DNA of 64,000 nt from Acidimicrobiales bacterium (GTDB lineage: Bacteria > Actinomycetota > Acidimicrobiia > Acidimicrobiales > JBBSGY01): positions 1,165 to 65,164 of the forward strand of contig JBGAQY010000014.1 of the NCBI GenBank assembly GCA_044220495.1, given 5' to 3'. Under the pieces are notes generated by a model. The model saw only the letters and a list, made by a program, of their open reading frames with translations, was not told the origin of the DNA and did not search any database. Made by a program: the position numbers and the translations under genes. Of the stretch, positions 1 through 64,000 are shown piece by piece (positions within the stretch are counted from its first letter, which is position 1; every line of letters starts with the position of its first letter).

Positions 1-1897
1 GGCAATGGCACTTGCCCCGTTGGCGCACGTTTTGTTCACGCGAGTGATGAACTACGACGCGTCTGACCCCGAATGGCCCGACCGCGATCGCTTCATTCTC
101 TCGGTTGGTCACGCGTCGATCCTGCTTTACAGCATGCTCTACCTCACGGGCATCGAGCTCGAGCTAGAAGATCTGAAGCAGTTCCGTCAGCTCGGTTCAA
201 AAACTCCGGGTCATCCCGAAATTCACCACACAAAGGGCATTGACGTCACGACTGGTCCCCTCGGTCAGGGCGTAGGCAACAGCGTTGGCATGGGTGTCGC
301 CGAGCGCTTCTTGCGTGCAAAGTACGGTCCTGACCTTTGCGACCACTACACGTTCGTGCTGTGCGGCGATGGTGACTTGGAAGAAGGCATCAGTCACGAA
401 GCGGCCTCACTGGCCGGACATCTTGGCCTTGGTCGACTTGTGATGGTTTACGACGACAACCACATTTCGATCGACGGCCCCACCGAACTGTCGTTTACCG
501 ACGACACGGCAAAACGATTTGAAGCCTACGGATGGAGCGTCGAATCAGTTGGTGAGATTGCCAACGACACCGACGCTCTCGAAGCAGCTGTGCGGCGCGG
601 CATGGCCGTCGAAGACAAACCGTCGCTCATCGTGTTGCGCAGCCACATTGGCTATCCCTCGCCCAAGCTCACCGACAACCACAAAGCACACGGCGACCCC
701 TTTGGCGACGAAGAAATTCGAGCGACGAAGAAGGTCATGGGTCTGCCGGAAGACAAGACGTTCTACGTTCCTGACGAAGTTCTCGAGATGTATCGCAAAG
801 CCGGTTTGCGCGGACAAGAGAAGCGCAAGCAGTGGCAATCGCACAAAGATGCACACCCACAAAAAGTCGAGATCGAAGCAGCACTAAAGGGTCAAGGCCT
901 CGACGGGTGGGATTCCAAGCTGCCGACGTGGCAAGTCGGAGACAAGCTCGCAACTCGTGTCGCCATCAAAGACTGCATCAACAGCGTGCTCGACACAGTG
1001 CCTGGCATCATTGCCGGCGGTGCCGACCTCACTGGCAACACCGGCATGAAGCTCGACGGCAACGACATCGCTCAGCAGTCGGCTCAACATCCCGGTGGGC
1101 AGCAGCTGTACTACGGCATTCGCGAGCACGGCATGGCTGCTGCGATGGTCGGCATGGCTTATCACGGCGGCGTCATACCGATCGGTGGAACGTTCTTTGT
1201 CTTCAGCGACTACATGAAGCCCGCTGTTCGCCTTGCTGCTCTTGGTGGTGCACACACGATCTTTAGCTGGACACACGACTCCGTCGGTCTTGGTCAAGAC
1301 GGCCCGACGCACCAACCAATCGAACATCTCGCAGCCGCACGTGCGACACCACAACTCAACGTGATTCGCCCCGCCGACGCGAACGAGACCGCACACGCGT
1401 TCCGCATCGCTGTTGATCACGATGGCCCGACCGGGCTCGTTCTCAGTCGCCAAGACCTGGCGGTGCTCGAAGGCACCGACGACGCTTACGAAGGCGTGAA
1501 GAAAGGCGGCTACGTGTTGCGCGACACGAACGGCACGCCTGACATCGTGCTTATCGGAACGGGCAGCGAGGTCGCTGTCTGTGTGAGCGCCGCAGAGAAG
1601 TTGGCAGAGAAGAACATTGCCGCGCGCGTTGTTTCGCTCCCCTCTTGGAACCTGTTCGAAGCAGCCGGCAAGGAATACCAACGCGAAGTAATTCCTGCGG
1701 GCATCCCTGCATTGTCTGTCGAAGCGGCCTCGTCGTTTGGGTGGGCGCGCTGGGCTGATGAGCACGTTGCGATCGACAGCTTTGGCGCATCGGCGCCCGG
1801 TCAGCAGGTCTTAGATCACTTTGGTTTCACACCAGAAAACGTTGCGCAACGAGCAGAGGCTCTGCTGCAGAACGCAAAGACAGGAGCATCGAAATGA
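1..1897 (+). CDS. tkt: Transketolase (5' end cut by window edge)
   Basis: ORF 5..1897. Contains transketolase motifs LSVGHASILLYSMLYLTG and GPLGQGVGNSVGMG. About 70 N-terminal residues are missing. The stop overlaps the tal start (ATGA at 1894). Confidence 0.95.
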   Translation, partial: AMALAPLAHVLFTRVMNYDASDPEWPDRDRFILSVGHASILLYSMLYLTGIELELEDLKQFRQLGSKTPGHPEIHHTKGIDVTTGPLGQGVGNSVGMGVAERFLRAKYGPDLCDHYTFVLCGDGDLEEGISHEAASLAGHLGLGRLVMVYDDNHISIDGPTELSFTDDTAKRFEAYGWSVESVGEIANDTDALEAAVRRGMAVEDKPSLIVLRSHIGYPSPKLTDNHKAHGDPFGDEEIRATKKVMGLPEDKTFYVPDEVLEMYRKAGLRGQEKRKQWQSHKDAHPQKVEIEAALKGQGLDGWDSKLPTWQVGDKLATRVAIKDCINSVLDTVPGIIAGGADLTGNTGMKLDGNDIAQQSAQHPGGQQLYYGIREHGMAAAMVGMAYHGGVIPIGGTFFVFSDYMKPAVRLAALGGAHTIFSWTHDSVGLGQDGPTHQPIEHLAAARATPQLNVIRPADANETAHAFRIAVDHDGPTGLVLSRQDLAVLEGTDDAYEGVKKGGYVLRDTNGTPDIVLIGTGSEVAVCVSAAEKLAEKNIAARVVSLPSWNLFEAAGKEYQREVIPAGIPALSVEAASSFGWARWADEHVAIDSFGASAPGQQVLDHFGFTPENVAQRAEALLQNAKTGASK

Positions 1898-3003
1898 CCC
1901 GCCTCAACGATCTCTACGACCAACAAGGTCAGAGCCCATGGGTAGACAATCTCAAGCGGTCATACATGACGGGCGGCACGCTCGAACAGATGATCCGTGA
2001 CGGCATTCGTGGTGTCACCTCCAACCCGACCATCTTCGAAAAGGCAATGTCGGTTGGCACTGACTACGACGACCAATTTTCCGAGTTGGCCAAAACCGAG
2101 TCAGTCGAAGACTCATATTGGGAAATGGTGATCAAAGATGTCGGCGACGCATGCGCAATCATGCGCAGCGTTTACGACGAGAGCGGAGGCAGCGATGGCT
2201 TCGTCTCCATCGAAGTCTCGCCCGCACTCGCGCTTGACGGCCCTGCGACAACCGAAAGCGCGCGCTACTTGTGGGAGCGCCTGGGTGCACCGAACGTGAT
2301 GGTGAAGATCCCGGCAACTGAAGCTGGCATCGAACCCATCCGCACGATGATCAGCGAGGGCACCAATATCAACGTCACATTGATCTTCGGGCTCGAACGC
2401 TACGCAAAGGTCATCGAGGCTTACATCTCTGGTCTCGAAGCCCTCGCTGAGAGCGGAGCCGAAAATCTTGCCAAGGTCAACAGCGTCGCATCGTTCTTCG
2501 TCAGCCGCGTCGACACCGAGGTCGACAACCGACTTGAAAAGATCGGCACGCCCGAAGCAATGGCACTGAAGGGCAAAGCTGCTGTTGCGCAAGCACAACT
2601 TGCGTACGAACTGTTCCAGCAAAAATTCTCGGGCCCACGTTGGGACGCCCTTGCCTCGAAAGGCGCAAAAGTGCAACGCACCTTGTGGGCGTCGACATCG
2701 ACCAAGAACCCCGACTACCCAGACCTGCTCTATGTCGACTCGCTGATTGGCCCTAACACCGTCAACACGATGCCCGACGCAACTATCGAGGCTTACCTCG
2801 ACCACGGCACGATCGCTCGCACCATCGACGCAGATGTCGACGGCGCCAAAGCGACTCTGGCCGCTCTCGAAAACGTTGGCATCAGCATCGCCGACGTAGC
2901 CGTCACGCTCGAGAACGAAGGCGTGGCGTCGTTCACCAAGTCATACGACCAACTTCTACAAGTGCTAGCCGACAAATACGAGGCCCTGCGGGAGGCGCAG
3001 TGA
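1894..3003 (+). CDS. tal: Transaldolase (actinobacterial long type)
   Basis: 369 aa. Motifs QSPWVDNLKR and GVTSNPTIFEKA. Stop/start overlaps on both sides. Confidence 0.95.
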   Translation: MTRLNDLYDQQGQSPWVDNLKRSYMTGGTLEQMIRDGIRGVTSNPTIFEKAMSVGTDYDDQFSELAKTESVEDSYWEMVIKDVGDACAIMRSVYDESGGSDGFVSIEVSPALALDGPATTESARYLWERLGAPNVMVKIPATEAGIEPIRTMISEGTNINVTLIFGLERYAKVIEAYISGLEALAESGAENLAKVNSVASFFVSRVDTEVDNRLEKIGTPEAMALKGKAAVAQAQLAYELFQQKFSGPRWDALASKGAKVQRTLWASTSTKNPDYPDLLYVDSLIGPNTVNTMPDATIEAYLDHGTIARTIDADVDGAKATLAALENVGISIADVAVTLENEGVASFTKSYDQLLQVLADKYEALREAQ

Positions 3004-4349
3004 GTGATCTGATTGACCGTTTGAAGAGCCGCGACGAAACGTTGTGGCCCCAACCAAACGTGGCCGCCAACCGTCTCGGTTGGGTTGATGTAGCCGAGCG
3101 CATGCGCGACTTGGCACACGGTGTTGAGAAGTGGGCCAACACCATCATGCATCGCAAGATCGTTTTGATCGGCATGGGTGGCTCGTCACTTGGCCCCGAA
3201 GTGTTGCGCGCGGCTGTCGAGTCTGACCGCTTGATCGTGCTCGACACCACCGATCCAGCAACCATTGCTGAAGTCGAGACCAAAGATGCGTTCTTCCTGA
3301 TCTCTTCGAAGTCAGGCGGCACGCTCGAAGTGCAGACGCTTCTTGCATACTTCTGGGAGAAAGTTCCCGACCCCAACCGTTATGCAGCAATCACCGACCC
3401 AGACACGGGTCTTCACAAGCTCGCACAAGAACGCAACTTTTCGCGCATCTTTGTGAACCCTGCTGACATCGGTGGCCGTTACTCAGTGCTCTCGTACTTC
3501 GGCCTTGTGCCTGCCGCGCTCGTTGGTTACGACATCGTCGAGCTTTGTACGCAAGCAATCGAAACCGACCTCGACGAAGCAGCCGAACTGGGTGTGCAAA
3601 TGGCCGAAGCCGCACTCGACGGTCGCGACAAAGTCACTGTCGTTGTTCCGCCCGGGCGCTACTCCACGTTCGGTTTGTGGATCGAGCAACTGATTGCCGA
3701 GTCAACCGGCAAGCAAGGGCGCGGCTGCATCCCCGTGCCGACTACCGAACCCGAAACTGGCACCGACCGCTTCATCGACCGCGTCACTTTCCAAGTTCCG
3801 TCTGACCTCGGCAGCGAGTTCTACCGATGGGAAGTCGCCACCGCGATCGCTGGCCACATCTTGGGCATCGATCCGTTCGACGAACCCAACGTCGCCGAGT
3901 CGAAAGCAAACACGGCTCGTGTGTTGTCGAGTTTGCCGTTGTCTCCCCCAGCTTCAGATCCGGCCGAAGGCACAGTGGCTTGGTTGAAGTCGCAAGTGAC
4001 TCCGGGCGACTACGTGTCGATCCAGGCCTACTTGCCCTACTCATACGAACAAGAACTCGAGCGCATGCGTCGTTACATTCGCGATGAGCTCGGGGGCATT
4101 GCTGTCACCGCTGGTTTCGGCCCGCGCTTTTTGCACTCGACCGGCCAGCTTCACAAAGGTGGTCCCAACAATCTCGTTGCCTTGCAACTCGTTCCGAAGG
4201 AAAAGACCGGGTCGCTGCCGATACCTGGCTACGCCTACGACTTCGCAACTCTGATCGAGGCGCAATCGATCGGCGATTACCAAAGCCTTGTCGACCACGG
4301 TCGACGCGTTCGTCGTGTATCTGTCAACTCACCGGAGGAACTCTCTTGA
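3000..4349 (+). CDS. pgi: Glucose-6-phosphate isomerase (short SIS-type PGI)
   Basis: 449 aa. Motifs GMGGSSLGPEV, SKSGGTLE and IGGRYSVLS. GTGA overlap with tal. Confidence 0.85.
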   Translation: MSDLIDRLKSRDETLWPQPNVAANRLGWVDVAERMRDLAHGVEKWANTIMHRKIVLIGMGGSSLGPEVLRAAVESDRLIVLDTTDPATIAEVETKDAFFLISSKSGGTLEVQTLLAYFWEKVPDPNRYAAITDPDTGLHKLAQERNFSRIFVNPADIGGRYSVLSYFGLVPAALVGYDIVELCTQAIETDLDEAAELGVQMAEAALDGRDKVTVVVPPGRYSTFGLWIEQLIAESTGKQGRGCIPVPTTEPETGTDRFIDRVTFQVPSDLGSEFYRWEVATAIAGHILGIDPFDEPNVAESKANTARVLSSLPLSPPASDPAEGTVAWLKSQVTPGDYVSIQAYLPYSYEQELERMRRYIRDELGGIAVTAGFGPRFLHSTGQLHKGGPNNLVALQLVPKEKTGSLPIPGYAYDFATLIEAQSIGDYQSLVDHGRRVRRVSVNSPEELS

Positions 4350-5293
4350 AGCTCGCAATGGTCGGACTCGGGCGCATGGGCGGCAACATGACCCAGCGTT
4401 TGCTCGAAGGCGGACACGACGTTGTTGTGTTCGACCTCAACGAAGAAGCAAAAGCCAAAGCCGCAGCATCGGGCGCAACCGTCGTTGAGTCACTGGCTGA
4501 GCTCAAGTCAGCTCTCGAACCGCCTCGCGCTGTGTGGATCATGGTGCCCGCCGGTGACCCAACCAAGGCAACCATCAAAACGTTGACCGAGACTCTCGAA
4601 GCGGGCGACATCATCATCGACGGCGGAAACTCGAACTTCCGCGATTCGATCGCGACGGGCGAAGCGTTGCGCGAACGTGATCTCGGCTTCATCGACGCCG
4701 GCGTATCCGGTGGCGTTTGGGGCTTGGCTGAGGGTTACTGCCTCATGGTTGGTGGCGCTGACGCTGACGTGAAGGTGATGCAGCCAGCGTTCGACACACT
4801 CGCGCCAACAAATGGTTTTGCTCACACGGGGCCCGTTGGTGCGGGCCACTTCGTGAAGATGGTTCACAACGGCATCGAGTACGGCATAATGCAAGCCTTT
4901 GCCGAAGGCTTCGAGCTCATGGGTGCCGTCAAAGAGTACGACTTCGACCTGCACCAGATCGCCCAAGTGTGGCGTCACGGCTCAGTTGTGCGTTCGTGGA
5001 TGCTCGATCTCGCCGAGCGCGCTCTCGCCGACGAAGAAGGCTTCGAACAAGTGCGCGGCTATGTCGACGATTCCGGCGAAGGTCGCTGGACGGTTGAAGA
5101 AGCCATCACGGCGCGCGTGCCGTTGCCTGTTATCACTGCATCGCTCTACGCACGATTCGCTTCACGACAACCTGAATCATTTGCTGCACGCATCACGGCT
5201 GCCTTGCGCAATCAGTTTGGTGGTCACTCGGTACACCTCGAAGGCGGCGGTGTCAGCACGCCACTTTCAGCTCCCAAACCATCCGACACATAG
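4346..5293 (+). CDS. gnd: 6-phosphogluconate dehydrogenase, decarboxylating (short Gnd/YqeC-like form)
   Basis: 315 aa. N-terminal Rossmann motif MVGLGRMGGNM, plus VKMVHNGIEYG. TTGA overlap with pgi. Confidence 0.9.
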   Translation: MKLAMVGLGRMGGNMTQRLLEGGHDVVVFDLNEEAKAKAAASGATVVESLAELKSALEPPRAVWIMVPAGDPTKATIKTLTETLEAGDIIIDGGNSNFRDSIATGEALRERDLGFIDAGVSGGVWGLAEGYCLMVGGADADVKVMQPAFDTLAPTNGFAHTGPVGAGHFVKMVHNGIEYGIMQAFAEGFELMGAVKEYDFDLHQIAQVWRHGSVVRSWMLDLAERALADEEGFEQVRGYVDDSGEGRWTVEEAITARVPLPVITASLYARFASRQPESFAARITAALRNQFGGHSVHLEGGGVSTPLSAPKPSDT

Positions 5294-5302
5294 GACGACT
5301 GC

Positions 5303-6856
5303 ATGACATCAGTTGACACTGACCTTGGGTCGATTCTCGACATCGACGCAATCGAGAATCCTCTGCTCGATGGGCTAGACGCCGGCCGGCAGGCTCCTCC
5401 GAATGTCTTGATCGTGTTTGGAGCCTCGGGTGATCTGACATTCAGAAAGCTCATGCCCGCTCTTGCGAGTCTCGCCAAGCACCGACAGTTGCCGGGCAGC
5501 TTTGCTGTTGTCGGAGTTGCGCGCACTGAGATGGACGACGAAGAGTTTCGTGAGCGCATGCTCGAAGCCGTGCCAAAGGCTGGCCCCGAGTGGGCTTCGT
5601 TGGTCAAGAGCTTCCGCTATGTACCTGGCGAATACGCCGACGACTCGACATTCGAGAAGTTGGGCGTTGTGCTCGATGAAATCGATGCCGATCGCGGCAC
5701 GGGTGGCAATCGCGTCTACTACTTGGCGACCATCCCTGGCGTGTTCGGTGATGTCATCAAAAAGCTGGGTCGCTTCGGACTAGCCAAGCGTTCCAAGCCC
5801 GGCCCGTTCTGCCGCATTGTCATCGAGAAGCCCTACGGTCGCGACCTCGAGAGCGCGGTCGAACTCGATGAAGCAGTTCACTCGGTTTTCAACGAGTCGC
5901 AGGTCTACCGCATCGACCACTACCTCGGTAAAGAAACTGTGCAAAACGTGATGGCGTTGCGTTTCGCCAACGCGATCTTCGAACCCATTTGGGACCGTCG
6001 TTATGTTGACAGCATCCAAGTAACCGTTGCCGAAGCCGACGGCGTTGGGCACCGCGGTGGGTTCTACGAGACTGCGGGCGCCATGCGCGACATCGTGCAA
6101 AACCACTTGTTGCAAGTACTCGCCATGACACTCATGGAACCGCCAGCAAGCATGGACGCCAACGGAATCCGAGACGAAAAGGTCAAGGTGTTGCGGGCGG
6201 TCGACATTCTCAAGCCCGACGACGTTGAAGCAAACGTCATTCGTGCTCAGTACGCCAAGGGTTGGGTCGATGGACGCGAGGTCCCTGGCTACCGAGAAGA
6301 AGAAGACGTCGACCCCAACAGTCACACCGAAACCTTCACGGCCATGAAGCTCAAAGTCGACAACTGGCGCTGGGCCGGCGTGCCGATTTACGCGCGCACC
6401 GGTAAGCGTTTGCCAAAGCGCGTCACTGAAGTGGCCATGCAGTTCAAGGCCGTACCGCACTCTCCTTTCGAGGCCGGCAACACGCGCAACCTCGGCCCCA
6501 ACGCGTTAGTGCTTCGCATTCAACCCGACGAAGGCATCACTCTGCGTTTCGGAGCGAAGGTGCCGGGTCAGTCGTTCCGCGTTCGCGATGTGTCGATGGA
6601 CTTCTCATATGGCGCGGCGTTCCTTGAAGAAACGCCCGATGCTTATGAGCGCTTGTTGCTCGACGCAATGGTTGGCGACCCGACGTTGTTCATTAGGTCT
6701 GACGAAGTACAGCAAGCGTGGCGGATTGTGGCGCCCATTCAAGATGCGTGGGCCGACCCCAGCTTCCCGCTTGCTCGTTACGAAGCGGGCACGTGGGGGC
6801 CAGAAGAGGCCGACCGTTTGCTGCACCGCGATGGTCGTCAGTGGCGAACTCCATGA
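5303..6856 (+). CDS. zwf: Glucose-6-phosphate 1-dehydrogenase
   Basis: 517 aa. Motifs FGASGDLTFRKL, RIDHYLGKE and EKPYG. Confidence 0.96.
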   Translation: MTSVDTDLGSILDIDAIENPLLDGLDAGRQAPPNVLIVFGASGDLTFRKLMPALASLAKHRQLPGSFAVVGVARTEMDDEEFRERMLEAVPKAGPEWASLVKSFRYVPGEYADDSTFEKLGVVLDEIDADRGTGGNRVYYLATIPGVFGDVIKKLGRFGLAKRSKPGPFCRIVIEKPYGRDLESAVELDEAVHSVFNESQVYRIDHYLGKETVQNVMALRFANAIFEPIWDRRYVDSIQVTVAEADGVGHRGGFYETAGAMRDIVQNHLLQVLAMTLMEPPASMDANGIRDEKVKVLRAVDILKPDDVEANVIRAQYAKGWVDGREVPGYREEEDVDPNSHTETFTAMKLKVDNWRWAGVPIYARTGKRLPKRVTEVAMQFKAVPHSPFEAGNTRNLGPNALVLRIQPDEGITLRFGAKVPGQSFRVRDVSMDFSYGAAFLEETPDAYERLLLDAMVGDPTLFIRSDEVQQAWRIVAPIQDAWADPSFPLARYEAGTWGPEEADRLLHRDGRQWRTP

Positions 6857-7869
6857 CCGAGACAGTTACGTCTTTCGAGTCGCCAACGTGGGCCGGCACC
6901 GACGTTTCAATCTCTGACATCGTCAACGCTGTCGAAGATCTGCGTCGCAACGAGCCCAAGATCGCCAACCGCACGAGTGTCGCAACACTCATCATCGTGG
7001 CGCGCACCCTTGAAGAAGTTGAGGCCGGCGATTCGGTCATTGCACATCTAGGCATCCGTCACCCGGCGCGCATCATCACGTTGTTTGCACCTGACGGAAT
7101 CTGGAATGCCGAAGACCGCGTCGACGCCGAAGTCACACTGCTTGCCGGTGAGGCTGACGGACACGCGATCTGGTCAGACGAGATCCGCCTCAACGTAAGT
7201 GGCGGCCCGGCGCGTCACCTGGCGTCACTACTTCGTCCGTTACAACTCGCTGACTTGCCTGTCGTGGTCTGGTACGTCAAGGGCTTGCCCAACGAAGTCG
7301 ACCCGCTTCTCAAGCTTGCCAATGCAGTCATTGTCGACACCAAAACCGCGAGCGAAGGTGGTGACGGTGAAACAGCTATGCGCAAAGCGTTTACCGATGT
7401 TGCTCAGCTCTCGCGCAAAAACGTCATCATCGACTTGTCGTGGCACCGTCTTCGCACGTGGCGCCAGCTCTTGGCGGCGCAGTTCAACGGCAGCGTCTAT
7501 CGACCTTTCATCGGCAATGTCGAACGCGTTGAGATCACTGGCAAGCTCGGGCCTCGCACGTTGTTGGCCGGTTGGCTCGCATCACGCCTCCGCATCGAAC
7601 GCGACATCGTGCATATCTACGACGGTCGTCACGTCTCGATCAAGATGCACTGCCGGCACGAAAACAAGACGGCTGAGTTCTGTGTCGAGCGCATCGCGGG
7701 CGAGCGTTTCGTGCGGTCTTCAGCTTCAATCGCTGACGGTCCGTCGCACGAAGAAGTGTTGGCACTTCCCGACGACGCAACGCCTTACTCTTTGTCGGCT
7801 TCTTTGAAGCGCCTCGAACGCGACCGTGTCTACGAACAATCAATCCGAATCATTGGCGGTTGGCTCTAG
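6853..7869 (+). CDS. opcA: Glucose-6-phosphate dehydrogenase assembly protein OpcA
   Basis: The track ORF starts at 6718. The ATG at 6853 gives an ATGA overlap with the zwf stop and the usual position after zwf in actinobacteria. Family assignment is by context and length. Confidence 0.8.
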   Translation: MTETVTSFESPTWAGTDVSISDIVNAVEDLRRNEPKIANRTSVATLIIVARTLEEVEAGDSVIAHLGIRHPARIITLFAPDGIWNAEDRVDAEVTLLAGEADGHAIWSDEIRLNVSGGPARHLASLLRPLQLADLPVVVWYVKGLPNEVDPLLKLANAVIVDTKTASEGGDGETAMRKAFTDVAQLSRKNVIIDLSWHRLRTWRQLLAAQFNGSVYRPFIGNVERVEITGKLGPRTLLAGWLASRLRIERDIVHIYDGRHVSIKMHCRHENKTAEFCVERIAGERFVRSSASIADGPSHEEVLALPDDATPYSLSASLKRLERDRVYEQSIRIIGGWL

Positions 7870-7903
7870 CCGGTTGCCTTTAAAGAACAGAAGAAGCAAC
7901 ACA

Positions 7904-8557
7904 GTGTCTATAAACGGCGATGTAATCGTTACCGAAGATGTTCCTGGCGCTTTTGCGTCGATGGTTCAAAACGCTTTTGCCGATCGGCAACAAGACCGTT
8001 TCACGATTGGCTTTGGTGGAGGTTCAACCGCTCGTGCGTGTTACGAGAAGCTCGTCGACGAGACGATTGACTGGACACGAGTCAATGCCATTTGGGGCGA
8101 TGAGCGATGCGTTCCTCTCGACCACGACGACTCCAACTACCTAATTGCCAAACAAGCTCTCTTCGACAAAGTCGAGCCGCTAGCGGCTGTGCACCCGATG
8201 ATCTGTGGAGACAAGGGCAACGCGTACAACGAACTCGTCAAGGGATTGCTCCCGCTAGATGTCGTCCACCTGGGCATGGGAGACGACGGCCACACATGCT
8301 CGCTGTTTCCAGACTCCCCGGCACTCGACACACCGCTCGATCGACTTGTTGTCGAGACGGGCGACGATTTACACAAACACCCCCGCATGACTCTGACTTA
8401 CGGCGCGCTCGAGAAGACTCGTCTGGCGATTTTCACGGTGATGGGTGCTGCGAAGAAAGAGATGTTCTCTCGCATTCAGGCCGGTGAAGACTTCCCGGCC
8501 ACCAGGGTCAGGGCCGAACGCATCGTGTGGCTCGTCGACCCACCAGTAGTCGACTGA
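7904..8557 (+). CDS. pgl: 6-phosphogluconolactonase
   Basis: Motifs GGGSTA and HLGMGDDGHTCSLFP. GTG 7904 lies after the opcA stop and is preferred. The track start at 7826 would overlap opcA by 44 nt. Confidence 0.85.
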   Translation: MSINGDVIVTEDVPGAFASMVQNAFADRQQDRFTIGFGGGSTARACYEKLVDETIDWTRVNAIWGDERCVPLDHDDSNYLIAKQALFDKVEPLAAVHPMICGDKGNAYNELVKGLLPLDVVHLGMGDDGHTCSLFPDSPALDTPLDRLVVETGDDLHKHPRMTLTYGALEKTRLAIFTVMGAAKKEMFSRIQAGEDFPATRVRAERIVWLVDPPVVD

Positions 8558-8579
8558 CGTTCGGCACTAGTTTGGTGCA

Positions 8580-10763
8580 ATGAGCAGCGAAGACGCCTTT
8601 CGTTATCGAACCCGAGGCGGTGTCGAAGTCGATCGAGTTACTTACACGCTCGACGGCCTTGACGCCGCTGAGGCACTGATTGACGCACTCGACAGCCATC
8701 AAGGCGTGCTGTTGACGTCAACCTACGAGTACCCAGGTCGTTACACGCGATGGGATATCGGATTCGTCGATCCTCCGCTGCAGATCACATGCAAAGGTCG
8801 CAACGTCACCATCACTGCACTGAATGAGCGCGGCCAGGTCTTACTCGACATCATAAAGACGCGTTCGACGCGCTGGGTCGAGGCTGAATTTGTAAGCGGC
8901 ATCGCGATCACCAACGACTCGGTGAGCGCCGAGGTAGTTGCGTGGACGGCGTCGTTTACCGAAGAGCAACGCACGCGACAACCGTCGGTGTTCTCGGTAC
9001 TTCGCGACCTGTTGGATCTGTTCGGCAGCGATGAAGATCGTCACCTCGGCTTGTATGGCGCGTTCGGATATGACCTTGCGTTCCAGTTCGATCCCATCGA
9101 TCTAAAGATTCAACGCCCCGACGATCAGCGCGATCTGGTGTTGTACTTGCCCGATCGACTGATCGTCGTCGACCACAAACGCGAAGTTGCCTCACGTTTT
9201 CAATACGACTTCGAATGGAAGAGTCGCTCAACGCACGACCTTCCCCGTGTGCCCGCGACATCTCAGCCGTTTGTAGTCCGCAGCGATGTCAGTGCGAGTG
9301 GCGACCACGAGCCCGGTCAATACGTCGACGTCGTCAAGACAGCGCACGAGTATTTCCAGCGCGGCGATCTCTTTGAGGTTGTTCCCGGGCAGGTGTTTTA
9401 CGAACCAACGACTGCGCCGCCATCTGAGTTGTTCCGTCGACTCCGCAAACGCAACCCAGCCCCCTATGGCGCCCTTATGAATCTCGGTGACAACGAGTAT
9501 CTGATCTCGGCGTCTCCCGAGATGTATGTGCGCGTCGAAGGCACGCGCGTTGAGACGTGTCCGATCTCGGGCACGATCGCGCGTGGAACCGACGTGTTGA
9601 GCGACGCTGATCAAATCCTTCAACTGCTCAACTCTGAGAAAGACGCGTCAGAGCTCACGATGTGCACCGACGTTGATCGCAACGACAAGTCACGCGTGTG
9701 CATCCCCGAGAGCATCAAAGTGATCGGGCGACGTCAGATCGAGATGTACTCCCGGCTCATCCACACTGTCGATCACGTCGAGGGCACCTTGTTGCCAGAA
9801 TTCGACGGGCTCGACGCCTTCCTGTCGCACACATGGGCTGTCACGGTTACGGGAGCGCCAAAGCTGTGGGCGATGCGCTTTATTGAAGATCACGAACGGT
9901 CGTCGCGCGCTTGGTACGGCGGTGCTATCGGTGCGCTGTTGGCCAATGGTGATATCAACACCGGCCTGACTCTGCGAACCATCCGCGTCAAAGATGGAAT
10001 CGCCCAAGTGCGCGCTGGCGCAACGCTCCTCATAGACTCAGACCCAGAAGCCGAAGAGCGCGAGACGCGCGTTAAGGCGTCAGCTTTGCTCGACGCCATT
10101 CGTCACGCCGACGAACATGAGGCGGCGCACACGTCGACTGAACCAATCGGCGTTGGCGTGAACGTGCTTCTCATCGATCACGAAGACAGCTTTGTGCATA
10201 CTCTTGCTGGCTATTTCCGGCGCGCGGGAACCAACGTGACAACTGTTCGCGTGCCGATGGGAGCCCAGCTCGATGACCAAACCATCACGAATACCGCGCC
10301 TGATCTCGTTGTGATCTCCCCTGGCCCGGGCGAACCGTCAGATTTCAATCTTTCGAACACACTGCAGCTCGCGCTCGCCGCCGACAGACCGGTCTTTGGC
10401 GTTTGTCTCGGCCTGCAAGCAATCGTCGAACATTTCGGAGGCAAGCTTGGCGTTCTCGATCGTCCAGCCCATGGCCGCTCGTCAATAGTGACGCACGACA
10501 ACTCTGGTTTGTTCACTGAACTTCCGTCAATGTTCGCGGCAGGTCGCTACCACTCGCTGTTTGCCGAAGCCGACGCACTTCCAACTGACTTGCGCGTAAC
10601 AGCGCGTACCGAAGACGGAGTCATCATGGGTGTCGCGCACGCATCAAAACCGATCGCCGCCGTGCAGTTCCACCCCGAATCGCTAATGACAATGCACGAT
10701 GATGTTGGCTTTCACCTGATCGAAAACGTCATCAAGCAATTGGTGCTGACGCCTGCTCGCTAG
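8580..10763 (+). CDS. trpE: Anthranilate synthase, fused component I + glutamine amidotransferase, TrpE(G) type
   Basis: 727 aa. N-terminal YEYPGRYTRWDIGFVDPPL is typical of Rhizobium-type TrpE(G). It has a chorismate-binding core and a C-terminal class-I GATase (GVCLGLQ, QFHPES). A PabAB function cannot be excluded. Confidence 0.85.
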   Translation: MSSEDAFRYRTRGGVEVDRVTYTLDGLDAAEALIDALDSHQGVLLTSTYEYPGRYTRWDIGFVDPPLQITCKGRNVTITALNERGQVLLDIIKTRSTRWVEAEFVSGIAITNDSVSAEVVAWTASFTEEQRTRQPSVFSVLRDLLDLFGSDEDRHLGLYGAFGYDLAFQFDPIDLKIQRPDDQRDLVLYLPDRLIVVDHKREVASRFQYDFEWKSRSTHDLPRVPATSQPFVVRSDVSASGDHEPGQYVDVVKTAHEYFQRGDLFEVVPGQVFYEPTTAPPSELFRRLRKRNPAPYGALMNLGDNEYLISASPEMYVRVEGTRVETCPISGTIARGTDVLSDADQILQLLNSEKDASELTMCTDVDRNDKSRVCIPESIKVIGRRQIEMYSRLIHTVDHVEGTLLPEFDGLDAFLSHTWAVTVTGAPKLWAMRFIEDHERSSRAWYGGAIGALLANGDINTGLTLRTIRVKDGIAQVRAGATLLIDSDPEAEERETRVKASALLDAIRHADEHEAAHTSTEPIGVGVNVLLIDHEDSFVHTLAGYFRRAGTNVTTVRVPMGAQLDDQTITNTAPDLVVISPGPGEPSDFNLSNTLQLALAADRPVFGVCLGLQAIVEHFGGKLGVLDRPAHGRSSIVTHDNSGLFTELPSMFAAGRYHSLFAEADALPTDLRVTARTEDGVIMGVAHASKPIAAVQFHPESLMTMHDDVGFHLIENVIKQLVLTPAR

Positions 10764-10815
10764 CGCGCTGGGCGCAAAACGAGGCGAACTCCGCATGACT
10801 CCGTCTGCAACTCAC

Positions 10816-10873
10816 CGACGCGAAAAGACCAAAACTCAGCCCTGATAGAGCCGGAAATGGGTTTTTCGCGTCA
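10816..10873. repeat. 58-bp palindromic element, copy D
   Basis: Sequence: cgacgcgaaaagaccaaaactcagccctgatagagccggaaatgggtttttcgcgtca. The terminal arms are inverted (12/15). It lies between the convergent trpE(G) and menF. The right flank gtgaaag is shared with other copies. Confidence 0.75.
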
Positions 10874-10918
10874 GTGAAAGGCACCTGGGGTGCAGATCAG
10901 CCGAGCGTCGGCGACAAG

Positions 10919-12124
10919 TTACGGACGCACAATCGCCGAGAGCATCGCCTGCAGCTTGACTTCAGTCTCTTCGAGTTCTCGCGAAGGAATCGATGCAGCA
11001 ACGATGCCGTTGCCCGCATAAACGTGAGCGCGACTACCGGCGAGTTGTGCGCACCGAATAGCGACAGCGAAACGCCCGTCGCCATTGGCGTCGACCCAAC
11101 CAACGGCACCTGCGTAACGTCCGCGATCGAGCTCTTCGAGTTCGTCAATCAGGTCGAGCGCCTTGTTGGTTGGACGTCCTCCGACCGCAGGTGTGGGATG
11201 CAGCGCGGCGACGAGTTGCAACACGCTTGTTGGCGAAGGCAACGTGCCAGTCATCGCCGTCGCGAGATGATGCACATTCGTAAGCGAAACAACCGACGGC
11301 GACTCGGGCCAGTTCAACTCGCTGCAGAATGGCGCCAGCGTCTCTGTGATCATGTCGACCAAATACTTGTGTTCGGCCAGGTTCTTGGCCGATGCCAACA
11401 GGCCGTCGCGCAAAGCGACGTCGGCGGCAACATCGCTGCTGCGCCCAACCGTGCCCGCCATTGGCTCGGCTCGAATCGCAGTGCCTGTACGTTCGATCAA
11501 CAATTCGGGACTAGCGCCAACAAAGCCATCAATCGCATAGCGATAGGCACTCGGATAACTGCGCCGCAAGTGACGCAAGATGTCGTACTGAGAGAAATCC
11601 GCGTCGGCATCGACAAGGATCTCTCGCGCCAAAACAACCTTGTCGAGCTCGCCGCGCCCAATGCGCAACACGGCCTCTTCAACGGCTTCGCACCACTCTT
11701 TCGGCGAACGACTCGGACGCACATCGAACACGTGCGGAACGTCGAACTGCATCGGCGGTGCAAAGTCGAGATCAGGATTTTCCGCGTAATGCACAAACTC
11801 GTCGCCACTACCCGAGCGTCGCACGGTCACCTCGGGAACTTGGGCAATCACAGGCGAAGTCGAACGGAAAGGAACAGAAACAAAAGCAACGGGTGTTGCC
11901 GAACACTCATGACGCAATCCAACAAGCTGCGTCTGAATCTCATCGAGAACTGACGCCAACGACCGCTCGGAAAAATCGAGCTCTAAGCGAAGATGCTCAC
12001 CTCGTCCGGCTAGGCCGCCGTGCACGGAGTCGAAATAGACCCCGTGTTCGCCGACGACGTGCAACAAATCAACCGGTTGGCTTTCACCATAATCACCGTC
12101 GTCACGACGGTTGAGATAACTCAC
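10919..12124 (-). CDS. menF: Isochorismate synthase
   Basis: Chorismate-binding C-terminus ([20 protein letters not shown]). GTG 12124 gives a GTGA overlap with the msrB stop. The track start at 12244 would overlap msrB. Confidence 0.8.
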
Positions 12125-12588
12125 GCGTTGTTTATCGGGAACTTGTCGACGCCCTCGAAGTCGAGGGAAACGGAGTTGATGCAATACCTGAGCCCCGTAG
12201 GAGCGGGCCCGTCGTTGAAGACGTGACCCAAGTGGCCGCCGCAATTCTTGCAGACCACCTCAGTGCGCTCCATGAAGTGACTCTTGTCTCGCCGTAGTTC
12301 GACGTTGTCAGAGTTCATCACGTCGGTGAAACTCGGCCAGCCGCTACCGCTCTCAAACTTTGTGTCGGATGAAAACAGCTCGGCCTTGCACGCGGCACAT
12401 CGGTAAACACCATCGTCGTGGTTGTCTAAGTACTTGCCGGTGAAGGGACGTTCGGTGCCCTTCTGCCGGAGAACTTGGTATTGCTCAGGGGTCAGCGCTG
12501 CCCGCCAGTGCTCGTCGCTCTCGGCCTCTGGGGCTTCGGCGACACCGTCGGTGTTGCGTTCGTCAGTCACGCTGCGTCTCCACTTCAT
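12121..12588 (-). CDS. msrB: Peptide-methionine (R)-S-oxide reductase MsrB
   Basis: Motifs [14 protein letters not shown] and [12 protein letters not shown] (two CxxC pairs). The start was trimmed to ATG 12588 and is uncertain. Confidence 0.9.
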
Positions 12589-12695
12589 AAGTTCATATTT
12601 GCCTGATCTGGCTCTTGAGGCAACCATCGGCGGCGCTGTGATTGTTCCCTTCGTTCCGCTCTTTTGGGCCCAATTCGTGTAAGGCTGAGGCCAAC

Positions 12696-13790
12696 ATGAC
12701 AAACAAGCCCTCAAGAAGAGGAACTGGGTTTCCTGAGATCGACGACAAGCTGGTCGAGCTGCTCGACGAACTCGCCGTCACCCAAGATCGAGACCAGCTC
12801 TACGAGATATTCGCAACCGTTGCCCAGATGGCTAAAGACGGCGTTGACCGTCTCAATCTCAAGATCACCAATGCCGCTGTGCGCGAGATGCGCAACGGCT
12901 TCAAAGTCTTTGAACCCTACGCAGATCACCCCAAGGTGACCATGTTCGGCTCAGCGCGCACGTTGCCCACCGATCCTCTCTACGAGCAAGCGCGCCACAC
13001 CGCTCACCTGCTCGCTGAGCAAGGATGGATGGTCGTAACTGGCGCGGGCCCAGGCATCATGGCCGCCGGGCTTGAAGGTGCCGGCCCCGACAATTCGATG
13101 GGCATCAATATCCGTCTGCCGTTCGAGCAGTCAGCCAACGAGTTCATAGCGTCTGACCCAAAGCTCGTGACGATGAAGTACTTCTTCACGCGCAAGCTCT
13201 TGCTTATTAAAGAGTCAGACGGATTCATCGTGTTGCCTGGCGGTTACGGCACGCTCGACGAAGCATTTGAACTGTTGACGCTCGTGCAAACCGGTAAGGC
13301 TGAACCAACCCCAATTGTCTTGCTGGAAGTTCCCGGCGGCACTTATTGGCAAGGCTGGAAAGACTTCATCGAGAATCAAGTGGTCGGTCACGGGCTCGTT
13401 TCACCTCGCGACGACGTGTTGTTCAAGATCACTGACTCTGCTGACGCAGCGACAGAAGAAATCCTCGGCTTCTATCGCAACTATCACTCACGTCGATATG
13501 TCGGTGATCATCTCGTGATGCGTTTGCGCACTCGTCCAACTGACGCCGAAGTACGCATGCTCGACAGTGACTTCCGCGACATCTGCGCGCGCGACGGCAT
13601 CAGCCGCACCGACGCACTGCCTGCCGAAGTGCATGACAACGACGAGCTCGACAAGTCGCGCATCAGCTTTGTGTTCGACCGCACGCAACACGGACGCCTG
13701 CGCGAGCTAATCAACGCCGTGAATTCACTCGACAGTGCACCCAAAGAGCGACCACCGGCTCGTCACTACGTCGAGCCCGCTTCTGGTTAG
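12696..13790 (+). CDS. LOG / TIGR00730-family nucleotide 5'-monophosphate nucleosidase-like protein with N- and C-terminal extensions
   Basis: Motifs GAGPGIMAA and [12 protein letters not shown] 12696 is preceded by GAGG 5 nt upstream. Confidence 0.75.
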
Positions 13791-14569
13791 TAGTTCGCCA
13801 GTCCGTTCCAGCGACGGTCGGGGCGCATGCTGGGCGGAAGTCGCGTGAGGATTTGAAAGGCGAGCAGCGAACGCCAGCGGCCTTTCCGCCACACAAAGAA
13901 CCAATGGCCGCAAAGCCAGATGCCGAACGCAATGGCGAGACGTGCCGCTGTTACTACGGGCGGTACATCCGTGAGAAACGCAGCAGTAATGCTGAGAAGT
14001 GCAGTCAACCATCCGCATAGTCGCAGCGCGAGCGAGCCGAACTTCCACGCCATCAGTAACCAAAACACGAGCCAAAACGCGTCGCCGTTCGACACACCAG
14101 GGATGACACTGAGACCGACCATCAGCGCCGTGATCACCCACAGCAGCAAGAACAGAACGAGCAAGAACCGCGCGACGCGGAAAGGCATACTCCATGTCAT
14201 CGGCAGGTAGCCCTTGGCTCGACGGCCACTGTTGGGGATGTGATACCCGGGCGATTCGGCCGGATCGTTGCGATAAGGAATGTCGTCGTTGAAGACGTCT
14301 TGATCGGCGACCGGTGGCGTTCCGCCTGGAGGAGTTATGTCGAGCCGCTGCGGTCGCGGCCCGTTTAGTTCGGCGTCGTAAGCAGCACGCTGTGTCGGAC
14401 TCGACAACACCTCATATGCATGGTCGAGCAGCCCGAATAATGCCGCATTTCCACCGTGGTCGGGATGGTTGCGCATGACCTGCTGGCGATAAGCCGACTT
14501 GATCTCATCTTGAGAGGCGGTGCGCGACACACCGAGCAATTCATAATGAGTGGGCGCCGCATTTCTCAT
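13787..14569 (-). CDS. J-domain (DnaJ-like) membrane protein
   Basis: N-terminal J domain (YELLGVSRTASQDEIKSAYRQQVMRNHPDHGG, HPD motif present). The C-terminal half has 3-4 hydrophobic helices. Confidence 0.7.
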   Translation of the reverse strand: MRNAAPTHYELLGVSRTASQDEIKSAYRQQVMRNHPDHGGNAALFGLLDHAYEVLSSPTQRAAYDAELNGPRPQRLDITPPGGTPPVADQDVFNDDIPYRNDPAESPGYHIPNSGRRAKGYLPMTWSMPFRVARFLLVLFLLLWVITALMVGLSVIPGVSNGDAFWLVFWLLMAWKFGSLALRLCGWLTALLSITAAFLTDVPPVVTAARLAIAFGIWLCGHWFFVWRKGRWRSLLAFQILTRLPPSMRPDRRWNGLANY

Positions 14570-14673
14570 TTCTCGACGATTCTATGACCGATTCGCATCA
14601 TGAGACGTGACAAAAATCACTTCGTAATCACTCTGTCCTCAAGGCGGCAACAGAAACACCCGACGCCTTTTAT

Positions 14674-15261
14674 GTGAACAGTTTCAGCTCCAGCTGCCCA
14701 ACTTGTGCGCTGCCCAATTCCGAGGGGCATGGCAACTGCGCGTTCTGTGGCGCCGAGCTGCTTCGTGCTGCGCCTTTGCTGGCGCGCATGACACGCACGG
14801 CCGACGCCTTCGTGCTCGTGAGCGGTGAACGCATGCTTGCCTATGCGCAACTGGCCGACGGGACTTGGAAGCTGGCCCCCCAGGGCGGCCAGACGTTCAC
14901 CATGGTCACCCTCCGTCGAGAAGACGACGTTGAAGTCGTTTTGCTCGACGCCAGCCTCAGCGTCGTTGCCAGCTTTCGCCAGGCCAGCGATGCGCGATCG
15001 ACTGCAACGGTGGTCTGTGACGCCGCTGACGCCCTTGTAGCTGTCGTCAGGGCTGACGGCATGGGCGGACTGCACGCCATCGACACAAAAGGCAACGTGC
15101 TGATGTTTGCCGGCCGCAGCCGCACCTCGGAAGCGACCCTCGATCTGCTCCTCACCGACACGGGCGTAGCAACGCCCATCATCAGCCTGTTTGCCCTGGC
15201 TGTGGCCCTCGAAGCGGAACAGCTAGGTCCGCTCCACCGTCGCTCTAGCGACCACCTCTAG
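14674..15261 (+). CDS. Hypothetical protein with N-terminal zinc-ribbon (CPTC...CAFC)
   Basis: 195-aa ORF with coding-like composition. No family recognised. Confidence 0.5.
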   Translation: MNSFSSSCPTCALPNSEGHGNCAFCGAELLRAAPLLARMTRTADAFVLVSGERMLAYAQLADGTWKLAPQGGQTFTMVTLRREDDVEVVLLDASLSVVASFRQASDARSTATVVCDAADALVAVVRADGMGGLHAIDTKGNVLMFAGRSRTSEATLDLLLTDTGVATPIISLFALAVALEAEQLGPLHRRSSDHL

Positions 15262-15357
15262 CCTCCCTGCCGTCTCGGTTGGCAGCACAGCGGTCTGAGC
15301 ACAGCCGACTGCACCCGAGCCCACCCCTGCCAGCGCCAGCCAGTGTTGCCCTTTCAC

Positions 15358-15415
15358 CTACGCGATATGGGCAGATTTAGCCCTCAAACCGGCACTTTTT
15401 GTCTTTTTCGCGTGG
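15358..15415. repeat. 58-bp palindromic element, copy A (degenerate)
   Basis: Sequence: ctacgcgatatgggcagatttagccctcaaaccggcactttttgtctttttcgcgtgg. The left flank ctttcac is identical to copy C. It lies in a 309-nt convergent intergenic gap. Confidence 0.7.
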
Positions 15416-15570
15416 TTGAGTTGTTGCCAACTTCGCCGTCACCGCCGTACACCCATCACTTCACACCGCCGCCATCGGTTACGCCGCAACCGAACGTGGA
15501 AACACACCTTGCCGGTTGCACAGTTGGGGCGGACGTAGACCCAGCAGATGCCTTGCCTCGCGGAGTCGAA

Positions 15571-15795
15571 CTAGAAGTCGTCGGCTTCGGCCGAGGAACC
15601 ACCGGCGGGCCGCAGCAGATTTGACGCCTTGTCGATCGAGCGGCGGGCTCGGGTAATCAGCTTTTCTTCTTTGGCCGGAGCCTCATCGCCGCTCGCTAAG
15701 GCCTCGCGCAGGCGATCCATCGCAATATCGCCCAGCTCTTCGCTGATCGCGTCGAGGCGAGCCGCTATTTCTTCGAGATCAGCCACTGTGGTCAA
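15571..15795 (-). CDS. Small acidic hypothetical protein (74 aa)
   Basis: ORF with helical, coding-like sequence (DLEEIAARLDAISEELGDIAMDRLREAL). No family recognised. Confidence 0.5.
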   Translation of the reverse strand: MTTVADLEEIAARLDAISEELGDIAMDRLREALASGDEAPAKEEKLITRARRSIDKASNLLRPAGGSSAEADDF

Positions 15796-15856
15796 CCAGG
15801 TTCAGACGGCCACTGGCGAGCCACCGTCTGCGCATCATCTAACGATCATCTAGGGC

Positions 15857-16036
15857 TCAGCTACGTGAGGGAGCGTCGCTGGTGTCTTCGTCAAGCGGAT
15901 CTTCGCCCGCCAGACACCACGATGCGTGATCGTCTTCGGGATCAGCACCACACTCCGCGCACGGCTCAGTTGTAACTTCCGGTGACCGCTTCAGGGCCCG
16001 AGCTTCTTCGAACCGGCGGTGGCGCCCCTTCTTCAC
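15857..16036 (-). CDS. Candidate small protein (59 aa, below the ORF-track cutoff)
   Basis: GTG start with GGGGAG 8 nt upstream. My translation: VKKGRHRRFEEARALKRSPEVTTEPCAECGADPEDDHASWCLAGEDPLDEDTSDAPSRS. It contains a CxxC...H..C pattern. Confidence 0.35.
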   Translation of the reverse strand: MKKGRHRRFEEARALKRSPEVTTEPCAECGADPEDDHASWCLAGEDPLDEDTSDAPSRS

Positions 16037-16131
16037 TTAAAACTCCCCTGCCGTGCAGCTAGCCAGACGTGGCAGCATATCGTCACCCTTCTTCACGTGA
16101 GCGCCACTTTCGCTCACAAATCTGGAACAAC

Positions 16132-16653
16132 TCATCCGCCGTAATTCATCCGGGTGTCTTCCATTCTCAATACCAGCGTATCTTCCGGTCTACTGAACCC
16201 GGCTGCGACGACTTCGCCGATAAACAGACTGTGGTCGCCAACGTCCACCGTCTGTCGCAACTCGCAGTCGAGATAGGCGGCTGCCAGGTCGAGAACGGGG
16301 GCTCCCGTGGCCTCTGCGTGGAATTGGAAGCCGTTTAGCGTCGAGTTTGCGGCGTCGTATTCGGCCGGCTTTACAAACTTGCGTACGACGGCTCGCTCTT
16401 CTCTGGGGATGATGTTGAGAGCAAAGGCCTGGTCGTCGTCGATCAGCTGGTGCGTAAGAGCCGTCTTGCTGACGGCGATGCCTAGCTGTTTGGGGGTGCT
16501 CGAAACCTGGGTGGCCCAATTGAGCGACATGGCGTTTTTGCGTTCGCCGGTACCGCTTCCCACTAGGTAGAGGCCAGACGGCATCGACCAAAACACGCGT
16601 CGCCTCAGACGGTCGTAGGCATCATCGGAATCGTCGCCACTAGGTGAGCCCAT
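16132..16653 (-). CDS. Flavin reductase-like (FMN-binding split-barrel) protein
   Basis: 173 aa. PSGLYLVGS...NAMSLNWATQVS is typical of the flavin reductase domain. The start overlaps the pheT stop by 1 nt. Confidence 0.8.
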   Translation of the reverse strand: MGSPSGDDSDDAYDRLRRRVFWSMPSGLYLVGSGTGERKNAMSLNWATQVSSTPKQLGIAVSKTALTHQLIDDDQAFALNIIPREERAVVRKFVKPAEYDAANSTLNGFQFHAEATGAPVLDLAAAYLDCELRQTVDVGDHSLFIGEVVAAGFSRPEDTLVLRMEDTRMNYGG

Positions 16654-19037
16654 CAGGACCGCAGGCTCGCGCCGTGAGTTGCCTCGACCGCGGCGATTGC
16701 TCTGGCTCGCACGTCGGTGACTTCTGACTCGCTCAGCGTGTGATCAAGGGCCGCCACTCGCAACGCGTAGGCAAGACTGCGCGCACCTTCGTTCGACTGC
16801 GCACCCCTGAAAACGTCGAAGAGCTTGACGCTCTCCAAGATGTCACCCGCCGACGCACGCAAGGTGTCCTCGACCGCCGCGGCAGAAACGGCATTGTCGA
16901 CGATGAACGCCAGGTCGAACTCAGCGGCTGGGTAACGACTAACCGGTTTCATTTGCGGAGACTCTTCGACCAGCGCAAGTGCCGCAGCAAGGTCGAGCTG
17001 CAACCATCCGACGCGACGATTGATCTCGAAACGGCCACAGACAGTCGGGTCGACCTCGCCGACGTGACCAATCAGCTGGTTGTCGGGGCCGTGAATCGCT
17101 GCCGTTCTCGTTGGGTGCAATCCGTCAAGAGTCAGTGGCTGCAGCGATGTGCCTCGCAGCTTCATTCCGTCAATCACGGCCGACCACAAGCGCGATGCAC
17201 TACGAGCGTCGTCGTCTTCGTTCGCCAAAGCAACGGCGAGGTATTCGCGTTCGTCGGGCAACAGCGCGCCTTCCGATGGAAGCCCGAATGAACGTCCGAC
17301 TTCAAAGAAGCGTACGCCTTGATTACGTCGAGTCAGGTTGAACGCGACTGCCTTCAGCAAACCAGGCAAGAACGACGTTCTGAGTTTCGATTCTTCGCGC
17401 AACAGTGGGTTGGTCAACATCACGGCATCTTCGGGTAGTCCGGCACGCTCCAGATCACCGGGGCTAAGCAACGGTGACGTCCACGCTTCGGTGAGCCCCA
17501 AGCCAGTAAGTAAGTCTTCAATTGCGCGGCGATTGTGTTGATATGGCGACAATCCGCCGACGTGCGGAGAGGTTGAAACGCGTCGGGCGATGTTGTCATA
17601 GCCATACATGCGAGCGATCTCTTCGATCACATCGATCTCGCGTTCACTATCCGAGCGGAACGACGGAATGAGAACTTCACTCACACCAGGCTCGATCAGG
17701 TTCACCACAAATCCGATGGGTTCGATGTATTGCGCGACTTGCTCGTCAGTTAGGTCGGTGCCCAACACTGCGTTGACGCGCGCTGTGCGCACGCGTACGC
17801 GCTCGGCATTGCTCGGCCACGTCTGGGTCGCATTGTGATCAATGACTCCCCTGGCAATTTTTGCGGTTGGATTCGACAGCAAGAGTATTTCGGCAATGCG
17901 CGATTGAGCCCGCAAAATGCCTTCACGATCAATGCGCTTTTCAAATCGTGCACTTGCCTCGGTGCGCAAAGCGAGTTGACGCGATGTCTTGTTGATCGCG
18001 TATGGATCCCACATAGCTGCCTCAGACAAGACCGACGTCGTGTCGGGCCCAATCTCCGAAATAGCGCCGCCCATGATGCCGGCGACCGACGTGACTTTGT
18101 CGTCGCCGTCACACACAACGCCCGCATCGGCGGGCAACGCGCGTTCTGACCCATCGAGAGTCTCGATGCTTTCGTTGCCCGTTGTCTTGCGGATGCGCAA
18201 GGTGTTCTTGGCCACGCGATCTAAATCAAACGGATGTGACGGTTGACCCAGTTCGAGCATCACGTAGTTCGACGCGTCAACAACATTGTTGATCGGACGC
18301 ATACCAGCCAACGTCAGGCGACGTGCAATCAATTCAGGTGACGGGCCAATGTGCACGCCAGTGATTACGCGGATCGTGAAGCGCGGACACAGCACACTGT
18401 CTTCCACAACCAGGGTGGCGAGATCTTCAACCAAGGTGTCTGATTCGTTTATCTGCGGCTCAGGAATGCTGAACGGCAACTTGAGTTTGCCGGCAAGGTC
18501 TCGAGCGATACCCGCGATGCACATCGCGTCAGGCCGATTGCCTTCGATGTCGAGATCAAACACAACATCACGCTCGATCTTCATCGCTTCGCTGAAGGAA
18601 GCACCGACCGTTAGGTCATTCGGCAACACCATGATTCCGCTTGCACGCTCACTGGCAAGGCCAAGTTCGTCGGCAGAACAGATCATTCCGTTTGACCATT
18701 CACCCCGCAGCTTGCGTCGTGCAATTTCGAAATCACCCGGCAACACAGTGCCGATAGTTGCCACAGGCACAAGTTGTCCGGCCGCCAAGTTGGCGGCACC
18801 GCAGGCAATCTGCAGCGGCTGACCGTCGCCAAGATCGACATCGGCAAGACGAACCTTGTCAGCGTCGGGATGTGCGCGCACTTCAAGCACACGCGCGACT
18901 ACGACACCATCGAGACCTCCGCCAATTTCTTGTACGCCGTCGACGACAAGACCGAGCTCGTTGAACGTGTCGGTAAGAAACTTTGTGTCGCCTTCGAGAG
19001 GCGTGAAATCGCGAAGCCAAGAAAGAGGTACGAGCAC
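16653..19037 (-). CDS. pheT: Phenylalanine--tRNA ligase beta subunit
   Basis: 794 aa with tRNA-binding, B3/4, B5 and FDX-ACB domain order. Immediately downstream of pheS. Confidence 0.96.
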   Translation of the reverse strand: MLVPLSWLRDFTPLEGDTKFLTDTFNELGLVVDGVQEIGGGLDGVVVARVLEVRAHPDADKVRLADVDLGDGQPLQIACGAANLAAGQLVPVATIGTVLPGDFEIARRKLRGEWSNGMICSADELGLASERASGIMVLPNDLTVGASFSEAMKIERDVVFDLDIEGNRPDAMCIAGIARDLAGKLKLPFSIPEPQINESDTLVEDLATLVVEDSVLCPRFTIRVITGVHIGPSPELIARRLTLAGMRPINNVVDASNYVMLELGQPSHPFDLDRVAKNTLRIRKTTGNESIETLDGSERALPADAGVVCDGDDKVTSVAGIMGGAISEIGPDTTSVLSEAAMWDPYAINKTSRQLALRTEASARFEKRIDREGILRAQSRIAEILLLSNPTAKIARGVIDHNATQTWPSNAERVRVRTARVNAVLGTDLTDEQVAQYIEPIGFVVNLIEPGVSEVLIPSFRSDSEREIDVIEEIARMYGYDNIARRVSTSPHVGGLSPYQHNRRAIEDLLTGLGLTEAWTSPLLSPGDLERAGLPEDAVMLTNPLLREESKLRTSFLPGLLKAVAFNLTRRNQGVRFFEVGRSFGLPSEGALLPDEREYLAVALANEDDDARSASRLWSAVIDGMKLRGTSLQPLTLDGLHPTRTAAIHGPDNQLIGHVGEVDPTVCGRFEINRRVGWLQLDLAAALALVEESPQMKPVSRYPAAEFDLAFIVDNAVSAAAVEDTLRASAGDILESVKLFDVFRGAQSNEGARSLAYALRVAALDHTLSESEVTDVRARAIAAVEATHGASLRS

Positions 19038-19052
19038 TGAATATCCGTTCGG

Positions 19053-20093
19053 TTAGAACTGCGAGAGAAAGCGAATGTCGTTGTCAGAAAGAATGCGCAT
19101 GTCGTCGAGGTTGTGGCGCAGCTGCGCACAACGCTCGATGCCAAAGCCAAAAGCAAACCCGGTGTATTCCTCGGGATCGATGCCAACAGCCTTGAACACG
19201 TTGGGGTCGACCATTCCGCAACCACCGAGTTCTATCCACCCGGTGTGACTGCAGGTGCGACAACCGTCGCCGTTGCAGAAGAAGCAGACGACTTCAAACT
19301 CGGCTGACGGTTCGGTGAAAGGAAAGAAACCAGGGCGTAGACGCGCCGTAATGCCGGGGCCGAAATACGCCTGAGTAAACGTGTCGATGCACCCAGCAAG
19401 GTCACCAAAGGTGATGCCTTTGTCTACAACGAGACCTTCGATCTGATGGAAGACAGCCATGTGTCGAGCGTCAGCCGTCTCGCGTCTGTATGTCTGGCCC
19501 GGCGACACTACATAGATCGGCGGCTCATGGGTTTCCATAGTGCGCACTTGCACGGGTGAGGTGTGAGTGCGCAACACAACTGATTCGGGCTCACCTAGTT
19601 CGACGTGGAAGGTGTCCCAAGAGCTGCGCGCAGGATGCCCAGGAGGAAAGTTGAGCGCCTCGAAGTTGTACCAATCAGTTTCAACTTCGGGCCCCTCGGC
19701 GATCGAGAAACCCATGCCAATGAATACGTCTTCAAGCGCCCGCTGTGTTTGCTTGACGACATGGATGGTGCCTGGCGTAGGCGCCCCCAACACTTCGGTT
19801 AGATCCAAACGTTCGGCCTCGAGTTGAGCGAGACGCGCAGAGGCTTCGAGCTCGACGCGACGAGCAGCGGCGGCCTGCTGCAGTTGCTGGCGAACGGCGT
19901 TGACCTTGGCCCCCACGGTCTTCTTCATGTCGACGTCTAGGCTGCCGAGAGACTTGCCGATCTGACCCAACTCACTGTCTTTCGAAAACGCCGCAGCCTC
20001 GCGGTCACGAAGGTCGTCTAGCGAAGTGGCGGCACTCAGCTCACTGGTGTGTCGCTGAGCAAGGGATTCGAGGTCAGAGATGGTGTCGCTCAT
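19053..20093 (-). CDS. pheS: Phenylalanine--tRNA ligase alpha subunit
   Basis: 346 aa. Class II motifs (FPPGHPAR, FRRETADARH, GFAFGFGIER). Confidence 0.96.
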   Translation of the reverse strand: MSDTISDLESLAQRHTSELSAATSLDDLRDREAAAFSKDSELGQIGKSLGSLDVDMKKTVGAKVNAVRQQLQQAAAARRVELEASARLAQLEAERLDLTEVLGAPTPGTIHVVKQTQRALEDVFIGMGFSIAEGPEVETDWYNFEALNFPPGHPARSSWDTFHVELGEPESVVLRTHTSPVQVRTMETHEPPIYVVSPGQTYRRETADARHMAVFHQIEGLVVDKGITFGDLAGCIDTFTQAYFGPGITARLRPGFFPFTEPSAEFEVVCFFCNGDGCRTCSHTGWIELGGCGMVDPNVFKAVGIDPEEYTGFAFGFGIERCAQLRHNLDDMRILSDNDIRFLSQF

Positions 20094-20127
20094 GGCCCCA
20101 TCAGCCTAAAACGAATCGAAGGGCCAC

Positions 20128-21186
20128 CTAGGCCAAAGTCGGATGCACCCGCTCGAAGGCCCGACGTGGCAGCGAGAAAATGAAGGTCGCCCCATGCTCG
20201 CCGTCAGAAGTCACGGTAAGCGTGCCGTTGTGCGCTTCGGCGAGACCTCGGCTGATCCAAAGTCCAAGGCCGGTTCCGCTCGGTCGTCCCTCGCGCGACT
20301 TGAAGAACTGCTGGAAGAGGCGGGCGGCGTCAGCCGGCGGAATACCCGGACCCTGGTCGGTAACGAAGACCTCAATTCGATCATCCTCGAAACGTCCGGT
20401 GATCGAGATGCCGGTCGGCGAAGCGTACTTGCACGCATTCTCAATCAGGTTCGTAAGCACTTGTTCGACTTTGTCGGGGTCGGCCCAAACGTTCGGAAAG
20501 TCAGACGCGAATCGAACGTCAGCTGACAATTCGGGATACGACATCTTCACTTTCACGACGGTCTGCGCAGCAAGGATCGGAATGTCGATCTCTTGGCGGT
20601 TCAACTGCACGCGACCGCTCTCGATGCGACTGATGTCGAGCAACTCGCCGATCAAGCGACTGATGCGACGCGCGTCGTGATCAATTTGGCCAAGCATCAG
20701 CTTGCGATCTTCGTCGGCGACGGAATCCCAACGCTTTAACAGCAGACTGGTGTAGCCGCGAATTGACGTAAGCGGCGAACGCAATTCGTGCGACACCGCC
20801 GACACAATGCGAACACCCGAGCGCGGGCGTCGCGCTCCCCTGTGTCGTGGGCGTAAAACAATGACAGCCCCGCGCAAGCCGCCATTTGGGTCGCGGTTGT
20901 AAGAACCTTCGACCAATACTTCGACTTCGCTGCCGTCGGCCCGACGCACCAACGCTTCTTGTTCGACGATGCGCTTTGCGCCCGAAAAATAGGCGCTTTT
21001 GTGCCAGTCGGTGGCGAGCAGATCTTCGCCCGAGAGTCGTCTTGGGCGCATTGCCTGGCCGATTGTCTGGCCGATGAGCGACGTGGAATCAACGTCGAGC
21101 AATTGTCCGGCACCAGGATTGGCGGCGACGACAACCCGATCAGCGTCGAGCTCAACTACAGCGAAAGGCAGGTGCTCAATGTCCAC
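20128..21186 (-). CDS. Sensor histidine kinase, PAS + HisKA + HATPase_c, no TM segment, no adjacent response regulator
   Basis: H-box SHELRSPLTSI, N-box LTNLIENACKY, G-boxes DQGPGI and GTGLGL. GTG 21186 was chosen. The track start at 21363 runs 188 nt into the upstream gene. Confidence 0.85.
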   Translation of the reverse strand: MDIEHLPFAVVELDADRVVVAANPGAGQLLDVDSTSLIGQTIGQAMRPRRLSGEDLLATDWHKSAYFSGAKRIVEQEALVRRADGSEVEVLVEGSYNRDPNGGLRGAVIVLRPRHRGARRPRSGVRIVSAVSHELRSPLTSIRGYTSLLLKRWDSVADEDRKLMLGQIDHDARRISRLIGELLDISRIESGRVQLNRQEIDIPILAAQTVVKVKMSYPELSADVRFASDFPNVWADPDKVEQVLTNLIENACKYASPTGISITGRFEDDRIEVFVTDQGPGIPPADAARLFQQFFKSREGRPSGTGLGLWISRGLAEAHNGTLTVTSDGEHGATFIFSLPRRAFERVHPTLA

Positions 21187-21976
21187 GACTGCTGACCTCG
21201 TTTTGACGCCGTTGACGCGCTGACTCAAAACAAATGATCGATGCCGCCATCGCAACGTTGAGCGATTCGGTACGCCCGACGATCGGAATGGCAATCGTTT
21301 GCTGCAACTGCGAAACAAGATCAGGCGCGAGCCCATTGGCTTCGTTGCCGAAAAAGAATGCAATTGGTTGTGTTAGATCAAGCGCGTCGTAGACAACGGC
21401 AGCATCGCCGGCCGTGCCAACGCTTTGAAACCCTGCCGAACCCAGCTCGTCGATCACGGTGGTTGATGTGCTACCCACCACAACCGGTAGGTGAAACACC
21501 GCCCCCATTGACGACCGCACGGTCTTTGGGTTGTAGACGTCGACCGACCCGTCGCAAAAAATGACTCCGCCCATGCCAGCGGCTTCGGCACTGCGCATGA
21601 CGGTGCCGGCGTTGCCAGGATCGCGTACATCGACCAAAACCACTACGGGTCGATCAGGGGTGAGATCAGCAATCTTTTGATCGACAAAGCCCACGACGGC
21701 AAGAACCGGTTGCGGAGTCGTTGCGTCGGCGACCCGCTCGAGCACGCCGTTTTCGAGATAGTGCACGCGAATGTTTCGTTCACGCACTGCTGCAAGTCGC
21801 GTTTCGTCGACTGCGGAACTTACGAACACCGATTCGATCTGAGCGCCCGATGACAGCGCTTCGTCAAGCAACTTGTAGCCCTCGACGACAAAGACTTGCT
21901 CGGCATCGCGCTGCGTACGCCGAGCTAACAAACGGCGCAGCCGTTGCACTTTCTGATGCCGATAGCCCAAGGTCAC
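21176..21976 (-). CDS. TrmH/SpoU-family RNA 2'-O-methyltransferase
   Basis: 266 aa. SpoU motifs (DPGNAGTVMRSAEA, FFFGNEANGL, IPIVGRTESLNVAMA). It sits in the usual position between rplT and pheS. Confidence 0.85.
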   Translation of the reverse strand: MTLGYRHQKVQRLRRLLARRTQRDAEQVFVVEGYKLLDEALSSGAQIESVFVSSAVDETRLAAVRERNIRVHYLENGVLERVADATTPQPVLAVVGFVDQKIADLTPDRPVVVLVDVRDPGNAGTVMRSAEAAGMGGVIFCDGSVDVYNPKTVRSSMGAVFHLPVVVGSTSTTVIDELGSAGFQSVGTAGDAAVVYDALDLTQPIAFFFGNEANGLAPDLVSQLQQTIAIPIVGRTESLNVAMAASIICFESARQRRQNEVSSRGH

Positions 21977-22014
21977 CGGTGGCGGGCTTGGGCTATCGGT
22001 CGAACCCTTTGGGC

Positions 22015-22434
22015 TCAGGACTTTGCTGCCCCTGAGGCCGCTGCTGCCTTTCGCGGTGTGTCACCAACGGCGACCGGTGAAGATGCCGCAGCGCGTGCAA
22101 CTTCGACAAGTTGAGCGAACGTTGCTGGGTCTGAAACGGCGAGCTCGGCGAGGATCTTGCGATCGACTTCGATTCCGGCGTTGTTAAGGCCATTGATGAA
22201 ACGGCTGTAGCTCAAACCGTTCTCGCGGCAACCTGCGTTGATGCGTTGAATCCAAAGTTGACGGAAGTCTCCTTTGCGGGCACGGCGGTCGCGGTATGCA
22301 TATCGCATCGCGTGCATAACTGCTTCATTGGCGGACTTGAAACTACGGCTCTTGTTGCCGTAATAGCCCTTGGCTTCTTCGAGAATGGCTCTGTGATGCT
22401 TGCGTCCGTGCACAGCGCGCTTGACTCTTGCCAT
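22015..22434 (-). CDS. rplT: 50S ribosomal protein L20 (with Ala-rich C-terminal tail)
   Basis: Begins [26 protein letters not shown]. Confidence 0.96.
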
Positions 22435-22517
22435 TGAACGCTCCTTTCGGGTCGAGGGGTGGGGGCGGCACTAACGGTGCCTACGTGTAGAAGTGCGAGG
22501 TTGATTTGACGCTGACG

Positions 22518-22715
22518 TCAGGCGCGACCGAGAAGTCGCTTGATACGAGATGCGTCAGCCGAGGCCACCTCGACCTCTCCAGCAAGACGACGCTTGCGAC
22601 GACTCGACTTGTGTTCGAGAAGGTGCGCCTTCATTTGCTGCTCGCGCAAGATCTTGCCTTTGCCTGAGATCTTGTAACGCTTCTTAGCGCCGCTGTGGGT
22701 TTTCATCTTGGGCAT
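22518..22715 (-). CDS. rpmI: 50S ribosomal protein L35
   Basis: Begins [21 protein letters not shown]. Confidence 0.96.
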
Positions 22716-22718
22716 TAC

Positions 22719-23492
22719 TTAGCTCTCCTGTGCTGGGCCGCGAGAGCTTGCGCTCGACGCCGGTCGCTTCGCTGTTGATGTTGCTTTGTCGGCCACTGGT
22801 TTGGCAGGTGCGTCGGCAGCTGTAGGCGCTGCTTCGGCGGTTGTCGCAGCGGGCGCCTCAGCAGTTGTCTCATCTGCTGGAGTTGGCGCTGTCTCTGCTG
22901 TCGGTGCTGTCGGTGCGGTGGACGTCGCCCCATCAGCACTGCTTCCGTCGTGAGTTGCTGCCTGTGCCTTCTTGTCGGGCGCCAACACCATGATCATGTT
23001 GCGACCATCGACTCGTGGTTCGAACTCGACCTTGCCGACGCCACTCACCTCTTCGGCCACGCGATCCAAAATGCGTTTACCGAACTGAGGCCTATCCATC
23101 TCGCGACCACGGAACATGATCGTGAGCTTCACTTTGTGGCCTTCGGAAAGGAACTTTGCGACTTTCTTCGTCTTCGTCTCAAAATCTCCCGGGCCGATCT
23201 TCACCCGGTACTTCATTTCTTTGACGCTGACGTTCTGAGCTTTGCGGCGAGCCTCACGAGCCTTTTGCGCGGCATCAAACTTGAACTTTCCGTAGTCCAT
23301 GATTCGACAAACCGGCGGAGACGCCATGGGCGCTACCTCGACAAGATCAAGATCTTGTTCGCGGGCAATATTCAGAGCCTCGGGCAGCGGCTTGATACCA
23401 AGCTGCTCACCTTCGGAAGACACGAGACGAACCTCACGCGCCCGGATCTTTTCGTTGATCCTTGGCTCGTTATTGGTCGGGGCACTCGATAT
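22719..23492 (-). CDS. infC: Translation initiation factor IF-3 (non-canonical ATA start)
   Basis: The track ORF begins at an internal GTG (23423). The conserved N-terminus ISSAPTNNEPRINEKIRAREVRL is encoded upstream in frame. The only start-like codon after the in-frame TGA (23499-23501) is ATA at 23492, with GAGGAG 9 nt upstream. Confidence 0.9.
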   Translation of the reverse strand: MSSAPTNNEPRINEKIRAREVRLVSSEGEQLGIKPLPEALNIAREQDLDLVEVAPMASPPVCRIMDYGKFKFDAAQKAREARRKAQNVSVKEMKYRVKIGPGDFETKTKKVAKFLSEGHKVKLTIMFRGREMDRPQFGKRILDRVAEEVSGVGKVEFEPRVDGRNMIMVLAPDKKAQAATHDGSSADGATSTAPTAPTAETAPTPADETTAEAPAATTAEAAPTAADAPAKPVADKATSTAKRPASSASSRGPAQES

Positions 23493-23766
23493 GCGGCATC
23501 ACTCCTCATTTGAAGGCAACGTTGTTGCCAGATGGAAGGGAGGTGTTTGCACGTGGGCCTCGGGCCGAATGCGGACACCACAAGGAGCGGTGAACGACCT
23601 CGTGGGTATACGAGGTAGATACAGAAACCCGAACGCAGCATCGATCGCGCAATGGATTCGACCTGGTCGGGTGAGGACCGCTGCCCTGCTTTTCCCGTTT
23701 ATTTAGTGGCTTGTATTGCTAGTCGGCTGTTCGGAGACCGAAACAACTCGTCGTAGAGTACACGCT

Positions 23767-24315
23767 ATGAGTTCGATCTGGACCCCAGACGGCGAGCAAC
23801 CCGTGGGTAATCCCGCTGGTCAAGGCAGTGCCACCGACACTGGGGAGTTTCACGAGTCCACAAACGCCGAAGCCCTCACCCCACGAGGTGAAGGCCTCGG
23901 CCAAGGCGGCGGCCCGGCACCACACGGTCAAGGCGCCGGCGCTCAAGGCGTAGGTCCGACAGCCCAGGGCGAAGGCGGCGGCCCTCTAGGCGAAAGTGCC
24001 GGCCCGCAAATGGGCGGTGAGCCAACACCCGAGCAGGCCGAGATCGACCAACTGCGTCGCCAGCTTGCCGACGCACCAGCCGAGATCGTGGTTGCCAACC
24101 ACTGTTTCGGGCTCTTCGAGCTGGCTGCCCTCCACCTTTCCGAGGCTCCACCAAAGCTCGGAGAGGCTCAGCTCGCCATCGACGCCCTCGGTGCGTTGGT
24201 CGAGAACCTCACCGGCCGCCTCGGCGAAGCCGAGCCCCAGCTGCGTGACGGCCTCAACCAACTCCGCCTCGCCTTCGTCCAAATCCGCGCCGCAACCTCC
24301 CAAGACGAGACCTAA
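23767..24315 (+). CDS. DUF1844-like protein (Gly-rich N-terminus, conserved helical C-terminus)
   Basis: The C-terminal ANHCFGLFELAALHL...LAIDALGALVE resembles the DUF1844 proteins found next to infC in actinobacteria (assignment from memory). ATG 23767 is preferred over the track start at 23716. Confidence 0.55.
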   Translation: MSSIWTPDGEQPVGNPAGQGSATDTGEFHESTNAEALTPRGEGLGQGGGPAPHGQGAGAQGVGPTAQGEGGGPLGESAGPQMGGEPTPEQAEIDQLRRQLADAPAEIVVANHCFGLFELAALHLSEAPPKLGEAQLAIDALGALVENLTGRLGEAEPQLRDGLNQLRLAFVQIRAATSQDET

Positions 24316-24412
24316 CCACCCCGCTCGACCCACACTCCGCCCGACCCGCCCCGCTCGGCCCACCCCGGCGAGCGCGCCTTGTCCCGGCCGCACCCCGCTT
24401 TGACGCTTTCAA

Positions 24413-24470
24413 CTACGCGATAAAGCCAAAAGAGCGGTGTTCTCCGGGCTCTTTTGGCTTTATCGCGTAG
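24413..24470. repeat. 58-bp palindromic element, copy B (perfect 23-bp arms)
   Basis: Sequence: ctacgcgataaagccaaaagagc-ggtgttctccgg-gctcttttggctttatcgcgtag. Arms 24413-24435 and 24448-24470 are exact reverse complements. Confidence 0.9.
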
Positions 24471-24584
24471 GTGAATGAAGCCTGCAAACACAATGTAGGT
24501 TGGTAAGCGCTTCCCCTCGCACCCAGACGGGTGCTTCTCGGCCGAGTGCGGCCTGACTGTTGCCGCACGAGAAAGACCGAGACA

Positions 24585-25493
24585 ATGCGACGTCCCTTTA
24601 CTCGCTCCGATTTGAGGAACCGAGGCATAACCGAAGCAATGCTGCGACAGGGCTTGCGCACAGGCGAGTGGCATCGAGTCGCACACAACGTGTTCGTGGA
24701 AGGCAGCGAGCCGCCAACGGTGCTCGACCGTGCACTTGGCCTCGTAGTAGTTACCAACGGAGCTGCTAGCCACTCGCTCGCCGGCGTGCTTCACAATCTC
24801 GACGGCGTTGGGCTGAAGCCGCCGTTTGTGACGGTGGAGGCATCGTCGCGATCAAGCCGACACGAACTCCACAGGCGCGACCTCGCGCATGACCTTATCG
24901 TCGAGGTTTCTGGATTCCCGTGTACTAACGGTCTCCGCACGATGCTCGACTTGGCTCAGGTTCTCGACGATGTCTCTTGGGAGCAGGCGCTCGAATCAGC
25001 GCTTCGACAGCGACTGACAACAGTGGCCGAGCTCGAGACAGTCTTACCTGCGCTCGCCGCTTCGAAAACCCCCGGCATCCAAAGGGTTCGCCGCGTGCTG
25101 CGGAAGCGGTGCGCCAACGCTCCACCGACCGAAAGCTTGCTTGAAACTCTCACGGTTCAGCTGATTCGCAGTGAGACTCGCTTGCCTGAACCGGTTCGCC
25201 AAGTGGAGATCTTCAGCCAGCACGACGCTTTCATCGCACGAGTCGACCTGGCCTGGCCCGACGATGGTGTGTTCATCGAGCTTGACGGCCAGCATCACAA
25301 AGACCAGCCCGTCTATGACTCAACACGAGAGACAGCGATCGTCGCCGCAACCAGCTGGCTGCCCGGCCGCTTCACGTGGACCGAAGTCGTCAATTATCCC
25401 AACGCCACGCGACGTCGCCTCGTCGATTTGCTCGACGCGGCTCGCTTCCGTCGCCCACTTTCACCTACGCGATCTGGTCAAAAGTCGGCCTGA
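24585..25493 (+). CDS. AbiEi-N-like wHTH / DUF559 (Vsr-like PD-(D/E)xK endonuclease fold) domain protein
   Basis: N-terminal FTRSDLRNRGITEAMLRQGLRTGEWHRVAHNVF is typical of AbiEi_4-like domains. C-terminal PTESLLETL...PEPVRQVEI......RVDLAWPDDGVFIELDGQHH is typical of DUF559. ATG 24585 is preferred. The last ~10 codons and the stop lie inside repeat copy C. Confidence 0.7.
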   Translation: MRRPFTRSDLRNRGITEAMLRQGLRTGEWHRVAHNVFVEGSEPPTVLDRALGLVVVTNGAASHSLAGVLHNLDGVGLKPPFVTVEASSRSSRHELHRRDLAHDLIVEVSGFPCTNGLRTMLDLAQVLDDVSWEQALESALRQRLTTVAELETVLPALAASKTPGIQRVRRVLRKRCANAPPTESLLETLTVQLIRSETRLPEPVRQVEIFSQHDAFIARVDLAWPDDGVFIELDGQHHKDQPVYDSTRETAIVAATSWLPGRFTWTEVVNYPNATRRRLVDLLDAARFRRPLSPTRSGQKSA

Positions 25494-25522
25494 TCCGCCC
25501 CAATTTTGGCCTTATCGCGTAG
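25465..25522. repeat. 58-bp palindromic element, copy C
   Basis: Sequence: ctacgcgatctggtcaaaagtcggcctgatccgccccaattttggccttatcgcgtag. The right arm matches the copy B right arm at 18/19 positions. The left flank ctttcac is identical to copy A. Confidence 0.85.
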
Positions 25523-25605
25523 TTCAAAGGACCCGGGGCGCACGCGGTGGCGGGCACTGGTGGGGTGAGTGGACGCCGGCGCACGCGGGGCGCACGCACG
25601 CGGGG

Positions 25606-25845
25606 TTAGGTGGGTGTGACGGGGGTGACGGAGTACGCCTCTTCAGTATGTTTGTGGCGCTGGACGACATCGAAGGTGACTGCCGTGCCAACTTCGATCG
25701 TGCGCGATCCGCCGGATATTTGCGTGCAGTGAAAGACATACGACGCGCCGGATTCGTTGGCGACTTTTCCGAGACCAACGTGTTCGTCGAACTCAACAAC
25801 GGTTCCGCTCTCGCCCGCCGATATCAAAGCATTGATTTCGATCAC
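25606..25845 (-). CDS. Cold-shock-domain-like small OB-fold protein
   Basis: 79 aa. GTVVEFDEHVGLGKV...YVFHCTQI...GSRTIEVGTAVTFDV follows the CSD strand pattern but lacks the canonical RNP aromatic residues. GTGA overlap with the hisG stop. Confidence 0.55.
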   Translation of the reverse strand: MIEINALISAGESGTVVEFDEHVGLGKVANESGASYVFHCTQISGGSRTIEVGTAVTFDVVQRHKHTEEAYSVTPVTPT

Positions 25846-26735
25846 GGAACCAGCTTGCGCAACGGCAGCTCCAACAAGTCAGTTGCGCCCGCATCTTTGA
25901 GCGCAGGAATCAACACGTTGATATCTGAAGTTGCGACAACCGTTTCGAGTGCGTAGCCGTCGTCGCCCCACAACTTGGCAACGGTCGGAGATTTCATGGC
26001 GGGCAACAAGTCGATCACTGCCTGCAGGTTGTCAGACGGAACGTTTAGCTTTACGAGCACTTGATTACGCGCCGACAACGCACCTTGCAACAGCGTGTAG
26101 ATCTGCTCCATTGCGTGGCGCTTTTGCGGATCGTTATACGCAGCCTTGCTTGCGATCAGTTCTGTCTTGGAAACCAGCACGGTGTCGAGGATCCGCAAGC
26201 CGGCCGCTCGTAATGCACGTCCTGTCTCAGTGATGTCGACAATTGCGTCGGCGATCTCGGGCACCTTTGCTTCGGTGGCGCCGTATGACAACCTCACGTC
26301 GGCGTCGATGCCGTTGCGTTCGAAGAATCGCTTGGTCAAGCCTGGGAATTCGGTTGACACTCGCACGCCCTGCGGCAGATCAGCGACACTTGTTGCCGAC
26401 GAGTCAGCAGCAACAGCCAAGATCACTTGTACCGGGTTAGCTGTGTTCTTTGAGTACTCGAGTTCGCCGATCGACACGACATCGCACTGGTTCTCTTCGA
26501 TCCAGTCGCGCCCCGTGATGCCGAAGTCAAACATCTCTTCGGCAACGTAGATCGGGATCTCTTGTGGTCGCAGAATGCGTACATCACCAATACGAGGGTC
26601 GTTGATAACAGCTCGATAGTCGACGTTTGAGTTGCGCTTCACACTCAAGTCAGCTGCGTCGAACAATTCGAGCGTTGCGTTTTCGAGCGAGCCTTTCGGC
26701 AACACGAGTCGCAATTCAGGATATGCACTAGCCAT
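25842..26735 (-). CDS. hisG: ATP phosphoribosyltransferase, long form
   Basis: LRLVLPKGSLE, the DITETGRALRAAGL motif, and the C-terminal regulatory domain. ATG 26735 was chosen (297 aa). The track start at 26852 would overlap the upstream gene. Confidence 0.9.
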   Translation of the reverse strand: MASAYPELRLVLPKGSLENATLELFDAADLSVKRNSNVDYRAVINDPRIGDVRILRPQEIPIYVAEEMFDFGITGRDWIEENQCDVVSIGELEYSKNTANPVQVILAVAADSSATSVADLPQGVRVSTEFPGLTKRFFERNGIDADVRLSYGATEAKVPEIADAIVDITETGRALRAAGLRILDTVLVSKTELIASKAAYNDPQKRHAMEQIYTLLQGALSARNQVLVKLNVPSDNLQAVIDLLPAMKSPTVAKLWGDDGYALETVVATSDINVLIPALKDAGATDLLELPLRKLVP

Positions 26736-26784
26736 GGGCGCCGAGCCTAGTAAGTCGCGACGCCCATGGCTGTGGTCACAGCGA

Positions 26785-27918
26785 CTACTTCTCTTGATTG
26801 CTAGATGTGTCGGGCTCGCTCCAAATTGGGTCGACGCCTTTGTAAGCCGCATTGATGAAACGGTCGTCGTAGAGACTCGTCAACTCAGGCAATGTATCGA
26901 TCGCCTTCAACTCATCGACCAACGGCTGCAACTGCTTGCTCCATTCATCGTCACCCAAGAAACCGATCGGCTTGGTTGCCGGTGTGCTCGAACGTACGAG
27001 TTCGCGTTCGGCGTTCCATCGAAAAGTTTCGGTGTCGGCGCTCATTGGGGCTTCAGCAGTTGCACGCTTGACGGCGTAGCTCACAGCCTCGTTCGGATGA
27101 TCAGCCGCATATCGATAACCAGCAAGGTCTGCACGCAAGAAGTCGGTCACTGCGTCGGGATGCTTCTTGATTAGATCTGCGTTGGCGACGAGCACACCAA
27201 ATGACGACGGCACTTGTTGTACGTCGGGGTTGAACGTGCGGAAGTCAATACCTGCCTTCTGCAACTGGAATGGCTCGTTTGACTTGTAGACCGGGCGCGA
27301 CGCAATGCCGTTCTTACCGAGGATCGTTGGGTCATAAGACACTTGCACTTGTTTGAATGAATCTTCCTTCACGCCGGCACGCGCCAACATCAATCGCACG
27401 CTGTATGGAAGTGTTCCGATAACACCCATGGTCGTGCCCTTGAGGTCGGCAAGACTCTTGATATTCGAGTCGCCAGCGACGGCCAGTTCTTCGATCGAGC
27501 CGTGGCCGTAAGTCGCAATGGCTCGGAGGTTGGCGCCTTTTGAAACGGCGACGGCAACTTCGCTTGCTGAGCCGAGCGAAGTAAGGCCAACGCGTCCTGA
27601 CGAAACAGCAGGAACGTTGTCGTTTGTGAACCCTGGCTGCAGCTTTACATCTAGACACACCGCATCGAAGTATCCGCGCTCTTCAGCAGTTACGACATCA
27701 ATGATTGATGCAGCGGCGGAATATCCGTAGCCGGTGAGAAACGTGATCTCGCCGACCGCCTTGTTCGCCGCACAACGCGTTGCGTTCATCGATCTTGGCG
27801 CCGGCGTTAGACCGTTTGCACTCTCGTCTTTCTTGTCGTCGCCGCAGGCCGCCAGCGAGCCTGTCGAGAGCGCAAGCGCAAGCGCGGCTACGGCGAACTT
27901 CTTCGTACTCAATTTCAT
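26785..27918 (-). CDS. ABC transporter substrate-binding lipoprotein, NMT1/THI5-like (SsuA/ThiY/RibY family)
   Basis: Signal peptide with lipobox LAAC. About 350 aa of type-2 periplasmic-binding-protein fold. Last gene of the riboswitch-led operon. Confidence 0.85.
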   Translation of the reverse strand: MKLSTKKFAVAALALALSTGSLAACGDDKKDESANGLTPAPRSMNATRCAANKAVGEITFLTGYGYSAAASIIDVVTAEERGYFDAVCLDVKLQPGFTNDNVPAVSSGRVGLTSLGSASEVAVAVSKGANLRAIATYGHGSIEELAVAGDSNIKSLADLKGTTMGVIGTLPYSVRLMLARAGVKEDSFKQVQVSYDPTILGKNGIASRPVYKSNEPFQLQKAGIDFRTFNPDVQQVPSSFGVLVANADLIKKHPDAVTDFLRADLAGYRYAADHPNEAVSYAVKRATAEAPMSADTETFRWNAERELVRSSTPATKPIGFLGDDEWSKQLQPLVDELKAIDTLPELTSLYDDRFINAAYKGVDPIWSEPDTSSNQEK

Positions 27919-28706
27919 TACTGATTCTCATTTCTTTCTTCACGATTCCAACGAAGGACGCGATTTTCGACAACAGACAACAACAAGGTCAGCGTGATAC
28001 CCAGCACGGTGAGCACAGCAACGCAAGCCCACACCACCGTGGTTTCAAGGTTCTTCTGCGCAGCGATGATCATGTAGCCCAGACCTTCACTAGATCCGCT
28101 CCATTCAGCCACGACAGCACCTATGAGACCGAGGCTGATGCATACACGCGCGGCTGAGAACAGAAACGGCAATGCGTGGGGAACCCGCAACGTGAAAAAG
28201 ATTTCTCGTCGCGACGCGTTCACCGAACGCAACACTTCAAGCGTCGCAGTGTCAATGGAACGAAACCCCGTGAGTAGGTTCACCAAGAACGGCGCAAATG
28301 TAATCACTGCTGCCATCACGATCTTTGGTGCCCAGCCGAAACCCAACCACAGCATTAGAGCTGGAGCGAAGGCAACAACGGGAGTGCACCGCAACGCTAT
28401 CTGCAGCGGTTGTACAGCGCGATCGAAGACGGGCAAGTGCACCATTGCTGCCGCCATGACGCCAGAGACCAAAAGGGCGATCACAAACCCAGCCGCTGCT
28501 TCAGCGACCGTCACCAAGGCTGCATCGAAGTAGACGCTTCCTCTATCAGCGATCTCGTTGAGTATTGCCGACGGTGCCGGAATCACTAGCGGTGCAACAT
28601 CAAACGCGTTAATGGCCAATTCCCACGCAGACAAGACGGCGATGACGGTAACGAGCCCGGGAACAATGGCCGAAGTTGCGCGCCGCAAGGCGGTCGCGTC
28701 ACTCAT
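27918..28706 (-). CDS. ABC transporter permease (BPD_transp_1, SsuC/TauC-like)
   Basis: 262 aa with six hydrophobic segments. Overlaps both neighbouring genes. Confidence 0.85.
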   Translation of the reverse strand: MSDATALRRATSAIVPGLVTVIAVLSAWELAINAFDVAPLVIPAPSAILNEIADRGSVYFDAALVTVAEAAAGFVIALLVSGVMAAAMVHLPVFDRAVQPLQIALRCTPVVAFAPALMLWLGFGWAPKIVMAAVITFAPFLVNLLTGFRSIDTATLEVLRSVNASRREIFFTLRVPHALPFLFSAARVCISLGLIGAVVAEWSGSSEGLGYMIIAAQKNLETTVVWACVAVLTVLGITLTLLLSVVENRVLRWNREERNENQ

Positions 28707-29488
28707 GACGGCACCACCAACAAGTTGCGCAGACGCTCGACGACTGGTTGCGCATCAGCAGCGACGCCGATGCCACGCGTATTGAACACTCCCCCGACGC
28801 GACCTGGTTCGTCATGCAAAACGAGCACATCATCAGCAAGCAACACGGCCTCGGTGATGTCGTGCGTAACGAAGATGATGGTGTGCTTCCCGACGCCGCG
28901 CAGCGAGTCGATGTGCGCACGCATCTCATCACGCGTTATTTCATCGAGCGCCGAGAACGGCTCATCTAGAAGCAGCACTGGCGCTTGGGTAGCGATCACT
29001 CGAGCTAGAGCAACGCGTTGGCGCATCCCGCCCGACAGTTGATGGGGCCACGCATCTGCGACCCGTGAAAGACCGACGGCTGCCAGCGCGTCGGCGCTCG
29101 ACATCGACGGACGTTGTGCCGACCGGTTGATGCGGCCTAACAAAGCGACGTTGTCAATTACCGACTTCCACGGCAACAGCGCGGGCGCTTGGGGCATGAA
29201 CCCGAACGTCTTGCGCGCACGCGCTTCAAGCGGATCTAGCTCGTTGACAGTGATGTGTCCGTCGTCAGTGGCCAGTAAGCCACCAACCAATCGCAGCAGT
29301 GTGGACTTACCAACGCCGCTGCGTCCGACGATGCCGAGAACATCGCCCTCGTTGACTTGAAACGAAACGTCGGTGAGCACCTTCGTTGCAGCGGAGCCGG
29401 AGCGAAACGATTTGGCGACGTGATGAGCGACAACGATCGAATGAGCCGGTGAGGCGTTGGGTGAAGTGTCGATTGTCTGCTGCGTCAT
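28703..29488 (-). CDS. ABC transporter ATP-binding protein
   Basis: Walker A GRSGVGKST, signature LSGGMRQR, Walker B LLLDEP. Confidence 0.92.
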   Translation of the reverse strand: MTQQTIDTSPNASPAHSIVVAHHVAKSFRSGSAATKVLTDVSFQVNEGDVLGIVGRSGVGKSTLLRLVGGLLATDDGHITVNELDPLEARARKTFGFMPQAPALLPWKSVIDNVALLGRINRSAQRPSMSSADALAAVGLSRVADAWPHQLSGGMRQRVALARVIATQAPVLLLDEPFSALDEITRDEMRAHIDSLRGVGKHTIIFVTHDITEAVLLADDVLVLHDEPGRVGGVFNTRGIGVAADAQPVVERLRNLLVVPS

Positions 29489-29568
29489 GTTGGCCCTTGC
29501 AACGAGGCGCAGCCGACGGCAAACAAGCCGTCAGATCACGCGAGTGAACGCGCGACGGCAAGTGCAGT

Positions 29569-29706
29569 CGTCTTCTCTCATCCGGACTATGACCGTCGGC
29601 TCCTTAATTACAAAGGATCAACCCCGCACAAATAGCACGGGGGTCGCGGGCTCTAAGACTTGCGTCTGTAACCGCCGGTGGGGAGTTTCACCCCGCCCCG
29701 AAGACG
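29569..29706 (-). promoter_or_regulatory. FMN riboswitch (RFN element)
   Basis: Minus-strand RNA: cgucuucggggcggggugaaacuccccaccggcgguu...agagcccgcgaccc...ggagccgacggucauaguccggaugagagaagacg. The P1 stem is cgucuuc/gaagacg, and all conserved RFN blocks are present. It ends 80 nt upstream of the ATPase ATG. Confidence 0.92.
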
Positions 29707-29766
29707 TTGATTCTTGAATTGTGGATGTGAGGCTACCAGCCGCCGGACAGACACAACACCTGCGGC

Positions 29767-30849
29767 TCAGGAGCCATGAACCCACTCGAGCCAGTTGCCA
29801 TGCTGACCAATACGCGCAAGCACTTGGGCCTCAGAGCCGTGAGCCGTGATGTGTTGAATGCCCAACAAACTGGCGTCAGGTCGATCTGGCTCGTCAGCGA
29901 ACGCAGCGACCATCGACGGCCACTCGTATGAGATCCACCAAAGCGGGCGCGTGCGGCCGATGTCTTCGATGAGCAACGTGAGTTCACCACGCAATTCGGG
30001 GCTCATCCACGCCATCATCCAACAGTTGTAAAGCACGAGTTCAAGGTCGTAAGGAACCTTGGCCACTTCAGCTTTGAGCGTTGTTAGAACGTCACCACGA
30101 ACAACCTCAGGCCACTCGCGACGGGCAAGCTCAACGGCAGCAGTCAAACGCTGGTCGCGCCCAATGTCGCCAACCCAAATACACGCGCGCAACCAAAGCA
30201 CATCGTCTTCATCGTTGATGTCAGGCGGATCAATGTCGATGCCAATGCGGTAATCGACCTCAGAAATAGAGCTTTGGTATGGCGGGGCCGGGCCGCGCAA
30301 GGTGGTGTGACAACGCACGTTGGAACCCGGCAAGCCAACGACAGAATCGCCGCCGTAGTCATATCGAAAGCGGTCGAACAGCAAACCGAGACCTGCGCTC
30401 GAACCCATCTCGATCAAACCAAGAGGTCGACTGACTTTGCGCGTCACAACCATGAGCGCCGGCACGAGACCGATGCAGCGATTGACTTCGTTGGTTTGAA
30501 TGTTGCGCTTGCGCATGACCTGCACGATCTCATCGTGAAACTCATCGCAGAAATCTTTGAACTGCACTGGTGCTTCTTGCACTGAGGTCTTTGCCGTCGG
30601 TGCTTCGTAAATACGCGCCAGCTTGTGTTGCGCGCCCTGCAGAATCAAGAAGTGCACTGCCGCGAAAAGCAACACTGGCCGCAATTTCTCAGCTGGCAGG
30701 TCTTCGTATAGGTCGAGCAGTTGCGCGTCTTGGGCGATAATGCCCGACAGATGCGTATAGATCGAATCGCTCGAACCGTTCTCGTGCCACTCGCGAAACG
30801 CGCGTTGTAATGACTTGCGATCGGCGACGGGCGGATCGTGGTCACTCAT
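29767..30849 (-). CDS. DUF2332-like protein
   Basis: 360 aa. LRPVLLFAAVHFLIL and IEMGSSAGLGLLFDRFRYDYG match my recollection of DUF2332. ATGA overlap with the rpe stop. Confidence 0.6.
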   Translation of the reverse strand: MSDHDPPVADRKSLQRAFREWHENGSSDSIYTHLSGIIAQDAQLLDLYEDLPAEKLRPVLLFAAVHFLILQGAQHKLARIYEAPTAKTSVQEAPVQFKDFCDEFHDEIVQVMRKRNIQTNEVNRCIGLVPALMVVTRKVSRPLGLIEMGSSAGLGLLFDRFRYDYGGDSVVGLPGSNVRCHTTLRGPAPPYQSSISEVDYRIGIDIDPPDINDEDDVLWLRACIWVGDIGRDQRLTAAVELARREWPEVVRGDVLTTLKAEVAKVPYDLELVLYNCWMMAWMSPELRGELTLLIEDIGRTRPLWWISYEWPSMVAAFADEPDRPDASLLGIQHITAHGSEAQVLARIGQHGNWLEWVHGS

Positions 30850-31538
30850 GCAGACTGTGCCTCTTCTCTAGCTTTCGTAAATGCAGTGATGGCTTCGCGC
30901 AATTGTTCCGCAGCAGCCAAAGGGTCTGACTGAGCGAAGATAGCGTTACCGGCCACAAAAGTGTCGGCTCCGTTTTGCGCTGCAACCGGACCTGTTTGCA
31001 CATCGATCCCGCCGTCGACTTCGATGTGCAAACCAGGATTCACGGTGTCAGCCAGCGCGCGACTTGCGCGCAATTTGGGCATTACTTCTTCCATGAACTT
31101 TTGTCCGCCAAAACCAGGCACGACTGTCATCACCAGCAGCATGTCGATGTGCGGAATGAACTCTTCGAACGCTTCGAGCGGTGTGTCGGGATTTACGCCC
31201 AAACCCACATCAAGCTGCAGCGCCCGCATTTCGGCAATCAACGCTGCGGTGTTGCCGACCTCAAGATGAATCGAGCAACTATCGGCACCAGCCTTCTTGA
31301 ACGCCTCGAGATACGCGCCAGGGTCGCTAATCATTAGATGGCAATCGAAGTAGAGGTCAGTCTGGGCGCGCAGCGACTTCACAATTGGAGGACCGAGCGT
31401 GATGTTGGGCACGAAGTGACCGTCCATCACGTCGACGTGCAGCAAGTCTGATTGTGGTGCGACACGGGCTACTTCGGCCGCCAAGTTGGCGAAATCAGCC
31501 GAAAGAATCGAAGGTGCAATGCGGGCCACGAGCAGCAC
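30846..31538 (-). CDS. rpe: Ribulose-phosphate 3-epimerase
   Basis: IAPSILSADF, HVDVMDGHFVPN, VMTVVPGFGGQKF. Start trimmed to GTG 31538 (or 31529), downstream of the fmt stop at 31546. Confidence 0.92.
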   Translation of the reverse strand: MLLVARIAPSILSADFANLAAEVARVAPQSDLLHVDVMDGHFVPNITLGPPIVKSLRAQTDLYFDCHLMISDPGAYLEAFKKAGADSCSIHLEVGNTAALIAEMRALQLDVGLGVNPDTPLEAFEEFIPHIDMLLVMTVVPGFGGQKFMEEVMPKLRASRALADTVNPGLHIEVDGGIDVQTGPVAAQNGADTFVAGNAIFAQSDPLAAAEQLREAITAFTKAREEAQSA

Positions 31539-31545
31539 ACTAATG

Positions 31546-32406
31546 CTAAGTGAGCTGTTCGCGGGGTTCTGGTCGTGCTCCGTTAACCCACGCTTGGGCG
31601 GATTGAGGCCCTTTCCCTTCGGGTTGCACTGTGACGAGCTCGAGCGCACCCTGACCAGTCGCCACGACCGTGCCCTCGAGCGTTCCTGGGTTTCCGTCGA
31701 CGGTCTTGCTCACTGCTCTTGTTTTCAATACGAGTAAACGTTTGCCACGGAAGGTGGTCCAGCCGCGACCGATTCGCGTTATGCGCGCAAGTTGTTCAGC
31801 GGGTTGCTGCCACGACAGATGCAAATCTTCGGGACTGATCTTTTGCGCAAACGTCGGCTCACCTACTTGTGCAGTTGGCTCTGACAATCCTTGTTGCAGT
31901 TGTTCGAGCAGCAGCACGGTACCCAAAGCAAATAGCCGATGGCTTAGTTCGTCAGCCGTCTCGTCATCGAACACATCGGTTTCTGCCATTGCGTAGATCG
32001 GCCCAGCGTCCATCTCTTCTTCAAGCTTCATGACGCAAACACCGCTGCGAGCGTCGCCGGCGAGGATGGCACTCTCAATCGGAGTCGCGCCACGCCAACG
32101 CGGCAACAGCGACGGATGAAGATTCAAGAACGTCATGTGGTCAAGCACGACGGGTTTGAGCAAACGACCAAAGGCGACAACAACACCAACCTCGGCATCG
32201 GTGTCGAGGATGTCTTTCACGCGATGACTGACCGGCAGAAACAACTCTTGGGCAGCTGCTTTCACCGGACTTGGCGAAAGTGCGCCGCCGCGCCCGCGTC
32301 GCTTATCAGCTTGCGTTACAACGAGAACGATCTCGTGGCCAGCAGCAACGAGCGCCCGCAATGGTTCGACGGCCTCTTGCGGGGTGCCCAGATAAGCAAT
32401 GCGCAT
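31546..32406 (-). CDS. fmt: Methionyl-tRNA formyltransferase
   Basis: MRIAYLGTP...LNLHPSLLPRWRGATPI. Confidence 0.92.
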   Translation of the reverse strand: MRIAYLGTPQEAVEPLRALVAAGHEIVLVVTQADKRRGRGGALSPSPVKAAAQELFLPVSHRVKDILDTDAEVGVVVAFGRLLKPVVLDHMTFLNLHPSLLPRWRGATPIESAILAGDARSGVCVMKLEEEMDAGPIYAMAETDVFDDETADELSHRLFALGTVLLLEQLQQGLSEPTAQVGEPTFAQKISPEDLHLSWQQPAEQLARITRIGRGWTTFRGKRLLVLKTRAVSKTVDGNPGTLEGTVVATGQGALELVTVQPEGKGPQSAQAWVNGARPEPREQLT

Positions 32407-32409
32407 GAG

Positions 32410-32916
32410 TTACGCGTTTGACTGCATCGATCGCTCGCGCATTGCCCGCAAGGCGATTTTGCGTTGATCGGGGTCGAGTCGCTCGATAAAAAGCATGCCG
32501 TTCAAGTGGTCGACTTCATGCTGCAAAATGCGGCCGAGAAATCCGTCGGCGCTCATCTCTACGTCGTTGCCTTCACCGTCTTGACCTTTGATGTGCACCA
32601 CATCAGGACGCACCACCGAAAAGAACAATCCCGGCACTGACAAACAGCCTTCATCCCACGTGAAGTAACCGCTTGTGTGTGTGATCTCGGGATTGATCAA
32701 AGTGCGCGCGCCGAGCCCCTCACCGTCGTCATAGACAAACAAGCGTTTCTGCACGCCGACTTGGTTGGCAGCCAACCCAACACCGGGTGCTGCGTACATC
32801 GTTGCGATCATGTCGTCGATCAGTTTCCGCACCCCGTCGTCGATTTCGCCAACCGGCGCGCATGTCGTGCGCAGAACCGGGTCGCCAAATATGCGGATGG
32901 GGTGAGGAGCAGCCAT
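32410..32916 (-). CDS. def: Peptide deformylase
   Basis: GVGLAANQVG, EGCLS and HEVDHL motifs. Confidence 0.96.
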   Translation of the reverse strand: MAAPHPIRIFGDPVLRTTCAPVGEIDDGVRKLIDDMIATMYAAPGVGLAANQVGVQKRLFVYDDGEGLGARTLINPEITHTSGYFTWDEGCLSVPGLFFSVVRPDVVHIKGQDGEGNDVEMSADGFLGRILQHEVDHLNGMLFIERLDPDQRKIALRAMRERSMQSNA

Positions 32917-32957
32917 GTCGATCGAAGAGTCTAGAGCGGTCGCCGCTCGATGGAGCG

Positions 32958-34655
32958 CTAGATGCGAGGTGGGTCAATCTCTATGCGCAACCGAGCTGGA
33001 CGCTTGACTCCGCTGAACGCATTGGCAAGCACGTCAGCAGTGGCTGCTTTCAGTAGATACGAACCCTCACGAGGTTCGAGCACGTCAAAGTCTCCGCTCA
33101 GGGCGGCGACGAAATCACTCGCTCCCCCGCCTTCGACAATGGCCAACCGACTAAAGGGCGGCCACTGCAACTCAGCCCGGCGTTCAGCCTCAATCACCGA
33201 CACGCGAGTTGGATCAGCGTTCTCTGCTGCCGTAATCGCTTCGTGCTTGGGCTGCCTCGTCTGCACCACTATCAATCCACCAGAACGGCGCCCGCCGACA
33301 AGTTTTGACGCGCGTGCCAACAAGATCAGCGCGTCTTCCGTTGCTCGGAATCTTGGCGCCAACAACTCTTGATCAAAGTCGAGGAACACCACAGCGTCAG
33401 CGCGTCCGATGCGGTGTAACACCGCTTCGGTTCCGACGAGTACCGACGCGTCAGGCAGGGTGTCGCTCTCACCTGTGACCTCGCCAACCGGCCGCAGAGC
33501 AAGCGACTCAAGCTCTTCGCGCACACGACTAACGCCGGCGCGCAGTTGCTTGAACACCGTCGACCCACACGTCCCACACACCACCGGCTGACGAGCAGCA
33601 CAGCGCTTGCAAACGAGGTCGTTGCGGTCGTCGTCTTTTGATGAGTTGGTCAGCGACCCTGAACACTTCTCGCAACGGGCGATCTCGTCGCATGCTTTAC
33701 AGACCAGCAACTGTGCTCTGCCCTTGCGGTTCAAAATGCAGACAACACGCTTAGTCGAGCGCAACAACTCGACAACGCGCGGTGAATACAGACCTGAGTG
33801 CGGATCGCTCTTGCGAAGATCAACGACGTGCAGCGCCGCCCAACCTTCGCGTTCGACAGCACGATCGGGCTCAATCAGCTTGCGTTCGTGCAGCAACTCA
33901 ACGCGGGGCGCAAACGAAGACAACACACACGGAATCTCGCGCCGTCGGGCTCGTTCAACCACTACGTCGATTGCACTCCACGTCGGTGATGCTTCCGACT
34001 GCAGAGCTTCGTCGTGCGCGTCAAGAACCAGCACCGAGTTGAGATCAACCATTGGCGCCCACGCGGAGGCGCGCGTGCCGACAACACTCACACCACCGCC
34101 AGCCGCCAGCGCCCACTGATCGGGATACAAGGCAACTCGGCGCCCTGCTTCGCGCATGCGCCGAGCCAGCTTCTCTGCACCTCTTTGAGATGGGCTCACG
34201 ATCAGAGCTGGCCCGCGATCGTCAGCAGCGAGTGCAAGCGGCAATGGGTCAGTTGCTGGTGGCCACCGCAGCACAGTTGTTGAACTGCCCGAGAACCATT
34301 CACTGTCGACTGCCGGCGCATGAGTGTCACGACCAAGCGAACGAACATTCCTCAGCGGCGACGCCGTCTGCAGAAAAAACGAACGCTTACCGGCCCAACG
34401 CCATGCAGCCCACGATGCGAGCTCAATGATTTCTTCGTTGGGCCCGCAACCACTCCACTTGGTTAGTTCAAGCAGGCGCACGCCCTCGGGGGGCGTTGCG
34501 TCGTCGTCAATCACCCATCCCCGAATGCGCCGGTTATGCAACATGGCGCGAACGACAGAGCCAACGCGCACGTCCGCGTCGAACTTCTCGGGAATTAGGT
34601 AATCGAACTCAGCCTCGATGCCAGAGACATCGGGAACTACGCGGGCGACGCGCAG
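32958..34655 (-). CDS. priA: Primosomal protein N' (PriA, actinobacterial type with degenerate helicase motifs)
   Basis: Cys-rich zinc region CKACD..CEKC..CKRC..CGTCG. The track ORF starts at GTG 34571. The conserved N-terminus VARVVPDVSGIEAEFDYLIPEKF is encoded in frame upstream, up to the metK stop. The start is therefore probably CTG 34655. Confidence 0.85.
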   Translation of the reverse strand: MRVARVVPDVSGIEAEFDYLIPEKFDADVRVGSVVRAMLHNRRIRGWVIDDDATPPEGVRLLELTKWSGCGPNEEIIELASWAAWRWAGKRSFFLQTASPLRNVRSLGRDTHAPAVDSEWFSGSSTTVLRWPPATDPLPLALAADDRGPALIVSPSQRGAEKLARRMREAGRRVALYPDQWALAAGGGVSVVGTRASAWAPMVDLNSVLVLDAHDEALQSEASPTWSAIDVVVERARRREIPCVLSSFAPRVELLHERKLIEPDRAVEREGWAALHVVDLRKSDPHSGLYSPRVVELLRSTKRVVCILNRKGRAQLLVCKACDEIARCEKCSGSLTNSSKDDDRNDLVCKRCAARQPVVCGTCGSTVFKQLRAGVSRVREELESLALRPVGEVTGESDTLPDASVLVGTEAVLHRIGRADAVVFLDFDQELLAPRFRATEDALILLARASKLVGGRRSGGLIVVQTRQPKHEAITAAENADPTRVSVIEAERRAELQWPPFSRLAIVEGGGASDFVAALSGDFDVLEPREGSYLLKAATADVLANAFSGVKRPARLRIEIDPPRI

Positions 34656-35849
34656 TTACGCACCCAGCGCTTGCTTGAATTCAGCGAGACGCGAAGTGTG
34701 CTCCCACGTGAATTCTTTTTCAGCTCGACCAAAGTGACCATAAGCAGCAGTGCCGCGGTAGATCGGCTTGCGCAAGTCGAGATCGCGAATGATCGCAGCG
34801 GGGCGCAAATCAAACGTGGCCCGCACTGCCTTCTCGATTGCCAGCGGATCGATCTGCTCGGTGCCAAACGTTTCAACCATGATCGACACCGGCTGCGCGG
34901 CACCGATTGCATAAGCGACTTGAACTTCGCAACGACGTGCGGCGCCCGACGCAACAACGTGCTTGGCAACCCAGCGCGCTGCGTATGCAGCCGAACGATC
35001 GACCTTGCTCGGGTCTTTACCCGAGAACGCACCACCGCCGTGGCGAGCAGCGCCACCATAAGTGTCAACAATGATCTTGCGACCCGTGAGACCAGCGTCG
35101 GCGTTCGGACCACCCATGATGAACACGCCAGTCGGATTGGCCATCAAGCTGTAGTCGTTGTCGACAAATTGCTCGGGCAAAACGGGCTGAATGACATGCT
35201 CTTGCAAGTCAGGGATGAGCTGCGTCTTGTAGTTGAGGTCGGGCGCGTGCTGCGTGCTGATCAAAACGGTCTTCAAACGAACAGCACGACCGTCTTCGTA
35301 TTCAAAGGTGACTTGGGTCTTACCGTCGGGACGCAGGTAAGGCATGAGACCAGCACGACGAACCTCGGCCAAGCGCTGAGCAAGACGATGCGCCATCCAG
35401 ATCGGCAGTGGCATCAAGTCTTCTGTTTCATCGCACGCGTAACCAAACATCATTCCTTGGTCGCCGGCGCCTTGGTTATCGAGCTCAGCAGCTTCGGTTT
35501 CACCGGTGCGCACTTCGAAAGCGTTGTCGACGCCAGCAGCAATGTCAGCCGATTGCTCACCAACCGACACCATGACGCCGCAGGTGTTGCCGTCGAAACC
35601 AACCGACTCGCGGTCGTAACCAATGTCACGGATCGTGTCGCGCACGAGCCGCGGAATCTCGACATACGCGTTCGTGGAAATCTCACCAGCAACGACGACG
35701 AGACCAGTAGTCAGGAGCGTTTCACAAGCAACACGGCCCATCGGATCTTTCTCGAGGATTGCGTCGAGAATCGTGTCTGAAACTTGATCGGCAATCTTGT
35801 CAGGGTGGCCTTCAGTGACCGACTCAGACGTAAAGGTGTAGTTGTTCAC
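34656..35849 (-). CDS. metK: S-adenosylmethionine synthase
   Basis: [28 protein letters not shown]. Confidence 0.98.
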
Positions 35850-35874
35850 CTAGCTGCTCCTGCTCTCTCAATTT

Positions 35875-37083
35875 CTACGAAGGGCCACCGTGGCTCAGTT
35901 CGTGTACCACCTGGTCCAACAGGTTGTCGGCCACCGTACGCTTTGAAACCGTCCCTGTGTGGGATTTTCGGCCCGATTTTGAAATAAATATGACTGAATT
36001 GGTCGGATATTCGAATCCCGCCCCCTCTTCGGTCACATCGTTGGCAACAATCAGGTCAAGTTCCTTGCGCACGAGCTTTTCGCGCGCGGAATCTTCGGTG
36101 CGCGTTGTCTCCGCAGCGAAACCAACAATCACTTGGTCGTCACGTCGCTTTCGCGCAACCACTTCGAGGATGTCAACGGTTGGTTCAAGGTGGATCTCGG
36201 GCGGACCCTCAGCCTTCTTCAACTTGTGATCAGCAACAGCGGTGGGACGAAAATCGGCAACAGCAGCAGCCATCACCAAGACATCGGCATCGCTTAGGTG
36301 ATGCAGAACAGCGTCGTGCATCTCTGCCGCCGTCTCGACCGCCAAAACGTCGACGCCATGCGGAGCATTGCCGGCAGCCGTCGTAATAAGAACGACTTTC
36401 GCGCCTCTATCGCGCGCTGCCTCGGCAACAGCGTGGCCTTGTCGGCCAGACGATCTATTGCCAACGAAGCGAACGGGGTCGATGGCTTCGCGGGTTCCGC
36501 CCGCTGTCACGACAATTGTGCGCCCTGCAAGGTCGGCACCACGCCGAAGTTGCGAATCAACCATCGCAACGATTGTTTCGACTTCGGCCAGTCGACCTAC
36601 GCCAACGTCGCCACCAGCCAACGGGCCCGACTCAGGCTCGACCACTACGACACCACGCTCGCGCAACAGGGAGATGTTGTGCTGCACAGCAGGGTGCTCC
36701 CACATCTCGGTATGCATGGCCGGACACACAATCACCTGCGCGCGCGTAGCCAAAACCGTTGTGGTCAATAAATCATCGCTCAGACCGTTTGTATAAGCGG
36801 CAAGAAAGCGCGCCGTAGCGGGGGCCACAACAACTACGTCGGCACCTTGCCCCAACGTCGTGTGCGGACTCGGCTCGGGAGAATCCCACAAGGAAAGCCG
36901 CGGCGACTCTGACGCAACAGCAGCGAAAGTTGCTTCGCCAATAAAGCGTGTTGCGTTCTCGGTGAGAATCGGAGAGACGAAATAGCCGCGATCAACTAGG
37001 CGACGACAAAGCTCGACAGCTTTGTAAGCAGCAACGCCGCCAGTGACACCAAGAACAATTCGAGCTTGTTGGTTAGCCGGCAT
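35875..37083 (-). CDS. coaBC: Bifunctional phosphopantothenoylcysteine decarboxylase / phosphopantothenate--cysteine ligase
   Basis: 402 aa. N-terminal flavoprotein (GVTGGVAAYK, PAMHTEMW) plus a C-terminal DFP domain. Confidence 0.94.
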   Translation of the reverse strand: MPANQQARIVLGVTGGVAAYKAVELCRRLVDRGYFVSPILTENATRFIGEATFAAVASESPRLSLWDSPEPSPHTTLGQGADVVVVAPATARFLAAYTNGLSDDLLTTTVLATRAQVIVCPAMHTEMWEHPAVQHNISLLRERGVVVVEPESGPLAGGDVGVGRLAEVETIVAMVDSQLRRGADLAGRTIVVTAGGTREAIDPVRFVGNRSSGRQGHAVAEAARDRGAKVVLITTAAGNAPHGVDVLAVETAAEMHDAVLHHLSDADVLVMAAAVADFRPTAVADHKLKKAEGPPEIHLEPTVDILEVVARKRRDDQVIVGFAAETTRTEDSAREKLVRKELDLIVANDVTEEGAGFEYPTNSVIFISKSGRKSHTGTVSKRTVADNLLDQVVHELSHGGPS

Positions 37084-37107
37084 GCTGCATCACCGACAGA
37101 CGTAGGG

Positions 37108-37464
37108 CTAGGCGGTTACGTCGGGGCTGGGAGCGTCAGCGCTCTCTGCCGCAAGCGCTTCGGTCGCCGCGGTCGCAGGAGCGGCAGCGACCTCAGTCTT
37201 GGCCAAGAGTTCTTCGTCGGGAATTTGCGTATAAACGATCTTGCTCGCAGCCACTTCTTCGAGAGCGATCGACAGCGGCTTGCGCGACAGCGAAGTGACC
37301 TGCGGAGGAACGATGGTGCCGAGACCATCACCGAGCTGGCTGAAGTAAGAGTTGATCTGACGGCCACGCTTGGCCGCCAAGGTGACGAGTGTGAACTTCG
37401 AGTCGACCTTGTCGAGCAGCGACTCGATTGCCGGTTCCATCATCGTCTTGCGTTTCTCAGCCAT
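37108..37464 (-). CDS. rpoZ: DNA-directed RNA polymerase subunit omega
   Basis: SKFTLVTLAAKRGRQI. Located in the gmk-rpoZ-coaBC context. Confidence 0.9.
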   Translation of the reverse strand: MAEKRKTMMEPAIESLLDKVDSKFTLVTLAAKRGRQINSYFSQLGDGLGTIVPPQVTSLSRKPLSIALEEVAASKIVYTQIPDEELLAKTEVAAAPATAATEALAAESADAPSPDVTA

Positions 37465-37527
37465 TGGATCCTTCTTCTTCTAAATACTGCACGTAAATGC
37501 TCGCCCACTCGGGCCGAAATGGGGACG

Positions 37528-38073
37528 CTACGAAGCCCGCAACGAGCGGTATTTCTCAACTATACCGGCGAGTGACACCACTGCCGTTTCTAAATCGTCG
37601 TTGACCAGGATCTCGTCGGCGATTTCGTGGCCATGAGCCATCTCTTTTTCGCCAAACGAGACGCGTTGGGCGATTCGTTCTTCACTGTCGCCGCGCTTGC
37701 GCAAACGCTCGCGCTGCACCTCGATCGACGGCGGAACCAACAAGATCACGATCGCTTCGGGGTTATGAGCGCGTACGCTTTGCGCCCCTTTGAGCTCGAT
37801 CTCGAGCAGCACATCTTTGCCGGGCGGCGGGTCGGGAATCGGGGTGCCATACATGGACCCCAAAAAATCGACCCACTCCAAAAAACCACCGGCGTCGATG
37901 TGGGCACGAAACTCGTCGACGGTAACGAAGTTATAAGCATCGTCAGACTCGCCAGGGCGGCGAGCCCGCGTTGTCCATGAACGACTGAGCCACAACGTGG
38001 GATCGCGAGACACCAACTCACGTACGACGGTGCCCTTCCCGACCCCACCTGGGCCAGAAACAATGAATATCAA
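37528..38073 (-). CDS. gmk: Guanylate kinase
   Basis: P-loop SGPGGVGKGT. TTG 38073 is the first start-like codon after the mihF stop. The track start at 38208 overlaps mihF. Confidence 0.9.
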   Translation of the reverse strand: MIFIVSGPGGVGKGTVVRELVSRDPTLWLSRSWTTRARRPGESDDAYNFVTVDEFRAHIDAGGFLEWVDFLGSMYGTPIPDPPPGKDVLLEIELKGAQSVRAHNPEAIVILLVPPSIEVQRERLRKRGDSEERIAQRVSFGEKEMAHGHEIADEILVNDDLETAVVSLAGIVEKYRSLRAS

Positions 38074-38116
38074 GGAAGACCTACTACGAAGGCGCTGGGC
38101 CTCCGTCTTCTCGAAG

Positions 38117-38437
38117 CTAGAGCTCGGACAAGCGAGAAAGCAGCTTCTCGCGCTGGTTCTTTCCGAGGCCTTGCATACGACGGGTGTCGCTGACACCGGC
38201 GTACTCAAGCAGGCTGCGAGCCTTGACCTTGCCGACTCGAGGGAGCGACTCGAGAACCGAAAGAACCTTCATCTTCCCCACGACTTCGTCGGTCTCGGCC
38301 TGCTGGCAGAGCTCGGGGAAGCTGACGGATCCGGCCTTGAGCTTCTCTTTGATTTCGGCCCGCGCCTTGCGAGAAGCAGCAGCCTTCTCGAGAGCGGCTT
38401 TACGTTGTTCATCTGTAAGTGCTGGAGGCAACGGCAT
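38117..38437 (-). CDS. mihF: Actinobacterial integration host factor mIHF
   Basis: From ATG 38437: MPLPPALTDEQRKAALEKAAASRKARAEIKEKLKAG..., the typical mIHF N-terminus. Confidence 0.85.
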   Translation of the reverse strand: MPLPPALTDEQRKAALEKAAASRKARAEIKEKLKAGSVSFPELCQQAETDEVVGKMKVLSVLESLPRVGKVKARSLLEYAGVSDTRRMQGLGKNQREKLLSRLSEL

Positions 38438-38564
38438 GGCTGGCACCATAGCGCGGTCAAGGCTCAGTAGGCGGGGATTCTCCCAGGAATCGCCCACGTT
38501 TCTCCTGGTCGCCGGGCAACTGGGTGGGCAGCCGAGGGGCCGCCCAAGCGCCCAACCAAGGGGC

Positions 38565-39260
38565 TCAGCCCAGCGAAACGACCAGCTCTTCAGCGGCCTT
38601 CACACGGTCGCCAGCGGCGGTCACGGCCCGGCCCACGACCAACAGGTCTGCGCCCGATGCAAGCGCCGCCTGAGGTGTCGTGTTCTCTTGGTACTCGTCT
38701 TCGGGCGCACCCGTCGGACGAATGCCTGTCACCACTGTCGACAGACGGGGCGCTAGTTGTTTCGCTTCTCGAATGTCAGCAGCAGCGCACACGAGACCTT
38801 GGCATCCACCTTCGACGGCAGCACGCACGCGATTGCCGAGAATGTGAGGCGGAGCTTCGTTGTCTCCCAAAAGGATTGTGACTGCAAGTGCATTTGGCGA
38901 GTCGAGCCCAGCGCGCGCCGCGCCCTCGCTCAAACCGTCAACACCCGCGCGCAGCATTGGTGCGCCACCGAATGCGTGCAGCGTCAAATAGGAAACGCCT
39001 ATCGAGCCCATCACGCGTGACGCGCGCTCAACAATCGACGGAGTGTCATGGAGCTTTACGTCTAAGAACACCTTGTAACCCTGGTCAGCGATGATGCCCA
39101 CGATGTCAGGGCCAACAGCGCTGAACAGTTCGAGGCCGATCTTCGCAACACCGAAGTAAGGCTGCAATTCGCTTGCGAGTCGGCGCGCCTCAACAAGGTC
39201 GTCGACATCAAGTGCAATCGCAAGCTTCTCGCGAGTTTGGTTAGCCACTGCGGTGCTCAT
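38565..39260 (-). CDS. pyrF: Orotidine 5'-phosphate decarboxylase
   Basis: LAIALDV, FLDVKLHDTP. Confidence 0.9.
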   Translation of the reverse strand: MSTAVANQTREKLAIALDVDDLVEARRLASELQPYFGVAKIGLELFSAVGPDIVGIIADQGYKVFLDVKLHDTPSIVERASRVMGSIGVSYLTLHAFGGAPMLRAGVDGLSEGAARAGLDSPNALAVTILLGDNEAPPHILGNRVRAAVEGGCQGLVCAAADIREAKQLAPRLSTVVTGIRPTGAPEDEYQENTTPQAALASGADLLVVGRAVTAAGDRVKAAEELVVSLG

Positions 39261-39376
39261 CTGGAACTCCCCTGGGTTCTACTTCGGTCGAACGGGAAAC
39301 CAAGACGGTCACAACAACGACTGACTCAGGCCCCTTTTGCCTAGTAACGGTAGTCGCAGCTGGGGCCTTAGCGCTG

Positions 39377-41179
39377 TCACGAATCGCGGCGGGCCTTGCC
39401 GTCGATCGCAATCGGCGGATCAGACGACGCCCAGGCTGCCCGGCGCAAGATGCCGCCTTCGGGCTTACGCATATCGCCACCAGGGCCTTGTGCCCTAGTC
39501 ATCAGCTCTCCGTACCAAATATCGGGATCTTCGAGGAGCAAGAGTTCTTCCATGATCGCGAAGCGTTCACTGACTTCTTCAGACTCCATCAGCAATGCTT
39601 GTTTCAACGCCTTGGCACAACGACGAGCCGCCTCATCATCTTTGACACGCGGCCCGATGCCCTCAACGACGATTGCGCCTGGCTTGTATCCCGTGCCTTT
39701 CACGGCCCGCTCAATCACTTCACCGATCGGGCCCCACGCAACTGGTCGTGACTCTTCAGCAACGATGCCCGCCATCGTGTCGGACGTTCCCGCCTCGGCC
39801 GACAACACATTCACCGACGGCCCATCACCTTCGCTCAACACTTTCAACGCAACAGCTTCTTGGCCGACTATGTCGCGACCACCAGCGCGCGACAAGACGG
39901 CAACGACATCGGCAATGCGAAACGTCGCAACCGCGTCAGCGCGGCGTTTGCCCATTGGCTGGCCACGGCGATCGAGGTTGTAACGCAACAAGATTTTCGC
40001 TCGGCGATGCTTGTCTTCGATCCGCGCTTTGCTGTCGAGCAGATACTCCCAATGAGCTCGGTAGACCTCAGAGTCGAGTCGCGTGGGTGAAACGTTCAAC
40101 ACCAACGCAGGCTTCTCTGATATTTCCGGATCGTCGAGCAAGATCTCATAAGCGTCGAGCAAGCGATCCATCCCGTTCTTTGGATCCGCACGCCCGACCG
40201 AGCCGATGATCTTGCCCTTGAACGGTCGTCCGCCGTTGCGATCGGCAAGTTCACCACGTATCTGCCCCATCGCTTCTTCGACTTCGCGGCCGAGCGCTTC
40301 GTTGCGCAATATGTCGACGTCGACATAGGCAGGCATAACGAAAGACGGTGACGCCGGCGATCGACCCAAGACTGCGTTGTGCGCTGCACAGAAACGCTGC
40401 ACCCATTGATCACGATGAAAACCCATGGGCACCGACGCAATAGCTTCGAGGAACTGTCGTGTTCGCGGGTGACTGGCTTCGGTTTCGCGTAGGCCCTTGA
40501 GCAGTTGATCGGTCTCTGCGAAAGGAATATGCCAAAAGCCGACGACGTCAATCTTCTTCTTGCGTCGGCGCGCCAGCTCCTTTACGTAACGGCCGCACAA
40601 ACCGAGGTGAAAGTCGTGCACTTGCACAATGGCGCCGTCGTTAGCGTGATCAACCACATACTCTGCAAAACGTCGGTTGACCGACGCGTAGGCATCCCAC
40701 GCTTGCTTGACTTCAGCGGTGGTGAGGTCGTGGTCCATACCGTGATGTGTCATCCACATCACGGTGTTTGACATCACGCCCTTGTAAAGCCGATCTTCCT
40801 CTTCACTGAGGGCAAGAAAGCGCAGCTGCACAGCGCGCGCCATCTTTGGTCGGCCGGGGGCGGCTCGTTCGAGCACGCCGTCATCGGCGCGCTCAAGGTC
40901 TTGCGGGGTCTTGGCTGCGGCGAGCCAGAACACATCGAAACCCGTTTGTTCGGTGGTTTCAAACTCTCCCTCATCCGTGATCGCAACGGTCTCTGTCGGT
41001 TGCGCCGAATGAAGAGCGGGCGGAATGAGCACCATCGACAAACCTCCGGGCACCCATCGCAGCACGGTCTCGCCCGTCGGATCAGCTCGGTATTCACCAG
41101 GCCCACGATTCGAAATAATCCACGTTTGGCGAACGAGGCCAAACGGTGTCACGGGACTGGGTGCTGCGAGCTGCGTCAA
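39377..41179 (-). CDS. Divergent GT20-family (trehalose-6-phosphate synthase OtsA-like) glycosyltransferase with ~130-aa C-terminal extension
   Basis: Collinear with OtsA blocks. IISNRGP matches VVVSNR. VHDFHL matches IHDYHL. FWHIPF matches FLHIPFP. VGRADPKNG matches VERLDYSKG. LSRAGGRDIVGQE replaces the catalytic-loop PLRDGMNLVAKE. Confidence 0.75.
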   Translation of the reverse strand: MTQLAAPSPVTPFGLVRQTWIISNRGPGEYRADPTGETVLRWVPGGLSMVLIPPALHSAQPTETVAITDEGEFETTEQTGFDVFWLAAAKTPQDLERADDGVLERAAPGRPKMARAVQLRFLALSEEEDRLYKGVMSNTVMWMTHHGMDHDLTTAEVKQAWDAYASVNRRFAEYVVDHANDGAIVQVHDFHLGLCGRYVKELARRRKKKIDVVGFWHIPFAETDQLLKGLRETEASHPRTRQFLEAIASVPMGFHRDQWVQRFCAAHNAVLGRSPASPSFVMPAYVDVDILRNEALGREVEEAMGQIRGELADRNGGRPFKGKIIGSVGRADPKNGMDRLLDAYEILLDDPEISEKPALVLNVSPTRLDSEVYRAHWEYLLDSKARIEDKHRRAKILLRYNLDRRGQPMGKRRADAVATFRIADVVAVLSRAGGRDIVGQEAVALKVLSEGDGPSVNVLSAEAGTSDTMAGIVAEESRPVAWGPIGEVIERAVKGTGYKPGAIVVEGIGPRVKDDEAARRCAKALKQALLMESEEVSERFAIMEELLLLEDPDIWYGELMTRAQGPGGDMRKPEGGILRRAAWASSDPPIAIDGKARRDS

Positions 41180-41259
41180 GGCCTATGCACACTCCCCACG
41201 TTGGCGGTGGACGGTTGGATCGTGGATGGTTGGGTTGGTCGATATCTAGTTTGCCAGCA

Positions 41260-44200
41260 TCACACTTCGAGCGCGAGCTGATCTGCTGCGTGAAGTTCTT
41301 GCAGACTACGTACTCGCAGCTCGCGTGTGCGCCATGCCGAAACTCCTGCTGCTGCTGCACGAGCGGCAGCAGGAGTAGTGAGACAAACAATCTTGTGACG
41401 TCGTGCGGCAGCGCGAATGTGCGCACCATCAGCACGAGGTGCTCGCCCTTCGCGCGGAGTATTGACCACCAACTGCACGCTGCCGGCACTAATGAGATCA
41501 ACAGCGTCTACGCCGTGCTTCTCACCGACCTTGTTGATGATCACCTCTACAGCCAAGCCGTGATCTTTGAAGAACTTTGCGGTACCGGCGGTTGCGGCAA
41601 GGCCGAAACCGAGTTCGGCAAAGTGACGCGCCGCCGACAAGCAACTCTCTTTGTCACGGTCAGCAAGCGTGAACAGCACCGTTCCCTCTTGAGGCAAACG
41701 GTTGCCGGCCGCCAGTTGGCTCTTGGCAAAGGCAAGACCAAAGCTGGTGTCGACGCCCATGACTTCTCCAGTCGAACGCATCTCGGGCAACAACAACGTG
41801 TCGGCTTCGGGAAATCGGTCAAACGGCAGCACGGCTTCTTTGACGCTGACGTGCCCACCAGTTGCCGGTTCGCGCAACAGTCCTTCGGCTCGCAACTCAG
41901 CAAGAGTCGCACCAAGTTGAACTCGCGACGCGATCTTGGCAAGCGGCACACCCGTGGCCTTGGCGACAAACGGAACGGTGCGACTAGCTCGCGGGTTGGC
42001 CTCGATCACGTAAACGGTTTCACCGCGCACAGCAAACTGCACGTTGAGCAAGCCCTTCACGTCAAGCGCAGTAGCGATCTTGCGTGCTTGCTCTTCGATT
42101 TCGTGAATAACAGCGGGAGTAAGAGTCGGAGGAGGCAACACACATGCACTGTCACCCGAGTGCACACCGGCCTCTTCGACGTGTTCCATCACGCCACCGA
42201 TCAGCACTTCACCGCTCACGTCGCGAATCGAGTCGACATCGACTTCAATCGCATCTTCGAGAAAGCGATCAATCAACACAGGGCGTTCGGCCGATAGACC
42301 ACCTTCGCGACCAAGCGTTCCCCCACGAAGTAGTTCGGCCATTGCTTCAGCGAGATCTTCATCGTTGTAAACAATCCGCATCGCTCGGCCACCAAGCACA
42401 TAGCTCGGACGAACAAGAACTGGGTAGTCAACTTCGGTTGCGATGCCCACCGCTTCTTCGAACGAAGTGGCAAGTCCGCCTGACGGCTGACGAAGACCGA
42501 GCGAGTCGCAGAGTTGATTCCAACGCTCGCGATCTTCAGCCAAGTCAATTGATTCAGGTGAAGTGCCAAGGATGAGCTCTGCGGGTAACACATCAGCAAG
42601 CTTCAGCGGAGTCTGTCCGCCGAGCGACACAACGATGCCGCGCAACTCGCCAAAACGTGACTCGGCCTCAATGACGTTCATGACGTCTTCGTGAGTGAGC
42701 GGTTCGAAGTAGAGACGATCACTCGTGTCGTAGTCAGTCGAAACGGTTTCGGGGTTGCAGTTGATCATCACCGTTTCGTAGCCCGCCTCGCGCAGAGCAA
42801 AGCTCGCGTGAACGCAGCAGTAGTCGAACTCGACACCTTGCCCAATGCGATTCGGGCCCGATCCCAAGATGATGACTTTGGGCTTACTTGACGGACGCAC
42901 TTCATCTTCGTCTTCATAAGTCGAGTAGTGGTAAGGCGTGTTGGCCTCGAACTCAGCCCCGCACGTATCAACTGTTTTGTATGTCGGGATAACGCCTTGC
43001 TCCAAACGAGCAGACCGCACCTCAGCTTCGGTGGCGTTCCACAGGTAGGCAAGCTGCGCGTCAGAAAACCCAAGTCGCTTGGCTCGACGCCATTCGCCAC
43101 GCGTGAGTTCTTTCGGGTGACGATCTGCAAGCGCTATGCGTTCCTCGGTGATCGCCAACAGCTGGTCGAGGAACCACGGATCAACTTGGGTCGATTCAGC
43201 CAATCGATCGACACTGACGCCACGACGCAAAGCCGCTTCGAGTTGGAACACACGCGCGGGCGTTGCTGTCGATGCCAAGCGCACCAGATCGTCATCGCTG
43301 TGAACATCAAGTGCCGACTCAGCGGGATCGCAGTTGAGGCCGAAGCGGCCTTGCTCGAGCGAACGCAGACCCTTCTGCAAAGACTCAGGGAACGTGCGTC
43401 CGATTGCCATGGCTTCGCCGACTGACTGCATGCGCGAGGTCAGTGTCTCGCCGGTCTCGGGAAACTTCTCGAACGCCCAACGAGGGATCTTCGTGACCAC
43501 ATAGTCGATCGTTGGTTCGAAACTCGCCGGAGTCACGCCTGTGATGTCGTTGGTGACTTCATCGAGCGTGTAGCCAACGGCCAAACGCGCGGCGATCTTG
43601 GCAATCGGAAAGCCCGTTGCTTTCGACGCCAAAGCACTCGACCGGCTAACGCGAGGGTTCATCTCGATGACAACCATCTCGCCGTTTGATGGATTGATCG
43701 CGAACTGAATGTTCGATCCACCGGTGTCGACGCCGATACGACGGATGCACGCAAACGCGGCATCGCGCATCAACTGATACTCAATGTCAGAAAGCGTCTG
43801 CGCCGGCGCCACCGTGATCGAGTCACCCGTGTGCACACCCATTGGATCAAAGTTCTCAATCGAGCAGATGATCACGCAGTTGTCTGCGTGATCGCGCATG
43901 ACTTCGAGTTCGTATTCTTTCCAACCAGCAATCGACTTCTCGATGAGCACTTCGCCGCGTGGGCTGGCTTCAATGCCTTGCTCGGCAAGCACGCGCAAAC
44001 GTTCAGCGTCGTCAGCAATGCCAGTGCCGGCACCGCCGAGAATGAACGATGGGCGAACCATGATCGGAAAGCCGATCTCGATACCCATGCGCACAGCTTC
44101 ATCGACGTCGTAGGCAAAGCCCGACTCAGGCACTGACAAACCAATGTCTGTCATTGCTCGCTTGAACTCGTCGCGAATTTCAGCGGTGCGAATCGCCGTG

Positions 44201-44559
44201 GCGTTAGCGCCGATCAACTCAACGTTGTAGCGCTCGAGAACACCGGCCTCGTCGAGCTCCATCGCGAGATTCAGCGCGGTCTGCCCACCGAGCGTCGGCA
44301 ACACGGCGTCAGGACGTTCGCGATCGATGATCGCTGTAAGCACTTCGAGGTCAAGCGGCTCGACATAAGTGCGGTGCGCGAACTCGGGGTCGGTCATGAT
44401 CGTTGCCGGGTTTGAGTTGGCGAGAATGACCCGATAACCCTCTTCCATCAACACACGACAAGCCTGCGTGCCCGAGTAGTCGAACTCACACGCTTGGCCG
44501 ATAACGATCGGGCCCGAGCCGATGAGAAGGATCGTGGAGATATCTGTACGTTTTGGCAT
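41260..44559 (-). CDS. carB: Carbamoyl-phosphate synthase large subunit
   Basis: 1099 aa with duplicated ATP-grasp halves and an MGS-like C-terminus. Confidence 0.98.
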
Positions 44560-44562
44560 CAG

Positions 44563-45645
44563 CTAACGGATTCCTTGCACATCGCGCATTAGGTCTTCGA
44601 ATTGTTTGAACAAGTACCGGGCATCGTGCGGACCGGGCCCGGCCTCAGGGTGATATTGCACACTGAACGCAGGCACTTCCGAACTCTTGAGGCCTTCAAT
44701 CACACCGTCGTTGAGGTTGATGTGCGTGATGTCAGCGTTCTTCAAGCTGCCTTCGGCAACTGCGTAGTTGTGGTTCTGACTCGTGATTTCGACAGCACTG
44801 TTTTCAAGTCGACGAACCGGGTGATTGCCACCATGGTGGCCAAAGGGCAACTTGTAAGTCGTGGCGCCAAGAGCGCTGGCAAGCAGCTGATGACCAAGAC
44901 AGATGCCAAAGATCGGCACTTCGCCCAACAACTTGCTGATGTTGTCGCGCGCATACGTGACAGCGGCGGGATCACCAGGGCCGTTGGAGAGAAAGACACC
45001 GTCGGCGTTGCGAGCAAGCACCTCATCTGCAGGCGTTGATGCGGGCACAACTTCCACCGTCGCGATCTCAGCCAGGTGACGAAGCATGGTGCGCTTGATT
45101 CCGAAGTCGTAGGCAACAACCTTGAGCGGGCCGTCGCCAATTGTGTAGGGCGTCTGTGTAGTGACACCAGCAACGAGGTCACATCCATCAGTGCCTTGTG
45201 CTTGCACGGCTGCGTTCTTCAATGTGACTTCGTCAGCCGTACCGAACGCGCACGGCATCGAACCGGCCTCACGAATATGACGCGTGAGCCGACGAGTGTC
45301 GACGCCGGCGATACCGGCAATGTTCTGACGCAACAAGAACGCATCGAGACTTTCACTTGCTCGCCAGCTGCTCGGACGACGAGCCAAGTCGCGAACGATC
45401 ACACCACGACAGTGAGCCTTGACGCTCTCGTCGTCATCAGGAGCAACGCCGTAGTTGCCGATGTGCGGATAGGTGAAAGTAATGACCTGTCCGGAATACG
45501 ACGGGTCAGTCAAGACTTCCTGGTAGCCGCTCATCACAGTGTTGAAAACGACTTCACCCGTCGAGACACCTGACTCGGGCGTTGCACCGATGGCCTCGCC
45601 CTCAAATATCGTGCCGTCAGCCAGTACTAATAGAGCTTCTTTCAT
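44563..45645 (-). CDS. carA: Carbamoyl-phosphate synthase small subunit
   Basis: From ATG 45645 (ATGA overlap with the pyrC stop): [20 protein letters not shown]. GATase motifs GICLGHQ and HGGNHPV. The 105-aa N-terminal extension in the track was rejected. Confidence 0.95.
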
Positions 45646-46925
45646 CGCTGTGCTGCTCCATCTCGAACCACGACTTCGCCGCGGTGAATCGTGTGTCGAA
45701 CACGGCCTTGCAACTTGCGTCCGACGTAAGGGGTGTTGCGCGCTTTGCTGGAGAGTTTCTCGGGTTCGACAACCCACCACGCTTCGGGGTCGATCACGCA
45801 AACGTTCGCAGCGCGACCAACGCCGAGCGATCCGTGTTCGCTGTCGAGGCCGGCGATGCGAGCAGGCTGCCACGACATGAGGGCAAGCACTTGCTCGATC
45901 GGCATTTCCAATTCTGTGATCGCAAGCGCAAGCGCCGTTTCGAGACCCAACATTCCGCACGGTGCTTCGTTGAATGGAAGCTGCTTCAAGTCGCGCGTGT
46001 GTGGCGCGTGGTCGGTTGCAATTGCGTCGATAGTGCGACCGATGAGCCCAAGACGCACGGCCTGACGATCACCTTCGGTGCGCAGGGGCGGATTCACCTT
46101 GAATGCAGGGTCGAGCGATAACACTTCTTCTTCAGTGAGGGTGAAGTGGTGCGGCGCTGCTTCTGCTGTCACGGGCAACCCTTCGGCTTTGGCAGCAGCA
46201 ACCAACGCAACCGAACCGACAGTCGATAGGTGCAGGAAGTGAATGCGGGCTCCGGTCTTGCGCGCAAGAGCAATGTCACGCATCACCATGACCTCTTCAG
46301 CTTCATGAGGAATGCCGACGATGCCAAGTGTTTGCGACGTCGGCCCGTCGTTCATTTGCCCGGCATGCGAAAGACATGAGTCTTCGCAATGCTGCGCAAG
46401 AGTGAGGCCAAGCGGGATCGACTGTTCAAACGCAGCTTGCATGAGTCGAGCGTCTTGCACTCCAGAGCCGTCGTCAGTGAGCAGGCGCACTCCCCTTGCT
46501 GCCAATTCAGCAAACGGGGTCAAACGCTCACCAGCACGATCGACAGTGATCGATGCCGACACCGCAACGTCACACAATGCATTTCGTGCAGCCCGCTGAA
46601 CTTGCTCGACAACTTCGACGCAGTCAATCGTCGGCTCAGTGTTGGGCATGGCCACCACTGCTGCGTAACCGCCGAGCGCCGCCGCACGCGAACCCGTCTC
46701 AACCGTTTCGGCCTCTTCACGACCGGGCTCACGCAAGTGCGTGTGAATGTCGACAAGGCCGGGGCTCACCACACATCCGTCGGCATCAATGACGCGCGCA
46801 TTGGTTGTGTCGGCGTTTGCCTCAACTGCTCGAATAACTCCGTCAGCAATGACGACGTCAGCAACACGCGATCCTGACTCGTCGATGACGGTGCCACCTT
46901 TGATAACGGTTACTTCACTACTCAT
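45642..46925 (-). CDS. pyrC: Dihydroorotase
   Basis: [15 protein letters not shown] and a metal-binding His/Asp pattern. The start forms an ATGA overlap with the pyrR stop. Confidence 0.93.
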
Positions 46926-47491
46926 CGACCGACCACATCTCCCAAGATCACGCCTTCTTCGCTGACATCTACTTGCTCGTCACGACGTGTTGGCAAGTTC
47001 TTGCCCACGTAGTCGGGACGAATTGGCAGTTCACGGTGGCCACGATCGACCATCACGGCGAGCTGCACGGATTGAGCGCGGCCAAATTCGTTGAGCGCAT
47101 TGAGAGCAGCTCGCACGGTTCGGCCGGTAAATAGCACGTCGTCAATGAGTACGACTGTCTTGCCGACCAGCTCGACGGGAATTGCGGTCGCCGCTTCGGG
47201 CAACACTGCGCGCATGCCGACGTCGTCGCGGAAATAGGCAACGTCTAACGATCCGACCGGCACTTCGACTTGCTCGATTTCAAACAGTGCCTGCGCCAAG
47301 CGCTCGGCGAAAGGAACACCACCTGTTTGCAGTCCGATCAGTACAACGTCTTCGAGGCCGCGATTGCGTTCGAGGATCTCGTGAGCAATACGAGTAATAG
47401 CTCGACGGACTTGATCGGGAGTCATCACGGTTGCCCGTGGAAAAAACACGCCACCCCTGGGAGGTGCCAGAGATCGCTCGCGCTCAGCCAA
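46922..47491 (-). CDS. pyrR: Bifunctional pyrimidine operon regulator / uracil phosphoribosyltransferase PyrR
   Basis: RRAITRIAHEILERN, VLIDDVLFTGRT, VDRGHRELPIRPD. The start is ambiguous: TTG 47491 (gaaagg 9 nt upstream), GTG 47449, or ATG 47425. Confidence 0.9.
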   Translation of the reverse strand: MAERERSLAPPRGGVFFPRATVMTPDQVRRAITRIAHEILERNRGLEDVVLIGLQTGGVPFAERLAQALFEIEQVEVPVGSLDVAYFRDDVGMRAVLPEAATAIPVELVGKTVVLIDDVLFTGRTVRAALNALNEFGRAQSVQLAVMVDRGHRELPIRPDYVGKNLPTRRDEQVDVSEEGVILGDVVGR

Positions 47492-47509
47492 AACTTAAAG
47501 CCTTTCTGT

Positions 47510-47540
47510 CCGTGCCGGCCTCTCGGGACCAGCTTCACGG
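47510..47540 (-). promoter_or_regulatory. Candidate PyrR-binding RNA hairpin in the pyrR leader
   Basis: Minus-strand RNA: ccgug-aagcu-GGUCCCGAGAGGCC-gg-cacgg. The inner part resembles the PyrR binding-loop consensus (A/G)UCCAGAGAGGCU. The hairpin ends 5 nt before the gaaagg SD of the TTG start. Confidence 0.5.
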
Positions 47541-47612
47541 TCAGACTCAAAATGTAGCAGCACCCACGGGCTACACCCAGCTTCGCCTCAGGCGGATTTG
47601 CTTCCTCAACTG

Positions 47613-49253
47613 CTAAAGCCCGTGGTCTAGTCCACGGCCGTCGCCTCGGGGTGGCGGAAGTTGTGGCGGCCCGCTTGGCTCTCGCACATCGACTGTGCGG
47701 GTAAGCGCCGTATTCAGGTCTGACCCGAAGGGCAGCACTTCTATCCTTGAGTCGAGTGACGTTGCGCGAGAGCCCAAGATTGCCGAACGAGCCTGCACGA
47801 TGGTGTCGATCTCGTGCTGCCCCAACTGGCCGTTATCAAAGGTCGCATCGCCCAATACCTCGCACGCCGTAATGGCCATCGCAAGCGCACGCTCACGATT
47901 CTCAAGAGGCACGCCCATCAACGTTTCAGGAATGTCGAGGTGGCTGATCCCGATGAGTGACTTCAACACTCGTGGACCTCGATCGTCTTGCCGACGGCCC
48001 ATGAATTCGAATAGCGGAACGCTCTTCAGATGATCTTCAGCATTCTGAACAGTTGCACTCAGACGCGCCCAAAGCCGCAGGACATCGTCGCTGATAACCA
48101 ATGGATCACGACGAGCCACAACTCCTGACCGCTCGCCACCCGATCGCGGGTTAGTCGGCGTGGCCGCGCGAACCACGCCGCGCTGGCTCAAGGCAGCGTT
48201 CATGGCCGTCATGCCATCGCCGACTGTCTGATCGTGCTCCCACTGCGCAACCTGGTCGTGTTCATACTCGGTGATCATGCGGATCAACTGACCTTGTGCA
48301 TCCCATGACCTGACGCCAGCATCGATGTCGCTTGCGCCTGCCACCGGAAGCACCGGCGCGAGACGGTCGAGACGGGTTCGATATGGCAACTCGTAAAACG
48401 TTCTGAAGAACTCCGGTCGTGCTGGGGGTGTCTGGCCTTGGCCGTCCCACCCTTCGATTCCGTTCCATCGCGTCAGCGCAAAGTCTTGATTTACGTAACG
48501 CTCGTCCATTACGCCTTCTCGATAAACCACGAGGCGAACGCGACCGGCGTCGATGTCGCCGCCGATATACGCGATCTCACGCGCCTCTCGACCAATGACC
48601 CCCCAATCGCCAGTTGACTGGGCGGTTTCAAGGCCAACGTAACGCCGTGCTTCTGCGTCGTAACGCACCGGCAAGCCGACGTGGAAGTTGCCCAAGCGAT
48701 CTACGCCGGCGCGCACACGAACGCCGGCGCGTCCAGCCGGAAGAATGGGAGGCATGTTCGGACCCAATGGGCCGTGCATGTCGCGCAACACAGACTCTGC
48801 GGCGTAACGCCTCAACAGCGCATCGGAGTAAACAACGCCATAAAGATCACAGTCGTCTGGGTGAAGTAGACCGACTTGGCCTTCGATCGGACGGCCCGTC
48901 ACCTGGTTCAAAAACGGTGTACGGACGGTAATGGCGTCGATATCTTCGGCAGAGAATCGCCAAACGTCGTCTGGGGTGCCGATGCGCGGATCGTTCGGAG
49001 AGACACCATTTTGATCGGCGAAAAAGTAGAAGCCTTTGTCTTCGCCCGGAACGCCGTAACTTTCAGGATTGCGAACAACAAGGCCAGCAAAAATAATGCC
49101 GCTCTTGTGCTGGACAGCGGCGACCAACGCGCCTTGCGACATACCGGGCCGAAACGGAATTGTCGGCGTGCCAAGCGTTCGGTTGTGGGGGTCATCGTCG
49201 AACGGACTCATCATGCCCCTGAGGGCAACCGGTCCGCGTTTATTGCTAGCCAT
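47613..49253 (-). CDS. Hypothetical protein, 546 aa, no recognisable family
   Basis: Long ORF with coding-like composition, co-oriented between nusB and pyrR. No TM segment or signal peptide. No motif I can name. Confidence 0.6.
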   Translation of the reverse strand: MASNKRGPVALRGMMSPFDDDPHNRTLGTPTIPFRPGMSQGALVAAVQHKSGIIFAGLVVRNPESYGVPGEDKGFYFFADQNGVSPNDPRIGTPDDVWRFSAEDIDAITVRTPFLNQVTGRPIEGQVGLLHPDDCDLYGVVYSDALLRRYAAESVLRDMHGPLGPNMPPILPAGRAGVRVRAGVDRLGNFHVGLPVRYDAEARRYVGLETAQSTGDWGVIGREAREIAYIGGDIDAGRVRLVVYREGVMDERYVNQDFALTRWNGIEGWDGQGQTPPARPEFFRTFYELPYRTRLDRLAPVLPVAGASDIDAGVRSWDAQGQLIRMITEYEHDQVAQWEHDQTVGDGMTAMNAALSQRGVVRAATPTNPRSGGERSGVVARRDPLVISDDVLRLWARLSATVQNAEDHLKSVPLFEFMGRRQDDRGPRVLKSLIGISHLDIPETLMGVPLENRERALAMAITACEVLGDATFDNGQLGQHEIDTIVQARSAILGSRATSLDSRIEVLPFGSDLNTALTRTVDVREPSGPPQLPPPRGDGRGLDHGL

Positions 49254-49321
49254 GAAAGTCCTGGGTCGAGAAGCCCTTCACATTGGCCGCCCAGTCACCG
49301 CAAAACAAATGCCGATTCACG

Positions 49322-49747
49322 TCATGAACTGGAAGCAGAGGGCCGCAACTCTTGCGCCATCGCCGAGAGCACGCCGTTGACAAACTTGCCCGAATCATCA
49401 GTCGAAAATCGCTTCGCAAGCTCGACCGCTTCGGAAATGATCACAGCTATTGGTAAAGCCGGGCGCTCAGTGATCTCCCACGCAGCCATCTGCAAAACCA
49501 AACGATCGACTGTCGCCATGCGCTCGATCGTCCAGTCGATGGCGTAACGCTCGATCATGCCGTCGAGTTCGTCGGCGCGTTCACTCACCCCGGTAAACAA
49601 CTCAACGACAAACTCAGACGGAGGCACGGGCAGGTTCTCGAGAACCACGCTCGCCGCTTCATCTTTCATCTCTGCTTCGTAGAGCAGGGTCAGAACTCGC
49701 TCGCGCTCTAGACGCCGAACATTCTCTTGCATTGAGGTCAGACTCAA
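49322..49747 (-). CDS. nusB: Transcription antitermination factor NusB
   Basis: 141 aa. RERVLTLLYEAEM...W.ERPALPIAVIISEAVELAKRFS. Located in the efp-nusB context. Confidence 0.9.
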   Translation of the reverse strand: MSLTSMQENVRRLERERVLTLLYEAEMKDEAASVVLENLPVPPSEFVVELFTGVSERADELDGMIERYAIDWTIERMATVDRLVLQMAAWEITERPALPIAVIISEAVELAKRFSTDDSGKFVNGVLSAMAQELRPSASSS

Positions 49748-50307
49748 ACGCGAGTCAGGTATTCACCTGAGCGCGTGTCGACTTTGATGCGGTCGCCTTG
49801 ATTCACGAACAACGGAACTTGCACAACGACGCCGGTTTCAAGTGTCGCTGGCTTGAGTGCACCCGACACGCGATCACCTTGAACGCCTGGCTCGGTCTCG
49901 GTGACTTCGAGCTCGACCGACGCCGGCAAGTCGACACCCACAATCTCTTCACCAAAGAACTGAATGACCGCCGAATCGTTCTCTTTCAAGTAGTTGGTCG
50001 CATCACCGAGAGAATCTTGCGCGATGTTGAGCTGATCGAAGCTGGTGCTGTCCATAAACACGTATTCGCTGCCGTCGCGATACAAGAACTGCATCTCGCG
50101 TTTGTCGATAACGGCTTGCTCGAGTTTCTCGTCGGCGCGGTAAGTCTTTTCGAGTTGACGACCGCTGCGGACGTTACGCAACTTCGTGCGCACAAAAGCA
50201 GGACCCTTGCCCGGCTTGACGTGCTGAAACTCAACGACGGTAAAAAGCCCCTCGGGCAGCGCCAGGCTCATGCCATTTTTTAGATCGTTCGTTGAAACAG
50301 ATGCCAT
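49744..50307 (-). CDS. efp: Elongation factor P
   Basis: STNDLKNGMSL...FQHVKPGKGPAFVRTKLRN. Confidence 0.96.
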   Translation of the reverse strand: MASVSTNDLKNGMSLALPEGLFTVVEFQHVKPGKGPAFVRTKLRNVRSGRQLEKTYRADEKLEQAVIDKREMQFLYRDGSEYVFMDSTSFDQLNIAQDSLGDATNYLKENDSAVIQFFGEEIVGVDLPASVELEVTETEPGVQGDRVSGALKPATLETGVVVQVPLFVNQGDRIKVDTRSGEYLTRV

Positions 50308-50381
50308 GGTGCGTGATCAGACTTTCTCGGCGACAGTGCGTGGTTCGGACGACGCAACAAACTACTGGACGGAGTGGTCGC

Positions 50382-51494
50382 TCAAACCACGACCAAGTCT
50401 TTTGGAGCGTTGGTCAGGGGGTAACTGCCAGCATCGGTGACGACAACTGTGTCTTCGATGCGCACACCGCCGTGTTCGGCCAAGTAAACCCCGGGCTCGA
50501 CGGTGACCACCTGATTGGCGACGAGGCTATCAGTCACAGACCCAGCCACAGCCGGGGCCTCGTGGATGTCTAGACCTACACCGTGACCAGTTGAGTGGCT
50601 GAACGCGTCGCCCCAACCTGCTTCGTCGATGATCTTCCGACAGATGTCATCGACTTCGGCGCAAGTTACCCCCGCCTTTACCGCCGCAACTCCCGCTGCC
50701 TGGCTTTGAGCAACGACGTCAACCATCTTTTTCTGAGTATCTGACGTCGGCCCATCGACACAGAACGTGCGCGTCATGTCTGAGTGGTATCCGTCGACAA
50801 GTGCCCCAAAGTCGACGACGACCAATTCGCCGGGCTCAATCATGCGCTCTGACGGTGAGTGGTGAGCCTTTGCTCCGTTTGGCCCCGACGCGACAATCGT
50901 TTCAAAACTCACGTCGTCAGCGCCAAAGCGTCGCATCTCAAAGTCGAGTGCGAGAGCAAAGGCCGCCTCGGTTGGCCGGTCGAGCAACATTGGCAACACT
51001 GTTGCAAGGGCCACATCGGCAACACGTGCTGCTTCAGCGAGGCGATCTAACTCGCCGACGTCTTTAACTTTGCGAAGCTCTTCTACGGCTTCACGAGTAG
51101 GCACTAGTTCGTTGTCGCTAAACCAGTCAGACTCGAACGTGCGCTGCTGTGACCAAGTCACGTTTGTCGCCTCAAGCCCCAAGCGCTTGTTGGCACTTGC
51201 GAGTTTGGCCAACGCCTCTTTCTGCTTGGCGTATCCGCCCACAACGATCTCGGCCTGCACACCGGCAGCCGACAACTGTTGGTCGGCTTGAATGCCGTAG
51301 CGACCGTCGGTCGTGAACACGACCTCGTCGGGCGTCACCAAAACGAACGCAGCGGATCCCGAAAAGCCAGTTAGGTAGCGGACGTTCACGAGGTTTGTCA
51401 CCAGCAGCGCATCGCACTCGTGAGAATCAAAAGAACTACGTAGCTTCTCGAGCCGAGAAGCTACGTTCATGGGTCTAAAGCTGTGTGGGGCCAT
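50382..51494 (-). CDS. pepQ: Xaa-Pro aminopeptidase / dipeptidase (M24B family)
   Basis: DFGALVDGYHSDMTRT, HSTGHGVGLDIHE, VEPGVY. Confidence 0.9.
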   Translation of the reverse strand: MAPHSFRPMNVASRLEKLRSSFDSHECDALLVTNLVNVRYLTGFSGSAAFVLVTPDEVVFTTDGRYGIQADQQLSAAGVQAEIVVGGYAKQKEALAKLASANKRLGLEATNVTWSQQRTFESDWFSDNELVPTREAVEELRKVKDVGELDRLAEAARVADVALATVLPMLLDRPTEAAFALALDFEMRRFGADDVSFETIVASGPNGAKAHHSPSERMIEPGELVVVDFGALVDGYHSDMTRTFCVDGPTSDTQKKMVDVVAQSQAAGVAAVKAGVTCAEVDDICRKIIDEAGWGDAFSHSTGHGVGLDIHEAPAVAGSVTDSLVANQVVTVEPGVYLAEHGGVRIEDTVVVTDAGSYPLTNAPKDLVVV

Positions 51495-51506
51495 CGCCCC
51501 GCGAGC

Positions 51507-53579
51507 CTAAGCCAAGTCGGGGCCAGAACTGCGGCGAGACGTTGACTCGGCCAAATCAGGTGTCGACACAGGCTGCACGTACACATCCGTGTTCCGCGCT
51601 TCGGCTCCAGGCACATTGCCGTCGATCGACGAGTAAACAACCTGCTCGGCGCCGCGCGATCCGTTGTCGGCCGAGTAGACGCGAGGCTCGACGCTGCCGC
51701 GGCTGGCTTCTGATCCGAAATCGTCGTCAAAGGCTTTGTCGACCACGCTGCCTGCTCGTAGATACGCTGTCTTCGATTCGGCGCCATCGAGGACTGGCTC
51801 AATTGCAGAGGCATCAACCGCATTGCCCGTCGCACGCCGCATGGCCTCATGTGTGACCGAGAGTGCAACGGCAGCAGGGTTGTCGAGCTTGACCCCCGAG
51901 TCGTGCTCGTGCTGACGGAGACGACTGGCAACGTGGATTACCGAAAAGGCGGCGACACGACCGTTTTCGCTGAGCTTGCCGTCAGCGCTTGGCGTGATCA
52001 CTTTCTCAATTTCAGGCAACAGACTGTCAGCGCGCTCTGCGCCGACAGTCAACCCGACAAGACTGACCGCGTTAGCAGCTTGTGCTGCCAACTCCGCGTC
52101 GGGCGTATTGTCTTTGCGGAAACGCTGCGACAGGCCCTCAACAAGCGGCCTGAAATTAGCGCCGCGATCTGGCTGCTCATTTTGTGGACCCTGAGCCTGC
52201 GCCGACGGACCAGCAGGCGTCTGTTCTGGACCTTGTTGCTCGGGGCCTGTGGCCTGCTGCTGTTCCTGCACAGGACCCGGCGTCGGCGTTTGTGCGCCAT
52301 CACCCAACGCTTGACCTTGCTGCAGGCCGGCGGCATCGCGCGCTGTGAGACCCTCGCCGGGCAAGTCTTGACCGGCGCGAACTTCGCGAGCCCTGTCGCG
52401 GACAACACCGGCCTCTTGATCTTTTTGCGTGAGGCGCAAGTAAGTGTCGATTGCCTCTTTGCCGCCTTGGTACATCTTGTAAGCGCCGTAAGCGTAAGCA
52501 GCCAAGAACGGGTTGATGATGAAAGCACCCCAAAACAAGAGCTTCTTCGATTTATTGAATGCGCCGCCGGCAAAGATCTTTGCCTTGTTCCATTGCTGAC
52601 CCAAGAACTGCTTGCGTTCGTCGCGACCTTGCTGCTTGAGAGCGTCGGCCTGTTCGTCAAGTTCCCGCGCTCGCGCTTCGATGCTTGAGTTGATGCCCTC
52701 GCGGAACGTGTTGACTCGCTGAGCAAGGCGTTCGGCCGACTGACGAGGACCGAAATCTGCCGGCACGCTGTCGGAAAGTCCGGCATCGCCAAGAGCTGAT
52801 TGCTGAGCCAGTGCGGGAGCTGCTGGAGGATCGGGCAATTGAAAGCCACGAGCAGGCGTGTCATTTGTCGTCGCCTGAGCTGGAGGGTCATTGCTGACAG
52901 ACGAGGCGGAGTCGACGGCCGAAACGCCATCGAGTTCGTTGACCGACTTCATGAGAATGGGGTGTCCGCCACGGATGCGATCGATCGGACCAATCACACC
53001 GCGCTCTTCAAGTTGGTCGCGAAGTTCGAATGCTCGAGCGAAGTTGATGTCGCCAAAGTGAGCGTGAATGCCGTTTGCATTGGGCTCGACGCGACCTTCG
53101 ATGATTCCGGCAGCAAGCCCACGAAAGGCCGTTTCTTCAGGGCTGAGTTGCTGGGCTGGCTGAGGAGCAGGAGCGGCCGGCGGAGGTGGTGTCGGTTCGG
53201 CGACGGGGGCCTGAGAAACCGATGGGGGCTCTGGCAAGGGCTGTGGTGTCTGCACAACTGGGGCTGGTGTCTGCACGACCGGGGTTGGCTGTGGCGTCGG
53301 GGGTGGAGCGTAGGACGGTATCGGCATGCCGGGCTTAAGAAGAACGGGACGGCGACCGTTTTGTTGGGCGGCGCCAACGACACCCAATCGCTCGAGGTCT
53401 GACACGACCTGCTCGGCAATACCTCGATTCAGGCGAAGCTTTTGCTCCATAAGACGGACCGATGCCCCGTTTGCCTGTCGGGCGGCGTCGACGGCTGCGT
53501 AGTAGAGAACGTCATAACCGAGGGGCGGGGCAGCCGGCGTTTGTTGAGGGTTGCCAGGGCGGGGTGAAGCGTCAGCCAT
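51507..53579 (-). CDS. Hypothetical protein with two FtsK-gamma-like winged-helix domains, Pro-rich linker, one predicted TM helix and long C-terminal region
   Basis: aa 21-82, DVLYYAAVDAARQANGASVRLMEQKLRLNRGIAEQVVSDLERLGVVG...RRPVLL, follows the FtsK gamma pattern (LY..AV...ASIS.LQR.LRIGYNRAAR.I..ME..GIVG...R.VL). A second, weaker copy lies near aa 160-215. The TM candidate is LLFWGAFIINPFLAAYAYGAY. No ATPase motifs. Confidence 0.6.
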   Translation of the reverse strand: MADASPRPGNPQQTPAAPPLGYDVLYYAAVDAARQANGASVRLMEQKLRLNRGIAEQVVSDLERLGVVGAAQQNGRRPVLLKPGMPIPSYAPPPTPQPTPVVQTPAPVVQTPQPLPEPPSVSQAPVAEPTPPPPAAPAPQPAQQLSPEETAFRGLAAGIIEGRVEPNANGIHAHFGDINFARAFELRDQLEERGVIGPIDRIRGGHPILMKSVNELDGVSAVDSASSVSNDPPAQATTNDTPARGFQLPDPPAAPALAQQSALGDAGLSDSVPADFGPRQSAERLAQRVNTFREGINSSIEARARELDEQADALKQQGRDERKQFLGQQWNKAKIFAGGAFNKSKKLLFWGAFIINPFLAAYAYGAYKMYQGGKEAIDTYLRLTQKDQEAGVVRDRAREVRAGQDLPGEGLTARDAAGLQQGQALGDGAQTPTPGPVQEQQQATGPEQQGPEQTPAGPSAQAQGPQNEQPDRGANFRPLVEGLSQRFRKDNTPDAELAAQAANAVSLVGLTVGAERADSLLPEIEKVITPSADGKLSENGRVAAFSVIHVASRLRQHEHDSGVKLDNPAAVALSVTHEAMRRATGNAVDASAIEPVLDGAESKTAYLRAGSVVDKAFDDDFGSEASRGSVEPRVYSADNGSRGAEQVVYSSIDGNVPGAEARNTDVYVQPVSTPDLAESTSRRSSGPDLA
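53244..53285. repeat. 21-bp tandem duplication (2 units, 18/21 identical) inside the 690-aa gene
   Basis: Units tggtgtctgcacaactggggc and tggtgtctgcacgaccggggt. They encode PVVQTPA / PVVQTPQ in the Pro-rich linker. Confidence 0.75.
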
Positions 53580-53610
53580 GAGCCATTATCGCTGTTAGCG
53601 GTCATGCCGT

Positions 53611-54060
53611 TCAAGCTGAGAGCTGTTTTATTACTGCCTGAATTGCCAGCTCATAGCCATATCCGCCAAGCCCCACGATGGTTGCAGAAGCAACGGGTGA
53701 AACCACCGATGTGTGGCGCCACGACTCTCGAGCATTCGGATTCGACAAGTGGACTTCGACGACCATTGCGTCAAAGGCAGCGAGGGCGTCATGGATCGCC
53801 CACGAGTAATGCGTAAAGGCACCCGGATTGATCACGATCGCGGCCGCTCGGCCCCGGGCTCCGTGGATTGCGTCGACCAACTCGGCCTCTGAATTCGACT
53901 GCAGATGCTCGACTTGGAGCCCGGCCGACGCGGCAACTTTCGCAGCCGCTGAGACGTGGTCGTCGAGTGTTGCCGAGCCGTAGATCTCTGGCTCGCGCGT
54001 GCCGAGCAGATTCAGATTCGGGCCTGACAGAAGAAGCACTAAAGGTTCAGACATCGGCAC
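53611..54060 (-). CDS. aroQ: 3-dehydroquinate dehydratase, type II
   Basis: LLLSGPNLNLLGTREPEIYG and HLSN motifs. Confidence 0.94.
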   Translation of the reverse strand: MPMSEPLVLLLSGPNLNLLGTREPEIYGSATLDDHVSAAAKVAASAGLQVEHLQSNSEAELVDAIHGARGRAAAIVINPGAFTHYSWAIHDALAAFDAMVVEVHLSNPNARESWRHTSVVSPVASATIVGLGGYGYELAIQAVIKQLSA

Positions 54061-55087
54061 CGCTCAGTTCGGCCATGCCGACAAGGACTCGTTTCACCTG
54101 TTCAGATGGCACTTTCGTGACCACCTCAGGCCCGTCGGGGCCGTCGAGAACGAACGTCAGCCCGCTGAGCGCCTTCTTGTCTCGCGCCATCAGGTCGATC
54201 AACTGATCGGGGTTGGCAGCCGCCGGCAACATCATGGGTAAACCGTAGAGCTCCAACACCCGGCGGTGGTGGTCTACTCGCGCCTGGTTAATTCGGCCGA
54301 GACTTTGCGCGAGTAGTGCTGCGAAGTGAATGCCGATAGCGACCGCTTCGCCGTGACGTAAGTCGAACTTCTCGGCGATCTCGAGCGCGTGGCCGAGCGT
54401 GTGCCCGTAGTTGAGAATCGCACGCACACCGCCCTCACGCTCGTCAGCTGCGACCACCAGCGCCTTGAGTTCGACACAACGCGCAACGCGCTCGTCGAGC
54501 GGCAGGTCTTGCAAGCTGTCGGTGTCTATGCCGACTGGTTTGCCGAGAAAGTGATATTTGGCCATCTCGCCGGTGCCACTCAAGTACTCACGCGGTGGAA
54601 GGCTTTGCAGAAGTTCCGTGTCGCAAACAACGGCTGTCGGCTGCCAAAACGCGCCAACAAGGTTTTTACCTTCGGGCAGATTGGCGCCCGTCTTGCCGCC
54701 AATCGCGGCATCAACCTGACCAAGCAGAGTTGTCGCGACATGAATGACTGGAACACCGCGGTGGTAGATCGCTGCTGCAAATCCAGCAAGGTCTGTGACG
54801 AGCCCGCCGCCGACGGCGACTACGCAGTCTTTGCGAGTCAAGCCCATTGCTACGAATCCACGGCAAAGATCTTCAACGGTCTCGAGCGACTTCGCTTGCT
54901 CGCCTTCGCCGATTACGAACTTCTGAAAGTCAACGCCCGGATCAACATCAATGTCGATGCCTTCTTGAGTTACGACAGCAGCGCGCTGCGCACCCACGGG
55001 TAAGAGCTCGGTGAGACGATGACGCGCACCAGCACCGACCAAGACCGGATAGGAGCGGTCGCCTAGGTCGACTGAAACTTCGATCAC
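54047..55087 (-). CDS. aroB: 3-dehydroquinate synthase
   Basis: VAVGGGLVTDLAGFAAA, NYGHTLGHALE. Confidence 0.94.
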   Translation of the reverse strand: MIEVSVDLGDRSYPVLVGAGARHRLTELLPVGAQRAAVVTQEGIDIDVDPGVDFQKFVIGEGEQAKSLETVEDLCRGFVAMGLTRKDCVVAVGGGLVTDLAGFAAAIYHRGVPVIHVATTLLGQVDAAIGGKTGANLPEGKNLVGAFWQPTAVVCDTELLQSLPPREYLSGTGEMAKYHFLGKPVGIDTDSLQDLPLDERVARCVELKALVVAADEREGGVRAILNYGHTLGHALEIAEKFDLRHGEAVAIGIHFAALLAQSLGRINQARVDHHRRVLELYGLPMMLPAAANPDQLIDLMARDKKALSGLTFVLDGPDGPEVVTKVPSEQVKRVLVGMAELSGADV

Positions 55088-55605
55088 GCAATGTTCTCCA
55101 TGATTGTGTTTGCGATGTCGGCGGGTGAACGACCATCGACATCGACGATCTCATCAGCTAGTGACTCGTATATCGGTTCGCGCACTTCGTAGAGCGCCCG
55201 CATAGAGCCATCGGGATCGTTGCTAATCATTGGACGATCAAGGTGTCGACGCTTTACTCGTTCGATCAACGTCTCAATAGGTGCACGGAGCCAGACAACG
55301 TGGGCTTGCTTCAAACGCATGCGCGTTTCTTCACGCAGCACTGCTCCCCCAGCGACACCAATCACCGCCGGTCGCTCGGCATCGAGAGCTTCACGCACAA
55401 CCTCAGATTCCCACTCGCGAAACGCTTCTTCGCCGAAGTCGCGAAAGATTTGTGCAACCGATCGACCGACACGCTCTTCGATTTCGGCGTCACTGTCGAG
55501 AAACTCGCGATTGAGCTCGCGCGCCAACACGCGACCAACCGTGCTCTTGCCGGAGCCCATCATGCCTATAAGGGCAAGCGGTTTCTCACCCATAACATCA
55601 GACAC
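55084..55605 (-). CDS. aroK: Shikimate kinase
   Basis: P-loop GMMGSGKSTVG. Confidence 0.9.
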   Translation of the reverse strand: MSDVMGEKPLALIGMMGSGKSTVGRVLARELNREFLDSDAEIEERVGRSVAQIFRDFGEEAFREWESEVVREALDAERPAVIGVAGGAVLREETRMRLKQAHVVWLRAPIETLIERVKRRHLDRPMISNDPDGSMRALYEVREPIYESLADEIVDVDGRSPADIANTIMENIA

Positions 55606-56770
55606 CGCCGATGCCGTCTTTCAACGATTGGTTGTAGGAATCGCGATTGCGAAGAAGCTCTCCGAGCGAATCGCCGCCGAACTTTCGCAGAGATTCAGTT
55701 GCGAGTACGAGGGCGACCATTGTTTCGGCGACAACACCCATTGCCGGTACGGCCGTGACATCGGTTCGTTCGCGGAACGACACGGTCGACTCTTTTGTGA
55801 CCGTGTCGACGGTGCCCAGCACAGGACGGCTAAGGGTTGCCAACGGTTTCATCCACACACGCGCTGACAACAACGCGCCTGTTGAGATACCGCCTTCGAC
55901 GCCACCGGCCAACGAGGTGTTGCGTTCGTAGGCATTGGCCGTCTCATTCCACGAGATTGCATCGTGACCCTCTGAGCCACGTTTCGACGCAACACTGATG
56001 CCGTCACCAATTTCAACGGCCTTGATGGCTTGAATACTCATCAACGCTTGGGCCAGTAATGCGTCAAGTTTGCGATCCCAATGCACGTGGCTACCAAGAC
56101 CGACAGGCACGCCGTAGGCAAGCACCTCGGCAGTACCGCCAAGTGAGTCGCCGACTTTCGCGGCTGCTTTGATCTGCTCAACCATCGCTGCCTCAGCGTC
56201 GGGATCAAAGCAGCGAACAGATGACTCGTCGACGCGATCTAAGTCGGCTGCTGTTGGCCGCAACCCGTTTGTTGCTTTGGCCTCGCCCATCTGCACGACG
56301 TGGCTAACGATGTCTACGCCCAGTTCGCGCAGCAACACTTTTGCGCACGCACCAGCAGCTACACGAGCGGCGGTCTCGCGCGCCGACGCGCGTTCGAGTA
56401 CATCGCGCGCGTCGCGAAGGCCGTACTTCTGCATGCCGGCAAGATCGGCGTGACCCGGACGCGGTTGGCTCAGCGGCTTCTCAGTTGCACCGGGCGCTGG
56501 TGACATTTCTTGCTGCCACTTAGGCCACTCGGTGTTGCCAATGGTGATGGCAACGGGCGAACCCAACGTCTTGCCGTGACGAATACCGCCAAGCAATGTG
56601 ACTTCGTCTTGTTCGAATCGCATGCGCGGACCTCGTCCGTAGCCGAGTCGGCGGCGAGACAACTCTGATTGCACGTCTTCGATGGTTATAGGCAAGCCAG
56701 CCGGCAGACCTTCGACGATTACGACGAGGCCTTGTCCGTGTGATTCGCCCGCAGTTAGGTAGCGCAGCAC
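55598..56770 (-). CDS. aroC: Chorismate synthase
   Basis: From GTG 56770: VLRYLTAGESHGQGLVVIVEG. The 46-aa extension in the track was rejected because it overlaps the upstream gene. Confidence 0.95.
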   Translation of the reverse strand: MLRYLTAGESHGQGLVVIVEGLPAGLPITIEDVQSELSRRRLGYGRGPRMRFEQDEVTLLGGIRHGKTLGSPVAITIGNTEWPKWQQEMSPAPGATEKPLSQPRPGHADLAGMQKYGLRDARDVLERASARETAARVAAGACAKVLLRELGVDIVSHVVQMGEAKATNGLRPTAADLDRVDESSVRCFDPDAEAAMVEQIKAAAKVGDSLGGTAEVLAYGVPVGLGSHVHWDRKLDALLAQALMSIQAIKAVEIGDGISVASKRGSEGHDAISWNETANAYERNTSLAGGVEGGISTGALLSARVWMKPLATLSRPVLGTVDTVTKESTVSFRERTDVTAVPAMGVVAETMVALVLATESLRKFGGDSLGELLRNRDSYNQSLKDGIGGV

Positions 56771-56801
56771 AGGCGAACTGTAGTTGGAGTTCGCGTCGCG
56801 A

Positions 56802-57578
56802 TTAGCTCGATCCGCCGAGGGATGACGCGAAGAACGAGCTGAATAGCACCGAAAGTGACGCCCCAGCAGCCAAGAAGGGGCCGAACGGAATGGCATCTTT
56901 GCGACCACGCAATCGCAGGATCATCAACACCACACCCACGACGGCACCGATCATCAGCCCGAACAAGAGCGACAACACGACGTTGCCGTATCCGATCCAT
57001 CCGGTGAGCAGACCAACAAGCAACGACAGCCTGACATCACCAAAACCCATGCCGCGCGGATAGATGAACCACACGACGAAGAAGAACAGCCAGGCAGCAA
57101 ACATGCCGATGATCGCTTGGCCCAGCATCTCGTATGCACCGTCGATTAGAGCGGCAAGCGCGAGAAGCACGGCGCAACACAAAACGGAGGGATACACGAT
57201 CCGCGTCGGAATTATGTAATGCCGGTAATCGACGATCGTGATTACCAGTAGCGCTGTAAAGAAAACTAGATACGCCGGCAGTGCCCATGCGAGGCCAAGT
57301 CTGAGGCCGGCGAGGCCAAGCAACAGCATTGCCGCTATCTCGAGCTTTGGCGAGTCAGGCCAAAGCGCCTGCTGACACGTTCGACAAGCACCGCGCCGAC
57401 GGATCGTTGCTAGCAACGCAATGCGTTGATCTCGCTCTGCCGACGTGCCGCATGTGTTGCAGTGGATCGGAACGCGACGAAGACTCTGATGAATTGGGCT
57501 TCGCATGACCAAGATGTGCAGCAACGACCCAACGAGCAGGCCGAGCAAACCACACAACACCGCAGCGAGGATGTCCAT
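56802..57578 (-). CDS. Prepilin peptidase (A24 family)
   Basis: Polytopic membrane protein. Zinc-ribbon-like CNTC...CRTC loop, GFGDVRL and IPFGPFL motifs. ATG 57578 lies after the aroE stop. Confidence 0.8.
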   Translation of the reverse strand: MDILAAVLCGLLGLLVGSLLHILVMRSPIHQSLRRVPIHCNTCGTSAERDQRIALLATIRRRGACRTCQQALWPDSPKLEIAAMLLLGLAGLRLGLAWALPAYLVFFTALLVITIVDYRHYIIPTRIVYPSVLCCAVLLALAALIDGAYEMLGQAIIGMFAAWLFFFVVWFIYPRGMGFGDVRLSLLVGLLTGWIGYGNVVLSLLFGLMIGAVVGVVLMILRLRGRKDAIPFGPFLAAGASLSVLFSSFFASSLGGSS

Positions 57579-57589
57579 AACTCGGGAGG

Positions 57590-58432
57590 TTAGTTGTCGG
57601 TTACGGCGTTCCGCATGATGTCGACTGGAGCCTGCTGGCCCGTCCAAAGCTCGATCTGCCTCGCCGCTTGATGAATGAGCATGCCAAGACCATTGAGCGT
57701 TTGAGCACCTTGCTTCTCTGCGTTAATAAGCAACTGCGTCTGCTCAGGCACATAAATCAGATCAACCACAAGGTGTTGATCGCTTAGCAGCGCTGTGTCG
57801 ACGGGGGTTTCATCTGCCGGCCCAACTCCGTGTTGCCCTACCGGTGTCGCGTTCACGACAAGACTTGCCGTCGCGATGTCGCTCGTCGTGCCGATGCGCG
57901 CAATCTGAGGCGCGAGGTCAACACAGGCAGCGCTGCGTTCAGGCGTGCGGTTGATAATCGCTATTTCCGACGCACCAGCGTTGGCCAACGCCAAGACCAC
58001 GGCCCGCGCTGCTCCGCCGGCTCCGAGCACAACGCAACTCTGCTGCGCAGGTGTGAAGCCAGCGTCGGTGTTGAGGGAAGTGACGAATCCGTCGCCGTCG
58101 GTGTTGTGTCCGATCAAGCGTTTGCTGTCGTTGACGATGGTATTCACAGCGTTCAAAGCATTGGCCGTTGGTGAGATCTCGTCGAGAAACTCGATGACGC
58201 CTTCTTTGTGAGGAAGTGTGACTGATGCACCAAGCATGTCGAATGCCCGCACACTTGCCACAGCGACGCCCAGATCTTCTGGTTGCACTGGCAGCACCAC
58301 GTAGCGAGCATCGATACCCATTGCCGCGTAAGCAGCGTTATGCAACGACGGCGACAGTGAGTACCGCGCCGGATATCCAAAGAGCGCGGCAAGTCGAGTG
58401 GCACCCGAGATTGCCTGCTGACCTTCAGTCAT
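57590..58432 (-). CDS. aroE: Shikimate dehydrogenase
   Basis: SLSPSLHNAAY, VTLPHK, VLGAGGAARA. Confidence 0.88.
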   Translation of the reverse strand: MTEGQQAISGATRLAALFGYPARYSLSPSLHNAAYAAMGIDARYVVLPVQPEDLGVAVASVRAFDMLGASVTLPHKEGVIEFLDEISPTANALNAVNTIVNDSKRLIGHNTDGDGFVTSLNTDAGFTPAQQSCVVLGAGGAARAVVLALANAGASEIAIINRTPERSAACVDLAPQIARIGTTSDIATASLVVNATPVGQHGVGPADETPVDTALLSDQHLVVDLIYVPEQTQLLINAEKQGAQTLNGLGMLIHQAARQIELWTGQQAPVDIMRNAVTDN

Positions 58433-58435
58433 GCG

Positions 58436-59590
58436 CTAAAGAATGCCGCGTGAACGTGCGATCTTGACGTTTGCTTCGTGTTGCTCGTAGGTCTCGGCAA
58501 ACGACGTTGCACCGCTCTTGTCAGTAACAACGAAGTAGAGCCAAGGCCCGGGCGTAGGTTGAAGCGCGGCGAGGATGGCTTTGCGACCGGGATTGTTGAT
58601 CGGCGTCGGCGGCAAGCCGATGTGGGCGTAGGTGTTATAGGGCGAATTGAGTTTGGTGTCGTTCTTGTCGATGTAGGTCTTTGTGTTGCCCATGCCGTAA
58701 AGCACTGTTGTGTCGAACTGCAGAGGCATGGCTCGATACAACCGGTTTTCAATTACTTGGCTGACCTTTGGACGGTCTTCGTCGAGCTTTGCCTCAGCCT
58801 CGATCAATGACGCGATGATGAGCGTCTCGTATGGCGAATGACTTATTGCCGTGAGCGACTTGTCGAGACCGGTCGAACGAGCAACTGCGTCGAACTGATT
58901 AACCATGCGTCGAAGAATCGACTCTTCAGTGTCAGATGCCGACAGCAAGTAGGTGTCTGGGAACAGAAGCCCCTCAAGACTCTTCGATCCATCGGGCTGA
59001 TACACCGAGCGAACGGTGCCGCTGGTGGCGAGGTCATAGAACTTCTGGGCGGAGAGGCCCTCGATACGACCAACTTCTTGCGCAATTTGCGAGACGCGCA
59101 AACCCTCACGAATCGTCAGCCGATCGGTGGAAACCTTCGGCCCTTTGCGCAAAACAGCGAGCGCCTCGCCAGCGCTGGAGTTCTTGCGGAAGGCGTACTC
59201 GCCAGCCTGAATGCTTCCGTTGCCGTCGATCTTGTACCAAATACGAAACGCAAGAGCGTTCGGCACGACACCGTTCTTCGCAAGCAACGAACCCATCGAC
59301 GAAACGGTTGCGCCTTTTGGAATCTCGACGGTCACTTCGCTGCCGACGCGACCGGGCGGATCAAACTGGTGCATACCCCACACGCCGCCGATGCCCGCAA
59401 TGAGAACGACGGCCACAACAATGATGGTGAGCTTCGTGAAACGGCCGCTCAGGCGTTCTTTGAGAGTGGGCGCCGGCTCTTCGACTTCAGTGAACATCGC
59501 CTCGTAGTCGAAGGGGTCATGCTTCTTCTTTTTCGGCGGTGCCTCATTGTCTGAGCCCTCGGGAGGTTCATTGCTCACGATCACCATCAT
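58436..59590 (-). CDS. mltG: Endolytic murein transglycosylase MltG (YceG-like)
   Basis: N-terminal TM segment plus a YceG domain (ASLIEAEA, SPYNTY, GLPPTPI). The start is uncertain: ATG 59590, or the track TTG 59626, which would overlap ruvX by 59 nt. Confidence 0.85.
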   Translation of the reverse strand: MMVIVSNEPPEGSDNEAPPKKKKHDPFDYEAMFTEVEEPAPTLKERLSGRFTKLTIIVVAVVLIAGIGGVWGMHQFDPPGRVGSEVTVEIPKGATVSSMGSLLAKNGVVPNALAFRIWYKIDGNGSIQAGEYAFRKNSSAGEALAVLRKGPKVSTDRLTIREGLRVSQIAQEVGRIEGLSAQKFYDLATSGTVRSVYQPDGSKSLEGLLFPDTYLLSASDTEESILRRMVNQFDAVARSTGLDKSLTAISHSPYETLIIASLIEAEAKLDEDRPKVSQVIENRLYRAMPLQFDTTVLYGMGNTKTYIDKNDTKLNSPYNTYAHIGLPPTPINNPGRKAILAALQPTPGPWLYFVVTDKSGATSFAETYEQHEANVKIARSRGIL

Positions 59591-60041
59591 AATGCTCAAG
59601 ACCTCGAAAGCGATGGTGTCGATCAAGCCAGCCCTGAAGGATCTCAGCTGCCGCCCATTTGTCGACCTGTTGTCGACGCTGCTTTGAGTTGAGGTTTTGG
59701 CCGGCTAGTGACTTGTGAGCAGCAGCAGTTGTCATGCGCTCATCCCAGGTTTCGACGGGAAGCGACACGGTGCCTTCCAGCTCAGCGACCTCGTCTTTCA
59801 CGGCGCGCGCGGCGATTGCAACGTGTCCGTCAAGGGTCACTGGCAAGCCAACGACGATAAGGGTGACTTCTTCTTCGTCAGCAAGTGCGGCAATCCGCTG
59901 ATGATCCGCAGCGACGCTTCCGGTGCGATCAAGCACTGTGAGCGGCGACGCCAACGTGCGACGCGCATCGCTCACTGCAATCCCGATCCGCTTACTCCCA
60001 AGATCGACCCCGAGCACGCGGCCGGGGTTTGCTTGATTCAA
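59568..60041 (-). CDS. ruvX: Holliday junction resolvase-like nuclease RuvX (YqgF)
   Basis: RVLGVDLGSKRIGIAVSD. Confidence 0.9.
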   Translation of the reverse strand: MNQANPGRVLGVDLGSKRIGIAVSDARRTLASPLTVLDRTGSVAADHQRIAALADEEEVTLIVVGLPVTLDGHVAIAARAVKDEVAELEGTVSLPVETWDERMTTAAAHKSLAGQNLNSKQRRQQVDKWAAAEILQGWLDRHHRFRGLEHYDGDREQ

Positions 60042-62632
60042 GATGCGCGCGACTCGTTGGGTATTTGTTCGCGAACCGTCGCGATGGCTTCGTCGATCTT
60101 TGACGCGTCGCGTCCGCCAGCCATTGCGAGATCAGCACCTTTGCCACCCCCACCGCCGACAACTTTCGCGGCGGGTGCCAACAGATCAGACGCCTGCAAG
60201 CCAGCATTCTTGTCGACGGCGGCAACCAACGACACACTCGAGCCATCAGGCGACCCGATCAACACGACTGCGTTGACTTCAGGAGTCTGGCGAATATCGA
60301 TCGCGAGTTCGCGTAGTTGGTCTGGTGGAGTGTCGTCGACGCGTGCGACGACAAAGCCATTGCTTTGTGTTGAGATCAGATTCTTGGCAGCAACCTTGCG
60401 AGCCTGTGCACGCAACGACTTGATCTCGTCGTCGAGTTGCTTTTGCTTCGCGAGCGTTCTTTCGATCGCACTCACCAACTCATCAGGCTTGGCCTTCAAT
60501 GCAGCAGCGGCTTGTGCCAATGAAGCTTCTTGATGGCGGATGTAGTCGAACGAGGCCGTGCCCGTAACCGCTTCGATGCGGCGCAGGTTTGAACCAATCG
60601 AACCTTCGCTCGTGATCTTTATTGGACCAATCTTGCCGAGCGCGTCGACGTGAGTGCCACCACAAAGTTCGAGTGAGTGCGCGCCCGCTTGCAACATGCG
60701 CACCTTTTCGCCGTACTTCTCTCCGAAGAACGCAATGGCGCCAGCCGCCAGTGCTTCGGCTTGAGTCGTCTCAATCACTTCGACGTGTCCGTCAGAAAGA
60801 ATCTCATCGTTAGCAAGACGTTCGATCTCGATCAGTTGCTCAGGAGTAACCGCCGAGAAGTGACTGAAGTCGAAACGCAAACGATCAGGAGCAACGAGTG
60901 AACCCGCCTGCTTGACGTGATCGCCCAGCACCTCGCGCAAAGCCCAGTGCAAAATGTGGGTGCCCGTGTGGTTGCGACGAATTGCTGCGCGTCGATGTGT
61001 GTCGATAACTGCGTGAGCTTCTTGATTGGGCTCGATGCGACCGTCAGTCACCTGAGCGCTGTGACGAATCAAACCGGGCAAGGCAAATGTGGTGTCGGTA
61101 ACGACAGCCGCACCCGTGTCAGTTGTGATGTGGCCGGTGTCACCAACTTGACCACCCTGCTCTGCGTAAAACGGTGTCGACGCAAGGAAGATTTCGACGT
61201 GACCCTCTTGGTTGGGGTCGACCAACACAGCCAAAACTTTCGAATCAACGTCGTCGCGTTGGTAGGCAAGAAACTCAGTTGGGCCGTGCTTATCGATGAT
61301 CTCGCGATACGCCTCAGTCGAAATGCCAGTCGCCTTTTGCGACTTGGCTGCCTCGCGCGCTTGTCGGCGTTGGGCTTCCATTGCTGATGTGAAGCCGTCG
61401 ATGTCGACCGACTTACCAGCCTCGGCGGCCATTTCTTGTGTGAGTTCGATTGGAAAACCAAAGGTGTCGTGCAGCTTGAAAGCTGTTTCTCCCGGAACGA
61501 CATCGGCCTTTTGCATTGCTTGTTCGAGCATTGTCGAACCCGATTGCAGTGTTTGGCCGAAGCGGTGTTCTTCACGCGACAAAACTTCGGTGATGAAGTC
61601 TTTGTTCTTCTCGATCTCGGGGTACGCAGTGCCCATGGTGTCGGCAACGGCCTCGATCAATCCGGCAGTGACATCGCGGTGCACGCCGAGCTTGTAGGCA
61701 TGCCGAAGCATGCGACGAACAATGCGACGCAGAACGTAACCACGATCTTCGTTTGACGGAAACACGCCGTCGTTAACGAGGAACGTCATCGAGCGACTGT
61801 GGTCGGCAAGGATGCGCAGCGAGACGTCGTTCTCTTCATCATCGCCGTAGGTCTTGCTTGAAAGGGCTTCGCCCTTGGCGATGATCGGGCGGATCGCTGA
61901 CGTGTCCCAAATCGAATTGACACCTTCCACAGTTGCCAAAATGCGCTCGAAACCTGAGCCAGTGTCGATGTTTTGTTTGGGAAGCGGAATTAGTTCGCCG
62001 TCGCCTTGACGATCGAATTGCATGAAGACGAGATTGCCGAGTTCGCGGTAACGCTCGTCGTCACCTTCGGCAGGCCCACCGGCGTCGCCAAACTGAGGAC
62101 CGCGATCGATGTAGAGCTCTGAGCACGGTCCGCACGGGCCGGTATCACCCATCTCCCAAAAGTTGTCTTCGCCCATGCGTTGAATTCGTTCTGCAGGAAC
62201 ACCAATGGTGTCGCGCCAAATGTCGGCTGCGTCGTCATCGCTGTGATGAACGGTGACCCAAATGTCATCACCGTCGAGACCCAACACGTTCGTGAAGAGA
62301 TCCCAATGGAATTTGATGGCGCCTTCTTTGAAGTAGTCGCCAAAGCTGAAGTTGCCGAGCATCTCGAAGAAAGTGAGGTGACGCGTGGTGCGTCCGATCA
62401 ATTCGATGTCGTCGTGCTTGCCGCGAATGCGAACGCACTTCTGCACAGACGTCGCACGCTCGTAAGGCGCCGCTTCTTCACCAAGGAAATACGGCAGGAA
62501 CTGATTCATACCCGCGTTGGTAAAGAGCGGCGCAAGCGGGTGATGCGGAATCAGCCCCGCAGAGGGAACCAGCGTGTGGCCCCGCTCAACGAAGAAATCA
62601 GTGAAGGTCTTGCGAAGTGAATTGGCATCCAT
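60038..62632 (-). CDS. alaS: Alanine--tRNA ligase
   Basis: 864 aa. FTNAGMNQF, editing-domain HTGTH, C-terminal DHHA1-like region. Confidence 0.98.
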   Translation of the reverse strand: MDANSLRKTFTDFFVERGHTLVPSAGLIPHHPLAPLFTNAGMNQFLPYFLGEEAAPYERATSVQKCVRIRGKHDDIELIGRTTRHLTFFEMLGNFSFGDYFKEGAIKFHWDLFTNVLGLDGDDIWVTVHHSDDDAADIWRDTIGVPAERIQRMGEDNFWEMGDTGPCGPCSELYIDRGPQFGDAGGPAEGDDERYRELGNLVFMQFDRQGDGELIPLPKQNIDTGSGFERILATVEGVNSIWDTSAIRPIIAKGEALSSKTYGDDEENDVSLRILADHSRSMTFLVNDGVFPSNEDRGYVLRRIVRRMLRHAYKLGVHRDVTAGLIEAVADTMGTAYPEIEKNKDFITEVLSREEHRFGQTLQSGSTMLEQAMQKADVVPGETAFKLHDTFGFPIELTQEMAAEAGKSVDIDGFTSAMEAQRRQAREAAKSQKATGISTEAYREIIDKHGPTEFLAYQRDDVDSKVLAVLVDPNQEGHVEIFLASTPFYAEQGGQVGDTGHITTDTGAAVVTDTTFALPGLIRHSAQVTDGRIEPNQEAHAVIDTHRRAAIRRNHTGTHILHWALREVLGDHVKQAGSLVAPDRLRFDFSHFSAVTPEQLIEIERLANDEILSDGHVEVIETTQAEALAAGAIAFFGEKYGEKVRMLQAGAHSLELCGGTHVDALGKIGPIKITSEGSIGSNLRRIEAVTGTASFDYIRHQEASLAQAAAALKAKPDELVSAIERTLAKQKQLDDEIKSLRAQARKVAAKNLISTQSNGFVVARVDDTPPDQLRELAIDIRQTPEVNAVVLIGSPDGSSVSLVAAVDKNAGLQASDLLAPAAKVVGGGGGKGADLAMAGGRDASKIDEAIATVREQIPNESRAS

Positions 62633-62791
62633 TGCCGTCGAATCCTACTGCCGAAACCGCAGGCAGCGGGCGCGATCACCACCCGTGAACTCATCACGCG
62701 TCGCTCAGAACATCGAATCAGCGGCTGCCGGAACCACGGAGCGAATTCGTCGTCACGGCTGCGTATTGATCATTAGTGTCGAGCTCATCCG

Positions 62792-64000
62792 ATGAGCCCT
62801 GCCAACGATGCCGACCGTGTCGCGCCCTCGCGAAATAGAACCGCGATGGCGCTGGTCAAGGCTTTGGCGACCAGTCGGGTGCGAGCGAATCGATTCATCG
62901 AAGCGGCATCGGCAGCGTATGTAATCCCAAACCCCACGCCACGAGAGAGCCAGGCTGCGAAAGAAACGGTAGGGGCACTGCAAGTGCGCTTGCTCCGTTC
63001 GACTTACGCGGCAGTACGTAGAAGCCGTCACGGCGATGACTTTGCGATAGCGCTTGGCGCGGCAATGCCCGCTGAAATTCGCATTCGAGCCTTTGCCTCA
63101 CCAAACCTGGGTGATCCGCCACGCCGACATCGGTTTCAACCGGGGCAGTTCTTAGACGCCGTAGTAGAGCTGCGCGCGAGTCAACTCGACCTCGTGTTGG
63201 GATCGCCGGTGCCAGTAACAGCGCTCGACGCGACGCTTACCTACTGCTTCGCTGAAATCGCCCAACACCATCAAATCGACGTGCCCGACGGCTTGAAAGA
63301 CATTCTGCCGTGGGCGATCGACCTCGATCACAACGGTGCGCCATTCGTCGTTCTCGACGCCGCCGCAACGCTCATGCATGAAATGGACACCCGTCCTCTG
63401 AAAACCAACAGCGTCGATGCGCTCGCCAACGTAATGAGACTGTGGCCGCAACAGCTCTCTGATTTGTTGATCCGCTCGACGCGACACTCTGACGCGCTCG
63501 CACGCGTCAGTCGCGCTGCACGTGTCGCCGCGCTCGAACCGCGTCTCGAACTACTCGAAGCCTTCGCCAGTCTGAGCTACTCAGGAACCTTCGCGCCGTG
63601 GTTAACCTCAACGTCGTTCACAACTTCAAGTCAGGGCAAAGGGGTCACTCTCGTGACAGCACCATCAACCGAACCAGCCAACCAAGCAGTCATTCGCGAG
63701 CTTGCCAACGCCATTTACGCTTCACCCGCCCGACTCTCGCGCTTCATTCGATCGGTAAACGCGTCAGACCCTGCCACCCAGGCACAGGTCGCGCTCGGGC
63801 TGCGCGAGGCTGAACAAGTAACGCCAACTGCCCGCGCTATTTCGGTGGCGCTCGCCGACAACGTGACGCCCAACTTGGTGAAAGTGGCGCGCGAGACTCC
63901 ATCGTCAAACAATCCCGAAGACTTCTTGCAAGCGCTGATCTTGCTGCGCGGCAATCAACCGGGCGCCACCATGTCGCGCGCTCAGCCGATGACTCTCTCA
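62792..64000 (+). CDS. Hypothetical protein, 3' end beyond window (open ORF absent from the supplied track)
   Basis: By my own translation, frame 2 is free of stops from 62777 to 64000 (408 codons). Third positions are GC-biased and the residue composition is ordinary (e.g. DLVLGSPVPVTALDATLTYCFAEIAQHHQIDVPDGLKDILPWAIDLDHNGAPFVVLD). The first ATG is at 62792, but the true start is uncertain (other candidates 62846 and 62879). Confidence 0.5.
   Translation, partial: MSPANDADRVAPSRNRTAMALVKALATSRVRANRFIEAASAAYVIPNPTPRESQAAKETVGALQVRLLRSTYAAVRRSRHGDDFAIALGAAMPAEIRIRAFASPNLGDPPRRHRFQPGQFLDAVVELRASQLDLVLGSPVPVTALDATLTYCFAEIAQHHQIDVPDGLKDILPWAIDLDHNGAPFVVLDAAATLMHEMDTRPLKTNSVDALANVMRLWPQQLSDLLIRSTRHSDALARVSRAARVAALEPRLELLEAFASLSYSGTFAPWLTSTSFTTSSQGKGVTLVTAPSTEPANQAVIRELANAIYASPARLSRFIRSVNASDPATQAQVALGLREAEQVTPTARAISVALADNVTPNLVKVARETPSSNNPEDFLQALILLRGNQPGATMSRAQPMTLS

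Follow-up and report, generated by a model that had tools for sequence, protein, structure and literature searches.

A probable riboflavin importer of the RibXY type behind an FMN riboswitch in an Acidimicrobiales bacterium

In the genome of an Acidimicrobiales bacterium, an FMN riboswitch (RFN element) precedes an operon for a three-component ABC importer. By sequence family such a transporter would be annotated as a sulfonate, nitrate or taurine system, and JGI indeed calls its homologues "NitT/TauT family". Which substrate does this importer carry, and how does the riboswitch control it? A reading made from the DNA letters (hereafter the sequence-only reading) had proposed that the riboswitch shifts the prediction to riboflavin uptake by a RibXY-like system. 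We analyzed a stretch of 64 kb that contains the operon (hereafter the window) together with related loci. We consider it probable (about 0.78) that the operon encodes an FMN-regulated riboflavin ABC importer of the RibXY or RibXYZ type.

The riboswitch itself is confirmed. The sequence-only reading had placed an RFN element at 29569-29706 of the minus strand and proposed cmscan with RF00050 as a check; the scan aligned the full model (1-138 of 138) three nucleotides beyond either end of this interval, with 111.2 bits (gathering score 66.2; E 4.9e-25). Across all 64 kb of the window, no other Rfam family exceeds its gathering score; in particular, cmscan found no TPP riboswitch there. The aptamer ends 77 nt before the ATG (29488) of the first transporter gene, close to the 80 nt given earlier for the expression platform. 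A possible promoter is seen by eye upstream of the aptamer (TTGTGT at 29756-29751, a 15-nt spacer and TAGCCT at 29735-29730). We do not claim it: the spacer is short and a consensus scan gives no support. The features of the locus are listed in Table 1.

Table 1. Features of the riboswitch-transporter locus, in window coordinates
Feature	Position	Strand	Evidence or score
FMN riboswitch aptamer (RFN element)	29566..29709	-	Rfam RF00050
Expression platform, 77 nt	29489..29565	-	sequence and folds
Platform segment B, GCCGUCGCG	29559-29551	-	
Platform segment C, CUGACGGC	29534-29527	-	
Platform U-rich tract, UUGUUUG	29526-29520	-	
Platform segment D, GCCGUCGGC	29520-29512	-	
SD-like AAGGG	29498-29494	-	
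C:D hairpin of the sequence-only reading, CUGACGGC-UUGUUU-GCCGUCGG	29513..29534	-	-13.9 kcal/mol
Candidate intrinsic terminator, composite B:C hairpin and UUGUUUG	29520..29559	-	nascent-transcript folds
ABC ATP-binding subunit, 261 aa	28703..29488	-	PF00005 ABC_tran, 110 bits
ABC permease, 262 aa (RibX-like)	27918..28706	-	PF00528 BPD_transp_1, 103 bits
NMT1/ThiY-fold substrate-binding lipoprotein, 377 aa (RibY-like, divergent subfamily)	26785..27918	-	PF09084 NMT1, 110 bits
hisG (ATP phosphoribosyltransferase)	25842..26735	-	PF01634 and PF08029
DUF2332 gene, upstream neighbour	29767..30849	-	PF10094, 289 bits
rpe (ribulose-phosphate 3-epimerase), 230-aa form (P0105)	30846..31538	-	TIGR01163, 231.7 bits

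All three transporter genes exist as open reading frames exactly where they had been predicted, and their Pfam families match. Adjacent genes of the transporter overlap by 1 to 4 nt. The ATG of hisG lies 49 nt past the stop codon of the gene for the substrate-binding protein (SBP), so its co-transcription with the transporter is possible. The immediate neighbours of the transporter are rpe, the DUF2332 gene and hisG. The earlier statement that no riboflavin biosynthesis (rib) gene is present also stands: a Pfam scan of 50 window ORFs revealed none, and tblastn of ribD, ribE, ribA, ribB and ribH of related genomes gave no match in the 64-kb window.

The transporter belongs to the same broad ABC subfamily as SsuABC and TauABC, its default automated annotation. 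The SBP has only sub-threshold NCBIfam matches, to SsuA, taurine and SaoP models (SsuA_fam 49.1 against a cut-off of 163.5; taurine 29.1 against 304). The permease scores 84 against 342 and 70 against 347 with models of these systems, and every equivalog match of the ATPase is below the cut-off (168 against 395). The riboswitch of the window system and the association of its relatives with ribE and with a rib gene site point to flavins.

The N-terminus of the SBP, MKLSTKKFAVAALALALSTGSLAAC, contains a lipobox with Cys24, a residue at least 90% conserved among the homologues. The AlphaFold2 model of the protein (pLDDT 89.6) has its best fold matches in the PDB with ThiY (3ix1; E 6e-21, TM 0.85 on target) and with the thiamin SBP 4nmy. 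TauA and SsuA rank below these two structures and also below THI5. The SBP of Chloroflexus aurantiacus RibXY (RibY, ABY34053.1) is 28% identical to the window protein (46 bits, 229 alignment columns), with the alignment spanning query residues 77-284, i.e., 55% of the protein; the hhalign probability is 99.2%. From ThiY, which binds a pyrimidine, the window SBP is about equally distant (44 bits), and RibY is nearer to ThiY (71 bits) than to the window SBP. With 28% identity to RibY over about 55% of the length and an equal distance from ThiY, the specificity is not transferable by homology. The placement against RibY, ThiY and SsuA that the sequence-only reading had suggested gives ThiY as the top fold match and SsuA lower, and leaves RibY at a low identity.

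The window SBP has a motif N-E-P-x-Q-L that is common to authentic RibY and absent from HMP-type SBPs. Additionally, its family has its own N-terminal extension with a conserved pair of cysteines. Judged by these comparisons, the protein is a member of a distinct NMT1 subfamily and not a close RibY orthologue.

ThiXYZ, an importer for HMP/FAMP salvage, deserves a separate comparison. ThiY is the best match among solved structures both by sequence and by fold, and both systems have three components. ThiXYZ operons are reported to be associated with TPP riboswitches. In the window the only riboswitch is the FMN one; there is no TPP riboswitch, and the immediate neighbours of the transporter give no thiamin-gene context. 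The identity between the SBP and ThiY is 19%, and the ThiY segment YINHEY corresponds to YKSNEP in the window family.

The genomic site of the operon provides further evidence. It is bounded by rpe upstream and by hisG downstream. Two related metagenome contigs (L086 and L087) have the order rpe, RFN (117 bits), ATPase, permease, NMT1 SBP, (folE), hisG. Their SBPs group with the window SBP at 95 of 100 bootstrap replicates, being only 45% identical to it. Other relatives keep rib genes at the same site: DUF2332-ribD-ribE-ribA-hisG in L088, DUF2332-ribE-ribB-ribH in L090 and ribE in the contig of P0106. In L088 and L090 the DUF2332 gene sits between rpe and the rib genes, and L088 has no RFN element at the site despite the rib genes kept there. 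As the riboswitch-transporter unit holds the site between rpe/DUF2332 and hisG where relatives keep rib genes, this arrangement suggests that the importer most likely took over the riboflavin supply at that locus.

Flavin links extend to the wider SBP family, which is found at 355 genome loci; the best 80 of them, mostly from uncultured Acidimicrobiia, were examined. An RFN element precedes the ATPase gene in eight of the 80 loci, at other genomic sites, and these eight form one clade. In 14 of the 80, the transporter has ribE as its immediate upstream neighbour; the two are 5 nt apart in L082 and overlap in L085. The remaining 58 loci have neither RFN nor ribE; no flavin link was seen in the Subtercola/Kineococcus branch, and a scan of 30 RFN-less loci gave no riboswitch family, TPP included, at the Rfam gathering score. 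Rib genes other than ribE are never attached to the transporter (one ribH on the opposite strand lies beside it in L029). Together with the rpe-hisG synteny and the rib genes at that site, the RFN- and ribE-linked clades support the shift of the prediction to riboflavin.

The riboswitch might instead be a relic of a lost rib operon that stands by accident before a ThiY-like (HMP, FAMP or thiamin) or a sulfonate/taurine transporter. The site is the ancestral rib operon site, ThiY and a thiamin SBP are the top solved-structure matches, and SsuA and taurine models are the top NCBIfam matches. We nevertheless regard this explanation as very improbable. The aptamer is intact and full-length at 111 bits, and its pairing with the operon is kept in L086 and L087 despite 45% SBP identity and recurs at unrelated genomic sites in the second clade. 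In L088, which has the rib genes at the site, there is no RFN that could have been left over. The absence of a TPP riboswitch and the SsuA and taurine scores far under their cut-offs (49 vs 163.5 and 29 vs 304) also argue against it.

A riboflavin importer remains the preferred reading, and it agrees with what is known of RibXY. RibXY of C. aurantiacus (Caur_0816-0817) complemented an E. coli ribB mutant in 2015 (PMC4418817), and a second study, as cited in that paper, concerns flavin binding by RibY. The sequence-only reading had correctly named a system of the ThiY/NMT1-like kind but had called it predicted, whereas it is already validated (PMC4418817). As in the window, the C. aurantiacus genes have an FMN riboswitch directly upstream. 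In both cases the SBP is a lipoprotein of the NMT1/ThiY fold (COG0715) and the permease belongs to COG0600/BPD_transp_1; the window permease is 29% identical over 238 aa to that of a Chloroflexus ribXY locus (E 6e-35). There are also differences. The gene order in the window is ATPase-permease-SBP with a dedicated ATPase, whereas the Chloroflexus locus recovered in our analysis (L092) is RFN-permease-SBP, with no ATPase gene between the riboswitch and the permease. In some Chloroflexi, the ATPase corresponding to that of the window was given the name RibZ in one study. The extra N-terminal segment with the conserved Cys pair is a further difference.

RibY orthology has as its starting rule an identity above 38% across 80% or more of the sequence, relaxed for loci with an FMN riboswitch or synteny (PMC4418817). 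With 28% identity over 55% of the protein, the window SBP falls short of the starting rule; under the relaxed one (a homologue with an RFN element) the system would count as RibXY. The comparison thus supports the RibXY-like reading of the transporter, but its SBP is not a close orthologue of RibY. RFN-linked RibXY copies are also listed for Actinobacteria, namely Beutenbergia cavernae Bcav_2051 and Arcanobacterium haemolyticum Arch_0861 (PMC4418817, dataset S5). They share with the window the phylum and the FMN riboswitch, and the Beutenbergia copy ("ribY, ribX, hisG, hisE" in PMC4418817) is accompanied by hisG, as in the window. Compared by listing alone, they differ in being given as ribY and ribX without an ATPase. 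Neither organism is among the best 80 of the 355 loci, so their copies may be part of the canonical RibY branch.

RfuABCD of spirochaetes is another ABC importer for riboflavin. The binding protein RfuA is assigned to an SBP family other than NMT1. In Spirochaeta smaragdinae this importer occurs with an FMN riboswitch (PMC4418817).

Even if the transporter serves flavin metabolism, its cargo may be a precursor or a relative of riboflavin: 6,7-dimethyl-8-ribityllumazine, the substrate of riboflavin synthase, or possibly lumichrome or a flavin analogue. FMN feedback would still be sensible for a precursor, because such cargo ends up as FMN. The pattern of attached genes favours this option, since ribE alone of the rib genes is ever attached to the transporter, never ribD, ribA, ribB or ribH; so does the distinctness of the SBP subfamily from validated RibY, with its own Cys pair and N-terminal extension. 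However, the 64-kb window contains no ribE, and the gene would have to lie outside the window if lumazine were the cargo. A transporter beside ribE also has a precedent as a riboflavin carrier: in Streptomyces, ribE adjoins ribM, which encodes a true riboflavin carrier. The validated family member carries riboflavin as well (PMC4418817). We consider a precursor or relative unlikely as the cargo. Slightly less likely still is a specific scenario in which the subfamily with YKSNEP, the Cys pair and the dedicated ATPase was recruited to flavins independently of RibY, at least its ribE-linked members import 6,7-dimethyl-8-ribityllumazine, and the window copy is a riboswitch-controlled derivative. 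If true, lumazine import would be a one-enzyme salvage to riboflavin. We know of no described transporter for this salvage route.

With riboflavin as the cargo, the operon would work as follows. The lipoprotein would capture the flavin outside the cell, and the permease with the dedicated ATPase would bring it in. Riboflavin kinase would make FMN from the imported riboflavin, and plentiful FMN would bind the leader aptamer and shut the operon down. The substrate, which has support from genomic context, and this OFF direction are both inferred.

How the shut-down is achieved is less certain. The sequence-only reading had proposed translational control because the platform hairpin (C:D), which is indeed present, is followed by no U-tract. 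We folded nascent transcripts with P1 of the aptamer enforced or blocked. With P1 closed, a composite B:C hairpin (29559-29527, -17.3 kcal/mol) is predicted to form with UUGUUUG directly after it, which resembles a terminator. With P1 open, the 5' arm of this hairpin (segment B) could pair with CCGACGG in the aptamer (29599-29593) instead. With P1 closed, UUGUUU, taken earlier as a hairpin loop only, could thus serve as the tail to a hairpin upstream of it. The C:D hairpin is present in P1-closed and P1-open full-length folds alike, so alone it does not tell the two states apart.

These folds lead us to favour transcription attenuation, tentatively and at somewhat less than even odds. The terminator candidate is derived from a single sequence, and its U-tract is short and interrupted. 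Neither a promoter nor a terminator turned up in the consensus scan, and the z-scores of the whole leader and platform folds are unremarkable (-1.5 and -0.8), with no clear switch by single-sequence folding. Covariation support was sought in the L086 and L087 leaders and none was obtained, their platforms being too unlike that of the window to align; in both, the equivalent (first) hairpin forms in either state and has a weak U-tail.

Translational regulation, in which FMN binding would occlude the ribosome-binding site with the C:D hairpin as part of the platform, appears less probable. It concerns the mechanism only and is compatible with a riboflavin importer. The lack of a canonical terminator in the consensus scan agrees with it, as does a weak stem in the window, CUGCG/CGCAG, with the SD and AUG between its arms. 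SD-sequestering hairpins of 9 bp (GUGCGCUCC/GGAGCGCAC) are plainly used by the second RFN clade within the SBP family, and L087 has a paired SD, with its AUG open at 0.83 with P1 blocked vs 0.22 with P1 closed. However, the first four bases of the window SD are predicted to be unpaired at 0.9-1.0 when P1 is closed and at 0.73-0.76 when it is blocked; an OFF switch would need the reverse. The C:D hairpin forms in both states. We rejected SD sequestration as the main model for the window because neither fold closes the SD. A Rho-dependent or another mechanism could be at work instead.

The system is a divergent example of the known RibXY-type riboflavin uptake. That FMN riboswitches control ThiY-like ABC importers of riboflavin has been on record since 2013-2015, so the window case improves annotation and brings neither new biology nor a new mechanism. 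The label "nitrate/sulfonate/taurine" should be replaced with that of, most likely, a vitamin B2 importer, and this correction extends to the family at 355 genome loci. At one conserved chromosomal site, the riboflavin supply would have been switched from synthesis to uptake, which bears on the prediction of B-vitamin auxotrophy and cross-feeding in environmental Actinomycetota.

An RF00050 match, the only hit to any Rfam family above the gathering threshold in the whole window (cmscan, Rfam 15), confirms the RFN element (FMN riboswitch aptamer) that the sequence-only reading placed upstream of an operon. The ATPase gene starts with ATG at 29488, 77 nt 3' of the aptamer. The proposed three-gene operon was recovered as well: all three ORFs are present, overlap one another by 1 to 4 nt and have Pfam matches (Table). 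The NMT1 protein, the substrate-binding protein (SBP), begins with a lipoprotein signal (...SLAAC), and its lipobox Cys is at least 90% conserved among homologues. The default annotation is the expected sulfonate/nitrate/taurine label, because the NCBIfam matches (sulfonate, taurine, SaoP) are all sub-threshold and the homologues at JGI are named "NitT/TauT family". The reported absence of riboflavin biosynthesis genes also holds: none of the 50 window ORFs is riboflavin biosynthetic in the Pfam scan, and ribD, ribE, ribA, ribB and ribH of relatives used as tblastn queries gave no match in the window.

Table. Features of the window and of loci from relatives (L0xx)
Feature	Position	Strand	Remarks
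RF00050 FMN riboswitch	29566-29709	minus	111.2 bits (threshold 66.2), E 4.9e-25, 138/138 model positions
ATPase	28703-29488	minus	ABC_tran, 110 bits
Permease	27918-28706	minus	BPD_transp_1, 103 bits
SBP	26785-27918	minus	NMT1/THI5-like, 110 bits
SBP-hisG spacer	26736-26784
hisG	25842-26735	minus
DUF2332 gene	29767-30849	minus
Flavin reductase-like gene	16132-16653	minus	PF01613, 108 bits; directly 3' of pheT, ~10 kb from riboswitch operon
Long ORF	32958-34571	minus	no Pfam match at E 1e-5
Long ORF	47613-49253	minus	no Pfam match at E 1e-5
Long ORF	23716-24315	plus	no Pfam match at E 1e-5; between hisG and infC
Long ORF	24531-25493	plus	no Pfam match at E 1e-5; between hisG and infC
Hairpin C:D	29534-29513	minus	-13.9 kcal/mol
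Hairpin B:C	29559-29527	minus	-17.3 kcal/mol
UUGUUUG tract	29526-29520	minus
Aptamer CCGACGG	29599-29593	minus
SD-like AAGGG	29498-29494	minus
L086 folE	12617-13210
L087 folE	12661-13254
L089 folE	7699-8295
L088 DUF2332 gene	2064-3143
L090 DUF2332 gene	7666-8712
L082 ribE	5727-6302
L085 ribE	5719-6360

The window has a G+C content of 58%. The first stretch of its conserved backbone reads pyrR-pyrC-carAB ... pyrF-gmk-coaBC-metK-(priA)-def-fmt-rpe-DUF2332 and is followed by the riboswitch operon, past which lie hisG ... infC-rplT-trmH-sensor kinase-pheST. The long ORF between metK and def is the priA counterpart (32958-34571) by synteny with L086, L087, L089 and L090, which have PriA_3primeBD there; the two plus-strand ORFs have no counterparts in the relatives examined. 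The top homologues of rpe are 70-74% identical, those with names being Acidimicrobiales or Acidimicrobiaceae MAGs, and those of the SBP are ~46% identical and come from Acidimicrobiia MAGs. The hisG gene starts only 49 nt past the SBP stop, and no obvious terminator was seen by eye in this spacer. The riboswitch unit of Beutenbergia is likewise given with hisG and hisE (PMC4418817, dataset S5). Histidine biosynthesis may therefore be partly read through from the FMN-controlled promoter.

We compared the interval from rpe to hisG/infC on contigs of close rpe homologues. It holds DUF2332-ribD-ribE-ribA (GTP cyclohydrolase II)-hisG in L088, DUF2332-ribE-ribB-ribH in L090, ribE on the contig of the rpe homologue record P0106, and folE-hisG only in L089. 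In L086 and L087 it holds ATPase-permease-NMT1 SBP-folE-hisG, with a full 117-bit FMN riboswitch placed exactly between rpe and the ATPase gene; cmscan found no FMN riboswitch in L088. The L086 and L087 SBPs share 45-49% identity with that of the window, and the three cluster together in 95 of 100 neighbour-joining bootstraps. Given the same arrangement and this grouping, a small clade has kept the riboswitch-transporter unit, at the place where sister lineages have rib genes. The rpe-hisG site is thus the riboflavin locus of this lineage. A parallel logic is found in other Actinobacteria (PMC4418817, dataset S5), with "ribH, ribA, ribE, rpe" in Amycolatopsis and "ribY, ribX, hisG, hisE" with an FMN riboswitch in Beutenbergia cavernae.

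Two neighbours of this site deserve mention. The folE gene (GTP cyclohydrolase I, PF01227) lies between the SBP gene (L086, L087) or rpe (L089) and hisG, the position of ribA in L088. Where it follows the SBP gene (L086, L087), the two genes abut, and folE may be under the FMN riboswitch. A conserved DUF2332 gene separates rpe from either the rib genes or the riboswitch-transporter unit (window, L088, L090) and overlaps ribD in L088; a functional link of this uncharacterised family to riboflavin metabolism is possible.

A search of one genome per species yielded 355 loci encoding SBP relatives with the motif [VGA]YKSNEPx[QTA]L. The best 80, mostly from Acidimicrobiia with Subtercola, Kineococcus and a few others, were examined, and most retain the order ATPase-permease-SBP. 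Only eight of these 80 have an FMN aptamer, each time directly 5' of the ATPase gene and with rpe, DUF2332 and hisG all absent nearby. These eight form one clade (100/100 support) with L035, its sole member lacking the aptamer. At ~5300-5430 of L035 a cyclophilin-like gene ends just 5' of the ATPase gene, which suggests a recent riboswitch loss.

In 14 of the best 80 loci (L002, L005-L013, L041, L051, L054, L058), including the clade nearest the window by identity, ribE (riboflavin synthase, PF00677) lies directly 5' of the transporter without a riboswitch. It precedes the ATPase gene in 11 and the permease gene in three (L041, L051, L054; ATPase match not found). In L082 the gap from ribE to the transporter is 5 nt, and in L085 the genes overlap. 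No other same-strand rib gene linked to the transporter was found, and 30 RFN-less loci have no riboswitch family at the Rfam gathering score. This ribE linkage could be a plain "supply" operon; with low probability, some of the family may instead salvage the lumazine precursor, importing dimethyl-ribityl-lumazine for one-step conversion. Neither RFN nor ribE is present in 58 of the 80 loci, and one Subtercola locus viewed in detail has no flavin-related neighbours. Three independent lines of context therefore tie the family to flavin metabolism: two separate clades with RFN, the adjacency of ribE, and transporters located at the rib site.

RibXY was predicted from Chloroflexi FMN regulons as a homologue of ThiXYZ without the ATPase (PMC3766115), and the RibXY operon of C. 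aurantiacus rescued an E. coli ribB mutant (PMC4418817). According to Rodionova et al. 2015, as cited in PMC4418817, RibY binds flavins and some Chloroflexi have an ATPase, "RibZ". For an orthology test, metagenome contigs were searched for exact matches to the published cloning primer. The recovered Chloroflexus loci have an FMN riboswitch (102.6 bits) followed by permease and SBP genes, and this SBP shares a 90%-identity cluster with ABY34053.1, named in UniRef "Riboflavin-binding protein RibY, C. aurantiacus J-10-fl". The window SBP is 28% identical to authentic RibY over 229 alignment columns (query residues 77-284; 46 bits); hhalign gives 99.2% homology probability at 23% identity. It scores 44 bits against ThiY (3ix1), the SBP of the HMP/FAMP importer ThiXYZ, and RibY scores 71 bits against ThiY. 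By these distances the window SBP belongs to an NMT1 subfamily of its own, with RibY and ThiY about equally remote. It falls short of the starting orthologue rule of PMC4418817, which asks for >38% identity across 80% or more of the sequence. It belongs to RibXY under the operational definition of the same authors (homologue plus FMN riboswitch), who count riboswitch-linked homologues of Actinobacteria, Chloroflexi and Thermobaculum as RibXY.

In a joint alignment, N-E-P-x-Q-L is common to the YKSNEP family and RibY, whereas HMP-type SBPs lack it. The window SBP also has an invariant Cys pair (C48, C87) in an N-terminal extension ("RCxxN...G.IT"). The pair is found throughout the YKSNEP family and is lacking in both canonical RibY and HMP-type SBPs; it probably forms a disulfide, and it marks the subfamily. 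Both motifs are candidate leads, not tests of specificity. The nearest PDB neighbours of the confident AlphaFold2 model (pLDDT 89.6) are ThiY, a thiamin-bound SBP and THI5, with TauA and SsuA ranking lower.

The sequence-only reading had suggested translational control, from an expression-platform hairpin that lacks a U-tract. The hairpin (C:D) stands, and forms whether the aptamer closing stem P1 is enforced or blocked; the suggestion is not supported. A translational OFF switch does not fit the window, since pairing predictions leave the first four bases of its SD-like AAGGG open in either state (unpaired at 0.9-1.0 with P1 closed, 0.73-0.76 with P1 blocked). Folding of a nascent transcript that ends at the UUGUUUG tract gives, under enforced P1, a composite hairpin (B:C) directly 5' of this U-rich tract; with P1 blocked, arm B pairs with the aptamer CCGACGG. 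In this single-sequence model the former looks like a terminator and the latter like an antiterminator, and because B:C directly precedes the tract, the UUGUUU "loop" of the earlier hairpin is plausibly a terminator tail. A consensus scan found no terminator in the window leader, the fold z-scores of which are ordinary. The orthologous leaders of L086 and L087 share the layout of aptamer, GC-rich hairpin, U/G-rich tail and second hairpin over the SD; their GC-rich hairpin, with compensatory changes from one leader to the other, is present in both states and has a weak U-tail. The other RFN clade has clear 9-bp SD-sequestering hairpins. We tentatively favour transcription attenuation in the window, at somewhat short of even odds; translational control is rather unlikely, and Rho-dependent or other mechanisms take the remainder.

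In the unconstrained minimum-energy fold, the aptamer P5 strand CCUUUGUAA (29616-29608, minus) pairs with the SD region UUGCAAGGG (29503-29495) through 9 pairs including G-U. This pairing is probably due to chance; if real, it would mask the SD when no ligand is bound, the reverse of what suits an importer.

Synteny and the flavin links of the family bear out the proposed function, and we regard the window operon as a predicted, sequence-divergent RibXY/RibXYZ-type riboflavin importer under an FMN riboswitch. FMN-riboswitch-linked RibXY in Actinobacteria, even adjoining hisG, is already known. Mildly new are an Acidimicrobiia SBP subfamily far from canonical RibY, the ribE-only linkage to the transporter in sister clades, and a clear replacement of synthesis by uptake at a conserved chromosomal site.

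Follow-up and report, generated by a model that had tools for sequence, protein, structure and literature searches.

What is a winged helix of the FtsK gamma type doing in a protein without a motor, encoded inside a housekeeping operon? The question is raised by a gene for a 690-aa orphan protein, called X in the following, which is complete on the reverse strand (51507..53579) of the window, that is, of the whole stretch of 64,000 nucleotides that was analysed. The preliminary description of the locus, made from the letters and a list of open reading frames, presented X as a membrane-anchored module with two gamma-like units, the first of them close to the KOPS-reading pattern, and suggested an accessory function in anchoring or segregating the chromosome.

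A gene between aroQ and pepQ

X is a real gene. The open reading frame, its length and the peptides quoted for it agree with the ORF list, with a stop codon at 51507-51509. The gene call is the same in the NCBI contig and in two independent Logan assemblies, and the sequence is identical in all three. According to the codon-usage log-likelihood, the annotated frame is favoured in 22 out of 22 sliding windows, low-complexity parts included. The mean margin is 0.33, compared to 0.37 for pepQ, and codon usage is host-like over the entire length.

The gene is embedded in an operon with the order aroC-aroK-aroB-aroQ-X-pepQ-efp-nusB in an Acidimicrobiia bacterium. Its location between aroQ and pepQ, as described before, is borne out by the domains of the two intact neighbours (DHquinase_II for aroQ, Creatinase_N/Peptidase_M24 for pepQ), from which it is separated by spacers of 31 and 12 bp. 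A promoter-like sequence, TTGAAC-18-GATAAT, is located in the aroQ-X spacer (53585..53614, reverse strand), and is a weak candidate, as the consensus scan identified 2 sites when 2.0 were expected by chance. The -10 element ends only 6 nt upstream of the ATG, and no Shine-Dalgarno sequence was seen before the start codon, so that a leaderless start of X is possible. The operon also includes, three genes downstream of X, a second orphan named orf546. It has no similarity to X, and the window holds no other paralogue of X.

Absence of a translocase module

A pattern search identified neither a Walker A nor a Walker B motif in X, in agreement with the earlier statement that the translocase module is missing. 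The Pfam scan returned no match to PF01580, PF17854, PF13491 or PF00486, and no family other than PF09397 (FtsK_gamma) above threshold. All ordinary FtsK proteins that were examined carry PF17854, PF01580 and PF09397, whereas X has PF09397 alone. The order of parts is also different. FtsK/SpoIIIE translocases start with a domain of four transmembrane helices and have gamma at the extreme C-terminus, whereas X has gamma near the N-terminus (residues 21-82 of 690), and instead of four transmembrane helices only a single hydrophobic segment (residues 346-368). No motor or gamma sequence was found nearby, neither in the window ORFs scanned nor in 163 related loci. In view of the missing Walker motifs and the lack of an adjacent motor, X is not a broken ftsK. 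A match to TrwE in the PDB was discarded as compositional, due to Pro-rich sequence, and matches to Phe_tRNA-synt_N, DUF2884 and Urease_gamma were discarded as spurious, all being below threshold.

Two gamma-type units of unequal quality

Whole X matches PF09397 in two stretches with 41.4 bits (E 1.2e-10), above the curated gathering cut-off of 30.6 bits. The cut-off is reached only through the sum of the two units, since separate scans give 29.9 bits for unit 1 and 19.6 bits for unit 2. Ordinary gamma domains, in comparison, score 82-89 bits. The profile scan is thus significant for the protein as a whole, although neither unit passes by itself, and together with the absent Walker motifs it supports the notion of a motor-less protein with winged helices of the FtsK gamma type.

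Unit 1 (residues 21-82; 53334..53519, reverse strand) follows a Pro-rich N-terminal tail (residues 1-20; 53520..53579, reverse strand), for which the model has low pLDDT and no secondary structure. It covers positions 3 to 62 of the 63-position profile, i.e. essentially end to end, and aligns without gaps to the solved P. aeruginosa FtsK-gamma structures 2j5o and 2ve8. With the FtsK/SpoIIIE gamma domains (PF09397; 2J5O, 2J5P, 2VE8/2VE9) it shares the hydrophobic core, the GxVG turn and the Gly-Arg of the wing. An HMM of the GYNRAAR-type gamma domains gives 36.7 bits. The helices of the single-sequence AF2 model (residues 22-36, 38-64 and 67-72) are compatible with a three-helix winged helix, at a pLDDT below 50 over both units. 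The conserved wing arginine and a net charge of +3, counted from the sequence, point to possible DNA binding.

A linker rich in Pro, Thr and Gln (residues 83-150; 53130..53333, reverse strand), with 26 prolines in 68 residues and no secondary structure, connects unit 1 to unit 2. As previously noted, it contains a 21-bp tandem duplication (PTPVVQT/PAPVVQT), which Tandem Repeats Finder places at 53244..53288 on the reverse strand, with 2.1 copies and 87% match.

Unit 2 (residues 151-212; 52944..53129, reverse strand) is gamma-like but vestigial. Its significant match (PF09397 positions 31-54; E 7.7e-4 when scanned alone) is limited to residues 178-201 (52977-53048), corresponding to the recognition helix and the beginning of the wing. 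In this part, NFARAFELRDQLEERGVIGP, the signature of the Actinomycetes-type gamma domains is kept, as a comparison with 20 residues shows. The HMM of that type yields 15.5 bits, a score that was reached by none of 2000 shuffled sequences (maximum 4.9). Helices are predicted for residues 147-160, 168-175 and 181-192 with low confidence (single-sequence AF2, pLDDT <50). The two units have no mutual BLASTP similarity. The second, weaker unit of the preliminary description therefore stands in so far as the match is above chance, but it is confined to a part of the domain.

Loss of the KOPS and XerD contact surface

Conservation was tabulated for Proteobacteria-type gamma domains, to which ten Actinomycetes FtsK gamma sequences were then added. 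Unit 1 retains 13 of the 27 columns that are conserved at at least 90% in gamma. Core and wing residues that are kept include L1268, A1272, V1273, A1282, S1283, A1298, E1306, G1309, V1311, G1318, R1320 and L1323 (E. coli numbering). In contrast, the polar residues of the alpha2-alpha3 surface have been exchanged without exception. The substitutions on the remodelled surface are S1285R, Q1288E, R1289Q, G1294N, Y1295R, N1296G, R1297I, R1300Q and E1303S. Residues Q1288, R1289, G1294, R1300, an aromatic residue at 1295 and an acidic one at 1303 are conserved in the Proteobacteria type and also in the Actinomycetes type (n=10 for the latter). At these positions, unit 1 has E, Q, N, Q, R and S, respectively. 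Unit 2 has N, F, E and D at positions 1294, 1295, 1300 and 1303.

The loss of R1300, E1303 or E1306 is known to make FtsK blind to KOPS (PMC2680272). The equivalent residues are Q57, S60 and E63 in unit 1, so that two of the three are exchanged (1300 and 1303), and E, D and E in unit 2. The gamma peptide that activates XerD spans residues 1289-1297 (RQFRIGYNR), and its R1289 forms a salt bridge to E184 of XerD (PMC5052618). The counterpart in unit 1, QKLRLNRGI, is identical in one of nine positions, and the critical R1289 is replaced by Gln. These results do not support the view that the N-terminal domain closely follows the KOPS-reading pattern, or that X is a DNA-sequence-reading module. Selective retention of core residues, combined with changes on the surface, looks like repurposing rather than random decay. 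As judged from the alignment, unit 1 appears to be a gamma scaffold with an exchanged functional surface.

Central helix, hydrophobic segment and C-terminal bundle

The full-length single-sequence AF2 model of X has a pLDDT of 43.6 and is too poor for a structure search. As X is without homologues, neither a usable structure model nor covariation could be obtained. About half (~50%) of the protein is of low complexity and rich in Pro, Gln, Ser and Gly, a composition that would equally be expected of a young gene under little constraint.

Downstream of unit 2, a region rich in Ser, Asp, Ala and Pro (residues 213-277; 52749..52943, reverse strand) is predicted to be disordered (pLDDT <50, no secondary structure). 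It is followed by a long, charged helix with a Lys-rich juxtamembrane end (residues 278-345; 52545..52748, reverse strand; predicted helices 278-315 and 319-342), the sole region of the full-length model with a pLDDT of about 70-80. The sub-threshold match to the helical arm of Phe_tRNA-synt_N falls into this region. A heptad pattern was not detected (the best register is 0.44 hydrophobic), so that of the coiled and charged region claimed earlier, the charged helix remains and the coiled coil does not.

Residues 346-368 (52476..52544, reverse strand) form a candidate transmembrane or interfacial helix. The segment, K-LLFWGAFIINPFLAAYAYGAY-K, consists of 21 uncharged, aromatic-rich residues between lysines, with Asn-Pro in the middle. 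Hydropathy scales give different answers as to whether X is membrane-anchored, as had been proposed. In the Wimley-White scales (octanol -9.3, interface -7.9) the segment scores better than the MltG anchor and any of the soluble controls, but its Kyte-Doolittle value of 1.40 is the same as for the soluble PepQ and CarB proteins of the window. A membrane segment is plausible. The net charge of the flanks is +4 on the N-terminal and +1 on the C-terminal side, and the lysines would favour an N-in topology.

The remainder had been described as a C-terminal region of about 300 residues. Instead, it consists of a charged helix (to about residue 402) with a Gln/Gly/Pro-rich linker of about 85 residues (together residues 369-470; 52170..52475, reverse strand), a helical bundle of about 150 residues (471-620; 51720..52169, reverse strand) and a disordered tail of about 70 residues rich in Ser, Asp and Gly (621-690; 51510..51719, reverse strand). 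When modelled alone, the bundle segment is predicted by AF2 to fold into seven helices (pLDDT 69.8, pTM 0.66). A Foldseek search of the PDB with this model returned only generic and designed helical-repeat proteins (best E 0.18, TM 0.26), and phmmer found no sequence homologue. The predicted all-alpha bundle is thus an orphan without a match among known folds.

Distribution

A word-indexed search with full-length X found only X itself, and with unit 1 alone returned no match at all, X included. An exhaustive phmmer search of 1.84 billion representatives identified, apart from X, only a 90-aa gamma fragment (P0002) and an orphan protein (P0003). Among about 15 billion proteins, no homologue was found that extends beyond the gamma unit. 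X was not found in the JGI metagenomes, in IMG/VR, or among plasmids and phages, it has no NCBIfam match, and matches to PHROG families are marginal (E 4e-4 to 2e-3). The earlier remark that X was not recognised as a described protein is in line with these results.

Divergent orthologues were sought at the aroQ-pepQ locus, in 80 loci each from genomes and metagenomes. None of the Acidimicrobiia relatives, about 140 in number, has X at this locus, and searches of 14,399 six-frame ORFs of the related loci with phmmer and the gamma HMM found nothing. X is confined to one Acidimicrobiia lineage. The gap between aroQ and pepQ is 6-200 bp in about 125 of the about 140 relatives, and about 14 have unrelated inserts of 0.9-1.2 kb at this junction, encoding an EEP-family protein, a DSP phosphatase, a prepilin peptidase or an unknown protein. 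A 328-aa insert in the closest relative (L002) was considered as a divergent X, and rejected because it has neither similarity to X nor a Pfam match.

Discussion

X is a new addition to the motor-less proteins with gamma domains. In phages, standalone gamma ORFs and a fusion of gamma with the small terminase in the Bacillus phages Sam46 and Sam112 have been described (PMC8190038). These proteins and P0003 resemble X in having a gamma winged helix outside a translocase, probably as a binding module. However, their gamma domains are canonical and keep the GYNR(A/T)(A/T)R motif, with E ~2e-27 reported for Sam46 and Sam112 (PMC8190038) and a PF09397 score of 82 bits for P0003, whereas the units of X are degenerate and its C-terminal half is unrelated. 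P0003 consists of a J-domain-like region, gamma, a Pro-rich linker, a helical stretch and hydrophobic segments, the last four of which it has in common with X. A weak pairwise alignment links residues 248-378 of X to residues 385-510 of P0003 (E 0.004). P0003 is an orphan itself, and its gene context is different from that of X. The idea that it could belong to a family of membrane-anchored gamma proteins was dropped, because every match in a search with P0003 was an ordinary FtsK protein aligned via the gamma domain.

Our tentative preference, with less than even confidence, is that X serves as an adaptor which is specific to its lineage and tethered to the membrane, with winged helices put to a new use, and that its gene was inserted at a permissive operon junction. 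X would be a lineage-restricted accessory gene that was accommodated at the aroQ|pepQ junction of a conserved housekeeping operon. The gamma fold would have taken on a new role as a winged-helix module for generic binding, directed either against DNA, with different or no sequence specificity, or against a protein partner. Flexible linkers would connect the winged helices to a helix embedded in the membrane. By the positive-inside rule, the N-terminus would face the cytoplasm, and the orphan bundle would lie outside. The role of such a protein would be dispensable and specific to the lineage. Several observations speak against this reading: the residues that X has lost are the classical DNA-contacting ones, the match of unit 2 comprises about 23 residues, the hydrophobic segment with its central Asn-Pro is indistinguishable from soluble enzymes on the Kyte-Doolittle scale, and about half of the protein is of low complexity.

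In its mode of work, the adaptor would be comparable to membrane-tethered DNA-binding proteins of the ToxR/CadC or Noc type rather than to FtsK. These types combine a cytoplasmic winged helix or DNA-binding module with a membrane-binding helix, and the ToxR type has an extracytoplasmic C-terminal domain in addition. As far as predicted features go, they would be functional analogues of X with a similar combination of modules. However, they are not related to X in sequence, and X has neither an OmpR-type (PF00486) nor a ParB-type domain.

The most serious competitor to the adaptor, though a less probable one, is a young and weakly constrained gene. A gamma fragment may have been captured at a recombination-permissive junction, extended by low-complexity, slippage-prone sequence and translated by virtue of the operon, with marginal function or none. 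This scenario would account well for a singleton among some 15 billion proteins, for which the searches returned only itself, the 90-aa gamma fragment and an unrelated orphan, and which none of the relatives and none of the collections of viral, plasmid, phage and metagenome sequences contains. It also fits with the P/Q/S/G-rich half of the protein and its tandem duplication, with the decay of functional gamma residues in both units and with the presence of orf546 in the same operon. It is less easily reconciled with 690 open codons in a genome of about 60% GC, with a codon signal as strong as that of pepQ throughout, with the selective retention of the winged-helix core under a changed surface, or with a C-terminal segment that folds into a compact helical bundle in silico.

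Alternatively, X could be a one-component regulator of the ToxR/CadC kind. Its winged helix would occupy a specific operator in the cytoplasm and be coupled through a single transmembrane helix to an extracytoplasmic bundle acting as sensor, and transcription would be controlled directly from the membrane in response to an external signal. The parts are in the right order, from the N-terminal winged helix via the juxtamembrane helix and one hydrophobic helix to a folded C-terminal domain, and the flanking charges predict the required N-in topology. Nevertheless, we consider this unlikely, because the winged helix is of the gamma and not of the OmpR type, about 260 mostly disordered residues separate unit 1 from the hydrophobic helix, the presumed sensor has no recognisable fold, and there is no conserved partner gene.

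A bolder version of the tether model would make X the first membrane-tethered, bivalent DNA-binding protein assembled from two gamma winged helices of independent origin, namely a GYNRAAR-type and an Actinomycetes GFAKAGR-type unit. The surfaces used for recognition would have re-evolved for a new DNA motif, and X would physically couple the nucleoid to the envelope without a motor. We regard this as speculative and quite unlikely.

The function originally suggested is very unlikely, namely that a membrane-anchored protein without a motor reads skewed, KOPS-like octamers and in this way anchors or orients the chromosome while it is segregated. X does have two gamma-type units, and the reading of KOPS involves several gamma domains simultaneously (PMC5052618; PMC3384302). 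The membrane helix is plausible as well. However, both units deviate at the KOPS-blind positions R1300 and E1303 (Q and S in unit 1, E and D in unit 2), the residues at 1294 to 1296 (G, Y and N) have been replaced too, and unit 2 is a remnant of 23 residues. Moreover, a core chromosome function would be expected to be conserved, and the absence of X from the about 140 relatives and from all databases that were searched leaves a role in segregation without support.

Still less probable is a motor-independent activator or decoy of Xer recombination, in which the free gamma domain would contact XerD in the manner of isolated FtsK-gamma or the phage factor XafT. Isolated gamma, and even its 9-residue peptide, can activate XerCD-dif recombination when brought close (PMC5052618), and motor-independent activators exist. 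XafT of TLC-phi (PMC6744903; PMC9226527) is a small, motor-less factor that activates XerD independently of FtsK and thus takes over the activating role of gamma. In X, however, the residues of gamma that contact XerD are missing, including the arginine of the salt bridge, and the window ORFs scanned include no xer gene or other recombinase. Finally, a fragment of a disrupted ftsK, suggested by the only recognisable domain of X, or an assembly or annotation artefact can be dismissed with near certainty, since gamma is N-terminal, aroQ and pepQ are intact in conserved synteny, about 160 related loci lack a motor, and the continuous frame was assembled three times.

With the residues for DNA reading and for the activation of recombination gone, X is a curiosity rather than a new chromosome-segregation factor. 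Its restriction to one lineage and the loss of the residues that define the known gamma activities mean that it does not open a general question of chromosome segregation. For annotation, the lesson is that a PF09397 match alone should not be equated with a KOPS reader or an FtsK fragment. If X is functional, the FtsK-gamma winged helix would be detachable from its motor and, stripped of its KOPS and XerD contacts, could be reused for binding in general, within a novel protein architecture that is probably membrane-associated. X would then also provide a small case study of how a domain is captured and a gene is born within a conserved housekeeping operon.

Locus and coding status

The orphan protein is encoded by an ORF of 690 codons at 51507-53579 on the minus strand, and its product contains all the peptides quoted in the preliminary description. 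The gene belongs to a close-packed run of genes that are all co-oriented (minus strand). In the direction of transcription, alaS, mltG (YceG), aroE, a prepilin peptidase gene, aroC, aroK, aroB and aroQ precede it, and pepQ, efp, nusB, an unknown 546-aa ORF, pyrC, carA and a long 1099-aa ORF (41260-44559, minus strand) follow. The flanking spacers measure 31 bp and 12 bp. A codon-usage log-likelihood test, for which 20 genes of the window with Pfam support served as the training set, favoured the annotated frame in 22 of 22 sliding windows, by 0.33 per codon on average, compared to 0.37 for pepQ. Thus, the codon usage looks native throughout the ORF, also in its low-complexity parts, as in a gene that is translated. 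The sequence is identical in one NCBI contig and two independent Logan assemblies (SRR28480390 and SRR28480386), and is therefore unlikely to be an assembly artefact. The 21-bp tandem duplication reported earlier is genuine (53244-53288, 2.1 copies, 87% match). It encodes PTPVVQT/PAPVVQT, within a linker that has 26 prolines in 68 residues.

The spacer between aroQ and the orphan gene contains a promoter-like TTGAAC-18-GATAAT (53585-53614, minus strand), with a -10 element that ends 6 nt upstream of the ATG. The start lacks a Shine-Dalgarno sequence, and together with the promoter-like site it is compatible with a leaderless transcript. As promoter-like sites were found in the number predicted by chance, the site is a lead at most. 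On the other side, 41 nt past the stop codon, a perfect 13-bp stem with a 3-nt loop and a T-rich tail (NVASRLEKLRSSF; 51438-51466, minus strand; -21 kcal/mol) lies within the first pepQ codons and uses GTA, CTA and AGT codons. The same pepQ position is also strongly folded in relatives (median -20 kcal/mol over 50 nt), and the stem may be a conserved 5' structure or attenuator. Since pepQ of relatives starts with MDVA, translation of pepQ probably begins at Met9 instead (ATG at 51470).

From about 13800 to 64000, nearly all long ORFs are on the minus strand, and within 48-57 kb, where it was profiled, the plus-strand GC skew is mainly negative. Both are consistent with a location of the window on one replichore, with the minus strand leading. 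Among these ORFs, one of 537 aa (32958-34571, minus strand) resembles NCBIfam PriA models only within residues ~150-485, with 135 bits against a cut-off of 230, and has no Pfam match at E<=1e-5. It may encode a divergent or N-terminally reduced PriA-like helicase.

Two gamma-type units with different profile preferences

PF09397 (FtsK_gamma) is the sole significant Pfam family for the orphan protein, whose full length scores 41.4 bits (E 1.2e-10) over two stretches; the NCBIfam search gave no match. Two gamma-like winged helices had been proposed. The protein as a whole passes the gathering cut-off of 30.6 bits, but only through the sum of two units that are sub-threshold on their own, whereas ordinary gamma domains reach 82-89 bits. 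Unit 1, scanned alone (residues 22-81), covers PF09397 positions 3-62 of 63 with 29.9 bits, and its alignment to the gamma domain solved from P. aeruginosa needs no gaps. Unit 2, scanned alone, scores 19.6 bits (E 7.7e-4) over positions 31-54 only, so that the match is confined to residues 178-201, which correspond to the recognition helix and the first part of the wing.

The better-matching profile is not the same for both units. Unit 1 scores 36.7 bits with a GYNRAAR-type profile and 14.6 bits with an Actinomycetes-type HMM, for which ten FtsK gamma domains from Actinomycetes were used. For unit 2, the values are 8.4 and 15.5 bits. The latter match is weak, yet above chance, as the maximum of 2000 shuffles was 4.9 bits, and the likeness is visible by eye (NFARAFELRDQLEERGVIGP in the orphan protein versus the corresponding 20-residue stretch of the Actinomycetes type). 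BLASTP did not detect similarity between the units, which excludes a recent internal duplication as their origin.

The known gamma activities, KOPS reading and XerD activation, both reside on the alpha2-alpha3 surface. R1300A and E1303A (E. coli numbering) impair KOPS recognition, and R1300A/E1303A/E1306A is a 'KOPS-blind' allele (PMC2680272). Residues 1289-1297 (RQFRIGYNR), with the R1289-XerD salt bridge, suffice for XerCD-dif activation (PMC5052618). In an alignment to 45 non-redundant canonical gamma domains, unit 1 retains 13 of the 27 columns conserved at >=90%, namely the hydrophobic core, the GxVG turn and the wing Gly-Arg. In contrast, all invariant polar residues of the alpha2-alpha3 surface are changed (S1285R, Q1288E, R1289Q, G1294N, Y1295R, N1296G, R1297I, R1300Q, E1303S). 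The XerD peptide counterpart reads QKLRLNRGI, and in unit 2 the R1300 position is a Glu. The reference set is biased towards Proteobacteria, but Actinomycetes-type domains also conserve Q1288, R1289, G1294, an aromatic residue at 1295, R1300 and an acidic residue at 1303, and the loss of the surface is therefore independent of this bias. Judged from its residues, the protein appears to have kept the gamma fold and not the known gamma functions, which contradicts the KOPS-reading role assigned to it earlier.

Candidate membrane segment and C-terminal region

The layout beyond unit 2 was deduced from composition and a full-length AF2 model of low confidence (pLDDT 43.6). Residues 213-277 are Ser/Asp-rich and predicted to be disordered. 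They are followed by a long charged helix (residues 278-345), the sole region with pLDDT ~70-80, which had been described as coiled but lacks heptad periodicity. Residues 346-368 (K-LLFWGAFIINPFLAAYAYGAY-K) form an uncharged aromatic 21-mer between lysines, and the helix is predicted to continue to about residue 402. The C-terminal region, previously treated as one block, is divided into a Gln/Gly/Pro-rich linker (403-470), an all-alpha region (471-620) and a disordered tail (621-690). When residues 466-625 were folded alone, the best model was a bundle of seven helices (pLDDT 69.8, pTM 0.66; other four models 48-56), for which Foldseek found no better PDB match than one with E 0.18 and TM 0.26, the matches being mostly designed helical repeats.

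Whether the 21-mer is called a membrane anchor varies with the hydrophobicity scale. On the Kyte-Doolittle scale, it scores 1.40, like the maxima of soluble PepQ (1.41) and CarB (1.39), whereas genuine membrane proteins of the window reach 2.5-2.9. On the Wimley-White scales (-9.3 octanol, -7.9 interface), it surpasses all soluble controls (best values -6.2 and -4.0) and the best MltG segments (-6.0 octanol and -3.3 interface, the latter for the MltG N-terminal anchor), and falls below polytopic proteins (about -17). Membrane association, as proposed in the preliminary description, is thus probable. With net charges of +4 before and +1 after the 21-mer, the flanks predict N-in topology.

Distribution

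PepQ, with a best identity of 64-65%, places the organism in the Acidimicrobiia/Acidimicrobiales. We compared 160 related loci, of which ~140 have both aroQ and pepQ, and found neither the orphan gene nor any gamma domain in them. In ~125 of the ~140 loci, aroQ and pepQ are 6-200 bp apart. About 14 loci carry unrelated inserts of 0.8-1.2 kb (L002 4790-6001; L004 5101-6001; L019/L022 4914-6001; L020 1691-2826; L040 4902-6001; L057 784-1757; L062 5209-6001; also L097, L099, L101, L136, L146 and L150). These encode an endonuclease/exonuclease/phosphatase-family (EEP, PF03372) membrane protein, a dual-specificity (DSP-type) phosphatase or a prepilin peptidase (both on the opposite strand), or a 328-aa protein of unknown kind. 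The aroQ-pepQ junction is thus a recurrent gene-insertion spot in Acidimicrobiia.

An exhaustive HMMER search of 1.84 billion cluster representatives returned, apart from the query, only P0003, an 879-aa motor-less gamma protein, and a 90-aa gamma fragment that shares 45% identity with unit 1. A word-indexed search found no match besides the query, and JGI metagenomes, IMG/VR, PLSDB and INPHARED contained none. Taken together, the loci and searches identify the gene as a lineage-restricted insertion at a junction that has repeatedly accepted new genes.

The operon contains a second lineage-specific orphan. The 546-aa ORF directly downstream of nusB (47613-49253, minus strand) has native codon usage (mean margin 0.31) and no match in Pfam, NCBIfam or PHROG. 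It is absent from the related loci of all but the same strain, and is not similar to the 690-aa protein.

P0003 (gene at L174 1217-3856, Logan SRR24742824, and L175 1211-3850) has a canonical gamma domain (82 bits), together with a DnaJ-like segment that stays below threshold, hydrophobic segments and a long C-terminus of unknown kind. Beyond the gamma unit, it aligns only weakly with the 690-aa protein (pairwise E 0.004). Its neighbours, DUF5663, FKBP and TGT genes, form an unrelated context, and its database matches are all ordinary FtsK proteins, found via the gamma domain. P0003 is an orphan too. The window also encodes a 260-aa membrane-anchored J-protein (13787-14569, minus strand), in which a Pro-rich linker lies between an N-terminal J domain (PF00226, 63 bits) and a hydrophobic, polytopic C-terminal half. 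This J-protein has no relation to the 690-aa protein, but its combination of J-like and hydrophobic parts recalls P0003.

Discussion

The orphan is a real gene, without motor and without conservation. Of the two gamma-type winged helices in its product, one is clear and the other vestigial, and the functional surface has been remodelled. The product further contains a candidate membrane helix and, at the C-terminus, a helical domain that is an orphan as well. The features that define an FtsK/SpoIIIE translocase are all missing, as are the residue-level features tied to the known gamma activities. We tentatively favour the reading that the winged helices are generic modules that bind either a protein partner or DNA, the latter with a new specificity or none. 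They would be held by flexible Pro-rich linkers from the membrane-embedded helix, with the N-terminus in the cytoplasm and the orphan bundle on the outer side. Such a protein would in principle work as a ToxR/CadC-type or Noc-type membrane tether, unlike FtsK.

The main rival, which we consider possible but clearly less probable, is that the gene is young and weakly constrained and has no selected function. This explanation agrees with its orphan status, with its low complexity and with the decay of the motifs. The strength of the codon signal and the core residues, which were selectively retained, argue against it. The likeness to ToxR/CadC could also be literal, and the protein a regulator of this kind, which seems unlikely. 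The earlier model of a membrane-anchored KOPS reader for chromosome anchoring or segregation agrees with the two gamma-type units and the probable membrane association, but the exchange of R1300, E1303 and the other surface residues makes it quite improbable. A role as Xer activator, which would draw on the same surface, is more doubtful still. A broken ftsK or an artefact is effectively refuted. The motif scan detected no Walker A or B motif, and Pfam gave no motor or 4TM match. The gamma unit occupies the N-terminal part of the protein, the gene is flanked by housekeeping genes that are intact, and the scanned ORFs of the window include no FtsK-like ORF or adjacent motor.

The importance of the protein favoured here as a membrane-tethered binding module is limited by the missing conservation and the absence of a testable general mechanism. 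To a specialist, the domain capture and the two-type gamma ancestry are mildly surprising. Motor-less uses of gamma domains are already known, though uncharacterised, from phages, which have standalone gamma ORFs and a small-terminase fusion (PMC8190038). The orphan protein belongs with these motor-less gamma-domain proteins, as a new variety.
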